A stretch of 64,000 bases of DNA. Origin: Antedon mediterranea. Lineage: Eukaryota > Animalia > Echinodermata. Both the position numbers and the translations under genes were made by a program. Below are positions 1 to 64,000 of this stretch, piece by piece (position 1 is the first letter of the stretch; each line of letters opens with the position of its first letter). The DNA lies in contig NC_092670.1 in the NCBI RefSeq assembly GCF_964355755.1, positions 35,700,388-35,764,387 on the forward strand, read 5' to 3'. Under the pieces are notes generated by a model. It searched no databases and had not been told where the DNA came from. It worked only from the letters and a program-made list of their open reading frames with translations.

Positions 1-914
1 TATACTTTACAATACAGTACATATAAACTTCATAACATTAACAATTGAACATTGTTATCGTTATGTTTATAAAAACCTTGTCCACATATATATTCCATGC
101 GAACACAAATATACAAGTTTCAAATGGTATGGTAGTCAAAAAACATCATTAATGATGTCTGTAATTTACCTATCACATTTCCTAGCAAAACTTGAAGTTT
201 TTACACACAATGAGACTTCCGTTTTGTATAGCATGTGCCCCATGTTTGTGTGAACTCTAGAATGTACACACATGGGGGAGCACACAATACAAAACACAGG
301 TGTTGACAAAGTGTGTGTAAACTATCGAGTATTACTAAATGTAAACTTGTGTAATGTAAAATACAGTAGGTGTAACGGGTTATTCATAAGTAATGAATTG
401 GGAGATGCTACTGTACTATCTTTTCGACTTTTTACAACATAAACACTTTCTTTAAGTCAACACTCATTCCATATGGATAACAGATACCAAGGAAGCACCC
501 TATGGAAAAAAGTTTGGAAAAATAAAACTCACAATTTGATACAAAGTTCGCAAATTTGATCACTAAATGACAATCCGAAGCACATTACATATGTAATCAT
601 TTTTATGGAAACATGAATATTATCTCTAAAATCACATGATTTCATATTTTTTTGGTCTCACTTTTGTCTCCTGAAAAAAGGATAGAATAATGTAGAAAAC
701 TACATTGCATTGTAAAATTAATAAGGGTATATCTATCGTAATGCACATAAAAAAAACAATTTATTTGAAAACCTATCTACTTATTTTAGAGAAACAATTT
801 ATTGTGAAGATACACCAGCTCGTTATACGTCATATGCTGTCATTTCCATTGTAATGTGACCGTACAACAAATATTACTTCTGATGTTTGACAATTCATCA
901 CAGCAGTTGTAGAA

Positions 915-1870
915 ATCCATTGAATGCTGATGTGTACTAAACTTGCTAGACCAAACAGGTCTCACCAATGACTGTTGGTTGGACCAAACACACCAGATGA
1001 AACCAGGTCACAATTGAGTGCTGTGCATACAAAAGTCACTGGACACAAGTTCTTCATTTAATGCTGGTGAGGACCAAACATCATTCATAACGTCTGAATG
1101 CTGGTGTGCAGTAAACTTTAACAGACCAGCATCTAGGTCTCCATTGAATGCTGGTGTGCAGTAAACTCACCAGAACAACCAGGTCTCCATTGAATGCTGG
1201 TGTGCAGTAAACTCAACAGAACAACCAGGCCTGCATTAAATGCTGTGCGTAAAAAAGTCACCAGACTAACATCCATAAGTTCTCCATTGAATGCTTGGGA
1301 GGACCAATCATCATCCACTGAATTTTGTGCATACAAAAGTCACTAGACCAGCATCCACAAGTTCTTCATTGAATGCTGGTAAGGACCAAACATCATTCAT
1401 AACGTCTGAATGCTGGTGTGCAGTAAACTTTAACCGACCAACATCTAGGTCTCCATTGAATGCTGGTGTGCAGTAAACTCACCAGAACAACCAGGTCTCC
1501 ATTGAATGCTGGTGTGCAGTAAACTCACCAGAACAACCAGGCCTGCATTGAATGCTGGTGTGCAGTAAACTCACCAGAACAACCAGGTCTCCATTGAATG
1601 CTGGCGTGCAGTAAACTCACCAGAACAACCAGGTCTCCAATGCTGATGAGTACCAAAATCCAGGTTTCCATTGAATGCTGGCGAATGCAGCCAAACTAAT
1701 CTGGCCAACATCCAGAAGGTCTCCATTAAATACTGGTGTGTAAACTCACTTGACAAAGTAAAAGAATGATTCTATTGAGTGCTGATGTGTACCAACATTC
1801 ACCAGATGTTGTCTTCATTAAACTGCAGTGTGTGATAAAAAAGAAGTATACTATTGAATGCTGTTGAATT
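915..1870. repeat. Degenerate 46-bp minisatellite with ~315-bp higher-order duplication, downstream of the PIP4K2 stop
   Basis: Unit CCATTGAATGCTGGTGTGCAGTAAACTCACCAGAACAACCAGGTCT at 1141, 1187, 1453, 1499 etc.; block starting TGTGCATACAAAAGTCACT recurs at ~1022 and ~1326. Confidence 0.85.
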
Positions 1871-2155
1871 CATCACTAAACTCCTTCAATTATATTTCTA
1901 AAAGAATAATTCTTGTAACAAATATTTGATCACCAATTAGTATCTGGTCCTTAACACTAAAGACATCATTTAATACTAGTTGTCCGCAAAGCTTTTAAAA
2001 TGTCCAATCCACAGGATGTCCTGTTGAACACTGGTAGACGAAATCACATTGAGAGTCGCGCTAATAAATTTGACAATATATAAAGTGGTATATAGAAACA
2101 TTGTTCGTTACTAACTGGCAAGTATTTAAACATAGTCTCTCACAGGTTTGTTGCG

Positions 2156-5100
2156 CTATTCAACTGCCTTTGAAATGAATTCTAAGAATCGCTTGGCATA
2201 TTGTTCAGGTTTAACTGTTGAGATTTCCGCCCCGGCCTAAAAAGAAAGGATAGAATATTATATTTCAATACAGTTAACTTATTAACAATAAACGATAACA
2301 ATTTTGCTCTCTCTTAAAACAAATTGGCTTAAATCTTGTATGTTCATAAGCACAAATTTTACTACCTTAAAATATTTTAATAACTTGCCCTGTACAAATT
2401 GGTCGCATATAATTTTAAAGGTACAGCAAAACCCCTATAAAGCTCTCTCTACACTATCAAAATAGTTTGAAAAAAAAAGTGTGACGTGCCCAAATATGGA
2501 GGTGATATACCTAAATATGGTAGTGATGACATCATGTTCATATATATGGGCACATCACATTTTTTTTGTCAAATAAAGTTTGATAGTGTAGACAGAGCTA
2601 TAAAGAAGACACCTAACCCAACCAAATGTCCACTTAATATAATTAATAGGGGCTTGTAGTATTGTTAAAATATATATTAACCTTGTTCATTTCATGGCAA
2701 GTGTTCCTCGTAATAGGGGAAAGTCCCACAGAGGATATGCTTCCCCTTATCTTAACCACGGTCGCAATTTGAGAAATGTTAATTTGTTGGATGCCCCTTG
2801 TGTAAAACTAATCGTTGGAAATGCTTTACCATCCCTAACATTATTGATAGAATGAATGAAGCTTCTAAATCTAAAACTTTGTAGGTTTATAATATTAATA
2901 ATAATTAACGAATTAGTGATTATCTCATGCTTTGGTTTATCTGGGTCTTTTGGCATTTTAAAGAATTTTAACGGCTTTTTAATGATCGGATTTATTGTGT
3001 ACTTGTATATATTATATTGTTGTTAGAGTCTTTTAAATTTTTACTTTGTACGTTGTTTGAAGAATTATTCAGCCGTTGGCTGCCTTCTGTTTGTACTATG
3101 TATGTGTTTTTTATGAATAAAAATACCTATATATTCTAATGCTTGCCTCTTTGTGCTCATTTGTACACTCCATAAGTGTGAGATTCTATGCCTGTCTCCT
3201 ACTTACCCCATGTTTTACAGTCTTGGCAGCCATTGCAGCTTTCTTGCGAGCACCCCAATGAGTTAAGATATCTATCAGTCCTAGAAAGTAGACTTCTTCT
3301 TTTGGTGAATCTGTCAATGGAAAAACATCATTTGTTAAAATAATAGTGAATTTTTTTGTAAAACTATATAGAGTAAATGTAAATATTCTCTACTTTTTAT
3401 ATTTCAATACAGTAGTCCCCTATCAACAGTGTCCCCAAATAGGGGGTGTACTCTAAATAAGTGTTGGACGTAATCCTTCCACAAACAGTAAAATGTCTCC
3501 ATAAAGAATGAACTAATGTAGAAGTGTAAAAAAAAAATACAAATTTAGTGGGAGAAAACAAAATTCTGCAATGAAAAAAAACCTTACTGAATTTATGTGG
3601 ACTTTTTGTTACATATTCGAAAATGATTAAAATTGTTGTAATGTGCATCTTGTGACAGCAAATACATTTGTCGATACAATACATTATATTTATTTTAATG
3701 CAAACAAAAAACCAAAATCACATTTGTACTTCTTTTACGCATCTCATATACATGCCATTAATTGCCATCAGCTTGGTTATAAATAGACTTAAAATTCAAT
3801 AATGAAGGCAGCTAAAAACACATGCACAAAATCTCTTCATTAAACCCATTCACACTGGCTCATTAAACGCACCTTCCAATCATTATCTCTGGCAACGAAA
3901 CAGCTTATGGGACTTACTAACCGAATTAAATTAGACCAGCTGAGTGACCATGGTGTTCTAATTAGCACACTGAATATTCATGAGATGAATGGCTAATGGA
4001 CGAGCATGATGGATTGAAATAGAACAAATCAATTACCGTATCTACTAATTGATATTAAGGGAAGTATTTAGGTTAAGATTAACCATAGTGTAAATGCAAT
4101 TTATACAAACTAATGGCAAAGAAGATGTTTACATCGTAGATCATTCTGTCTCTTTTAGATATTTATAAAGATAATGCATCTTGATCATGTAGCCCAAAGG
4201 AAGCTTAAAGTGACCTTCTGAATTCACAAGCACAATTATTTTTACACAGTATAATACATTATCCTATAAGAGGTAATATTTCTTGGAATTCATTTTGGTA
4301 AATTTCCAAATGAATACTGTAAAGTTGGAAAAAAGCATTTATAGAAATAAGCCTGTGGCTAGTGGTTTAACAGCTATGATCGCTTACTGCATAAAACCAG
4401 AGGCTATGGAGCTTAAGGGGCCCCAGAGCATGAGCAGCCAAATGCAATCACCCAGTATTGTGAAGGCCAATTTGTAGTGCTAAACAAGGGGCCTGTGGCA
4501 GGTGCATATCTACTGACAATGTGGGAGCAGAAAAACTGACATAATTTGCAAAAACTATGAAATATGGGTAGTGAGGTGATTTCCGCATTGATCATAATCA
4601 AAACAGTACTGTGTACGAGTAACTAGCGTTCCTGTGCTCAACAGAACATCCATTCATAGAAGCACTGATTAATAATGGGTATACGCATGACACAGTACTT
4701 TAATCAGTTCGGTTATCACCTTAGACATCCTTTTAGCTTTTATTCTTTCTTTTTTATTTTCTCATTTCAAACAGTTTAAATAATGTAGTAAAATAATAAA
4801 TACCATCAGAAGCTCGAATAGCATATAGATCTTCACTAAGGTCACACTCTCCTGATGAGAGGAGAGCTGGAGACACATTCATGGGACTGTCAGGAGGGGT
4901 AAATGTTTCGCCACTTCCCGAGTCTTCATCCTCATGGAATCCATTCTTTTCTTCAGCTTCCAGCCTCTCGCGTTCCTCCTGCTCGGCTTTTGCCACATCA
5001 TGGATGCCAGCTAATAAGCTGTAGTCCATTAATTTCAATTTGGCTAAGAACTTTTTGCAAAAAAAAGAATGTAAAACATTTATTATTACACAGACTAGTC

Positions 5101-8100
5101 AATAAATTTATAATTGTAATACTAATAGTTTGCAAACATTTTTTAAATAACGTTCCAAGTTCTTCTCAAATTTATTGGATATGTCTATCTCTAATTCTAC
5201 TATCCTGTTTGGCCAATGAAGTGGTGACCTTTTATCCACAAGGCACCAAGAATATTAGTGGCGGATCAAGGATTTTGAAAAAGTGATGGGCACAGGGCCT
5301 AAAGATTAAGTGCTGAATTTTAATCTGATTTTCTATCTCTTGCATTCTATTTTTCAAAATTAAGGAGGCTCCCTTGAATCCGCCTATGAAAGTGGTGCTC
5401 GAAGGAGGACCATAACACTAGATTTTTTTTTTGGATCAAAAATCCCAGTTGCGACTTTTAACAAAACGTGACAAACTAGGTAGATGGTATTTGGAGGGAA
5501 TCATATTAACAGAATTACAGGCAATAAACTGGCATTCATCATCAACTCAATTGGGAGATATTTTGTAGGTAAAATCATGTGCAATATTCACCTCTACATC
5601 GTGTTCCAATGTAGTGAGTAACTTCTGTTTGGCTTCAGCACCGACATATATTTTGTTGTTTTCTTTCAAGAAGTCTTGGTCCTTGAAAGTTGGAAAATCT
5701 TTAGCCTAAAAAAATAATAAAATAAGTCATTGTATTATTAAGTATTAACTGAAACGAAACAAAAATTGGAAACCCAACGTCAACAATTACCATTACACAT
5801 CCTTTAATAATATAAATATCAAAATGTTGTAGTAAATGGAATGAACCTACACAAGACAAATGTTATTTAAGTGACATCTATACAAGGATTGTTATCATAA
5901 CATATTTATTTGACTCATTATGTTGTGTATTAACGCACAGGGCAAAGGTCTTTGGTTTAGCACTCCTAAGGGGCCCTCCAACGCTGGGTAGTTGCATTGA
6001 ACTCTTTATGATCTGGAGCTCATAGTTGTTATGCAACTGTGTATATACTGTGACCAAATGTTTTGTCAAAGATCTCCGACTACAGTTTTTTCCTATTAAA
6101 AAGCTATAGACATTGCCACTGTATAGCTCTGTCTGCACTATCAAACTGTATGTGACAACAAAATGTGATGTGCCCATATATGGACATGATGATGTCACAT
6201 CACTACCATATTTGGGATTATCACTACCATATTTGGGCACATCACACTATATTTGTCAAATGAATTTGATAGTGTAGACAGAGCTATAGTCAAAGATAGG
6301 CAAACATATAGAAATTGACAGATACAAACCTTTTCTTTATCACTTGCTTGTCTGTCAACAGTTGACCCCTTGAGGTCATATTTCCGATGAATTGCCAAAG
6401 TACTACTGAAAACCCCCCTCATTATTATCATGTACGTTTCATTTCCATCAACTGTCAATCGATACATACCGAGGTATTGTGGTAAAAGCGTTTCACCGTG
6501 GATTTCTACAACATACTGAAAAATATTAAATCATAGCAACTATAACTGAATGCAACGTATCACTTTTATCTTTGTACGTCGTAACGCCTTCACGTGACGA
6601 AAAGAAATGATGACGGTGGTACGTTCCCACATGAGGGCGTGGTTGCGGACTAGACCATTAGGAGTATCCTAGGAACTAAAATTTTCCTCAGGGTGCCGGA
6701 CCGATTCCGGGTAAGATGTGAAAGTAGCTTTAACTGCTAAGCCACTCAACTCGTCATTACTGTGGATCTAAAATTTATACAAGGATACACATAAATTTAA
6801 CTTAACAACCTGTTTTACCTTATGGTAGGCTTTAAGCAGTTCATGCATGAGTCCAACCTCTTCGCTTGATATTGTTTTAATAACATATTTTTTGTCCGCG
6901 GACATCATGAACTTGGAACCACTTTTGCCAGAACTGTCATCGTACCCTGGTGCGGAGGATGTGAAAGAATTCTACAAAACAAGCAATCAAATACAGTTTT
7001 AAACAAATACAGTATAAATTTACAGTGTTAAATGTTCAACGTTGGGTCTGGTTAGAGCTTGGATGGGAGACCATCTGGATCGGGTGCTGTACAGTATATG
7101 GAGCTGGGTCCCATTAAGCATTTTACTCTTATGGCAGCCCCTGCATCTAGTATCTGCTTCTTTATTTCCTTATGACAAAATGAACAATCTGCCATACAGT
7201 ACTAGAAATATGTGAACATGTGGAACAGTAATTAAGAAAATCTAATAGTGAAAAGCTGAACAAGGACTCTTGTGACTGATTGGCACTACTGTACCATTTC
7301 TGCTAAATACGTAGGACTATCATAATGTAAGTAAAGCTTGGTTGACACAACGCAAGGATATCGCAACACAAGTAAACATGGTGAATCATACACCGCGTTG
7401 GTATTTGTCTTGCATCCTAGTGAGATTATGGATAATATTTTAACTCATCTCACTCGAAAACATGGTACCATGTAGATCTGATAAGTTAACAATTTATAGA
7501 ATATTTAAATTCTAAAGGTTAACACGATAGTTTGCACACACACAGAACGAGACAATGCACACAATTAATTTGATGTTACAATAAAATTAAATTATTGCAC
7601 TGTTTAGTGTTACTGTTACATTTCTTGGAATTAACTAAATGTTAATTCCAAAAAAATGTGACAATTGGTGAAATTAAAAGGTTACTGTAATTAGTAAATA
7701 TACTGTGATAATTCAAAACAAATAGGAAGTACTTTACAGTACTCTGGAAATGAATTCTATAATCATTTAAAATTAGAACAATCAAACTGAATATTGTAGA
7801 TGAGAGACAGGTCCTTGTTGTGGGTGTATGCATGCCACAATGTGTTAAAGAAACACCTAAGTAACCTTGGATAATTGATATTTGACACCTCAAATTGTAC
7901 AAAATTGAACTATGAAATTATGCAATTTATACAATATGTAGTGTATCACATATTTTAGATCAATGAAGTAGTGTACTATTTGGTTTTTGTAGTGGTAATT
8001 GAGGTTTTCATTTCTAGAAAAACAGGAAAGGATGGATAGTAATAATACAACTTCGGTGGCTACAGTATGACTGAAAAGGATTATTATACAGAAATTTTTT

Positions 8101-11100
8101 TTTTTGTTATCAAGATAAATATAGATAGACCATTGTGTATGCATGGAGGTACTTCCATCATGTATGGATGATATAAAATTATAAGGAAACCTATAGTCTA
8201 GAGCCTAGTACTAGTAGCACAGTAGTACTCCAAACTCTCTCAAAAGGTCTAAAGGGTACTCAAATTATTTTTAGTAACTAGTACTAAAAACACAGTAGGC
8301 CTAAAACCAGAATTTCTGGAAAAGCAGACATATTACTTAGGTCAGCCCAGAGAGTAAGCACTACAGTATCATTATAAATGATTAAACTGGCCAACTATCT
8401 CAATAAAAGTGAATTTTCACTTATGCCATTTTCACATCTGCATAGTAAAAACAATTTTGTGAAGAATCTCAGACAAGCACACTGATGAGAGGCCTGTTTT
8501 TTTTCCCTAAAATGTTTCGAGTTCTCACTGTGCGCACATGTATATTGCCCTGGTATTAAATCATAGTAATTAAATCAAATAGCGCACAACTACACTTTCC
8601 TTCCAGGATTTCTGATGGTTCGCGTGTACATGTATGAAAATGTGTAATAAATCACAGGAGATCAAATCTGGTTTATACAAGTTGTTACAATTTATGCAGG
8701 AAAAGGATTAGTGAAATCAACAAAAAATAATATCTTAAAAAAATTACAATTGGTACTCACAAGGAAGTCTACATCACTAATATTGAATCTTTCTCGAAGG
8801 TTCCTGAAGACCAATGGGCAGTATTCTTTAACTTTAAAATGGCTTGGTAAATTTTCCCTGCAAAAAAGGAAAAAATTTAATAAAATAAAATTCATATATT
8901 ACTACTGTATTATCAAAATTATATAGAGAAAAAAATATCCATCTATATTAAAATTAATAGTTAATGTTAAATCTGTTTGGCCTTGACAATGACAATCCTA
9001 TGAAGAACTTGATAACTGATATAGATCATCATTATAATAAACATTTATTTCCAAATAATGGTGGAGTCACCAAGAAAGCAAATGCTTGTGTCAAGGACGC
9101 CATAACAAAACAGACAAACGGAAACAAAAAATATATATTATAAAAAAGATAGATAATTATCTTTATTCATCAATAGCAAATTGTAGCAAACAAAAATAGC
9201 TTTTGCTAATCAATTATAATTTACTATGGCTGGCACAGAATCTTCATTTCTTGTTTTAAACAGAGAACCATCTGTAGTAATTAATATTCAATTCAAAGAG
9301 CATCGAATGTACAGAAAATGTTAATTGGGTCAAGGGCAAATAACAAAACAATGGTTTTTTTTATGAATTTTTGTAATTATTCATTTACAGTATTTATTAT
9401 TTTCTTTAAAAAAATATAAAATATACCAGTAAAAAGCACTTTGACACGGTGTTCAAGAAAGTGTAACATTTCTAAAGCTCTGTCTATACTACAGTCAAGA
9501 CAAAAACATGTGATGTGCCCTTATATGGACATGATGATGTCATTATCACTACCATATTTGGGCATATTACCACCATATTTGGGACAGTTTGATAGTGTAG
9601 ACAAAGCTTTAAATTAATACAGCATACAGTAATGTATGCGATGTGCCCTTATATGGACATGATGTCATAACACTACCATATTTGGGCATATTACATTTAC
9701 CACCATATTTGGGACAGTTTGATCATGGAGGTAAAAAATAAATTGAATATTTTTTACCTTCATGGTTTGATAGTATAGACAGAGCTTTAAATACAGCATA
9801 CAGTCTGTAGGTCAGCAATAATTAATATGCCATCAAAGTGAAACCGTTTCTTTACATTAAGTCTGTACTAAATTCAAATGTTTTGCAATGCCGATTAAAT
9901 ATTAGATATATAAGATATTAAATCAGATTAATTTTTATCTTAAGCATAATATTAATAATGTTTGTTTAGTTGGCCTTCAATGTGAGTCAACAACTACTGT
10001 ACAAGTACTGAGTAAATAAAATGAGATTGTTTTTTAAAACCATTCACATGGTTTTCTATTAAAATTATGTCTGACCACACTATGACTTAATAACTACAGT
10101 ATGTATTAACAATTAGCAATCATTAAATGTGGTAGATTACTTTACTTTACTTTGACTCATTAGCTTAATGTGACTGTGAGTCATCATAAACAACAAGTTT
10201 ATTTATCTCAAGTAGTGTGCACTTTCTGAGTGCGTTTTACGAATATGGAAGTTCGGGGGGGGGGGGGGGGGGGCTGTCCCCAGATAACTCTGTCATTAAT
10301 CATTCCTTAACATGTTTTTAATTTATGTCTGTATCTTGGTGTTCTACCAGGGCTTCGAAGGTCAGAGTTCACAAATTTGCACAGTACACACAGGTTCAGA
10401 CTGTGTACTGAATTGAAGTAATAAAAGGGTTTTCGTATCTAAGCCCTCCCTCTGAAGAGCATTGGCTAGTGTTGGTTTATCCAGGTAAGCTAGGCACGAA
10501 ATAGATCATGCTACCTTTATAGGCTTATTGCTATCCGATGGCGTTCGATTTTCAAACATTTGATTAGATTCAAAGTTCACATGGTGGCAGTAGATTGTTA
10601 CGGGTAAGAGTATTTAAATATTTTTGTAAACACATTACTGTATATTCTTTAAAATTACCAGTACTTTCATAGTAGTTATCTATTTGCATTGCAGAATATA
10701 CTGTAATATAGGATTACAGCACTACAGTTATTTACCTCCGCCAAGGAGGTATATGTAATCGGTAGCGTGTGTTTGTTTGTTTGTTTGTTAGCAGGATTAC
10801 TCAAAAAGTAATTACAAGATCTTTACCAAAATGAATAGACAGATATATATGTGGTCAAGGACCATTCCATTAAATTTTGGGAACCATTTGGGACCACAGT
10901 CCCAATTCTGGACCACTTTTTATTATACTTTTTCAGACCTGCTAGCGTTAAACGATAGGACAGAATTTTTCAAAAGCCGGCGAGCAGTCTTAAAGTAACA
11001 AGTAACTGAAATTGCATTTTCTCGAGAACTACTTGTCCAAAAAACTTCATTTTTTAACAAGAGGCAAGAGTTATAATTTGTGATTTGTAATTTTAAAACA

Positions 11101-14100
11101 TAATTTGATTTAATGTGCACGTTTTTTGATGCGAGTAGTTTAAAAAACCTATTTCTTTTCAAATTCACTCGTTTGATTTTCGCGTTGCTGTTCTATTGTT
11201 AGTCAACTGAAGCTATTGTTAATTGAAAGGCTTGTTACATAACCATTACACCAAACTCGCATACACATGCTTGTAATGAAATTAACCTAAATCACAAACA
11301 GCATTAAGACACACACAAATATATATATTGTTTTTACTGGAGAAATCTTATGTAGGAGAATTTTACAGTAGGCGGAGTGGCTTTCTAGTTACTTGTAAAA
11401 TGTCAATAATTCTCAGAATTCATAAACAGAATTTAACTTTCAAAGAAAAACTATATTTAGAACAATTCATTACTTAATAATTATAAAATAAAGATTTAAG
11501 TTCTTCGTGGTAAATGTACTTTCGAATAGAAATTTCCATACATCTTGATTTTTAACTAACTGTATAACTGTAAAACTATTATTGTGCTACATACAGTATT
11601 CCTGGTTATATTGTTTTAATAGAACTGAGGGACCAATGGGCAGTATTCTTTAACTTTAAAATGGCTTGGTAAAACTGGGCGGAACTTTGGAAAATGTTAA
11701 TACATTAAATGTCCAATAATGAGATGTACAGTAATCCTAATTTTGAATGGATACAGTAGCTTTTTAGTTTTTTTTAGGCTGACTGAAGTGAATATTAATA
11801 GAAGAAAAATATTTTGAACATTTAATGATATCATCATCAAATATAGTTATTTGTTAAATGATTTTAAATAGACCAGAAATGTGATTAACTGCCTTTTAAA
11901 AATGGATACATATTTCATTAACTAAAAGTACTCTGTATTCTGCCATAACCATTGCTGCAGAATCTGACATTAACAACACCCTAGAGGGTTCAACTGTATC
12001 CAACTGTGCATTGCCTCACTTGTAATCATAGATTTAATATATTAAATTTAAAATAGCTTAAAGCCCCATTCCCTACGTTTTTTAGATCTAATTTAAGATC
12101 ACAAACTATATTTAATGTAAAAATAATACTATATGGTCCTATTGCGATAACTTTTTTCGTCTTTAAACGGTTAAAAATGTGAAAAATAAGTCGATTCTAA
12201 TAATTATAGCGGCCCGCTATAAATCCCAAAATGCATTGCGCGCGGATTGATATTTTTGTTTTTCTTCTGTAATTCACCCACTTTTCGATCGATCGTGAGG
12301 CCAAAACAAATGGAAGAGTCCTAACTTTTCAGCGAAAATACCGGGTTTTCCCCAATTTGTATCAACGGAGTCTGGCAAAAATAGAAAGACAATTAATGCA
12401 GCAACCATACAACGTCAGGCTAGGTATATAGCTCGCGTACGATGTTCGTACGTTACCGATGTTTACCAGCTAGGCCTACAAAACTAAGCCTAGCTAGGCT
12501 AGGCCTAAGACCGTCCACTAGAGGTCGATCGCCGCGAGCTACTTAGGTAGTGCATTGTTTCTCACTTTTTATCATAATTTACCATAAAACGTACATTTAA
12601 GACAAGGAATGACATGGTTTAATGTTTTTAAAGTGATATATATGTATTATTTTCCAAAAAACGTCCAAAATTGCAGGGAAGGGGTCTTTAAAGGCTGCTA
12701 CACACTAGGACGACAATGATCAACATAATTAGATAAACATACATTTTTCTTGCATAAAACAAAAGAAATTAGAAAGGTTTTCATGCTAGAACTATAGGAA
12801 CACAATGGTGTCTTTGATAAAAAATAATATTTTTTCAAATCCAATCAAATGACGTCATGATCAATAAAGAACAACAACACTGTTCTATCGTCACTATGGG
12901 CTAGTTTATAATTTCCTAAAAAAGCCTTTAAATAATTAATAGCCTGTAATGTTATTATTTTCAGGGAAATACAATTGCAAGTTTGAGCACTATATATATA
13001 GATAGTAAACTATCCTCTTGAAAAATAGAAATATTTAAAAACAATTATTATTTTTAGACTGTCTAATTTTAGGTCCATGGATTAAACCTGTACGCAGATG
13101 TGTACCCATCCGTAATTAAGCTCATTTGCATATATTGATCAATAACCTTGAGTTATATATAGTTAAAACAATTACTGTACAGTTAAATAATCTATTACTG
13201 TATGTTTTACAAAATATATACAGTAATTGGTTCATGCACCAATTACAGTATGAGCACTAAATAAAGAGCACAGAAATTATTAACATTGGAACCAAGGCAA
13301 ATGGTACAGGGGGTATAGGTTGAAATATTCCAATCCTCTGGAATTATTCAGTCACTCCCTCACCCCACTTAGAGTAAAAAAGCACTTTAGGTAAAAACAT
13401 CTTTCCAAAGTGTGTCTACTACTGTATCCTCCACCCTCTGACTTCTAAATCCACCTACAGTATGGCTCTCTGATCTCAGAAACCACCCATGGCCTTCCAA
13501 ATCTCATGTCCACAAGTGATTGGCTCTAAATGTTATCATAATAATAACATTTAAAGCAAATACCTTAATCCAGTTTGAAGTAACAACCAATTGTCTGGAG
13601 CGATGAATGGAGATGCTCTTGTAATTAAAAAAGTATAATTACTTACAGCATTATTATTACACAAACCTACAGTACAGTGGTGTTAGTAGTCTATGAGTGC
13701 CACTTACCTGGATAAACCAACAATTGTCTTTCTCCTCAAAGATTATAACTCGAATAGTTTTCACTGAACTCCCCTCTCCATAAATGGTATAGTCCATGAA
13801 CTATGCCCTCAAGTGTGAGCCTCCCACAAGCAACCATATATAACTCAATGAAAACTTCTACTTTTCGATATATACAGGTATTTCGCTCTTTGAGGAGAAA
13901 GGCTATTGTTGGTTTATCCAGGTAGGCTAGGCACGAAATAAACTAAGCAGTACTTACTTGTTGAATAGATGATTGTCAACTTTGACCTTACTGTATGCTT
14001 TGAAATCATCCGACATCAACATAACTGGAATGTTTATGTGATTCAATTCATTGATCTATATCAGAAAGGAAAAAAAAACAGTTTCTACTTTGAATCTATA

Positions 14101-16860
14101 TATCCCTATTTAAATAACTCTCTATTCTACTAGACATTTGTGTCGATTTTGTGGTGGGCGGGTAACTACTGTAAATTTAAGATAGTCCTAGGAAATCAAG
14201 TGTACTCTACCACATACAGGGTACTTAAGAGAGTTGATCGTCATAGGATCGTGGTACAGTATTATTGACTTAAATTCAAATTGTGCACCGCAAGTTGTTT
14301 CTAATTTGAATCCCTGCATAGAGATAAATATCTTTATGATCTCTGTAACTTTAAAACACTGTACTTTCTATTCTTCTAGACACGTGTATTTTGTGATGGG
14401 TGGGTAACTACTGTAAATTTAAGATGGTCTTAGGTAAAAAAACAAGTATACTCAAAAGAGTAGGATCGTGGCAAAGTATTTATTGACTGTAATTCAAATT
14501 TTGTACCGCAAGTGGATGTAGCTATTTTGATCATTCATAAATGTACAGTACTGTATGTGATTGTATTTATAAAGTTTATAATATTATAATTTACTGTTAG
14601 TGGCGGTTTTCTGGATGTTGAATGTCACCAACAATAAATAGGTAAAAACCTTGAAGGTACCATAGAAAATATTAGTGACTTCACAACCCTCAACCCATCA
14701 CTTCTACAGTACATACTGTACTATATAAAATACCATTGACATTGGTGTCGACGATGCATAAAGTCAAAATGGCACTTGTAATTGGCACACAGGAAACGGC
14801 CTATAGTATAACAACCCTTCAACCAGGAAGCCTTAAACAGCTTATGAAGTCATTTACTAGCAAAACCACTGACAGCCTATTATACATTGGGGACTATGAT
14901 AATTGTGGTGTTGTGGAAGCTAATGATCTGCATGTCAAAACTATAGAACCGAATGTAAATTAATCATTTTAGCGTTTATTGCTTAGTGTTGATTATATTT
15001 AGTCAAAATTATGTTCATTACTGTTGGTCCTCGAATTTGTACGAATTACCAAATGAGGAAAATGTTGAATTGTTATGTAACAGTAGTATGGTATTAGTAC
15101 AATAATTTTCCCATTTACTAATAATGGGCAAATAATAATAAGGCTGGGACGTCCCATCGAAAGCGATTGAGTTTACTGTTGGAGTCCCCCGGGTCTTGCA
15201 TGTGTGATGAATGTGTTATTGTTTGTTTTGTAAAATCCGGAATAAATTGAATTGAATTTTCACTGTATGCTACAGTTATTAAAATGGCTAAGCAGTTCCC
15301 ACCTTGCTAGACGTTTTACAAATATGTTAGTTTAGAATTTGTACATTGTTTGGCAAACACCACAGACTCTCAACAAAATGATTGTTTGTGCGGGCTTAAC
15401 ACCACTCAGTTGCGCATCACAACTCCCACTGCAAAATACAGTTAAAAGTTAGATGAAAAATATTCAATGTTTTGCCAAGTATGTTGCATAGCTTGTTGTC
15501 CGACAGTCGACCATAGAAAACTTTACATTCGGGGAACATGCTAAAGTTTGGTTGCCACTAATTGGAAACAATGCATGGACGCAATGCATGGACGTAATGC
15601 ATGGACTTAGACGCAATGCATGGACGCAATGCATGGACGCAATGCATGGACGTAGACGTAATGCATGGACGTAGACGTAATGCATGGACGTAGACGTAAT
15701 GCATGGACGTAGACGTAATGCATGGACGTAGACGTAATGCATGGACGTAGACGTAATGCATGGACGTAGACGTAATGCATGGACGTAGACGTAATGCATG
15801 GACGTAGACGTAATGCATGGACGTAGACGTAATGCATGGACGTAGACGTAATGCATGGACGTAGACGTAATGCATGGACGTAGACGTAATGCATGGACGT
15901 AGACGTAATGCATGGACGTAGACGTAATGCATGGACGTAGACGTAATGCATGGACGTAGACGTAATGCATGGACGTAGACGTAATGCATGGACGTAGACG
16001 TAATGCATGGACGTAGACGTAATGCATGGACGTAGACGTAATGCATGGACGTAGACGTAATGCATGGACGTAGACGTAATGCATGGACGTAGACGTAATG
16101 CATGGACGTGGACGTAGACGTAATGCATGGACGTGGACGTAGACGCAACGCAAGTGAGTTGACCAATCACAAGCGACAGTTTAGATGGTTTATCACATTG
16201 TGATTGGTCAGTGCACGGCTTCGTCCTTGCGTTGAGTCAAAGCGGGAATATAAATTAAAATAAGAAATTATATGTACTGTACAGCCGACCTGACAGAGCC
16301 TTTGTAATAGCACTTCTTACTAGTAGGCCTAGTAGAGTACAGGTAGTTAGTAGGACTTAACAGAAGTCTAAAAAAAGTAGCTTTAGTTTACACTAGCCTA
16401 GCCTAGAGCATGTATAGTTAGGCCCAGTCTAGCCTAGGCCTAGTTTTTAACTAGAAAATTTGTTCCTTACAATACATATCACCTCAACAAAAATCTTTCG
16501 TTGACAGCCGTAAACAATTAAATGTTGATTTACATATACTAAATAGGCCTAGGCCTATTGCAAAATATGAAAGAAGTAGGCCTATCTATGCCGATGGTAC
16601 TGTGGGATATTTGAATTTGCTGTTAGGTCATGAGTGAGCCACTACCTCATAGCCTTGACTACACCCTTCATACTGCAAACCCATTAATATTTAGGCCTAG
16701 AACCTAGGCCTACTATCTTGCCGTGATCACACCAACTTACCGAATGGTTTATGCCCCACATCAAAACAGACAGCAGAGGATCGCTTGCTCGGAAGAGCTT
16801 AACTTTCTGCGACACAGCTTTGATGTGCTTTTTCTTCATATTTTTCAATCCCTGCGACAT
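2156..16860 (-). CDS. PIP4K2: Phosphatidylinositol 5-phosphate 4-kinase type 2 (9 coding exons, 399 aa)
   Basis: GT-AG exons with consistent phases: 16741-16860, 13958-14055, 8761-8857, 6819-6971, 6330-6515, 5592-5705, 4804-5050, 3207-3310, 2156-2236 (1200 nt). Motifs: [105 protein letters not shown]. The GAEIS activation loop indicates type II (PIP4K). Confidence 0.97.
2441..2599. mobile_element. ~160-bp MITE family A (TIR AGCTCTGTCTACACTATCAAAC)
   Basis: Terminal inverted repeats and internal doubled GCCCAAATATGGTAGTGATAT-like unit; about 10 further copies in the window. Superfamily uncertain (T/A-rich flanks). Confidence 0.85.
2680..3125 (+). mobile_element. Degraded 3' end of a non-LTR retrotransposon (tentative)
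   Basis: Short decayed coding-like stretch ([11 protein letters not shown]) followed by a T-rich 3' UTR ending ATTCAGCCGTTGGCTGC...AATAAA; pattern recognition only. Confidence 0.35.
6125..6285. mobile_element. MITE family A copy
   Basis: AGCTCTGTCTGCACTATCAAAC ... TTTGATAGTGTAGACAGAGCT, 45 bp from the PIP4K2 exon 5 donor. Confidence 0.85.
7027..7091 (+). pseudogene. 5S rRNA-derived fragment (pseudogene or SINE3 head)
   Basis: GGGTCTGGTTAGAGCTTGGATGGGAGACC...CGGGTGCTGTA resembles the 3' half (box C region) of animal 5S rRNA; the 5' half is absent. Confidence 0.7.
9476..9786. mobile_element. MITE family A copy plus partial tandem duplicate
   Basis: Full copy 9476-9608; internal/right portion repeated ~9640-9786. 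Confidence 0.75.
10733..11390 (+). mobile_element. Helentron-associated (HINE/DINE-1-like) non-autonomous element, copy 1
   Basis: 5' ACCTCCGCCAAGGAGGT subTIR/hairpin, (GTTT)n microsatellite, 3' GGCGGAG...CTAGTT; near-identical inverted copy at 51492-52165. Confidence 0.75.
12062..12687 (+). mobile_element. 626-bp Kolobok-like MITE (family K1)
   Basis: TTAA on both sides (12058-12061, 12688-12691), AG...CT termini, imperfect 15-bp TIR AGCCCCATTCCCTAC / GCAGGGAAGGGGTCT; copies at ~35724-36346 and 59605-60230. Confidence 0.85.
13703..13940. mobile_element. Inverted-repeat element, possibly DIRS-derived non-autonomous
   Basis: TACCTGGATAAACCAACAAT..CTTTCTCCTCAAAGA / TCTTTGAGGAGAAAG..ATTGTTGGTTTATCCAGGTA inverted arms; the end GTTGGTTTATCCAGGTA.GCTAGGCACGAAATA recurs at ~10471-10503. 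DIRS assignment is inference. Confidence 0.55.
14118..14520. repeat. Local diverged direct duplication (~245-bp spacing)
   Basis: TCTATTCT.CTAGACA...GGGTAACTACTGTAAATTTAAGAT...TAGGATCGTGG...AATTCAAATT...ACCGCAAGT occurs at ~14120 and ~14367. Confidence 0.75.
15570..16150. repeat. 19-bp minisatellite (ATGCATGGACGTAGACGTA)n inside a MITE family B remnant
   Basis: About 25 perfect 19-bp units, 13-bp units on the left and 25-bp units on the right; explains the three repetitive ORFs at 15464-16170. Confidence 0.95.
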
Positions 16861-17015
16861 GGCGCAGATCTTTTTGTTGTTCACACAGTATTATGAAATT
16901 TAAAAACACGCGAAATGGCAAATTTGCAACAGGCAAACCCAGCCTTGTTTGTTTTGTTTTTCCAACTGTAGTGTTAGGCCTACACCCTTCTTTCCAATCA
17001 CAAGATGGCAGCGTC
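16861..17015 (-). promoter_or_regulatory. Likely PIP4K2 5' UTR / proximal promoter
   Basis: Directly upstream of GCCATG; CCAAT at ~16994 and YY1-like AAGATGGCAGCG at ~17002; locally CpG-retaining. Confidence 0.45.
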
Positions 17016-18733
17016 CGTGTGTACTGCTGATGAGACTTTCGAACAGCATTAGAAAATAAAATACTGTGTACAAAATTACAATACCCACAATACTGGTAAT
17101 TGAATGCTGCCATCACCGTCACAAGATTAAGTTTATTTCCAGAATATAATGTTTCGAGAACTAATATTTAATGTAATAATAATGTAATTTTAATCTCTTT
17201 TTTTTTCATTAAATTACATTAAAAAAAAACAATATTTTCCATAATAAACACGGTTTAAAAATCAATGTACTAGAGATGGATACTGGTAAGAAGAGAGATG
17301 AACTACCGTAGCTGTCACATTCACATAAAGTTTATATGGAGGAATTTAGTCTTAAATAAGTTTGGATATGTCCCGTGACTAAGTAAACGGCTCCCTGACC
17401 TTGTATAGCCTTGAAAATGTAGGCTGTGATGAAAAATATTGGATTTCTAAAAAAGGAAAATAAAAAAACCAAAAACTTTTGTGCATTAGAACCCATATCA
17501 GATGTGACCAGTAATTGGACTGGGGACGGGGGAGGGGGAGGGGTTGTGTGGGTAGGGTTCAACATCTGAACAATGTATAGATACTTTGAAACAGCTTTAA
17601 AACAACATTGTAATCAAATTCAAAATTGAATTATATTAATTAATGTTAAAGTATTTTGGTAACAAGTTTAGCTAATTAATAAGCTCTTTTGTAAACTTTC
17701 ATTGTGATTACCACCAACACGAAACATTTAAAAAACTTTATTTAAATGTTATTTTTAAATTGTTTTCTTCACTAATCACTTAATAACCATGATTATGATA
17801 ATTTTTTTAAGTAATTCTAGATCAATTATTAAATAATGAACTGTTATATAGGCCTATATTGAGAGTTAATTTAACTAAATCAAATGTTGAAATGGGCACC
17901 AGGAATTAAAGCAGGAGAACGTACTAAATTTTCATTATAAAAAGAAGATAACAAAAACATTATATTGCTAATTGGCCGACACTTTTTGTACAATTTATTT
18001 TCGGTTCAATTTTTGAATACCTACATTGTCCCTAAATTAAAAAAGTCGGTCATTTTTAACCAAGTAATAATGTGTATTGTGGACCATTATACATATTCAT
18101 ACACTTGTCGTACCAATCAAATTTTGAGTTTTTTTAGGAAAAATTTAACTGTAGGAAAAACAGCTTTACTGTTACCTATACAATTTCAAAATAGTGAACT
18201 ACAAAATGTGACATTTGGCGATTAGTTGGCGAATGCAAATTATAAACTGTAGAGTCACATTGCAATAGTGTTATGCAAGTATAGTTAGCTAAACTTTTGT
18301 TTCCACATCTATCCTTCCAATTTAGGCCTAGGCCTATTACAATTAAAAGCAGAGAATAATATGATTAGGCCTATATATTTTTTCATTATCAAATCTTACA
18401 AAAATAAAACAATTAACTAACATGATGCGGTTTTAAGATGCTTTGTCCCCCAAAGAACATGAAAAATGAAGATGACTGAAATCAGACTTTAAATATAGGC
18501 TAGGCCTGTGTCATTTAGTTTTGATAAAGTTTCGTAGAAAAAAAAATGTTTTCAATTATAAAAAGACCGAGAATTTGAATTTTAACCTAAAACCCGTTGG
18601 TTGCCAGTTTTTCAGTCGGCCTAAATAATTTTTCTTTGATCCAATTTTTGGTAAAGTGAATAACTAGTATAACAATTTTGTTTTAAAAATTTGAAAAATA
18701 CTGTTTCAGGGAGACAATATCTACAGTAAGCCT

Positions 18734-18962
18734 ATGTCTATTGGTGAGACGCGGCACAATGTATCACCACATGGCTCTCTCACCAACGAAATTCAACGGG
18801 AAAACCCCCCACCACCAGAGAGAGAGCGGGCCCGGCGGCCGGCTCCAGAGGGGGTTGTAAGTCCAGAGGGCGGTATACCATTTTCTAAATCATGGCGGCT
18901 TAATAATTGGCTGTATAATTATTTATGGGTAAGAGTGGAAATTGATTTTGTTAATCTTATTG
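18734..18962 (+). promoter_or_regulatory. GC-rich promoter / putative first exon of SCAP
   Basis: GC/CpG-rich island, inverted CCAAT (ATTGG ~18740), YY1-like CATGGCGGC (~18891), strong donor G|GTAAGT at 18962/18963; the next SCAP exon begins with an acceptor at 21374. Confidence 0.55.
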
Positions 18963-20080
18963 GTAAGTTGTAACGATGATTTTGACATCATCACCCTTGT
19001 AATATAAAGTTTACAAACATGATAATGCCGTCTTTTAGAATGATTTACACAGGTCTGAGGGTTAACATAGATCGAGTCTAGCTAGCTAGAGGCCTACTAC
19101 TAGTCTATTAGGCCTAGCCTAGGCTAGCCCTAGCTAGGCCTAGGCCAAGCCAGGCCCTAGGCCTAGATCATAGATGGACCAGAGAGGCCCACACACTCTG
19201 TGGCTGTGGCCCTCACCCTAAGAACAGGTGGTGCCCATCCCTTCATCCTAGCTAGAAGAGATGCATAGGCCTACATTAGCCTACTAGATGACGTTTATGG
19301 ACTGTGTTGTGGTATTAAATCATGGGAGTGATTGACTAGACCTAGAGGGTAGCCTAGAACTAGGAGAAGCTTTAATGCCAACCGACGTGACAGCAAAAAG
19401 CAGAATGTATTTAAATTATTATAACTTAAGTTAAGTTGCCTAATATTTGATAAGATTTTGATATTAAGTTAAAACTTAAGTTCATGATAATCAACATCAT
19501 TTTAATAAAAATACATCCAGCGCTACTGCAGTTTCGCAACGTTTATATCTGTAACTAAAACTGACTCTAAAATAAAATTTAAATTATATTTAAAATTTAG
19601 CCAAATTTCCGAAAAGGTGTGATAATGCCAAAATTTTAACGACATTTCAGTTTCCTGCATAAATGATGAATCCGTATCGTCATGTCATGATGACTGACTT
19701 TTGTTTGATTATTAATACCACCAGTAGAAACCAAAATATGTAATTCAGTACTCAATATAAATTATATTATTACCAGACTATATTCATCATGCTGGTACAT
19801 ATAGCTGTAGAACTACAAAGATATTGAAAACAGTTTCGTAATACTTGACCATTGACACTCCTGACAGGCTGGTGAGAACCATGTCCTGAAAATACTTAGA
19901 ATTTACTATAACTTTTTGTATCATTTCTCTATACAGTTAGTCCCTCAAGTATAGACATCCATAACCATAAAACTAATAAATACCATACACCCTGTCACCT
20001 ACTGTAATCAACCTCTCCCAAAAATATAATATTAATAATAATACGAATAATTATTCATTGCCTACAGTAGATATCACTTA

Positions 20081-20270
20081 AGGGTATTTCACATCTATAC
20101 CGGCACGGTTCCTGGTCCGACGAATTCAACGTCAATGTTTCGTTTTCACGATGCCACGATCACGGCTATACGACAATCAATAGGCACATAGCTGCATAAA
20201 AATGAAACAGTGACGTTCGATTGGATTTATCAATGCCGGAACTGTGCCTTAACAGGTGTGAAAAGACCCT
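20081..20270. mobile_element. MITE family C (TIR AGGG..TTTCACA.CT)
   Basis: AGGGTATTTCACATCT ... AGGTGTGAAAAGACCCT; related element at 28354-28528. Confidence 0.6.
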
Positions 20271-21186
20271 TTAGGGTGAACCTAACTCTTCCTAACCTAA
20301 TATTCCCTGTTCTAGAGTACAAGTGCATTAGTGGTGGTACTATACTGAGAGTGAGACTTGTGTATATTTTAATAATAATTGTGTAGTGTTTTAATAGGAT
20401 TGTACTGCATGAAACTAGACTTTATGGTCCCGTCTAAAAATGAAAAGTACTGTATATGACCATCTGCAAACAAATTCTATACTTGTAAATATCATATTAA
20501 AAGGTGTATTAATCCAATCCAATGTTACAAAATACCACTGGTCTTGACAGAACATTAAATAACATAACTCTTCTGATATTTTAATGGCCATTCCAAGAAT
20601 GTAATGTGATGCATGTTTAATATCAGCGCTACTGTTAATAGTAAAAACATAGCATGGTTCTGTGTTAAGACAATATCGGTTATTGTTTATAAACTTTTCC
20701 GGTAGTGGCGTTGTAGGATTTACAGGACAGGTAACAAGATTCCACAACATTGGAGACAATGGTGCATCTGCTGGTACTGCTCAAACTACTTAAAACTCTT
20801 ACTTTTGTGTATGAAAACCAATTCATTTAAGAATCTGCAGTCGGTTACCAACAAATCAACATGGAAAATATATAGTTTTTTTTTGTGGAAAATATATAAC
20901 AATATGTTTAGGAACAAGCACAGTTTTGGGTTTCGCAAGCCTAGGTCTAGGTTATTGAATTATCGGTTTTTCAAATGCCCGAATGCACAGAAAAGACATA
21001 TTGAGCGTTTTAGCAGTGATGGTATTTTTGAGCAGTGGATGGCTTATCGTATGTATTTTTACCATAACTAAGTTCTCATTTCATACTTGAACCTACTCCC
21101 TCCAGATTACAAAACGGGAATCATACTTTTAAACAACCACGCTTGTAACATTTTTGTCACTAATGAAATTTATTATTCTATACTTC

Positions 21187-21327
21187 AGCTCTGTCTACAC
21201 TATCAAACTAGTTTGACTAAATGTGGTAATGATATGCCCAAATATGGTATTGATATGACATCATCATGTCCATATGAGGCACATCACATTTTTTTGTCAC
21301 ATAAAATTTGATAGTGTAAACAGAGCT
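21187..21327. mobile_element. MITE family A copy
   Basis: TIRs as above; lies just upstream of the SCAP exon acceptor at 21374. Confidence 0.85.
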
Positions 21328-21462
21328 TACATTTCTGATGATTGATAGTAACATTTGTTTGTCTATTTTTCAGATGATTTAAGAAACCACAATAATCAGA
21401 TCAATAGTAAGGATTTCTTTAGCTGGGTGGAAGATGAATATCCACTTGTCGATTTGCTCAAG

Positions 21463-24400
21463 ATGGTGATGCAAGATGTCCGAGATCTGGTAGCGAGAGC
21501 CTACTATCGACATGGCCTCTTCTGTTCCAGCCACCCTTTGGCTATCATTGTATCGGTTGGATTAGTGATTTTTCTCTGCGCGTAAGTTACAATCCTCCTG
21601 TCCTAATTTCTTTGTACCATAGATGTGATCTACAGATATTCTACCAAATAGGGAGCCACCTCTTTCAATTAAGGACAGGCTACTCACCTATAATGTTGGA
21701 GGAGACATAAAAGTAAAACTCTGTTAGAAACCAAAAACCTGTAAGACCATCTTTATACTAATTTCTAATGGCATTTTAGTAAGGGATTGGGAAGCATAGG
21801 TTCGAATCTGTCTTTTTAATATTGATTGTAGCCTTAGACACTCGCTTCTCACATTGCATTGTCCTTTGGATCAGATGTATTGTACCATTTACATACGTTC
21901 ATTAGAGAACTTGGGAGCTGCCCAGCTGCCATGGGACCATAGAGAGATTGGGCTACAGTATCACTGAAGCATAGATTCGAGTTTTAGATACTCTTCTCGC
22001 ATTGCATACTCCTTCGGATGAGGATGAGATGTATCGTTTACATATGTTCATTTTAAACGTGGTGGACTAGTCCACTGTACTGCCAGCTGCCATGGGATTA
22101 TACATAGAGCCTAATCTGAATGTTCTCAAGTCAAAAATAAAGATGTTAATAGTTACATTTACACATTTTTTTTTACTGCAGATCACCAATGGTCAAGCTA
22201 CCAATTGCTAGCAATGCTCCCCATGTGTATATGACACCAGCTGAGGGGTTTAGCATACCGCAACATCAGGCTGATTCAACTAAGCCAGATGTTGATTCTA
22301 GCACTGACCCACAGGTCAAACCTCGTTGGGTAAATATTGATCCATTAAATTACAGTTCTGGGACACATACAAATCTGTCTGTATTTAAGAAAACTTATAA
22401 TTTGTCCAAATTTTAAGTTGTGTCATGTAAATCCTATATTTGTGTCCGACATGCATTTCTGTTCGCAAAACAAACATACCCAAGATGCTCCACATAAACA
22501 AAGTCTTATTACAAGTCTTTGAGAGTGGAGTGGAGTAATTTGTCATTAGAAACAATCCTTACATATGACAGGACTTGAACGCAGGACCCTTGGATTGGTA
22601 GCCAAGTATCATAACCACAACTCTATTTCTGTATTTAAAATAAACATATCGTTGCCTTTTCTTTATATAGTTTGTTGGTTCTCCGTTAGCCTTTGTTCAG
22701 CAGTTTGTCGTTAGGGCTAAGGTGTCCCCGTGGCATGGTGATTTAACAGCAGAAGATGCATTCCGTGCACCTTTATCCAGAGCATTTCAGATTGTTAATG
22801 ATATCAATCAATATCAAGATAAGTCAGGGTAAGCCATTCATACTGTACATACATTTCTTTCAATTTTTTTTATGGGGAATACTGTATATAAAGCTTGGTT
22901 CCCACTAGGATGCAATACAAGGACATAAGTGCAACACAAGTTATCATTGTCATTTGCTTGAGCTTGCATCCTAGTGGGAACCAAGCTTTAGCTAGTGTTT
23001 GTGGTTTAGTTGGCTTATTATATTTGTTTTATAGATTTATTGACAATTAGACGTTTTAAAATGTATTGAACACAATAAATAACATCGTAATTTAAAAGTT
23101 AAAATATATAAGTTTCCACTAAAAAATAAATGGAAAAAGTGCCTCGCCAACATGTTAAGTGAGAGTTTTTGTTTCTCTTAAGTTCTATCTAGACTATCAA
23201 ACTAGTTTGACAAAAAAAGTGTGATGTACCTAAATACGGTAGTGATATGCCCAAATAAAGTTTTGATGGTGTAAACAGAGCTTAATGTTGAGTATGCAAG
23301 TAAATATAATGTGTTACTAAAAATAAATAAATATGCATATTTGTTCTTCAGCGTGCCTATACAATCGTTTTGTTTGTATGTGCTTGATGTACACAATCCT
23401 TCTGAATTGGCTGGCATCCTTCCCGAGCATGGATGTCTTGTAATCTCACCAGCTGCCCTCTGGAAGAATGATTTAAAAGAGTTTTCGGAAGACAATGATC
23501 TAGTAGAAACAATTTATAGGCATTTAAAAAAGAAATCAATTGAAGCAACTAATATTAAAGGTAAATTATATCAAAACCTATTTTTGTAATTTTTTATCTT
23601 TATGTTTTTTTTCTTGTATAGTTTGTCTGGAGTTGGAGAGACATGCCCTTTGGCGATAGTTGGATTTGAAAGCTCTTGTCTCTCCTCAGAGCTCCCTTTT
23701 TATGTTTCACTAAAAGGAATAAATAAACCAGATATCAGCTCAGATATTTAATACCAAACTTTCTATTGAATATGGAAATACAATTTTGAGGTTATAATTT
23801 TTATTATACAAATAATGAATGTTATTAGTGCAATGGTACAAATAATTTCATGAAGTAAACGATGAAATGATGATGAAAAAAAGGAATATTACACCATTAT
23901 TAAATAGTACGTACTATTGCATGTCATGTGACTCACAACCGTCCAATCAAAGGACAGGAATTTATTTAGGTGTTAATATAATACCCTTTATTTAATTATG
24001 AATATTTCTACTATACATCTTTATTAAAAATATTATGTTGTTGTTTTACAGATGTATTGTTTGGCATACCCAGCAAGTACAGTGGAATTAATAGGTTTTA
24101 TATTCGCAGCAGACAGAGACTAATTACGTATGCTGTTACGTTAGTACTGAAATCATACAATGAAAGGTAACGTATACTTTCATTGTGACGGAGTTGGTGT
24201 ACACATTTGCCATGTCATGATCTTTACATGTGAATTCATGGGTTCAAATCACCTCATCTTCACTCCATATTCAATCCTTAAAGAACTGTAACATATCAAC
24301 TTTTTTTTTCTCTTAATCAAATTTCAAATTTATTTATCAAACGGAACATTCTAAACCAACAAGCAAATTTAAGTATTGAATAAAACAATAAAGAAGGCCA

Positions 24401-27400
24401 AATATCTATATTGTTTTAATTTTTTTTCTTCATTTTTACAGTTTTATATTAAATTTAAAAGACCACCTACAAAAAAAGTTTGGATTCGAATTTCTAGAGA
24501 ATCCAGAACCACGTGAAATTAAACATTTATATTTTAAGGTAAGTTATTTTTTAAGTCGGAAATTGTTTTGTATTTTTAGCTGGTGGTCAAAGCCAATGAA
24601 CTTGCTTGACCACAAGCCTGACACGTACCAGGAATAATCTATTTCAATATACTATGACATTTCTTTAATCCAATATAATCCCCAACCCTGCGTTTCAATA
24701 TTTATGAAGCTCTGAGGAAGATATTTTAGCATTTTTAACTTCTTCAGAACAGGGCTTCTAAATTTGTGTTTCAGTCAAGGAAATTTAATCATGTCTCTCC
24801 TTTGCTTTCACAACTTCACTAGTTGCCTGTTAAAGAGAATTGTGTCTCTATGGCATTGTTCCACATTATCTTATCAACCAAACCATGTCCCACTACGTAG
24901 AGGGCTTCGTTCTGAAATGGATCCTCTTATGTTAACACCACCTAGAACCAACCTTAAATCTGTGCCAAAGGGCTTCTTTGCTCAGGCACCAGTACACTCC
25001 ATCTTTTAATTCAAATCTCTCCCGAAACTCACCTATTTTAATAGTTATTCTTTTCATGTCGCACTGTAAATATTATTAAATGATATTATTTTATTATTAA
25101 GTCTTTTTTTTTTTTTTTTCCTTACAGGAACGACGAAACATTGTTGAAATATCACCTTTAGTTTTTGTATATTGTTTACTTTTCTTGTACATATATTTTT
25201 CTGTCAGTAAGTACTAGTTATTTTTTTGTAAATTTAAAAATGTATCAATCATTACGTAATCTTTTAAAAATTATTTAAGCAATACTTAACTTAAATTTAA
25301 TTTAATAAATATATATAAACCTTCTTTTGTCAATTTCATTTATGCCTGTGTGGTCCTCTTGTGCTGTGACACTGAGAGTACGAAAACAAAAATTTAAATA
25401 AACACTTTAATACTATTGCTATATTATATTATTATTATACTATAATCATTTGCCTACGATCATTTTATATTTTGTTTTCTTTATTTGCAGGTAAAATTGA
25501 GATGGTGAAATCTAAGTGGGGCTTAGCATTCAGTGCTGTGTTTCAAGTTGTGTCATCTTTGGCTATGTCTGTCGGTATATGTTTATTGTTCGGACTGACA
25601 CCAACACTTCATGGCGGGTTAGTTTCAATATAAATAAAATCCGTTAAATTATAATATAAATACAGTACAATACTTATTGTGAAAATATTTTTGTCGTTAT
25701 TATTGTAGAACCCCTCATTCAGGACTGAACCTCTATTATATATACCTCTTTTCCCTGAAACAAATGGGTTGAAATGTTTGAACACAAATTCGCTCCTGAA
25801 GTTGTCCTCTTGATAGGACACTACAGTAATTATATTATTTGTTTTCTTGTAGTGAAATCTTTCCATATTTAGTGATAATTCTTGGTTTGGAAAACATACT
25901 AGTGCTGACAAAATCAGTGGTTTCTACTCCTGTGCACCTAGATGTCAAGAAGAGAATTGCTCAGGGTCAGTAATTTGATAATTTCATTTTGTATTTTTCA
26001 CTGTCAAAACTTTTCTTCTAGATCAAATGGTTATGCAATCGGTGGTGCTATAACACTACACACTCAATGTAATAATTCCTACTACCCCTAAACACTAGAG
26101 GGGCAGTGATTGCACAACAGCGTTTTAACTGTGGAGTATACTTCACCCTGGCTCATGTTAGACATCTTATTAGCAGCCGATTCCCAGTGCTGTATCTCCA
26201 CATACTGTCTATTTTCTTATTAGCAGAGTGACCTAACCCTTAACCTAACCTAATACAGGCACAACATGTGATGCTGTATTACCAAATATTCCTATGATAC
26301 TTCTGAAATAGATAGTATGTGGAGATACAGCACTGGGAATCGGGTGTTATTAGAGTATAATTATCATTGGCAGTCAATGTCTTACTAATGCTTGGTTCCC
26401 ACTAGATGCACAACACAATGACATAACGCAACGTAGGGGATTCTATCAATCACAATCGGTGGATTTATTCAACTTTCTCTTGTCATTGGTCCACTCGTTT
26501 GCATCTACGTCCTTGCGTTGCATCCCAGTGGGAACCAAGCTTAAATTAGAACTCTGTAAATATAAATGAAGGATTAATACATCCTTTTGATTACAAAAAT
26601 GGTTTTTTTTTGTCTAGGGCTTGAAAAGGAAAGTTGGTCAATCACTAAAAATCTATTTACAGAACTGATGATAATCCTAATGGGGTACTTTACATTTGTT
26701 CCAGCTATTCAGGTACAAATATAACATGTTCCCTCCTTCTATGAGTACATTCGGAAATCAATTTTTTGTTTCAAAACAAAAATTGAAAAAAGCTGTAATA
26801 CTTTAATTTCATGTGTTTTTTCTCGTATTCTAAAAGATTCAAAGTTGCATAGAAAATGGATTGAATTGCTTTATATATAATTTCATGTATACTTTTACGT
26901 GTGTTAACTAGTATCAGTATAGCCATAATAATGTGTTGTTTTGTAAACTATAGTAATCAATAATATAATAATGTCTACAGTCTACATCCAATAAATCCCA
27001 AAAGATAATCCACATGTATTTTAAGAGGCACTATATCTCAACAAATAATTATTAGTCCTTTCTCCATGACGGTTTTCACATAATGCTTTGTATTATGTTT
27101 TATTGTATTTATATGTTTCACATTGACAGTTTGTCTGAAATAAATTTGAATTGAATTGTTGAATTGAATTGAATATTGTAGAACCTTTGTTTTATGTACC
27201 CTATTTTTACGTTCCCTGAATTTTACTTACGCATAGTGACAGTTGCATGCTGTAAAGTAAAGTAGGCAAACACAGCAGCCTTTTTAGCCAAGATTACGTA
27301 TTTGGGGGTCAAGTTAAGGTCAAAATTGATTTTATGAATCCCATGTTTTACGTATGTCTTTCAGTCCCATACCGTACGTAAAATGTAGGTTCTTCTGTAC

Positions 27401-30400
27401 AATAGTTCCACTGTACAATATAAAGTATGAAAAAGAATGCTGTACAAAATATTAGAACTGGGTTTATATTCATCATTTATTTATTTAATATTTATTTTTG
27501 CAGGAGTTTTGTGTGTTTGCTGTTGTTGGACTCTTAACTGACTTCTTTCTTCAGATGTTTTTCTTTGTAACTGTGCTTTCAATTGATATTCGACGAATGG
27601 AAGTAAGTTTTGGTGTCATTCATACGACTAACATGCATACGATATTTTTTATACGAGTCTTGGAAAGTGAGTTACTTTTGGAAGATATAAATGTGATAAT
27701 GTGTTTGATTTCTTTATGTCCAGTGTTTACCACTGTAAGATATTTCACAAGATCTGTCTACACTATCAAACTTTATATGACAAAAAAATGTGATGTGCTC
27801 TTATAATAGATGATGTCTTATCACTACTATATTTGGGCATATCACTACCATATTTGGGCACATCAAACTTTTTTTGTCAATCTAATTTGATAGTATAGAC
27901 AGAGCTTCACTTTAGAGAATTGTTTATGTGTAAATGGTTAATATGGAACCTAGGATTAGTAGGCATGTTATAACCACTAAACTCTAAACAATCACTATGA
28001 TATTTTAAAACGCAGTAGTATCGAACAGCCATTTTATATACTTACAGTTATCAGACCTCCAGAAAACAAGCATACAAGAGGAGCTACAGACACCACCGGT
28101 TACCATGACACCACGAAGCATATCTCGTACCAAATCCGTCCCCGACTCTATTAATATGATGTCTCCTGGCAAGCAACGTATGCTGCAGACTCGTTTACCA
28201 CCAGCTACTCCCCTGTTTCGCAAGATTCCAAAACGTTTGAGACTTGTGTACTTCTGGGCGAGTACGCGTGTTGTACAAAGACTTATAATGGTAAGGAAAT
28301 AATTTATGGGTAAAATTTAAAATTGTGTTTTGTAAATAGTACATAAAACAATAAGAGCCTTTCACACCTGCTCCGGTCCGGCGACGGCAAATCCAAGCGA
28401 ACGTAAATGTTTTTACGCGTCTACTCGCATATCGATTGGCGCATAGCTGCTTGGAGCGTTGTGTAAACGAAACAATGGCGTTCGCTTCTCCGGACCGGAA
28501 CCGTGTCAGAACAGGTGTGAAAAGCCCTTTACTAGAGACAAAGGTTTTATTGTCAAACAGTGTGTGTTTCTAATTCAAAAAGTTAATTATGTTAACAAAC
28601 TAATTGCTTATTTAACACTTTCATCAAAGTGTTTCACTATAGATTTGTTTTTTTTAATGCGTTTTTTTATATAAGTTCAGTTGACTAGATGATGTCGCAG
28701 GACACCTGGTAACCACCTACACACATCTTAAAGTGTTCTAGCACGATCTAGATGTGTACACTGAACAAGTTTTAATAAAAGGACACAAGATTTTTATGGT
28801 TATTATTTGCTGCACCCCTGCCCTAACCGCTTGCTATCTCCATAGTGGAGCTGTAGCTTGATGGTTTACATGCTTGTCTTCAATCCCAAGGTCCGGGGTT
28901 CAATCCTGACCTAGTGCCACGGTTGTATTAAACTCAATACTCTTTCAATTCCATACCCTAAGCCTTAAATAAGCACGATAAATTATTAAATAGCTTATCC
29001 ATCCTGTAATTGGCGAGTTATTGATGTTGTATGTGTATGACATAATATAAAACATTACTAAACACTGTTTCTACTGACTGCTTGCCATCTCCACATTACT
29101 AAGACTGTTTCGATTGACTGTTCTGCAGGTCAGTACTGTTTTATGGATAATCTTCACAAGTTTGTTTGTGTACAAGTCCGGTCTGGTTGACCATCTCACC
29201 GATATTAACCACGCCAACTACACTAAAGCTGACGTTTCACTTCCCACCAATAAAGGAGATGCAGTTTACCCGCACGACAATTCTGCGAAACCCAATCAGG
29301 ATGTTTTAAGACAAAATGGAGAACGCAAGGATACATCACTGGGAAAGTCACATGAGGGTGGTACAACACAGAATCTATTTTTGAAAGAGTATTCGAATGA
29401 GTTGTCGCCTCTTCAGTGGCCTACACTCTTTGGCTACTATAATAAAACTCTTAAAGGAAGGTAAGCTGATCAAACTACATTGAAAACATACATGGCAGGG
29501 TGTATATAGCTTGAATGACTTGTTTTGTTCATTCCTAGGCAAGACATTATTCAGGAATATATTTTAGACCCATCTACAATAATATTAATATCTTAATTCT
29601 AAGTAGTAGTTAATAATCACTACGTTCATTTCAGATACATAAGTTTATTACCACTAGAGCACATATTTATAAACATCGATCCCAAGGAAGCAATAGCTAT
29701 GAGAACGGTTGGATCCCATCATTTACCTGACGATCTCCTCGATCCAGAAGGAGGCGAGGATTACGACTACCAAACACGTGCCTACAGGCTCCTGCAGGAA
29801 TCACAGTGGGATTACTACGTGACCATGTCATTAGGAGTGGCTAGCGGCGCTTCGCTTGTTATTCTTATTCTTCTACTTTGCAAGTGCGTATCATTGAAGC
29901 GGTTACGTAGACAACGGTACAAGAAGTGCCATCATGATGACATCATCAGGTCGGTTCAGAACGCTAATGAATCGGTGCCATTAGTACTACAGGGTCATAA
30001 ACAGGTTAGTTGTTTTGTTTGATTTGTCACATTGTTCGTAATCACTTGAAAAAAATTAAATGACCTTACAGTAAAGTAATTTCACGTTTTGTCCAGCTTG
30101 CAGCCAGACACCAGTTGATATGTCGTTAGGTTACCAATTGACTCCTCTCACCTTATAGTAGCCAATATACTAAGTTTAATTGCATGTAAATTCCTCATGT
30201 TAAATCTCCGCTCTGTCATTGTTCAGGATGTCGAATGTATTGTAAGTGAAGCTGGATGGATTTTCAGCTCTTGTTTATCTGGTGAGATCAGGAGATGGGA
30301 TCCAGCTACTGGTGATTGTATGCTGGTCATTGAAAGAAAGAGGTAATTAGTAGCAGGTTCCCTTTTAATGTATATTGGAAATAAACTGTTTTTCTGGAGA

Positions 30401-33400
30401 GATGGGTTTCCAGAGGTCCTAAATTCTCCAAAATAAGTGTGTTTTCCCTGATTTTTAATGCAAATCCCAGCCTCCCAAAATGAGTTATTTTCCCCTGAAA
30501 ATCTGGACTATTTAGCCTAGAGAGGTTTTTCATTGAAGACATCTTAAAACATGTTATTTTACAGTTAACACCCCTGGCACTGTTTATAATGATGCCCAGT
30601 ATTTAAATCAAGGTACTGGTAACTGTATAAAGAGAACAGTCAAATTGTGTGTTTAAAATGTTATCCATTATTCTGGTGAGATCCTGCTAGTCATTTAAAG
30701 AAAAAAAATATTTGTGAATGAAGTTTTCATGATAATTTAACTCCACTGCTTTTTCCTTTCAGCAAACCAAAAAATCGAATTGGTCATACATGTCCCTGCT
30801 ATGACTCGTACCCAACACCTAGTGTAGGTTATACACATACACCGAGACGACGATTGTCCTCCGCACCAGATAAACAGTCTATGTATTGCCAGACTTGGAA
30901 AGATGTCCTAGACAACCAACCAGATCTGACTGAAAGCATCAGGACAAATTTTGGAGAACCTGTTAAATCTGAATATTCAGAAGATTTATATGGCAGCTCT
31001 CTTGAGTGTGGAGGTGGAGATGCAGGACCTCAACCGTCTCCTTCTGGTGGCTACTGCTTTAACCAAAGATTTCATTCCTATTATAAAACCCATCCAACCA
31101 GTCCCAAAGACAGTGCAGCCAAAGGTTTTCCACGACCACACAACATGCCATCCAGTATATATGGATCTCACACCATTACACAACCACAACCGAATCCTCC
31201 TTTTGTGCCTGGACATAACCGTAGTAGATCTACTGGTGTTTTAAAAATTGACACTGTGAGTCAGCCTCTGCGATCGCCGCGGAATGTCTCTTTCGAGGAT
31301 CAAAGGCCAGATCATGAGCATGTGTTTGATCGTGGAGGAGTGTCTGGTGGTTCACCTGAGATGCAACTGGTGCCACCAATATGGTGCTTAGCATGTAACG
31401 ATACTGTTATTGCTGCAGGTTGCAGCAATGGTAGAGTAGAGGTAGGTGTTTTTTAAAGAATCATAATTTTATTGATTATATGTTTATGTCAAATCATTTT
31501 ATTTGCAAGGCATGAACGAACTGCTTGATACAAATGCAGAGCAAATTAGATAAATAAATGAAATGAATTTTATTTCGACTGTTTCTTGAAAAATTAATTA
31601 ATTATCTATATATAAATTTACGTAAGGGCAAAATTCGGTAAATCGCGCCTTACTTCTAGAATTTTCACTCGATGGTATGTAAAGTTGGTTCGTACTTTCG
31701 GTACTGATTTTAACCGCCTGATGTAACCCTGTTTACTAATTAAATTGAGTTAAATAATTAGTTATTGACGATTAAAACGAATTTAGGTTCAACGATTTGC
31801 CCCAAATAGGGGTGTTTTCCGATCGTGGTATACACTGTCTAATGGATGTCCATCTTGAAAAATACCCGCCAAAAAAATGCGAGGAGGCTTCGCATTTTTC
31901 TATCTCCTCCTACGATAATTGTTTTTAATAGCTGAAAACCGGTTGAACAGCTAGAGTAAACCATCATAATGTTGAAGACAGGCCGATTTTCTTTAAAAAA
32001 TACTATTTTGATAGATTTAATAAACGATTATACAAATGTATTGATTTGCGATGAATGGAACATCCCAATCTCTCAGTCTGCCAGAGTTTGGTTTAACACA
32101 AGTACTGTAGGTAAATTTATGAGCCCTTTGAGAATAAACTTGCAATACTTTGACAATACTGTAAATACCTATTAACTATTTTTCATTTGAATCGAACATT
32201 TCTTACTGTGAATGTTCGTACTGTTAGATGTAATATAAAAATATATACAAATAAACTTTATTACTGAGACTGTGGATAGGCTCTACTGTTAGATATACAA
32301 ATAAACTTTATACTGACAGTTCCTTCTCAACGTTTGTATTAATTAATAATTACCAAAAATATAAACGTCGTAGTGGTGTATCGTGACATGTACTTTAATA
32401 TTTCAATCGATTATGACAGTGACAGTTTTAACAAAGTATTAAATCGCAAATGTTTTAGGCCTACTGTATTTAGAGGTATATTATTTATAGGCCTATAAAA
32501 CATGAACAAAATATTTCGTTACTCAGTGGATAAAGAATATATTTAAAAATTGTTCCTCTTTGTACCTATCCGCTTTCCCATCCCTCAACCCTAATGTTAC
32601 ATAGCGAGGAGGCTTCGCATTTCCCTATCTCCTCCTACGCTAATTGTTTTTAATAGCTGAAAACCGGTTGAACAGCTAGAGTACACCATCATAATGTTGA
32701 AGACAGGCCGATTTTCTTTAAAAAATACTATTTTGATAGATTGCTAGAGTACACCATCATAATGTTGAAGACAGGCCGATTTTCTTTAAAAAATACTATT
32801 TTGATAGATTTAATATACGATTATACAAATGTATTGATTTGCGATGAATGGAACATCCCAATCTCTCAGTCTGCCAGAGTTTGGTTTAACACAAGTACTG
32901 TAGGTAAATTTATGAGCCCTTGGTTTAACACATACGGTAGGTAAATATATGGGCCCTTTGAGAATAAACTTGCAATAGGTTCGGAAAATGTTAAAAACCA
33001 ATTTCTATTATTTGAATCGGTAAACAGTTTCCATTTATTATACATTGATAATGAAACATGAAATATTCCTATTTATGTCCCTCGAGGTTCATTACAATTT
33101 ATATTTAGTAGTCCCACGGACTTCATCTTAGCCACTCCCCCGAGTGCTAAGGCCAAATTTATGATACCCTACTTTCTATGTAAGTTTAGTTACAGTTAGT
33201 TCTTGACGATAATACAACGAATTTAGGTTACACCCTTCGGCCGCGAAAACGTTTCTGTACAAATATGATACCGATTGGCTTTATTTCATTCAACAGCGAC
33301 CATAATCTCGCCAATTACAGGATAGATAAACTATTTTATTATTGATGTGCTTATAAATTAAGACTCATGTAAACAGCTTGATTACATCATTTTACAGACA

Positions 33401-36400
33401 AACGAAACTTTTTTAAACCTACTGTTTCAATAACTGAGTATAATACTGTATACGTTTTCATTGACGAGATTGTAATAGTAACTTCAGTAACTATTACAGT
33501 ACTTATTTATTATACGACACAAGACAATTGTATCTGACAGGTACGTACATTATTCTAAAAAATAAGTCTAGATAGATCCCTTAGGCGTCATAAATCACAG
33601 GCCAACAAATCAGTACTCATGACAGAAATTCGACCCAGTTTGGTTCACACAAATGTTTACAGGAATTTCAACACCACAACCGATGATTTGCCCTAAATAT
33701 TTAGGTAGACTACAGTTTAATTTTTCACTGAATAGGAGCTTGCATTTCCGATTTCCATTTCGCAGAATGTCTAGGTCTATTTATTTAGTTTGGTTCTTAT
33801 AATATATAAATACAATCAACTTTATTACTGCGGTTCCATCACCACCACCACGTGTCGCCCAATTCCCGTACATACATTTCCATTTCTCCCTAATTTCTTT
33901 AATCCACATAAATTAATTGTCCTTTATGGAATCCAGTATTGGTTTTGTTGTCTCTATTTCTGAATACCCCAATTAGGGGGACACTTCCGTTTTTGTTTAG
34001 TGTCCCAAAAAAGTCCCCGTCCGTGGATTCTACTGTATTCGAGAACCATCTGTGAGCACCCCTAGATGGTACGCGAGCGAAGCGAGCGTGCCATCTAGTA
34101 TATATAATTTTGTGTATGAAATTCAACTTTAAAGTTATTGCCAAATAGTTTTGTTTATGTTTCTTTATATTGTTTTCTTTTATTTAGATATGGGATGCTG
34201 GGAATGGTTCATTACTGTGTTATTTTGAGTCATCATCGTCTGGGGTCTCTGCTATGTGTATATATGGTAACATGTATGTATTTCTTTTTGTAGTTTGCTG
34301 GACAATTCCATTATTTTTTTACTGATTACCAGAGCTAGTATTTTTTTCTTTTTTCAAGTGTTTGCCTGAAAAATGTATCAAGTTTAGTTTTCTTATATGG
34401 AATAAAGTGTGTGATGTAAGATTTCAGAAAAAAAACCCAATTACTGTACTGTATATTGACAAATAATTACCACATATCTGTAGGCCACTCTCTAGCCAGT
34501 TCAAATGAGTTTTTACAAGAAATACTTACTAATTAATTTTCATGAATCAGGGTTTCCCTGGGTACCACCTCAAAGTCGGCCCAATTTCGTGTTCTATGAT
34601 TATACCAGAGGATCTATGGTAAGCAAAATCAATGTTTAAATTATTTAAGATGATAATTTTGCAAAGCATGTTTGGTAAATCTACCCCTATTGCTACCTTA
34701 GTGATATTAATGATTTTGTATTTATTTTTCATAGGCTTGTTGTAGCTAGGTTAGATGGTACGTTAGATTTCTTACACCTTGTAAATAGCAGTTCAACTTA
34801 TGTACAAGATTTCACAGATTCCTATGAGAATAAAGGTAAGATCTCATTAAGATCTGTTATCCATGTCACACTATCAAAAACAGTGTGATGTGCCCAAATG
34901 TGGTAGTTATATGCTTAAATATAGTAGTGATATGCTTAAATATAGTAGTGATAAGACATCCTCATGTCCATAAATGGGCACATCACATTTTTTTGGTCAC
35001 ATAAAGTTTGATAGTGTAGACAGAATTAAAAAATATATTACTGTAGACTGTTAATTATTAACAAAATTGTTAAACCGATATTTCATAATCATATTGATTA
35101 ATAATAGGCTACACTAGCTGTCGAGTTCTACCATGTAAACCCCATTTATTATGGTGAGAATAACACTATACTATTTTGTTTGTTTACAGGGTCTTTTAAC
35201 CGACATTTTGTAGAGAATGAGTATTTTTCCGGGTCAATGTGGGAATGTCACCGTGTTTGTCAAATGCGAGCTCATCAACTACTGATAAACGAAGTGGTCA
35301 TCTTGACTGGTCAGGTGGTCACAGCTAGTGATGACCACACACTTAAGGTACAACAAGTTTAGTTATATTTTCAGAAGATCTATAAATGTATACCACCTGA
35401 ATAACTGTACTCGGCCAAATATGGTACATGTATCAGATCTATATAGCACCAGTATATTAATAAAGACTAAAATCAAAACTAGAAGAAACCTGAACTATTT
35501 CTACTTTCAACTACTCTATTTATTTTTGTTGATTGCTTAATAATTGTTGACTGTATGTATCTTTGTTATTAAAAAAAAATATACTAAACTATTATTTTTA
35601 ATAGGTTTTTCGCCTTGAAGATTGTTTGTATTTATCAACATTACGGGGACATACAGGTGCAGTAACCGTGGTAACAGTAGATAAGGTAACCTTAAACATA
35701 TACTGTATATATTGTATAATTAAACAGCTTCCTACAATTTGTGACGTTTTGTAAAAATAATACATATGAATACTTTAAAAACATTAAACTAGGTCATTTC
35801 TTGTCTTAAATGTACGTTTTATGGTAAATTATGATAAAAAGTGAGAAATAAGGCACTGCCTAAGTAGCTCGCGGCGAGTGACCTCTCGTGGACGGTTTTT
35901 AGGCCTAGCCTAGCTAAGTTTAGTTTTGTAGGCCTAGCTGGTAAACATCAGTAACGTACGAACATCGTACGCTAGCTATATACCTAGCCTGACGTTGTAT
36001 AGTTGCTGCATTAATTGTCTTTCTATTTTTTCCCGACTCCGTTGAAACAAATTGGGGAAAACCCGGTATTTTCGCTGAAAAGTTAGGAGTCTTCCATTTG
36101 TTTTGGCCTCACGATCGATCGAAAAGTGGGTTAATTACAGAAGAAAAACAAAAATATCAATCTGCGCACAATGCATTTATGGGATTTATAGCGGGCCGCT
36201 ATAATTATTAGAATCAACTTATTTTTCACATTTTTAACCATTTAAAGACGAAAAAAGTTATCGCAATAGGACCATATAGTATTATTTTTACATTAAATAT
36301 AGTTTGTGATCTTAAATTAGATCTAAAAAATGTAGGGAAAGTGTCTTTAAACTATTCTTTAGTAAATTTTATACTACCTGTTGTTACAGTAGAGTTGAGT

Positions 36401-39400
36401 TGTGGCTTTATGTAGAGCATCTTATGTGTATGTTTGTCTTGTGAACAGGATTGTGTACTTGTCAACTGGTTTAACTAAAAGTTAATCTGTATTTATTTAA
36501 TATCCATTGAAACCTCACCTTTAAGATGGATAGTGAATAATAAGTAATTCAACAATTACAGGATAGATAAACTATAATTTATCATGCTTATAAGGTCTCT
36601 TTTGAGGCTTGGGGAGTGGAGTAAAAAGAGTTGGGAGTTACAAACCATGGCACTCAACCATGGAACTAGGTCAGGATTATCATGCTTATAAGGTCTCTTT
36701 TGAGGCTTGGGGAGTGGAGTAAAAAGAGTTGGGAGTTACAAACCATGGCACTCAACCATGGCACTAGGTCAGGATTATCATGCTTATAAGGTCTCTTTTG
36801 AGGCTAGAGGAGTGGAGTAGAAAGAGTTGTGAGTTACAAACCATGGCACTCAACCATGGCACTAGGTCAGGATTATCATGCTTATAAGGTCTCTTTTGAG
36901 GCTTGGGGAGTGGAGTAAAAAGAGTTGGGAGTTACAAACCATGGCACTCAACCATGGCACTAGGTCAGGATTATCATGCTTATAAGGTCTCTTTTGAGGC
37001 TAGAGGAGTGGAGTAGAAAGAGTTGTGAGTTACAAACCATGGCACTCAACCATGGCACTAGGTCAGGATTATCATGCTTATAAGGTCTCTTTTGAGGCTT
37101 GGGGAGTGGAGTAAAAAGAGTTGGGAGTTTCAAACCATGGCACTCAACCATGGAACTAGGTCAGGATTATCATGCTTATAAGGTCTCTTTTGAGGCTTGG
37201 AGAGTGGAGTAAAAAGAGTTGGGAGTTATAAACCATGGCACTCAACCATGGCACTAGGTCAGGATTATCATGCTTATAAGGTCTCTTTTGAGGCTAGAGG
37301 AGTGGAGTAGAAAGAGTTGTGAGTTACAAACCATGGCACTCAACCATGGCACTAGGTCAGGATTATCATGCTTATAAGGTCTCTTTTGAGGCTTGGGGAG
37401 TGGAGTAAAAAGAGTTGGGAGTTACAAACCATGGCACTCAACCATGGCACTAGGTCAGGATTATCATGCTTATAAGGTCTCTTTTGAGGCTAGAGGAGTG
37501 GAGTAGAAAGAGTTGTGAGTTACAAACCATGGCACTCAACCATGGCACTAGGTCAGGATTATCATGCTTATAAGGTCTCTTTTGAGGCTTGGAGAGTGGA
37601 GTAAAAAGAGTTGGGAGTTACAAACCATGGCACTAGGTCAAGATTATCATGCTTATAAGGTCTCTTTTGAGGCTTGGGGAGTGGAGTAAAAAGAGTTGGG
37701 AGTTACAAACCATGGCACTCAACCATGGAACTAGGTCAGGATTATCATGCTTATAAGGTCTCTTTTGAGGCTTGGGGAGTGGAGTAAAAAGAGTTGGGAG
37801 TTACAAACCATGGCACTCAACCATGGAACTAGGTCAGGATTATCATGCTTATAAGGTCTCTTTTGAGGCTTGGAGAGTGGAGTAAAAAGAGTTGGGAGTT
37901 ACAAACCATGGCACTCAACCATGGAACTAGGTCAGGATTATCATGCTTATAAGGTCTCTTTTGAGGCTTGGAGAGTGGAGTAAAAAGAGTTGGGAGTTAC
38001 AAACCATGGCACTCAACCATGGAACTAGGTCAGGATTATCATGCTTATAAGGTCTCTTTTGAGGCTTGGGGAGTGGAGTAAAAAGAGTTGTGAGTTACAA
38101 ACCATGGCACTAGGTCAGGATTATCATGCTTATAAGGTCTCTTTTGAGGCTTGGGGAGTGGAGTAAAAAGAGTTGGGAGTTACAAACCATGGCACTCAAC
38201 CATGAAACTAGGTCAGGATTATCATGCTTATAAGGTCTCTTTTGAGGCTTGGGGAGTGGAGTAGAAAGAGTTGTGAATTACAAACCATGGCACTAGGTCA
38301 AGATTATCATGCTTATAAGGTCTCTTTTGAGGCTTGGGGAGTGGAGTAAAAAGAGTTGTGAATTACAAACCATGGCACTAGGTCAGGATTATCATGCTTA
38401 TAAGGTCTCTTTTGAGGCTTGGGGAGTGGAGTAAAAAGAGTTGTGAGTTACAAACCATGGCACTAGGTCAGGATTATCATGCTTATAAGGTCTCTTTTGA
38501 GGCTTGGGGAGTGGAGTAAAAAGAGTTGGGAGTTACAAACCATTGCACTCAACCATGAAACTAGGTCAGGATTATCATGCTTATAAGGTCTCTTTTGAGG
38601 CTTGGGGAGTGGAGTAGAAAGAGTTGTGAATTACAAACCATGGCACTAGGTCAAGATTATCATGCTTATAAGGTCTCTTTTGAGGCTTGGGGAGTGGAGT
38701 AAAAAGAGTTGTGAATTACAAACCATGGCACTAGGTCAGGATTATCATGCTTATAAGGTCTCTTTTGAGGCTTGGGGAGTGGAGTAAAAAGAGTTGTGAA
38801 TTACAAACCATGGCACTAGGTCAGGATTATCATGCTTATAAGGTCTCTTTTGAGGCTTGGGGAGTGGAGTAAAAAGTGTTGTGAGTTACAAACCATGGCA
38901 CTAGGTCAGGATTATCATGCTTATAAGGTCTCTTTTGAGGCTTGGGGAGTGGAGTAGAAAGAGTTGTGAGTTACAAACCATGGCACTCAACCATGGAACT
39001 AGGTCAGGATTATCATGCTTATAAGGTCTCTTTTGAGGCTTGGGGAGTGGAGTAGAAAGAGTTGTGAATTACAAACCATGGCACTAGGTCAAGATTATCA
39101 TGCTTATAAGGTCTCTTTTGAGGCTTGGGGAGTGGAGTAGAAAGAGTTGTGAGTTACAAACCATGGCACTCAACCATGGAACTAGGTCAGGATTATCATG
39201 CTTATAAGGTCTCTTTTGAGGCTTGGGGAGTGGAGTAGAAAGAGTTGTGAATTACAAACCATGGCACTAGGTCAAGATTATCATGCTTATAAGGTCTCTT
39301 TTGAGGCTTGGGGAGTGGAGTAGAAAGAGTTGTGAATTACAAACCATGGCACTCAACCATGGAACTAGGTCAGGATTGAACCCTGGACTTTAGATTTGGA

Positions 39401-41418
39401 AGTTACAGCTTCACTACTTGCACACTAAAGAATCCAAATACAGTTGATTGTAGTGTTACATATTTAAGGGAACTACAGTAGTATATTTGACACTACAGTG
39501 ACCCCTATTTAGGGGACACCCCTTTTAAGGAGACACTTTTTCATTGTTCCTGTAATGGGAAAGTGTCCCAAGTTCTGCTGTAAAACAATCTGGATGTTGA
39601 GTATCTGATATACATACCATCTTTCATCCTGTGCGCTACGATTTTAAAACAAAAACTACATTATTCTTTTATCTACAGAGATCTGGAACCAACTTCCTCG
39701 CTCCATCCGTTAAACTCCATCCCCTTTTCAATTCAAATTCTCTCCTGCAAACTCGCCTATTTCAATAGCTTTTCTTTTCATGTTGCGCTGTGAGACTCCG
39801 GTAACGAGCGCTTTTATATATGTTGGATATTATTATCTTCTACATATTTCTATAATTTTTTTTAGTCGTGTTCACACACCATAGCGAGTGGTTCAGCCGA
39901 TGGCACTGTACGTGTTTGGGACTTATTGAAATGTGACCCCATTTATGTTCTGAATGGTCACATCAGCTCTGTGCTCTCTGTGTGTTGTTCGGATGACTAT
40001 GTTGTCAGTATAGGCTCCGATGACAGACTGTGTGTTTGGAAGAAGACAACTCGAGGACGATTGATACATATTATACAACTCGTAAGATATTTCTTGTTTT
40101 ACTGTGGTAAATCACAATACTACTTTATTAATAGTTTTTGTCTGAGTTTAGTTTTTTGTGGTAAAATATTGCTTCTTTGTGATTATTTACTGTCTTCAGT
40201 CAAAGACCGGCCAGTTATGATCAGTGGCTGTGTGTGTTACTAGTACACCGGGGTAACCTCCTACTCATCTTGAAAGATGTACTAGGTTCTTGAAAGATGT
40301 ACTAGGTTCTTTAAAGTACACATGAGCTAGTATGTGTACAATGGACCTACGGTTTATAGTCCTTATCCAAGACGATGTTGCAGCTACGTAATTACGGTTC
40401 CACTGTCTTAAACAAGCTCAATTTTCATTTCGCACCACATATCTATGCAGCTGTTGAGTGAAAAAAAGAAAAGTCATTCTGTGCACATTTAGAAACATAT
40501 GAGCATGCACAGAATGTCTCTTAGATTCAATCGCTTCATACTCACATGGTGCGTTTTGTAAATGGAATGTCACTGTTTAACAAAGGCTACTTTATTTTTA
40601 CTTTATTTATTTTAAATATTTTTTCTTTTTAATAGGACTCTGGTTGTGGCAGCAGTGTTATCACATTAGCAGATAAAATAATGGTTACAGGGGGCAAGGT
40701 AAATTCTTAATTTTAAATTTTGAAAATTATTTTTTGAAAATGATTTCACAATATTATGAATAATATGGAAAATACAATTGTATTTGTGTTATTTGCACAA
40801 TAACATCATATATGTATTGTACAACTGTTTATCAAAGTCCTACCATTATAGTATAGGAAAGAAGACAAAAAAAAGACAAAAACAATTACATACAAAATCC
40901 CAATTTGATTATTACACAGTAGACACCTTTTATAAGGGTACATCTTTTAGCTTTGTCTACACTATCAAACTAGTTTGACAAAAAAATGTCTGATGTGCCC
41001 AAATATGGTAGTGATATTCCCAAATATGGTAGTGATATGACATCATCATGTCCATATATGGGCACATTTTTGGCCACATACAGTTTGATAGTGCAGACCC
41101 AACAAAGTTTTCTAAAGGAGGAGGTTCCACTGGAGTTAATACAAAATTTAAAAAAGTTTAAATAAAATAAATTCCAAACGTAAAATGTAATAATACTACT
41201 AATTAAACTAGTTAAACTTATTCTTTACAACTTTATTTTAGGGGTGTCTTGTGGTTTGGGATATATTGGCTGGTGAGCCGCTACGCAAGGTAGATATGGG
41301 TAGCACATACCTAACCGTCAATCAAATTACAGCCATTGATCACAGTTCAATTGTGTGTGATTGCGGAGAAGAGTTGAGGGTAATTGCATTTCCACCACAG
41401 CTACGCAAGGATGAATGA
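21463..41418 (+). CDS. SCAP: SREBP cleavage-activating protein (23 coding exons, ~1326 aa)
   Basis: Phase-consistent GT-AG exons: 21463-21581, 22182-22329, 22671-22828, 23352-23560, 24052-24166, 24442-24538, 25128-25206, 25491-25617, 25853-25965, 26618-26712, 27504-27602, 28048-28290, 29129-29460, 29635-30004, 30227-30342, 30763-31441, 34188-34273, 34735-34835, 35190-35347, 35605-35685, 39866-40081, 40636-40698, 41242-41418 (3981 nt). N-terminus [15 protein letters not shown]; sterol-sensing domain [41 protein letters not shown]; [16 protein letters not shown]; WD40 repeats. Confidence 0.97.
22455..22620 (-). mobile_element. tRNA-derived SINE remnant
   Basis: Reverse strand GTGGTTATGATACTTGGCTACCAATCCAAGGGTCCTGCGTTCAAGTCC (B-box-like); body similar to ~36410-36460 and ~61560-61640. 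Confidence 0.5.
22891..22988. mobile_element. MITE family B (TIR AAGCTTGGTTCCCACTAG)
   Basis: 25-bp perfect TIR AAGCTTGGTTCCCACTAGGATGCAA / TTGCATCCTAGTGGGAACCAAGCTT; another copy at 26390-26542, remnants at ~7333, ~15543-16250, ~43410. Confidence 0.85.
24600..25100 (+). mobile_element. Decayed L2-clade LINE 3' fragment
   Basis: Translates to [15 protein letters not shown] (L2-type H.SP.L..LHWLPV motif) and GFFAQAP; (TAT)-rich tail; similar 3' end at ~39670-39840. Confidence 0.6.
26170..26350. mobile_element. MITE with ~28-bp TIR
   Basis: CCGATTCCCAGTGCTGTATCTCCACATACT / AGTATGTGGAGATACAGCACTGGGAATCGG; related rearranged sequence at ~43738-43925. Confidence 0.8.
26390..26542. mobile_element. 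MITE family B copy
   Basis: GCTTGGTTCCCACTAGATGCAA ... TTGCATCCCAGTGGGAACCAAGC. Confidence 0.8.
27750..27906. mobile_element. MITE family A copy
   Basis: TCTGTCTACACTATCAAAC ... TTTGATAGTATAGACAGAGCT. Confidence 0.8.
28354..28528. mobile_element. MITE family C copy
   Basis: AGAGCCTTTCACACCTG ... CAGGTGTGAAAAGCCCT. Confidence 0.65.
28845..29025 (+). mobile_element. tRNA-derived SINE (monomeric relative of the 98-bp satellite)
   Basis: A-box-like TAGCTTGATGG, B-box GGTTCAATCC, then TGACCTAGTGCCACGGTT...TAAGCACGATAA...TATCCATCCTGTAATTG. Confidence 0.7.
31605..34098 (+). mobile_element. Non-autonomous Helitron (2.5 kb) in SCAP intron 16
   Basis: A|TCTATATATAAATTTACG 5' end; 3' hairpin CTAGATGGTACGC-loop-GCGTGCCATCTAG ending CTAG|T; AT target, no TSD; same termini as 48900-50350. 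Confidence 0.85.
35724..36346 (-). mobile_element. Kolobok-like MITE K1, more diverged copy
   Basis: Reverse complement of 12062-12687 with a decayed left end; TTAA at 36347-36350. Confidence 0.85.
36579..39377. repeat. ~2.8-kb tandem array of 98/85-bp units derived from a SINE body
   Basis: Unit TTATCATGCTTATAAGGTCTCTTTTGAGGCTTGGGGAGTGGAGTAAAAAGAGTTGGGAGTTACAAACCATGGCACT[CAACCATGGAACT]AGGTCAGGA, roughly 30 copies, in SCAP intron 20. Confidence 0.95.
40949..41098. mobile_element. MITE family A copy
   Basis: AGCTTTGTCTACACTATCAAAC ... GTTTGATAGTGCAGAC. Confidence 0.8.
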
Positions 41419-44400
41419 AACTAGTTACTGGTGGACTATGAAGATAAGAACAATCGCAACGAACCCTGAGAGCCTACAGTAGGGACTTCTATATTTTATT
41501 GAATGAAGTGAATGAAGTCAACGTCCACATCGTCGTAGGTCGTAGTCGACTGTTACTCGTCGACAGATACCTGAACGTTTAGATTAAGTGGACATTTACG
41601 TTGACGTACTAGTGAACGTATGACGTAATGACCTTGTGATCATCTGACCTTGTAATCTCTAGTAGGGCTTGCCCACGTGGAGCTATTCCACCTCGCTGGA
41701 CTGGTGGAAGAGCACAGGCTTAGGCCAGGCTAAGTGTGTATCTTTGACCCAGACCATAAATCCATATCAATATTATTAAAAGGCTTTATTTATAATAACC
41801 AATTAAAATTAATAATCCACAGTTTGCGAATATATTTTTACTGAAATTTACTTTACTACATTCTCAGAAGATCATCGTGAGATCAGTCTCCATCATGATT
41901 TTGGTAAACTTTTGTAGTGTCACAACGTCATGCGTCCACTCGTACTCATGTCACAGAGAGAATGCCCCAAAAAAAAAAACTGAACAAGTGCCCAAATTTG
42001 CCAGTCGACGTTCCAGTCGCCTAGTGCATGCGCATATCATTAAAATTACATATTAGGGTAGCGAAGAGAATCTAAAAGTTCCTATTATGCATGAAGATGC
42101 CTTGAAGGTACTCCATGTCTTTGGCGCCTGAATAGAAAGTAGAAAAAAAGTGCATTATAATATACAAATACGCCTAAACAGATATGCAACTGTTTATTAG
42201 ACAACTATGCATTTTAAAATACTGGTGGATAATGAATATACAAATAATGAGTGGAATGGACAGAATATTTTTATAAGTTTAAAAATGGACTGGTCTATTA
42301 AACGATGTGGATGGAACAAAAAAAACCATTATTTATCGTCTAATACATTTTTAAGTAGGTTGCCAAGTTGCCCTATTTTTTATGAACCCTTTTTTTTGCG
42401 CAACAATACTTTTAAAACAAGATACAAGCTGTAAAAACTTAAAAAGCACAACACTTATTAAATAAATAAACAAATTATTTTGTTATTTGGTTTGTTTGAT
42501 CATGTTTACTGACTAAGATTTTTTTAATGATGTGGTACATGATAAGTTGATTCAGTTTTAGCTTCAAATTCAAATTAGCTTTTGGTTTAAAATTGTAAAT
42601 CTTTCCCTATGCGTGTAGTTACCCTTTCACACCAAAACTCTGCAGTGATTGATCTCCAGAGACACACACCAACCTAGCAACCTCAGTGTTTTGAACTTAG
42701 TTTTTAAACCAAAACTGCGGAGTGTCTTCGACAGAGTTTTTCTTTTCATGTGAAAAGGGTATAGTAAATGTTTAATTTTGTTGTTTTGACGTTATTCTGA
42801 TGTGGAGTTCGCTAATCGCATTGCTTGTGTCCTAGGCAAGACACGTGCGTTTGCCTCTATCCATCCAGGTGTACAAATAAGTTCACCTGTTGCGCTGACT
42901 AGCTGCTTCTTTATGAAAGTGCGTATCCATACGCGGTGTCCACATACATCCAAAATGATCAGGGTATAGTATAATTATTACCAGATCTTCCCTTCATTTT
43001 TTCATACATCTGTGTAATCAAAGTTCCGGTAGTAATTTCGGAATGATGACAACTGCCATTTTATATTTGTTTGAAAAAAAAAAATATGTTGAATTGTGTG
43101 AGTAGTGATACGGTGATAGAGAGTATTTTCATTTTAAGAATTGTTTTTAGCATATCATTTTTTATCGTCAAATATGTTATACAGTACATACATTGTTAGT
43201 TTTGCAGCTGGGCATTAATTTTTGTTTGAAATTCAATTCTAATCAAAACTTAATTGTGTCAAATTAAATGTAAGAAATGTTTATTCAATCATAAAATCTG
43301 AATTTGTTATCCATGATAATATTGGCCAAATATTGAGTTGGGATATTGGAATATTTGTAACAAATGCAATTAAATAAATGTAACGAAAAAAAAACAACAT
43401 TTTGTGGTAACGCAAGTGCGTTGACCAATCACAGGCGACAGTCTTGATAAGTTTTGGTTAAGTTGCTTATGGTGGGCTTGCGTTGCGTCCAAGTATCTAG
43501 CTTTAGACATAAGCTATACAATGGTTATATGTAACTGATGAAATTCGTATAAATTAATCTGATTATTGTATGTAAATATATTTTATAAATAAAATGTATG
43601 GTCACGTTAAATCAATTGGAATGCGTCTCTCTATGTAAAAAGATTACTGACAATAGAATGACATTAGTTTGCGTTTGAGCGCAGCTAGGCCTATATGCAT
43701 AAGCAAACCAAGTATAATAGTGTATCAACAGTCTGTACCCGATTCTCAGTGCTGCATCGGTGCTGTATCTCCATATACTACGATATTTGCTCAGTATCAG
43801 TCATATTTGGTAATACAGCATCTCATGTTTATCACAGTGGTGCCTGTATCATGTAAGGAGATGATAGTTTATACTTGTGAAACACATGTGATGTTGTATT
43901 ACCAAATATTTCTATGATACTGAAATCTACTTAGAACCAGGTGCTATATTTTTGTTCGTACATAAGTTAGGGACCCCTCCTGAAACGTCACAAAAAAATA
44001 CATGAATATTTATTAGTCATATCCGTAAGGTGTGACGTAAGAATTGAGCCAACTACTATTCGCGAACCGGTTGCAGTCTGAGTTTGCTGGGCTAAAATGT
44101 TGATCATGTTTTGTAAATATTCTGTAATTAGGCCTATTATATATTTAAACACACTTTTACTATCATACACACGTAACCAGTGACGTATCGCTCAGCACTA
44201 ATGCTTAAAGATGCCGCCCGATTATGTAACGTATGAAACTTATTAAGCATACACTTACAATTCGCTTTTGATCAATTTAACCACAGCATTTCAGCTACTA
44301 TGATTTTGTCTCCTCTTTCTTCTTGTACTGTACCTCTGATGTTGGTATACATAAATATGCTACATCAAGTTGTATTAATAATCGTTGTTTAATTTATCTG

Positions 44401-44651
44401 GCAAGGTAATTTGCATGAATCAAATTAATTACCATAACATATCACAACAAACGTCACGCCTGGAACTTTTAATTTACTTACACAAACATCAATTACAGAT
44501 AAAATTAGATACTCCCAAACTTTTAAAGTAAACGTCGTTTCAATGATGTATAATGATAAAGTAAGTATTTGAAAGTCTACAAGGGATTGTCGACATGTGT
44601 GTGTTTCTAAATAGTAATTTAGTTATGAAATTAGTGTATACAAAATCAAAA

Positions 44652-44836
44652 GATCACGTGGTCTTATGGGAATACTAAAACAAACACTGATAATTATCAA
44701 TGAAGTATTAATTGCCTTTTTGTTGAGTATAAAAACTGTAGGCCTAGAGATTTTCCAAATCATTTATACTTTATCTTAACGCACCGACAACTGCAGCTTG
44801 TCTCCTCTTCTGTTGCACCGTTTGACAAAACACAAG
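44652..44836 (+). promoter_or_regulatory. Putative TATA promoter and non-coding first exon of the cysteine-rich peptide gene
   Basis: E-box ATCACGTG (44653-44660), TATAAAAA at 44728, Inr-like TCATTT at 44760, donor AAG|GTAGGC at 44836; acceptor TTTTTAG at 45288 just before AAACATG. Confidence 0.55.
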
Positions 44837-45292
44837 GTAGGCCAGCTTAATATTCTAATAATGTGTATAGGCATTTAGATTTCTGCTTTCAAGCTTCCAC
44901 CATGTCCAACTATATTTGAGATTTTTCACATTTCTAGTTTATTCAATTTCTAATCTAAGTTTGGTAACTTTTCTTTAATGATCTACAAGATATATTGTCC
45001 CCCTGTAAATTTGTTGTTGTTGTTCCATACTAGTAGGCATATTCACTTTAACCAAAAATTGGATCCAAAAAAAATTTACTTGAAAAAACAATAATTTAAG
45101 TCTTTTATAGGCCTAAGTGAAAACATTATTTTTTTTTTCTGCGGAAGTGATTAACTTTATTTAAACTACAAAATAACCTATTCAAAATCTGATTGTATTA
45201 CTCTAGGCTATTTGTTCATGTTTTTTTTTCTTTAATCACTGTCACTGCTTAAATTGTCAACTGCAATAATAGTTCCATTTGTTTTTAGAAAC

Positions 45293-46804
45293 ATGAAAGT
45301 TACAATTGTAGTTCTGCTTGTTGCCGCTGTTGCCATTTGTTTTGCGCATGCTCAGCCATACAGATCTGATGGTAAGTTACTGCTATTTATTACTAAAATG
45401 TGATTGTTGTAGTGTTTTGTTTTTATATTTTAAATTTGCAATTCGCCTACTACATAAATTAACTTACTTACTTAAGCCTTGTTACAGCTAGCAGTGCATA
45501 GGCCATCAACTACACGTCTCCATCTCACACGGTTCTGGGCAATTCCTTCCACCTCTGTCCAGTTATAGCCAGCATCCTTCACCTACTTATCCAGTTCTCT
45601 CCTCTATGTGTTCCTTGGGCGTCCTCTATTTCGTTTTCCTTGGGGATTCCATGTTAGGGCATGCCTAGTTTTGTTGTGTTGTGTAACATAACATAAATTA
45701 AGAAACAGCAACTTTGTTTACTTGTATATTACTTTATTTTATGCTGTTGCTCTGTGTATAATTTTGTACATCGCTTTTTATGTAAAAATATTCAAGTTAA
45801 CCCGATCGAAATGCACTTGTTGCTTAAATACATTTTAAAATAATCTTTTATCAAAATATTATTTTAACTTATTTAACAACATTTGATTGTTTTGCAGATC
45901 GCCAAAAAAGAGGAATGTTGAATGGAGAAGCAATGACAATGACGGATGAAAGTAAGTATACATCATCTTAACATTTTTGTAATACTAATAGTGCTATAAA
46001 TGTATTACCATAGAAAAAAAACACCCCAAATAATTGGAAAAATAAATTGGCAAATCCAAAACTATCTCTTGATATTGATTGAAATCATGAAATAGTTAAA
46101 GATGTATTGTCCCTTGAAACATAAAAAAATAAGGTCAAAATATTCTAAATTTAAAGTGGCCATATCAAAGAAATATTAAAGTTATTCACTTTAAGTCGAA
46201 AATTTGAGCCAAAAACAACAAGTTTACGTAATTAACAGGTAAATTAGTTTGATTACATTTCGTCTGGAAAATCGTTACGAGCGAAAGTAAACAAAGATTT
46301 CAAACCATGAGTACGCATTATGCATGCTAAATTAGGATTGTTTACAACTCGTCATGGTTAAGAAGTAAAGGTATTTTCACACAGATCATGAGGAAGTTTT
46401 ATGATTATGCATACAGAGTAGCCAAACAAGCGCGTTTCATTATGGGATATGTTTTGATTGAAAACTTTGACTGGAAGTCAAAGTTATTTTTTTAACAAAA
46501 AAACGTCTGTATTTCAGTTAAATTTTTTTTTTCCCGAAAAGTGTTTGGTGATAGTTAATAACTATTATGATACTTCAAAATGACCCACCTTTTTTCGAAA
46601 TCTATTATTTTTTATTTTTTTGGAATTAGTCAAAGGGACAATACATCTTTAAATAATGAATTGTCTAATTAATTTGTCGTTATAGTAACAGAGAACAAGC
46701 GAGGCTGCAGAAGACCCTGTCAAACAACAAAAGATTGTGGCTACTACACTTACTGCATGAATTCATGCTGCAGTCGCTTCAAATTCAGTGGAATGTACAT
46801 GTAA
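45293..46804 (+). CDS. Secreted cysteine-rich prepropeptide (83 aa; toxin/defensin-like precursor), 3 coding exons
   Basis: Exons 45293-45371, 45898-45951, 46686-46804 with GTAAGT donors, both introns phase 1: MKVTIVVLLVAAVAICFAHA-QPYRSDDRQKR-GMLNGEAMTMTDEITENKR-GCRRPCQTTKDCGYYTYCMNSCCSRFKFSGMYM*. AATAAA at 47555 with GT/T-rich downstream sequence. Confidence 0.85.
45463..45690 (-). mobile_element. 5'-truncated RTE-clade LINE with target-site duplication
   Basis: Reverse strand encodes ALTWNPQGKRNRGRPRNT*RRE...IAQNRVRWRRVVDGLC, (TAAG)n tail; 11-bp TSD ACATAAATTAA at 45452-45462 and 45691-45701. Confidence 0.9.
46100..46648. mobile_element. Kolobok-like MITE (family K2)
   Basis: TTAA|AGATGTATTGTCCCTT ... 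AAGGGACAATACATCT|TTAA. Confidence 0.85.
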
Positions 46805-48123
46805 ACTAGTAATGTACATTATTAACTTCGTCAGAGCAGAGCATGCATGCTTCAATATGAACACTATGCTACATTTGCCATGTGATCTGGTGGTGTAAAA
46901 CATGCATGCAGCAGCGAGTACGACGCGCGCGTACCGGATGTAAGTGCGGCAGAGACAAGCTAAAATCAAGTTAATTTGTGATCTAATCAAACAGGACTTA
47001 CTCAATTTCTTCATTTTTTTAGTTTAGCGATTCTACACATTATTTTTAATTGTAGTCTAAATCGAACTATTATTACAAGAATTGATGTTCGGTAAAATAT
47101 ACATTGGCGGATAACATGAGCTTATTGTTGGAATTTATTCAAATTCAGATGGTGAGTCCAAAGCACATGCACAGAGCACATCGTCGTACCACAGCGAGAC
47201 AGGCACATGTTTTCTGGTGGTGCGACATTTAAAGCTAGGCTCGGCTGGTATGGTAGATAGGCCTCAGTTAAAATTATTGTTTTTTCATTAAATAACCTAT
47301 GTTATTAGGCTTATATTGTGACTTCATTCAATTTGAACTATAGATCAATAGATATTGTTTATTTAAAAACTTCAGTCATGTCGGTTATAAATAGGCAATT
47401 CTAATGATAAAAATAACTCGTGTGACATTCACATGACACGCAATGATTATACTAGTTTTATATATCTCCCTTTAATATGGTGTCTAATAGGTTACAGGCC
47501 CCATGTTCATGAGTACTGTCCGTGTCTGAAATGTTAATTTCACTTTCAGTCTCCAATAAAATACAAATCGATTGCTCTGACAATTTAAGAGTGTCATGTT
47601 TTATATATCCTGCTTTTTATTTTGTTTATAATTTTTAAATAATTTAACAGTTTCGTATTGGTCACGAGTGTTAAATTACGACGTTTCGGTTGTTTCCAAT
47701 TTATAACCTTCTGCTAAAGAAATCTTACTCTAAATGAATATTGTCAAGCTTTTTAAATGTTCATGTCGATAATATCAGCCTTCACATGTATTGAATACCG
47801 TACTTTAGCTGTGATTGATAAGGCATGCATGTAATAATTATTATTACTCCCATGTTTAAATCAATAAACAGATTATAGATTGTGCGAAAAAGTAGGCTTA
47901 TGTACATACGAAAGGGGTTGCGAATGTGCTAAAAATAACCCATTATCTACAAAATTGAATTTTCTGTAGGCCTATAATTAACGTAGTTTTTTTTTCTCTC
48001 TTTCGTTAAATTTATACAAATTTCAAAAAGCGCGCAATGCGCTTCTACGTGCCAAATTTTCTTCCAAATCTTATAACGTTTTGCTCAATTCATTGTCTTT
48101 CGATCACCTATAATTCGTCACTT

Positions 48124-50690
48124 TGTATACTGTAACAATAACAAATCTACACTTAAAGAAATCAATATTGGTGTTCCACAAGGAAGTGTCCTGGGACCCA
48201 TCTTGTTTCTCATTTTCATAAATGATATTTCGCAGTCTATAGTAAATGGAACTTGCAGCGTTTTTGCTGATGATGTTGTTGTTTACACCTCAGGTGATAC
48301 TGCTAAGATAGTAAATGATTCATTACAAATAATTATTGATAACATTGGTAAATGGTATGATGACAACCACCTCTCTATAAATACTGAAAAAACAAAGGTT
48401 ATGTTACTAAGAAACAATCATACAGCTGACAGTAATGATTTAAATATACAAATTGGAACCAGTAAATTAGAACAAGTTGATAGTATAAGGTATCTGGGAG
48501 TCGTAATCGATGAAATGTTAACTTGGAAACAAAATACTCAATGTATTAGTAAAAATATTGGATATAAAATAACAATGCTAGGTAAAATGGCTAGTAGTTT
48601 AAGTAAACCGTTACTTGAAACTCTATATATAAGTACAATTCAGCCTTGTAGTGATTATGCTATAACAGTCTGGGGAAATACGACAGAGTTAAACAAAAAT
48701 ATTTTAAAGCGACATCAAAAAAGAGCTGCTCGAATTGTAACTAACAACTTCGATTATATTAATGTAAGGGGTGACAACATCATCCAGAACCTATCGTGGC
48801 AAACTCTTGAAGAGAAACGAGATTTCTCCCTAGCATGTCTAATGTATAAATGTGTTTACGGCCTTGCACCAATTAGATTAGTAAATGAAATTGAATTGAC
48901 TAGATGGTACGCTCGCTTCGCTCGCGTACCATCTAGGTCGTGCCCACAGATGGTTCTCGAATACATAATAATTTCAGCGTTAAAAAACTGGCGATTTCAA
49001 ATGTACGTACCGCAGGACAAATACATGTCGTTTACAGGAACGAATAAATAGACATTGTGATTTATGTACTCAACTAAAAATAGCACCCTGGGAATTACTT
49101 CCGAAAGAGAAACTTGTCAAAAAATGAGACCAATTGTTTAAGTCAAATTTAAACAAACTTAATAATTTGTGTTTTGTATGTAACATTAGGGTTGAGGGAT
49201 GGGGAAGAGGATGGGTGCAAAGAGGAACAATTTTTAAATATATTCTTTATCCATTTAGTAACGAAATATTAATTGTTTTCATGTTTTACAAATAATATAC
49301 CACTAAACACAGTAAAACATTGCGATGTAATACTTTGTTGAAACGATCACCGTCCTAGTCGATTGAAACTGTACAGTATATGTAACGATACATCAATACG
49401 ACGTGTATATGTTTATATAATGTAAAACAATTTGTGAAAACCACCTCTATTCGGGGCAAATCATAAATTCGATTTAATCGTCAATAAATATTAAATTATC
49501 TAACTCAACTTAATTAGTAGGCCTAATGGTTTTCAATTGTTTCTTAGAGCCAATCATACTTTAAGTTGGTTCCTACCCTACCCACCAAAGTTGTTCTGCG
49601 TTTAGGGCATGTGATGCACCGTAGGCCTATCCTCTACTGGCTTTACAACGCTACTCGTGCCAGTGAGGGAAGGGTGATGATGTGGGTGGTTTAACTGCAA
49701 TAATAAATATTTGTACATAATATACGGCGACTGAAAACGCTAGTTCATTATCCGTTAAAAAAAAATCTATATCCAACCTCTGCAGTACAGATTGAAAAAA
49801 AAAATGGATCAAATTTCTGTTATGAGTAAACAGTACTTGCCTTTACGACGCCTGAGGGAATAGACACTTGAATTGTGGAACAGAGATTGGAATATTCCAT
49901 TCATCGCAAGTCAATACATTTGTATAAACGTATATTAAATTTATCAAAATAGTATTTTTTAAAGAAAATCGGCCTGTCTTCAACATTATGATGCTGTATT
50001 CGAGCTGTTCAACTGGTTTTCAGCCATTAAAAACAATTATCGTAGGAGGAGATAGGAAAATGCGAAGCATCCTCGTATTATTGTCTGCGGGTATTTTTCA
50101 AGATGGACATCCATTAGACAGTGTATACCACGATCGAAAAACACCCCTATTTGGGGCAAATCGTTGAACCTAAATTTGTTTTAATTGTCAATAACTAATT
50201 ATCGAACTCAATTTAATTAGTAAACAGGGTTACATCAGGTGGTTTAAATCAGTACCGAGATTCTAACCAACTTTATATACCATCGAGTAAACATTCTAGA
50301 AATAACGCGCGATTTACCGAATTTTGTCCTTACGTAAATTTATATATAGATTCGCGATATTCACACCCACTTAACGCGTGGAGTAGAAAATTTGAATGTA
50401 ACAATACCTAAATACACCCTTAGTAAAATGAATTCGTCCTTTAAAGTTGCAGGCGCAAAAATATGGAACAATTTACCAATTAATATTAAATCGGCACCAA
50501 CAATTACGTCCTTTAAGGCTAGATACAAATCTCATTTCTTTTCATAAAAAACTGACATGTATTATATTTAATTAAGTTTCTCTTTTGTATATTTTGATTA
50601 AGACAGGACCACAATGTAAAACAGATACACTGTTATCTGATTGTTTTATCCTGTATAAATATATTATTTATTATTATTATTATTATTAAA
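48124..50690 (+). mobile_element. 5'-truncated CR1/L2-group LINE (RT C-terminal half), interrupted by a Helitron
   Basis: GVPQGSVLGP.LF, FADD, YLGV, QKRAAR; after removing 48900-50350 the frame continues IRDIHTHLTRG...SFKVAGAKIWNNLP..IK...FK to TAA at 50545-50547; (TTA)n tail ~50665-50688. Confidence 0.92.
48900..50350 (-). mobile_element. Non-autonomous Helitron (1.45 kb), nested in LINE
   Basis: Reverse orientation: TC 5' end at 50350, hairpin and CTAG at 48900-48936, inserted between A and T with no TSD. Confidence 0.88.
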
Positions 50691-51491
50691 TTCTAGTTAT
50701 AATACTATATAGGCCTACTATATTATAATCTGTATGACACCTTTTCTACATAAAACTGCGTTTTACATTAGAATCATAGGAATAGATAAAAATAACTGAG
50801 TTCATAAACTGAATGATTTGAACCGTCTGAAACTATTAAGTTTATTCTCTACCATTGACTTCGGAAACAACGACGTCACTCATAACAATTAACATAAGCC
50901 TGTCTGTTGACCTTGGTGAACAATTACCACCTTTCATTATCAACACATTAGACACATTAGATTAATTGGTGTTGCTGATAAAGAGGCCTATTAAAACGCC
51001 ATTAATTGTTTTCAAAGTCAAAGTTTTAATTGTCAAATCAGTCGAGTACGTGACTCTGATAGTCTGCTGAACTTGTTTTAATAGTGGTTATGAAATTATT
51101 TATAGATGTTAAACGATGTAGTACTGTAGTATATGTTTAGTAAAATATGAAATAATTATTTTAATTCAATTGAGTGGCACCTGACTAACAAACATTTCTC
51201 TAAAAATGGTCAAACACAGAATTTGGCAATTCGCTACAAAAGCCAGTCAGACTCATGTTATAGTGAGAAAGTGTCAGTTCGGTATACCAATTGGATACAT
51301 TTTTAATTAGCGGGTAAATAAAAATATGAAGCCAAATATGCACCAAATATTAAGAGATTATAGTTATATACATTTTCCACGCGTTTTTGTCCTCATAATA
51401 TTTTTTTCTACAACTGTGTACAAATGAATAGGAATTTTGGGTAATTTGAACAACTGTATCCCCATTGATAAAAGAAAAGTGCTTATTTTAA

Positions 51492-52165
51492 AACTAGAAA
51501 GCCACTCCGAGAGTGCATACCTCCGCCTACTGTAAAATTCTCCTACATAAGATTTCTCCGGTAAAAAAAATATAGGGCCTATATATATTTGTGTGTGTCT
51601 TAATGCTGTTTGTGATTTAGGCTAATTTCACTACAAGCATGTGTATGCGAGTTTGGTGTAATTGTATGTAACAAGCCTTTAAATTAACAATAGCTTCAGT
51701 TGACTGACAATAGAACTGCAACGCGAAAATCAAACGAGTGAATTTGAAAAGAAATAGGTTTTTTAAACTACTCACCGGTGAACTACTCGCATAAAAAAAC
51801 GTGCCATTAAATCAAATTATGTTTTAAAATTACAATCACAAATTATAACTCTTGCCTGTTGTACAAAAATGAAGTTCTTTGGACAAGTAGTTCTCGAGAA
51901 AATGCAATTTCAGTTTACTTGTTAGGGTACTTTAAGACTGCTCGCCGGCTTTTGAAAAATTCTGTCATATCTTTTAACACTAGCAGGTCTAAAAAATATA
52001 CAAAAAAGTGGTCCAGAATTTGGGACCATGGTCCAAAAATTTTATGGAATGGTCCTTGACCATCTGTATATTCATTTTGGTAAAGATCTTGTAATTACTT
52101 TTTGAGTAATCCTGCTAACAAACAAACACACGCTACCGATTACATATACCTCCTTGGCGGAGGTA
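51492..52165 (-). mobile_element. Helentron-associated (HINE-like) element, copy 2 (intact 3' stem-loop)
   Basis: Reverse complement of 10733-11390; 3' end GGCGGAGGTATGCACTCTCGGAGTGGCTTTCTAGTTTT. Confidence 0.78.
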
Positions 52166-52295
52166 AAAAATGGTGTAGCACTAAAAAAATGGCAACAATT
52201 ATAAAACATATAAGGAACTTATACGTCAGTGTGTTTTATATACACTATTTTATTGCTGAATGGTAATGTGCATACAGTAGTACCTTGCTATAATT

Positions 52296-52523
52296 TCACG
52301 TGATGATGACGTGACGTCATGCCATTTCCTTAATTCTACCAATAAAGAGCCAGTGTTATTAAACTACTTTAAACACTCCTCCATTGACAATCGCCGGTAA
52401 GTTGTAGTACCTCACAGGCGCATCGTAAGCTGCCGGTGCAATTTAGTCATTAGCATCTGATATTCGGGCAGATTCGGCAACTAAAGATCACAGATCGGTT
52501 TTTGATGTTCCTTTGAATAATAG
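52296..52523 (+). promoter_or_regulatory. Putative GPCR promoter and non-coding first exon
   Basis: TCACGTGA (52296), palindromic CRE TGACGTCA (52312), CCAAT (52339), donor TAG|GTAAGA at 52523; acceptor TTTTTCAG at 53158, 6 nt before the ATG. Confidence 0.5.
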
Positions 52524-53164
52524 GTAAGATTTCATTTTGATAATATTACATATTTTAGAATTAGATAACTTTAGAACTGATAGGCTACTCAGATCTCACT
52601 CGTACAGTACCGTATCAGTTCTATTCAATACTTAAAACTCGATTATACACACGAGAAAGTTTAACTAATAAATACATTACTATGATATTGTTTACGCCTC
52701 TGTAGAGAGGTTTTGATAAAAAAGACGCTTCATGAATTCTTTCCTTTACGGATGTACAAAGCATAAACAAACACAATGCCAATTTCTTATCTTTCTATTA
52801 AATTCAAAAACAATAAGTTGCTTTCAATGGTATAAACCAATTAAACTTAACTTTCACCTGTGTTCTTGATTGAATATAGGATTACTTTTACTTTCGTCTG
52901 TCTTAGATTTTTCCATGAATTTTGACACGAAGATTTGACGAGAATAGTATACACGTCTTGCTAAATACTTAACATGTATGCCTCCCTATAATTCATTTCT
53001 ATAAATGTAATTATGATAATTCACTAGGACAAATTACTTTGCAAGGCCTAGTAGCTTTTGTTTGTTTGTTATTATTTATTTATACATGAATGAAATAGGT
53101 AAAAAAAGTAAAGTTGGCACTTATCATTAATATATATATATATATATATTTTTTTCAGGCGACA

Positions 53165-54169
53165 ATGGAGGAAACATCAAATGAAACTGTCTTGCCGCCA
53201 TGGATATGTACTTTTCCTGACTTCACTCGGACTAAACTTGCGACAAAAGCCTCATACGTTTATAGCTATCTATCCATTATTGCTATTTTATCGTTTCTGA
53301 TTATCATCACGAATTCTATTATACTAATAGCTATGATATTAAACAAGAAACTACATAGATCAAGATACGTTCTGATATTGAATCTGTGCATATCTGATTT
53401 GTTGGTTGGATTGATTTTCCCGGTTGTCGTCTGGGGTGGAGCCGGCGTTGGAGATATTCTCGGGAGTATTGTCTCGTTTGTTTCTATGCTCACAATCCTG
53501 TCTATAGCGATTGAACGATTTTTAAAGATAGTGTTGTGTCCGTATAGTAAGAAACTGGCAACGTCTCGGCAACTGATAGCGGTCTGTGGTGGCATCTGGC
53601 TAATGTCTGCAGTACTGTTCTTCTCTGTTATAGACAAACCGGAGGCTTATGGCTACCTTTACCATTTTATCATTCCAGTCCTTTTGTTTATCATTCTGGT
53701 AGTCATCATCGTACTCTATCTTTTGATATTCATGAATGTTAACAAGCAAGAGGTATCGCAGTCACAACGATCAACAATAAAACGCGGCAAGTTTATAAAA
53801 TCAAAAAGAGTTCTCGAAGGTTTTGTTATGATTGTAGCTCTTTACATCTGCTGCTATCTACCATGGGGCGTGGAATCTTTCAGAATCGGAATCCTGATGG
53901 CAAGAAATGAGCAAGATATCTGCTGGAGAGGAACCATTCCGTTATATTTCACTATCTGCATCGGTATTCTGAACGCGGTATTGAATCCATTCATTTACTG
54001 GAGACGTCTACCTGATTTTGGTGACAGCGTCAAAGCGCTGTTTAAATGCTGTTGTGGAAAATACGATTCTAAAGATTTCGAAAACAACGATTCTTCAACT
54101 ACTCTTGCAAGACAAAACTCTAGACTTTCAAATTACACCAAAGAAAATACAATTAAACATAACAACTGA
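53165..54169 (+). CDS. Class A (rhodopsin-like) GPCR, orphan, 334 aa, single coding exon
   Basis: Seven hydrophobic segments; TM1 N, TM2 NLCISD, TM3 IAIERF, TM4 W, TM6 CYLP, TM7 NPFIY, helix 8 F and CCC; N-glycosylation sequon NET. True start MEETSNET follows the splice acceptor. Confidence 0.93.
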   Translation: MEETSNETVLPPWICTFPDFTRTKLATKASYVYSYLSIIAILSFLIIITNSIILIAMILNKKLHRSRYVLILNLCISDLLVGLIFPVVVWGGAGVGDILGSIVSFVSMLTILSIAIERFLKIVLCPYSKKLATSRQLIAVCGGIWLMSAVLFFSVIDKPEAYGYLYHFIIPVLLFIILVVIIVLYLLIFMNVNKQEVSQSQRSTIKRGKFIKSKRVLEGFVMIVALYICCYLPWGVESFRIGILMARNEQDICWRGTIPLYFTICIGILNAVLNPFIYWRRLPDFGDSVKALFKCCCGKYDSKDFENNDSSTTLARQNSRLSNYTKENTIKHNN

Positions 54170-57100
54170 AATATTATTAATTAATTGTTATCAAACTTAC
54201 TCATCATAACCGGTCTCGCACGCTTGACAAGCGCATGACGTGATGACTCGCTTACATGTTTTGGACATAGATATTGGTCTTGGAAACACCAAAGAGAAAG
54301 TCCTCCTTGACTCGCATATAAACAATTGGAACAATTGTATGTGTATAATTGTAAATATTAGTTAATAATAATGTGATAGAAATACATGTTGCTATTTCAA
54401 TACTTCTTCATATTTACTAAATTTTTACTGTACTCTTACGCTCGATGTTCTTAAGTTTAGTTTTATGATTTTTTTACATTTTTATTTTATTAAAAAAGGC
54501 CAAAAACAGTTTTCCAAATGGTTTCGAACAATATTGTAACAATCACTGAAGAGTAAAAAAGATGACCAAATATTTAGTTAGCTCATTTCCATTGAGAAAA
54601 CCAGTTCAATGTATTATTGAATAGCCCAATGGTTGGACAATATACAGTAACATCCATCCTTTGGGACAACCCTATTAAGGACACGTCACTCCTTTTCAAG
54701 AGTTTCTCTCTAAGTCTAAGATAGGAAATCACACGTTTAAACATTAAATAACCTCATTTCAGACACCGTATTTAACATGATGTTCTATTGTTCCATTTCT
54801 CCTTGATAACAATAATGTATATACGTATATTGTATCCAATAGAATGATATGGATTTTGTACAAATTAATCGTAATTATATATAACAGGTATGTTGTGTCC
54901 CCAGAGTAGTATCATTGTAATGTGTACATAGAAACCGGTGAAAGCCGCTTTGCATTAATACATATGTGTTTTAAGTGCTTTCTTGTAGGCTTGATCAGAA
55001 ATAAATTGTTTCCATGTCCTTTATACATCTGTAGCCTACTTGCCAATTGAATTAATATCTTTATACAAACAAATTACCTTGTACTTCTTTTTCATCTGAC
55101 CGATTTTTATATCGGGTTAAAAGTACGATTGAATTCGGAGATTTTATATTGTCTATGCGATTATTTCGGTAATAGCCAACAAAAGAAAATGATTAAGAAG
55201 AATGATTAAATTAGAATAATTATAATTATTATCTTTAGTATTAATATTGTTATGTAGCCTATAGGCTGTAAATAAAACAGATATATTGATTGTCCCTTGT
55301 AATTCAATTGACTTTCTCATAGGTTACTCTCAGAAAAGGTGGAAACCGTAATTATTTATGACAACACAGTCATATCAACAGTTAATGTTTATATCATATA
55401 ATTCGACGAACGAAAATAAAGTTACCTACTGTGAAAGCTTCTTGATTATTAATTTATGTGACAGAAACAGTTACGGTATCATGAAAACACTTCAACACGT
55501 ACAACTAAATAGGCCTATTTCGTTTGAAAATCGACATAGCCATATGCAAATCTCATTATATAATATTGTTAATGATATTATAATACTAATAGTCTAGTCG
55601 TACATTTATTATTATTAAAATTTGAAACGTGACACGTAAACAGTAAATCATTTGTTTTGAGTTTGAAAATTCGAAATACATCCTTGTTTGTGGGTGTGAT
55701 AAAAAATGGATTTGCGGAAATTTTAAGTTCAAGTTTGAAATACAATTAATTGATTGTTTGAGATTAATCTACAATACAAATTTGCAATTTTTGTACTGAA
55801 CCACAACCATATGTTGATTATCTGATTGTCTTTATAGAAAAATAATTAAAACAAAACACAGTGTAATACTTCCTTGTCGAACTAGACCACACTGCGTGTA
55901 GTGTATTACGTATATAGTATTGATAAACGATATAAGGAGGCTACACACACAGTAGTATTGTAAGAACAATGGATATGAATTATAGTTTATAAACGGAAGA
56001 CGGATGGAAGTTGTTCGATCTATAATGCATTGTTGACCATCAACGCTAGGGCAATATATATCCCTCACCTAAGATTCCATAAGCTTCATACAAGGATGTA
56101 AACGTAACATATTACGTTCAATAAGTTAATTGAGAAAGAGCATTACACAGTCGATACATCAATTTATATACTAAATGATCTATAGATAGGCCTAATCGAA
56201 ATCAAGAAGTATCAAGTCAAGTCTAACCACTACTATACTGGCGGATTTAGATTTAGAAATAGTGGAAAGCTTAAGGGAGTCATTTGATGCGAGGGGGTAT
56301 AAGGAGTGATGGCATAGCGCCTTCTAATACGACGTTTAAATTGAGGTTCTTAAATTGAAGTGATTGAAAGAAAAAACAATACAAATTTTTATTTTCTTGG
56401 TTTAATCCACACAACAATACAGTATCCAGTGTAGGATTGCCATTAGTTGCTAGTATATACAATAGACTACTTATTAAAAATCTTTATTTTACAAAATGCA
56501 TCTGTAACATTTGGACGGAATATCGTAGTACGAAAACTCAGACCCACACTGGTCAAAGCGTTATTAGAACTCGTCTAATAACTAGACCATACAAAAAAAC
56601 AGATATTAATGCATTGCAGATACATAGTTCATTCCACCTTTCAAACATTTTTATTCTAAAATACACATTGATGAAGGGTGATTGGTAGCCCTCCTTGTTA
56701 ACGTGAAAATCACACGCAAGTCCTTCCATTTTTCGGCATGTTTTAACATACAGTATCTGTCCTGACAAACATTTATACAACAGTTTGTATACCAGGCACT
56801 TTATGTAGAGAACTAATGTGATGAAATACAAAGACTGAAATTTCCACTAAAGCATTGCCCAAGTGAATGAAATATGACGTCATGCGCGCTGATCTGACGT
56901 CATTGAAAATACCAATCAATCGATTAATAAGTTGCTGTATCCAGGAAGGTATAACACTGCTGTAACGAAACTCGAAGCACAAATTCTTCAGACATATTTT
57001 GTCAATATTTTTTATACATTTGATGATTAGAGTGTTTAACATTGATATCACTATAATATATATAACATACACTTCCTAAGAAACTAAAAAAATTAATCTA

Positions 57101-57604
57101 TAAATCAGTTTATATGTTTGTCGTGTTTACAATCATTTTATACAAGGCAATATCTGAAGGTGATTTACTCCAAAATATCAATATCTGGTAGGTATTAATA
57201 ATAAAAAAGTAATTATTTTACAATATAAAGAATTTGATGAACAATACAATTTGTTTGAATGGAATAATAATAATATATATGTCAAGGTAATAAACAAAAA
57301 AAATGATAATAATTCTATCATTATCCTTAAATCATCTTTCAAATTCTAATCAATTTACAATGTGCTGTTTATTGCCATAGACTTATTTTGCTAAGATATG
57401 TATTATGTACAAAATATAATTCAACACACTTAAAAAAAAAGTTAAATAAATATTGTTGATGGTTTTAAACAAATGTAAAGCTCTGTCTACACTATCAAAC
57501 TAGTTTTACCAAAAGAAGTGTGTATATGTCAAAATATGGTAGTGATATGCTCAAATACGGTACTGATATGACATAAACGTGTCCATAATATGGAGATCTC
57601 ATTA

Positions 57605-58387
57605 AAGCCCTGTCTGCACTATCAAACTAGTTTGACAAAAAAAAAGTGTAATGTGCCCAAATATGGCAGTGACATGCCTTTCATCATTTGCGGTACTATA
57701 TACGTACCATTTATTTGTATCAACAACAAAATAATACAGTATTTCTTTCACAAGAATATTTCTATATACTTATTTGATACAAAACGGGTATGCAATGAGC
57801 CGAAGCTCTTAAACGCATTATCCTATAATACAGATATCTAATTAGCAAATAAAACAATAAAAGTACAAATAGAAATAAAAGTAAAAGTAACAAAAGTGAA
57901 CTCTACATGAGTGAGTATTTATTTATTAATAGTTGTTGTATTTCCTTTTTAAATTTTCCGATTTTAGTTTCACACTTTATGTTTTCAGGTAAACGGTTCC
58001 AAATATTTGCCCCTCTATAGGCAATACTTCTTTGTCCTATATTTGTTCTTTTTAGAGGAATACGGAAATCACTCTTCTTCCGCGTACCATACTCATGTAC
58101 AGATTCCATTTTTGTAAAAAAAGAGTTAAATGAAACTGGTAAATTGCCCATACGGAATTGAAACATAAATACAGCAGTGTACTTCTCATACAAGTCAAAA
58201 ATATTCAATAGGTTTTTGTTATAGAATAAATTTGCTGATGGATGCTGATAATGCACTTTACATATAATTCTGATCGCTCGTTTTTGAAGTATATGTATTC
58301 TCTGTAGCTTCGTTGGTAGTGGTATGACATAATCGTGTCCATATATGGGCACATTGTCACATAAAGTTTCATAGTGCAGACAGAGCT
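57605..58387. mobile_element. MITE family A copy split by a LINE insertion
   Basis: Left half 57605-~57679, right half ~58314-58387. Confidence 0.75.
57680..58313 (-). mobile_element. CR1/L2-group LINE 3' fragment
   Basis: LQKRAIRII...H.YGTR...SIAYRGANIWNRLPENIK...FKKEI C-terminal motifs; stop at 57903, 3' UTR to ~57680. Confidence 0.85.
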
Positions 58388-58446
58388 TTATAGCATAACA
58401 CAATTATTTGCCTTGCATGCTATTATTATGTTTACAAATGTGTTTT

Positions 58447-58868
58447 AAACTCTATCTAATTGTATGTGACAAAAAACAAATGTGATGTACCCATATATGG
58501 ACGTAATGATATCATATCTCTATCATATTTCGGCTGCTTTTGGCAATTTGCAAGATTTAATTTGTTTAGCTAGATACCCACATCCCTGAGAACACCTGTG
58601 AGTTATGTACTGGCTGGTATATGCACCTTAAATTGCTGGTAAACGGAAGCAGTGATGTGGGTTCAATTGGTCTTGTTTTTTATTCGGTTTTTGTCAAATT
58701 TATCAATTGTATTTAGGTTTAAGGTTAATTTGTTTCATGGTTTTTCACAAGCGCCTTGAGCACTTTAGTGGATATGTGCGCTGTATGAATCTTATTATAA
58801 TATTATTATTATTATTATTTATTATCACACTTTTTTCTCAAACTAGTTTTATAGTGTAGACAGAGCTT
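58447..58868. mobile_element. MITE family A remnant containing an L2-type 3' tail
   Basis: MITE halves flank ~58531-58825, which ends AAGCGCCTTGAG...TGCGCTGTATGAAT(ATT)n. Confidence 0.6.
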
Positions 58869-58952
58869 TAGTGTACAATTAATTACAACTTAATTATTTT
58901 CTTTATTTCCTTTTATTATGGCCAAGTGCTTTTCTAATTATAGTTTTCTACT

Positions 58953-61900
58953 TTATACAAAAACAGCTGAGCGCTCTTTTAACTTGACATCCTTGTCATG
59001 TGAGAAATGTAATGTTTCCTCTGCAAGATTTAGAGGGGTGCTGGCAATGGCAATACTCCGACCTTGAAATGTCTATAAAGAAATACATTAAAATTATAAC
59101 ACCTTTACATCCTATTAAGTGACTTTATTATAATTCTACTGCAGGTACTGCTTTAACAACATTTTGTTTACTCTTTTAGCTGCACAACCCCAATTGATTA
59201 GAAATCTATTTTTGAGTAATCATGCACATAAGGTTTTAATCGCAAATAGCGTGCACGAGGATTTGGGAGCAAACTCTTCCCATCATGCATTGTGCAATGA
59301 CGTTCCTCACAAAATCAAGCTATTTGCAATAAACCTTATTGTTTATTGCATTGTTTATAGAACTTTACATTAAATCAAATCATACAAAAAATTATTTCAG
59401 TAAAATGTGTATTTACTGCTGCTGCAGTAGAATAATTTTGACATGATCCCTGAATTTAAAGATATTGTCCAACATATTTTTTTTAATATGCCATTTTAAT
59501 GTCCCATAATAGTTATTCACTTCAAGTTTGACCAAAAACTGGATGGAAAAAAACTATACCTGATTCACTGGCACTGTCAGACCATGGTTTTCGGTTAAAG
59601 TTAAAGACCCCTTCCCTGCAATTTTGGACGTTTTTTGGAAAATAATACATATATATCACTTTAAAAACATTAAACCATGTCATTCCTTGTCTTAAATGTA
59701 CGTTTTATGGTAAATTATGATAAAAAGTGAGAAACAATGCACTACCTAAGTAGCTCGCGGCGATCGACCTCTCGTGGACGGTCTTAGGCCTAGCCTAGCT
59801 AGGCTTAGTTTTGTAGGCCTAGCTGGTAAACATCGATAACGTACGAACATCGTACGCTAGCTATATACCTAGCCCGACGTTGTATAGCTGCTGCATTAAT
59901 TGTCTTTCTATTTTTGCCAGACTCCGTTGATACAAATTGGGGAAAACCCGGTATTTTCGCTGAAAAGTTAGGAGTCTTCCATTTGTTTTGGCTTCACGAT
60001 CGATCGAAAAGTGGGCGAATTACAGGTGAAAAACAAAAATATCAATCCGCGCGCAATGCATTTTGGGATTTATAGCGGGCCGCTATAATTATTAGAATCG
60101 ATTTATTTTTCACATTTTTAACCGTTTAAAGACGAAAAAAGTTATCGCAATAGGACCATATAGTATTATTTTTACATTAAATATAGTTTGTGATCTTAAA
60201 TTAGATCTAAAAAACGTAGGGAATGGGGCTTTAAACGTTTCTTTTGTGAAATAATAATTGTTGTTGTTTTCTTTTTACAGAAGTGAATAACTTTATTACA
60301 ACTGCAAAATGGCCTATTTAAAATCTGATTTTATTAATATTCATTTTTCATGTTTTTGGGGAACAATACATCTTTAACTGTAACTGTCCAAAAAAAAGAA
60401 TCACAAAGTATATATATTTTTGTTATTAATTACAGCTTACTTGCTTCCTGTATCTATTAATTTAAGACATGTGTGTGTGTGATTCCCATTACTATAATTA
60501 ATAGCTTAGTTCACATGAGTCTCTAGATAGAACAGGTATTTAGACTTACATCCAGTTCACACTTTACATAATTAGAATCAACATTTCATTTCATGCGAAT
60601 GAAACACAATTTTTGTAATATTAAAATGTGTTATTAAGAAGCTAGTGATATGTAAACAGATTGAAAAAAAACTTACTGTAGTTTGAAGGTGAGGAAGATC
60701 AGTTGTATGGAATACATCGCTGAAAAACATAAAACATTATAACTATATAAATCCCAAGGCAAATAACTGAAAAAAATGACAATGCTGTGGGTATCAGTGG
60801 CTGGATCTCAATTGAGAAAAAAAGAAGCGAAAAGTTAATCAAAACGATAAAGTAAAAAAGGCAGCAAAGTTAGCAAATATATAGTAATAATATCATATCA
60901 TAATGCACATTGTGCACTAATAAAGGATGTTTAGCCATGTCATAAATTTAAATGAGACATGTATGACAATATTCTGACTGGAATTATGATCCGTTTCATA
61001 ATTTTGTTTTCTTTTCATGCCGCTGCCATTACTCATATGGTGCAATGTGTTTGTTGTTTTTCCTTTGTGGTTACCAATTTGGGGTTGTATCACAAATAAA
61101 CCAAACATAATTGGTCAAATGTTTTGCCCCCCTCTGACGTAATTTGTACTTCATACAAAGTACATTTGAGAATACTTTCGAACAAATTCGCAAGTAATTA
61201 ATTCTCAAGTGGGACTCGAACCCACGACTGACTTCCAGATCACCAGCCCAGCGTTCATACCTCCAGACCACCGAGCTTGTGCTTATGGCTGGTGGTTAGA
61301 TTCGAGCCCAAGTAAGCAGCGGGCACTGCACCAACAGGGTTGTATTTTATGAACTATTAAAAACCAAACATACATGGTTATAGCTTTAATACAAATTTGT
61401 TGATATGACTGACTGCCACAACATCAACTTACCTTTCCTTAATACTGAGTTTAGCCCTAGAAACATCTATTGATGTTTTTTGCATATCCTTTGCAATCTA
61501 TAAAAGAAATTAAATTTTTTTTTTACTTATGTATTTTTGGCAATAAACGTAATTATTACAACTCCACTCCCAAAGACTTGCAGTAAGACTTATGTAGAGC
61601 ATGTTGTGTATTTTTTATCTTGTGAACAGGATTGCTACCTTTAAGAAGGATAGTAAATGAATGCGTTTATGGTTATCCTTGGAAATTTGCCTATATATAT
61701 AATATATATATATTAATTATATCAAAAAGAAAAATAAATAAATTCAACAATTACTGTATACCAGGGCCATAGGCTTAGGAGGCCCAAACCCCCTCCAAAA
61801 AAGGCAGAAATGTTTTATAAAGTTCCACATTTATAATTTTCCCTGTAACCTCCCTTTCCCCTACCCTCAGATAGCAACCAGTCTACACCATTGGATTATT

Positions 61901-62758
61901 TAATTAATTATTATTTAATTAATAGTTGTAATGAACTACAGTAGAAATAGAGTTTGTTTTGAAAGTAATACGATAGGTTAAATACATTAATCGTGTAACC
62001 AGGAAAATGAATTAACATTGCACCAAAGGATGTCTGAAGTTTAGTTAAGTATTTTTTTTTTATTTCATTTACGAGACATAAGTGATGCCAAAAATAAACC
62101 AGTAGTGAAGCTTTCCATTGGTTGATACTATAGGCCTGTAATAGGCTAGGTCAAAGGAAACCATCTGATTGGCTGGTCCCTGTTTTATAAAAGTGAAGTG
62201 ACTTACTACTACCTGAAATCTAAAAACGCTGGGAAAATCCCTACTCTTGTACAGCCTGTAGCCTACACACTGACCCTGCTTTATAATAGGCTTTATTAAA
62301 ACAAAAAACCTGTTCAATCGATAAACAGCTATTATACAGTTCAGAATAACAAGGATATATTTAGGGCACCATGTTTTTAAAAACTTGCATAAGCCCTATC
62401 CTGAAAACCTTATTTATAACTGAGTTTTACTTTAATCTCTATTTAAAACTAAGGGCCTATTTCTGATGCATTCTTAATGGTAAAAAAATTCTCCATTATA
62501 TAGAATCTACAGAATCTCTACAGTGACCTGTTTCTGCTGCAATTAATTTATAAAGCTGTTCAGACAGAGTTATTTACCAGAGTAAGTTGTAACCGAGAAA
62601 ACAACTGTTATGTTAATATTGTTGGCGGCAGAAACAGGCCATAAGAGCCAAAAAAAAAAGAACATAATTACTTTAAGCATATTGTAGTTTGATGTTCTGG
62701 TTACAAAGCTGTTCCAGTCAGCAATTGCTTTCTCCTTCTGTTTGTGGTTTTCACGGAT
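58953..62758 (-). CDS. 3' exons of an unidentified protein-coding gene (partial)
   Basis: Phase-compatible exons 62672-62758, 61433-61497, 60677-60719, 58953-59072: IRENHKQKEKAIADWNSFVTRTSNYNMLK/IAKDMQKTSIDVSRAKLSIKES/DVFHTTDLPHLQTT/TFQGRSIAIASTPLNLAEETLHFSHDKDVKLKERSAVFV*; good pyrimidine-AG acceptors and GTAA donors. Confidence 0.65.
59460..60373. mobile_element. Older K2-type Kolobok-like element hosting a K1 insertion
   Basis: TTAA|AGATATTGTCC ... GGAACAATACATCT|TTAA. Confidence 0.6.
59605..60230 (-). mobile_element. Kolobok-like MITE K1, full-length copy
   Basis: 626 bp, TTAA at 59601-59604 and 60231-60234, near-identical reverse complement of 12062-12687. Confidence 0.9.
61209..61277 (-). 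mobile_element. tRNA-like head (SINE or tRNA pseudogene)
   Basis: Reverse strand GCTCGGTGGTCTGGAGGT...GTGGGTTCGAGTCCCAC with A/B boxes but no pairing acceptor stem. Confidence 0.55.
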
Positions 62759-63229
62759 CTAAAGAAGAAGATTTAGAGAGATAATTACAAGTACACAGTG
62801 TTGTATTATCAACAACCATACAGTTGGCAATCTTAATCCCAACCTGCCTCAACTACCTGTTAATAGTGTATGATTTAAGTGTTGACCATTATCTAATACT
62901 GTAAATGGACAGTTATTAATTCTTATTCTATAGAAAAGGAACAGTAGACTAATCTCCCCCTAATCTACTAGATTATCAACAGGATCTTAAACTTGATCCT
63001 AATCTCTTGTGCTGTATTAAGATGTTCCATTTTGAAATGAGTAATGATCTTTCCTTCCCTAGTTTACCAAAATGTACTAACAATGTCGGTTGTGGCAATT
63101 TTATTATTTCTTTTTTCATTCTTGCAAGTTGTCTCATATTTTATTTACACATTGTAATAATTCAGAATTATAGATTCAAATTTTCTTTTAATATAGTACA
63201 CCTTCTGTATACAACACTATATCATGTTG

Positions 63230-63540
63230 AAGGAATACATACCTGTATACCACTCTGAGGAATATATACCTGTATATCACTCTGAGGAATATATACCTGT
63301 ATATCACTCTGAGGAATATATACCTGTATATCACTCTGAGGAATATATACCTGTATATCACTCTGAGGAATATATACCTGTATATCACTCTGAGGAATAT
63401 ATACCTGCATATCACTCTGAGGAATATATACCTGTATATCTCTCTGAGGAATATATACCTGTATATCACTCTGAGGAATATATTTACTATATATTCACCT
63501 GTATATCACTCTGAGGAATATATACCTGTATATTTCTCTG
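63230..63540. repeat. 27-bp minisatellite (GAGGAATATATACCTGTATATCACTCT)n
   Basis: About 11 units; explains the 9-aa periodic ORFs on both strands. Confidence 0.95.
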
Positions 63541-64000
63541 ACATGATATATAGTGTATGTAAGATGAGGTTATTAAGATGTAAGTACTACTAGTTTACTA
63601 CAATGGCATGGTAGATATATGCAGTGTATATTAAAACAATTAATAACTAGATTTAATTCGTCATTATGACGAATTATAGGTTATATGCATTGATTTGAAT
63701 AAAGATAATTGACTTTTAAAAGATATATTGATTGATTGATTTTGTCAGAATCTTTAATTATTTATAATATATGATAGGACCTTGCTAACGCGACCACCAT
63801 AGCCGGTATCACAATCCGATCAAAGATCCATATGCGTATAATGTCATAAACCACATTTGTTGTTACATACTAATAAAGACATAAGTTAATTTTTATCTAG
63901 ATTTCATTATAAATCATGTGTATAATCTATACACTAAGAAATAAATTTGAACAAACAATACGGATAATAAAAAAAAAATCTTATTTCGTTTCCCGAGGTG

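Follow-up and report, generated by a model that had tools for sequence, protein, structure and literature searches.

What does a short spliced gene without recognisable relatives encode in the genome of the feather star Antedon mediterranea? A first-pass annotation of a 64-kb stretch of genomic DNA (the window) had proposed a hidden gene whose three small coding exons would give a secreted 83-residue precursor with a six-cysteine peptide at its end, and had taken its layout to point to toxins or defensins. The peptide gene is real, as attested by its exon structure, its splicing (one run), its reading frame, its charges and its cysteine spacing. As to its function we favour, at a probability of about 0.45, the reading in which the 83-residue precursor yields a cationic peptide of 33 residues, predicted to hold three disulfides, with a role in host defence.

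All coordinates proposed for the gene hold. On the forward strand, three coding exons bounded by GT donors and AG acceptors, with both coding introns in phase 1, contribute 79 nt (45293-45371), 54 nt (45898-45951) and 119 nt (46686-46804) to a frame of 83 amino acids that begins with the ATG at 45293 and stays open up to the TAA. A putative TATA box (TATAAAA, 44728-44734), its function inferred from the sequence, stands about 100 nt 5' of the first donor. Non-coding exon 1 (44755-44836), whose start is estimated from the TATA box, ends at the donor 44836/44837 and contains no ATG, and the transcript leader as a whole lacks an upstream ATG. Exon 2 (45289-45371) carries 4 nt of 5' UTR, the ATG, the predicted signal peptide (residues 1-20) and the start of the pro-region; exon 3 (45898-45951) carries an RQKR site and the bulk of an acidic spacer; exon 4 (46686-47572) carries the end of the spacer, a KR pair, the predicted mature peptide (46703-46801), the stop codon (46802-46804) and a 3' UTR of 768 nt. 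The 3' limit of exon 4 is the end of a transcript contig, which need not be the end of the RNA; the first AATAAA polyadenylation signal after the stop (47555-47560) lies 12 nt before it. TATA box, non-coding first exon and AATAAA had all been predicted and were all found again, the exon's end being joined to the rest by the contig described below. An in-frame alternative acceptor is present at 46692, 6 nt past 46686, and would cut 2 residues from the spacer; the acceptor used in the spliced contig is 46686, and use of 46692 was not seen in that one contig. High-copy repeats occur in all three introns (about 45060-45200, 45460-45680 and 46100-46650), where the summed depth is far greater than over the flanks in every run.

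The peptide gene starts about 3.3 kb past the stop, and on the same strand, of the gene for SCAP (SREBP cleavage-activating protein; 21463-41415, +), which was delineated by 22 tblastn segments against the NCBI SCAP-like protein. Part of this SCAP gene, used as query, matches the A. mediterranea SCAP-like protein of NCBI at 100% identity with 93% of the query covered, which identifies the host as a feather star, and matches that of Anneissia at 62%. A long single frame for a rhodopsin-family GPCR (53099-54169, +; PF00001, E 2.3e-23) lies 6 kb 3' of the peptide gene, an adjacency that we count as no evidence for a link between the two. Elsewhere in the window, exons of a PIP5K-family lipid kinase gene are found at 4754-6530 (-), where the frame at 6195-6530 matches PF01504 (E 8.6e-18). 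A reverse-transcriptase fragment (48077-49051, +; PF00078, E 1.7e-20) is high-copy in the DNA-like runs, and a frame at 57903-58403 (-) resembles, on visual inspection, the terminal part of such an element. At 15464-16236 and 63188-63593 the minus strand has long open frames of repetitive sequence that stem from tandem repeats.

Five sequencing runs of one organism, from two studies and none of them recorded as RNA, covered the stretch; four of the five were aligned on 44000-48500 and two of the five on 45210-46090. One of them, X1, is RNA by a computational guess that its three spliced junctions back. A 1048-nt contig of X1 passes from exon 2 to exon 3 and skips a 526-nt GT..AG intron (45371/45898), with 55 nt on the short side of the joint. 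Its 30-nt unaligned end past 45951 matches exon 4 exactly from the first base of that exon, and its 14-nt unaligned start ahead of 45287 comes from the 3' end of the non-coding exon, giving the junction 44836/45289 with a short side of 16 nt, which is less than the 31-nt threshold. An X1 contig of equal length and depth aligned to 46686-47572 from record position 154. All three junctions that had been predicted, including 45951/46686, are hence found in the X1 contig, the first of them on 16 nt. The deepest DNA-like run, X4, had no 45371/45898 joint, and its contigs span the exon-intron borders. The splicing evidence for the gene comes from one run of one study. At least two differences between individuals (40 of 71 listed on 44000-48500) are coding: the variant I15L in the signal peptide and a silent change at residue 70 in the mature part.

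Could the spliced RNA be non-coding or untranslated, with an incidental frame? No protein record was retrieved for it in the database searches, as would be expected in that case, but a predicted signal peptide, a pair of convertase sites and six cysteines in an even pattern fall in one frame spread over three exons, behind a leader free of ATGs. None of 100 locally shuffled copies of the window produced a basic pair followed by the C-C-C-C-CC order, and the cysteine pattern by itself appeared 4 times. We consider this explanation very improbable. The gene's own protein was not retrieved in the searches, and its product is probably missing from the annotation.

The layout of the precursor is that of a putative secreted prepropeptide. 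Hydropathy in 9-residue windows is at least 2.0 at all starts from 1 to 12 and below zero from residue 16; a lysine occupies position 2, and alanines stand at -3 and -1 of the predicted signal cleavage site. Hydropathy and the small-residue rule together fit a signal peptide that would be cut after residue 20. Recomputation placed RQKR at residues 28-31, KR at residues 49-50 and the C-terminal 33-mer at residues 51-83, as the first-pass annotation had described them; the furin consensus is R-X-K/R-R, and RQKR fits it. The spacer had also been called acidic. This stands for residues 32-48 (17 residues, four D/E, net -4) and does not extend to the whole pro-region (residues 21-50), which is net 0 and acidic in its core only. 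The six cysteines of the mature part are residues 52, 56, 62, 68, 72 and 73 (CX3CX5CX5CX3CC), so spaced that loops of 3/5/5/3 residues lead to a terminal CC followed by a 10-residue tail without an amidation glycine. The mature peptide has a net charge of +4, a pI of 8.9, 18% aromatic residues, no tryptophan and a hydrophobic free C-terminus; its calculated mass with three predicted disulfides is about 3886.5 Da on average and about 3883.5 Da monoisotopic.

The annotation had recognised no relative of this peptide, and the searches bear this out. Queries against large databases consisted of the last exon alone (33-40 residues), that against NCBIfam also of exon 2. With the last exon as query, word-index searches at 71-2000 and at 22-70 residues retrieved no protein relatives, and phmmer gave 0 matches at E 0.001 among 1.84 billion representative sequences. 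The sole Pfam match was PAN_4 (E 0.17 and 12.4 bits, where the cut-off is 27); the defensin, anemone-toxin and eclosion hormone profiles of Pfam did not match the last exon, and NCBIfam returned 0 families for the 2 queries. The best ESM Atlas scores, 0.87 and 0.89, fall below the lead level of 0.9 and belong to unnamed clusters of 30-32 residues. Among PDB sequences the best match was the jasmintide jS3 (E 0.09 and 0.073, below significance; jS1/jS3 comparison), followed by the weak matches of a PAN/apple domain from micronemal protein 4 (E 0.1) and of potato carboxypeptidase inhibitor (E 0.35-0.87 in one search, 0.55-0.74 in another). A second copy of any exon was not found in the 64-kb window by tblastn and blastn. 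The first-pass annotation had spoken of a peptide family; one copy in the window and no homologue in the searches do not sustain that word. An orthologue was not found in Anneissia either, though the database includes a protein of this second feather star. The missing orthologue is weak evidence because the peptide gene's own product was likewise not retrieved and small genes escape annotation, and its absence in Anneissia may be explained likewise. A search of the main texts of the openly searchable literature for three six-letter motifs from the peptide gave 0 matches.

AlphaFold2 run on the single 33-residue sequence gave a mean pLDDT of 79.8 (five models, 54-80) and a pTM of 0.40. The model consists of a short helical turn (9-11), a hairpin (16-19 / 22-25), one bridge residue and a low-confidence end. 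Of the 37 Foldseek matches at E <= 10 none reached 0.001; on top was the N-terminal region of Dkk4 (E 0.46, TMq 0.69), followed mostly by knottin-type inhibitors and venom peptides. VIA-align scored 12 of 48161 chains at Z >= 2, with EETI-II on top (Z 2.8, rmsd 2.3, 27 residues aligned). Defensins and jasmintides do not occur among the weak fold matches listed by the two programs, which does not exclude those folds. The model of the mature peptide looks weakly knottin-like, and scores at these levels show no more than a small disulfide-held hairpin of a common kind. The disulfides are probably paired I-V, II-IV and III-VI, by analogy with jasmintides and beta-defensins rather than from the model, since jS3 agrees with our peptide in cysteine order and in the length of two loops and has this connectivity by NMR.

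These matches bear on the idea of a secreted protease inhibitor of knottin kind, for instance a metallocarboxypeptidase inhibitor that would dock its free C-terminal tail in the active site. The N-terminal half of the peptide is the part that resembles potato carboxypeptidase inhibitor, the top VIA-align match EETI-II is a squash trypsin inhibitor, the Ascaris carboxypeptidase inhibitor is among the Foldseek matches (E 6.7) and the C-terminus is free and hydrophobic. All of these matches are at chance level, however, and the first loop of the peptide has 3 residues and ends in Arg-Pro, whereas the reactive loop of squash inhibitors is longer. The tails of small carboxypeptidase inhibitors normally have 3-5 residues (PMC6780499) against 10 here, although trimming in vivo is conceivable. 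An inhibitor is quite unlikely. Hardly better is the chance of a secreted effector with some other extracellular job, such as a pheromone, a cue for settlement, or a factor that modulates adhesion or mutable collagenous tissue. Crinoids do have mutable collagenous tissue, and a predicted secreted, stable and apparently lineage-restricted peptide would suit such a role, but nothing in the analysis points that way.

Host defence is the reading we favour because a cationic aromatic peptide is combined with a charge-matched spacer, the cysteine order is one of defence and venom peptides, amidation is lacking and no orthologue is detectable. Several observations argue against it. The gene is single-copy in 64 kb, whereas defence peptides are often arranged in arrays; the coding differences between individuals are conservative, one substitution and one silent change; the pro-region as a whole has no net charge; and no fold or sequence match reaches significance (Z 2.8 at best, Foldseek E 0.46, phmmer E 0.07). 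On the positive side, the weak fold matches are mostly knottin-type inhibitors and venom peptides, and strongylocins are an example of antimicrobial peptides with three disulfides that echinoderms produce in prepro form (PMC4805251). The lack of an orthologue also differs from the behaviour of PCNP2, a crinoid neuropeptide precursor that is almost identical in Antedon and Florometra (PMC9793003). Moreover the peptide is absent from the 20 predicted precursors of the crinoid neuropeptide catalogue in its accessible text (PMC9793003): no six-cysteine non-amidated 33-mer is described among them outside the figures, and ten short motifs of the peptide gave 0 matches in a text search of 7 supplements that did yield the control peptides.

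A lineage-specific neuropeptide or hormone, stored in regulated secretory granules, processed by prohormone convertases and acting on a receptor in the same animal, possibly via the free tail, comes close behind and is nearly as likely, because echinoderm neuropeptide precursors share the layout and because the gene seems to be present once and to vary little between individuals. Directly after the signal peptide lies a 7-residue piece that starts with Gln and could be a second, pyroglutamate-ended product. An acidic spacer between two convertase sites is just as characteristic of neuropeptide precursors in echinoderms (PMC4772807), and the precursor is laid out as in Arnp11, Arnp15a/b, Ajnp11 and Ajnp15 (PMC4772807, PMC6586643). 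The step from layout to toxins and defensins taken in the first-pass annotation finds no support in that form, as the starfish precursors Arnp11 and Arnp15 have the same layout and no defensin is among the fold matches listed. A neuropeptide gene would also be in keeping with one copy in the 64-kb window, a conserved mature part and four CRE-like hexamers (43985, 44033, 44181 and 44451) within 900 nt 5' of the TATA box. This cluster was noticed post hoc as one of six motifs tested, however, and has no full palindrome among its four members, two of which lie in or beside a high-copy repeat; as many hexamers occur in 3.5% of sliding windows, and the whole window holds 33. Further points against a neuropeptide are the lack of an amidation glycine, a length and cysteine spacing unlike those of the eclosion-hormone-type, orexin-type, CCRFamide and Ajnp14LP peptides in the accessible descriptions, and its absence from the crinoid catalogue, which comes from a selective screen that retained 16 de novo candidates from A. 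mediterranea (PMC9793003).

If the peptide does serve host defence, the precursor would enter the secretory pathway and signal peptidase would cut after residue 20. A furin-type convertase would then cut after RQKR and a prohormone convertase after KR, setting free three products: the 7-residue piece, the spacer and the 33-mer. Before cleavage the spacer of net -4 might mask the +4 peptide, like the anionic propieces of sea-urchin antimicrobial peptides. In the folded core a short helical turn would pack against a beta-hairpin, the two probably held by the bridges I-V, II-IV and III-VI, and this rigid core would present arginines and tyrosines together with a flexible basic and aromatic 10-residue tail. 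Its targets may be microbial surfaces, or a receptor or channel of a small attacker.

A literature search found no crinoid antimicrobial peptides in the titles or abstract openings of the 10 papers it returned, and should the peptide found a crinoid defence-peptide family, such searches would know of no earlier gene-encoded antimicrobial or deterrent peptide from a feather star. All other living echinoderms together form the sister group of crinoids. With its 33 residues the peptide is open to direct synthesis and assay, so that both possible results are within cheap reach: a defence peptide of crinoids built on a very compact scaffold of three disulfides, or a neuropeptide that the crinoid catalogue has missed. 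The gene is also an example of a spliced gene seemingly absent from the protein databases. It overturns nothing; many small cysteine-rich secreted peptides without known relatives exist in marine invertebrates, and this is a new sequence of a common kind.

When compared with known systems the peptide lacks, for every family considered, one or more of the features that define it, and we therefore place it in none. Among neuropeptides, the echinoderm eclosion-hormone-type precursors (np11, np15) share with our precursor the order of signal peptide, acidic spacer, dibasic site and six-cysteine peptide, described at the C-terminus of the starfish precursors Arnp11 and Arnp15 (PMC4772807). Arnp11, Arnp15a/b, Ajnp11 and Ajnp15 were later renamed eclosion-hormone-like (PMC4772807, PMC6586643, PMC5627052). 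Identity with np11 or np15 was rejected: their mature peptides have 45-57 residues and the cysteine positions of insect eclosion hormone, against 33 residues here (PMC4772807, PMC6586643, PMC5627052). A separate eclosion hormone precursor of A. mediterranea has already been described. Orexin-type peptides were rejected as well, since the ambulacrarian members have an amidation glycine and first two cysteines that are adjacent or one apart. So was CCRFamide: the RF of our peptide is internal and no Gly-basic site follows it, whereas the crab CCRFamide precursor has four cysteines in its peptide, which ends in RF-G-KR (PMC6158917; CCRFamide also PMC13760995). Ajnp14LP was set aside on length and cysteine spacing, which do not fit the 33-mer.

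The C-C-C-C-CC order itself recurs in conotoxin as25a (framework XXV; PMC4278219) and in the centipede peptides SLPTX7 and SLPTX20 (PMC4379518). These are venom-gland products of unrelated animals, compared with our peptide by cysteine order alone. We know of no venom apparatus in crinoids. Knottins (EETI-II, spider and cone-snail peptides, the N-terminal region of Dkk4) weakly resemble the predicted turn and hairpin, but their cysteine orders are C-C-CC-C-C or C-C-C-C-C-C (PMC6042386), whereas the adjacent pair of our peptide is V-VI, terminal rather than central. With the adjacent pair at the end, the first bridge would fall elsewhere than in a knot. Strongylocins have the cysteine order C-C-C-CC-C. 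These sea-urchin peptides, from the same phylum, have a signal and short pro-sequence and six cysteines in three disulfides as in our precursor, but are Trp-bearing and of 5.6-5.8 kDa (PMC4805251), against 3.9 kDa and no Trp here. Short anionic propeptides neutralise both strongylocins and centrocins of sea urchins (PMC10608444), and the EeCentrocin precursors have 20 + 30 residues before the mature chain (PMC4805251), exactly as ours is predicted to have, which is probably a coincidence.

Of the known cysteine frameworks, the one nearest to ours is that of plant jasmintides. Beta-defensins and the anemone toxins of beta-defensin fold have the terminal-CC order, the cationic charge and the prepro layout in common with our peptide. 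Human beta-defensin 1 has the C-C-C-C-CC order with I-V, II-IV, III-VI pairing, and the same pairing is found in the anemone toxins (PMC6042386, PMC11509556). The loops of such peptides had been expected to be longer than those of our peptide, and loops 1 and 4 of human beta-defensin 1 are indeed much longer (PMC6042386). Set beside the three-stranded antiparallel sheet of the beta-defensin fold, the model of our peptide shows its hairpin and the one bridge residue. Jasmintides (jS3 of Jasminum sambac, PDB 5wxe) share with our peptide both the C-C-C-C-CC order and the layout of signal, pro-domain and mature chain, and two of their four loops (2/5/7/3 against 3/5/5/3) are equal in length, namely those of 5 and 3 residues. 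The NMR connectivity of jS3 is I-V, II-IV, III-VI, and jS3 deters insect feeding (PMC6042386). Jasmintides are plant peptides, mostly processed at QXN, hydrophobic and with hardly any tail, whereas ours is preceded by KR, carries a net charge of +4 and has a tail of 10 residues; judged on sequence, the likeness is probably one of convergence. It is possible, if doubtful, that the peptide is the founder of a crinoid defence-peptide family in which a knottin-like core with the disulfide pairing of beta-defensins and jasmintides arose independently of plants.
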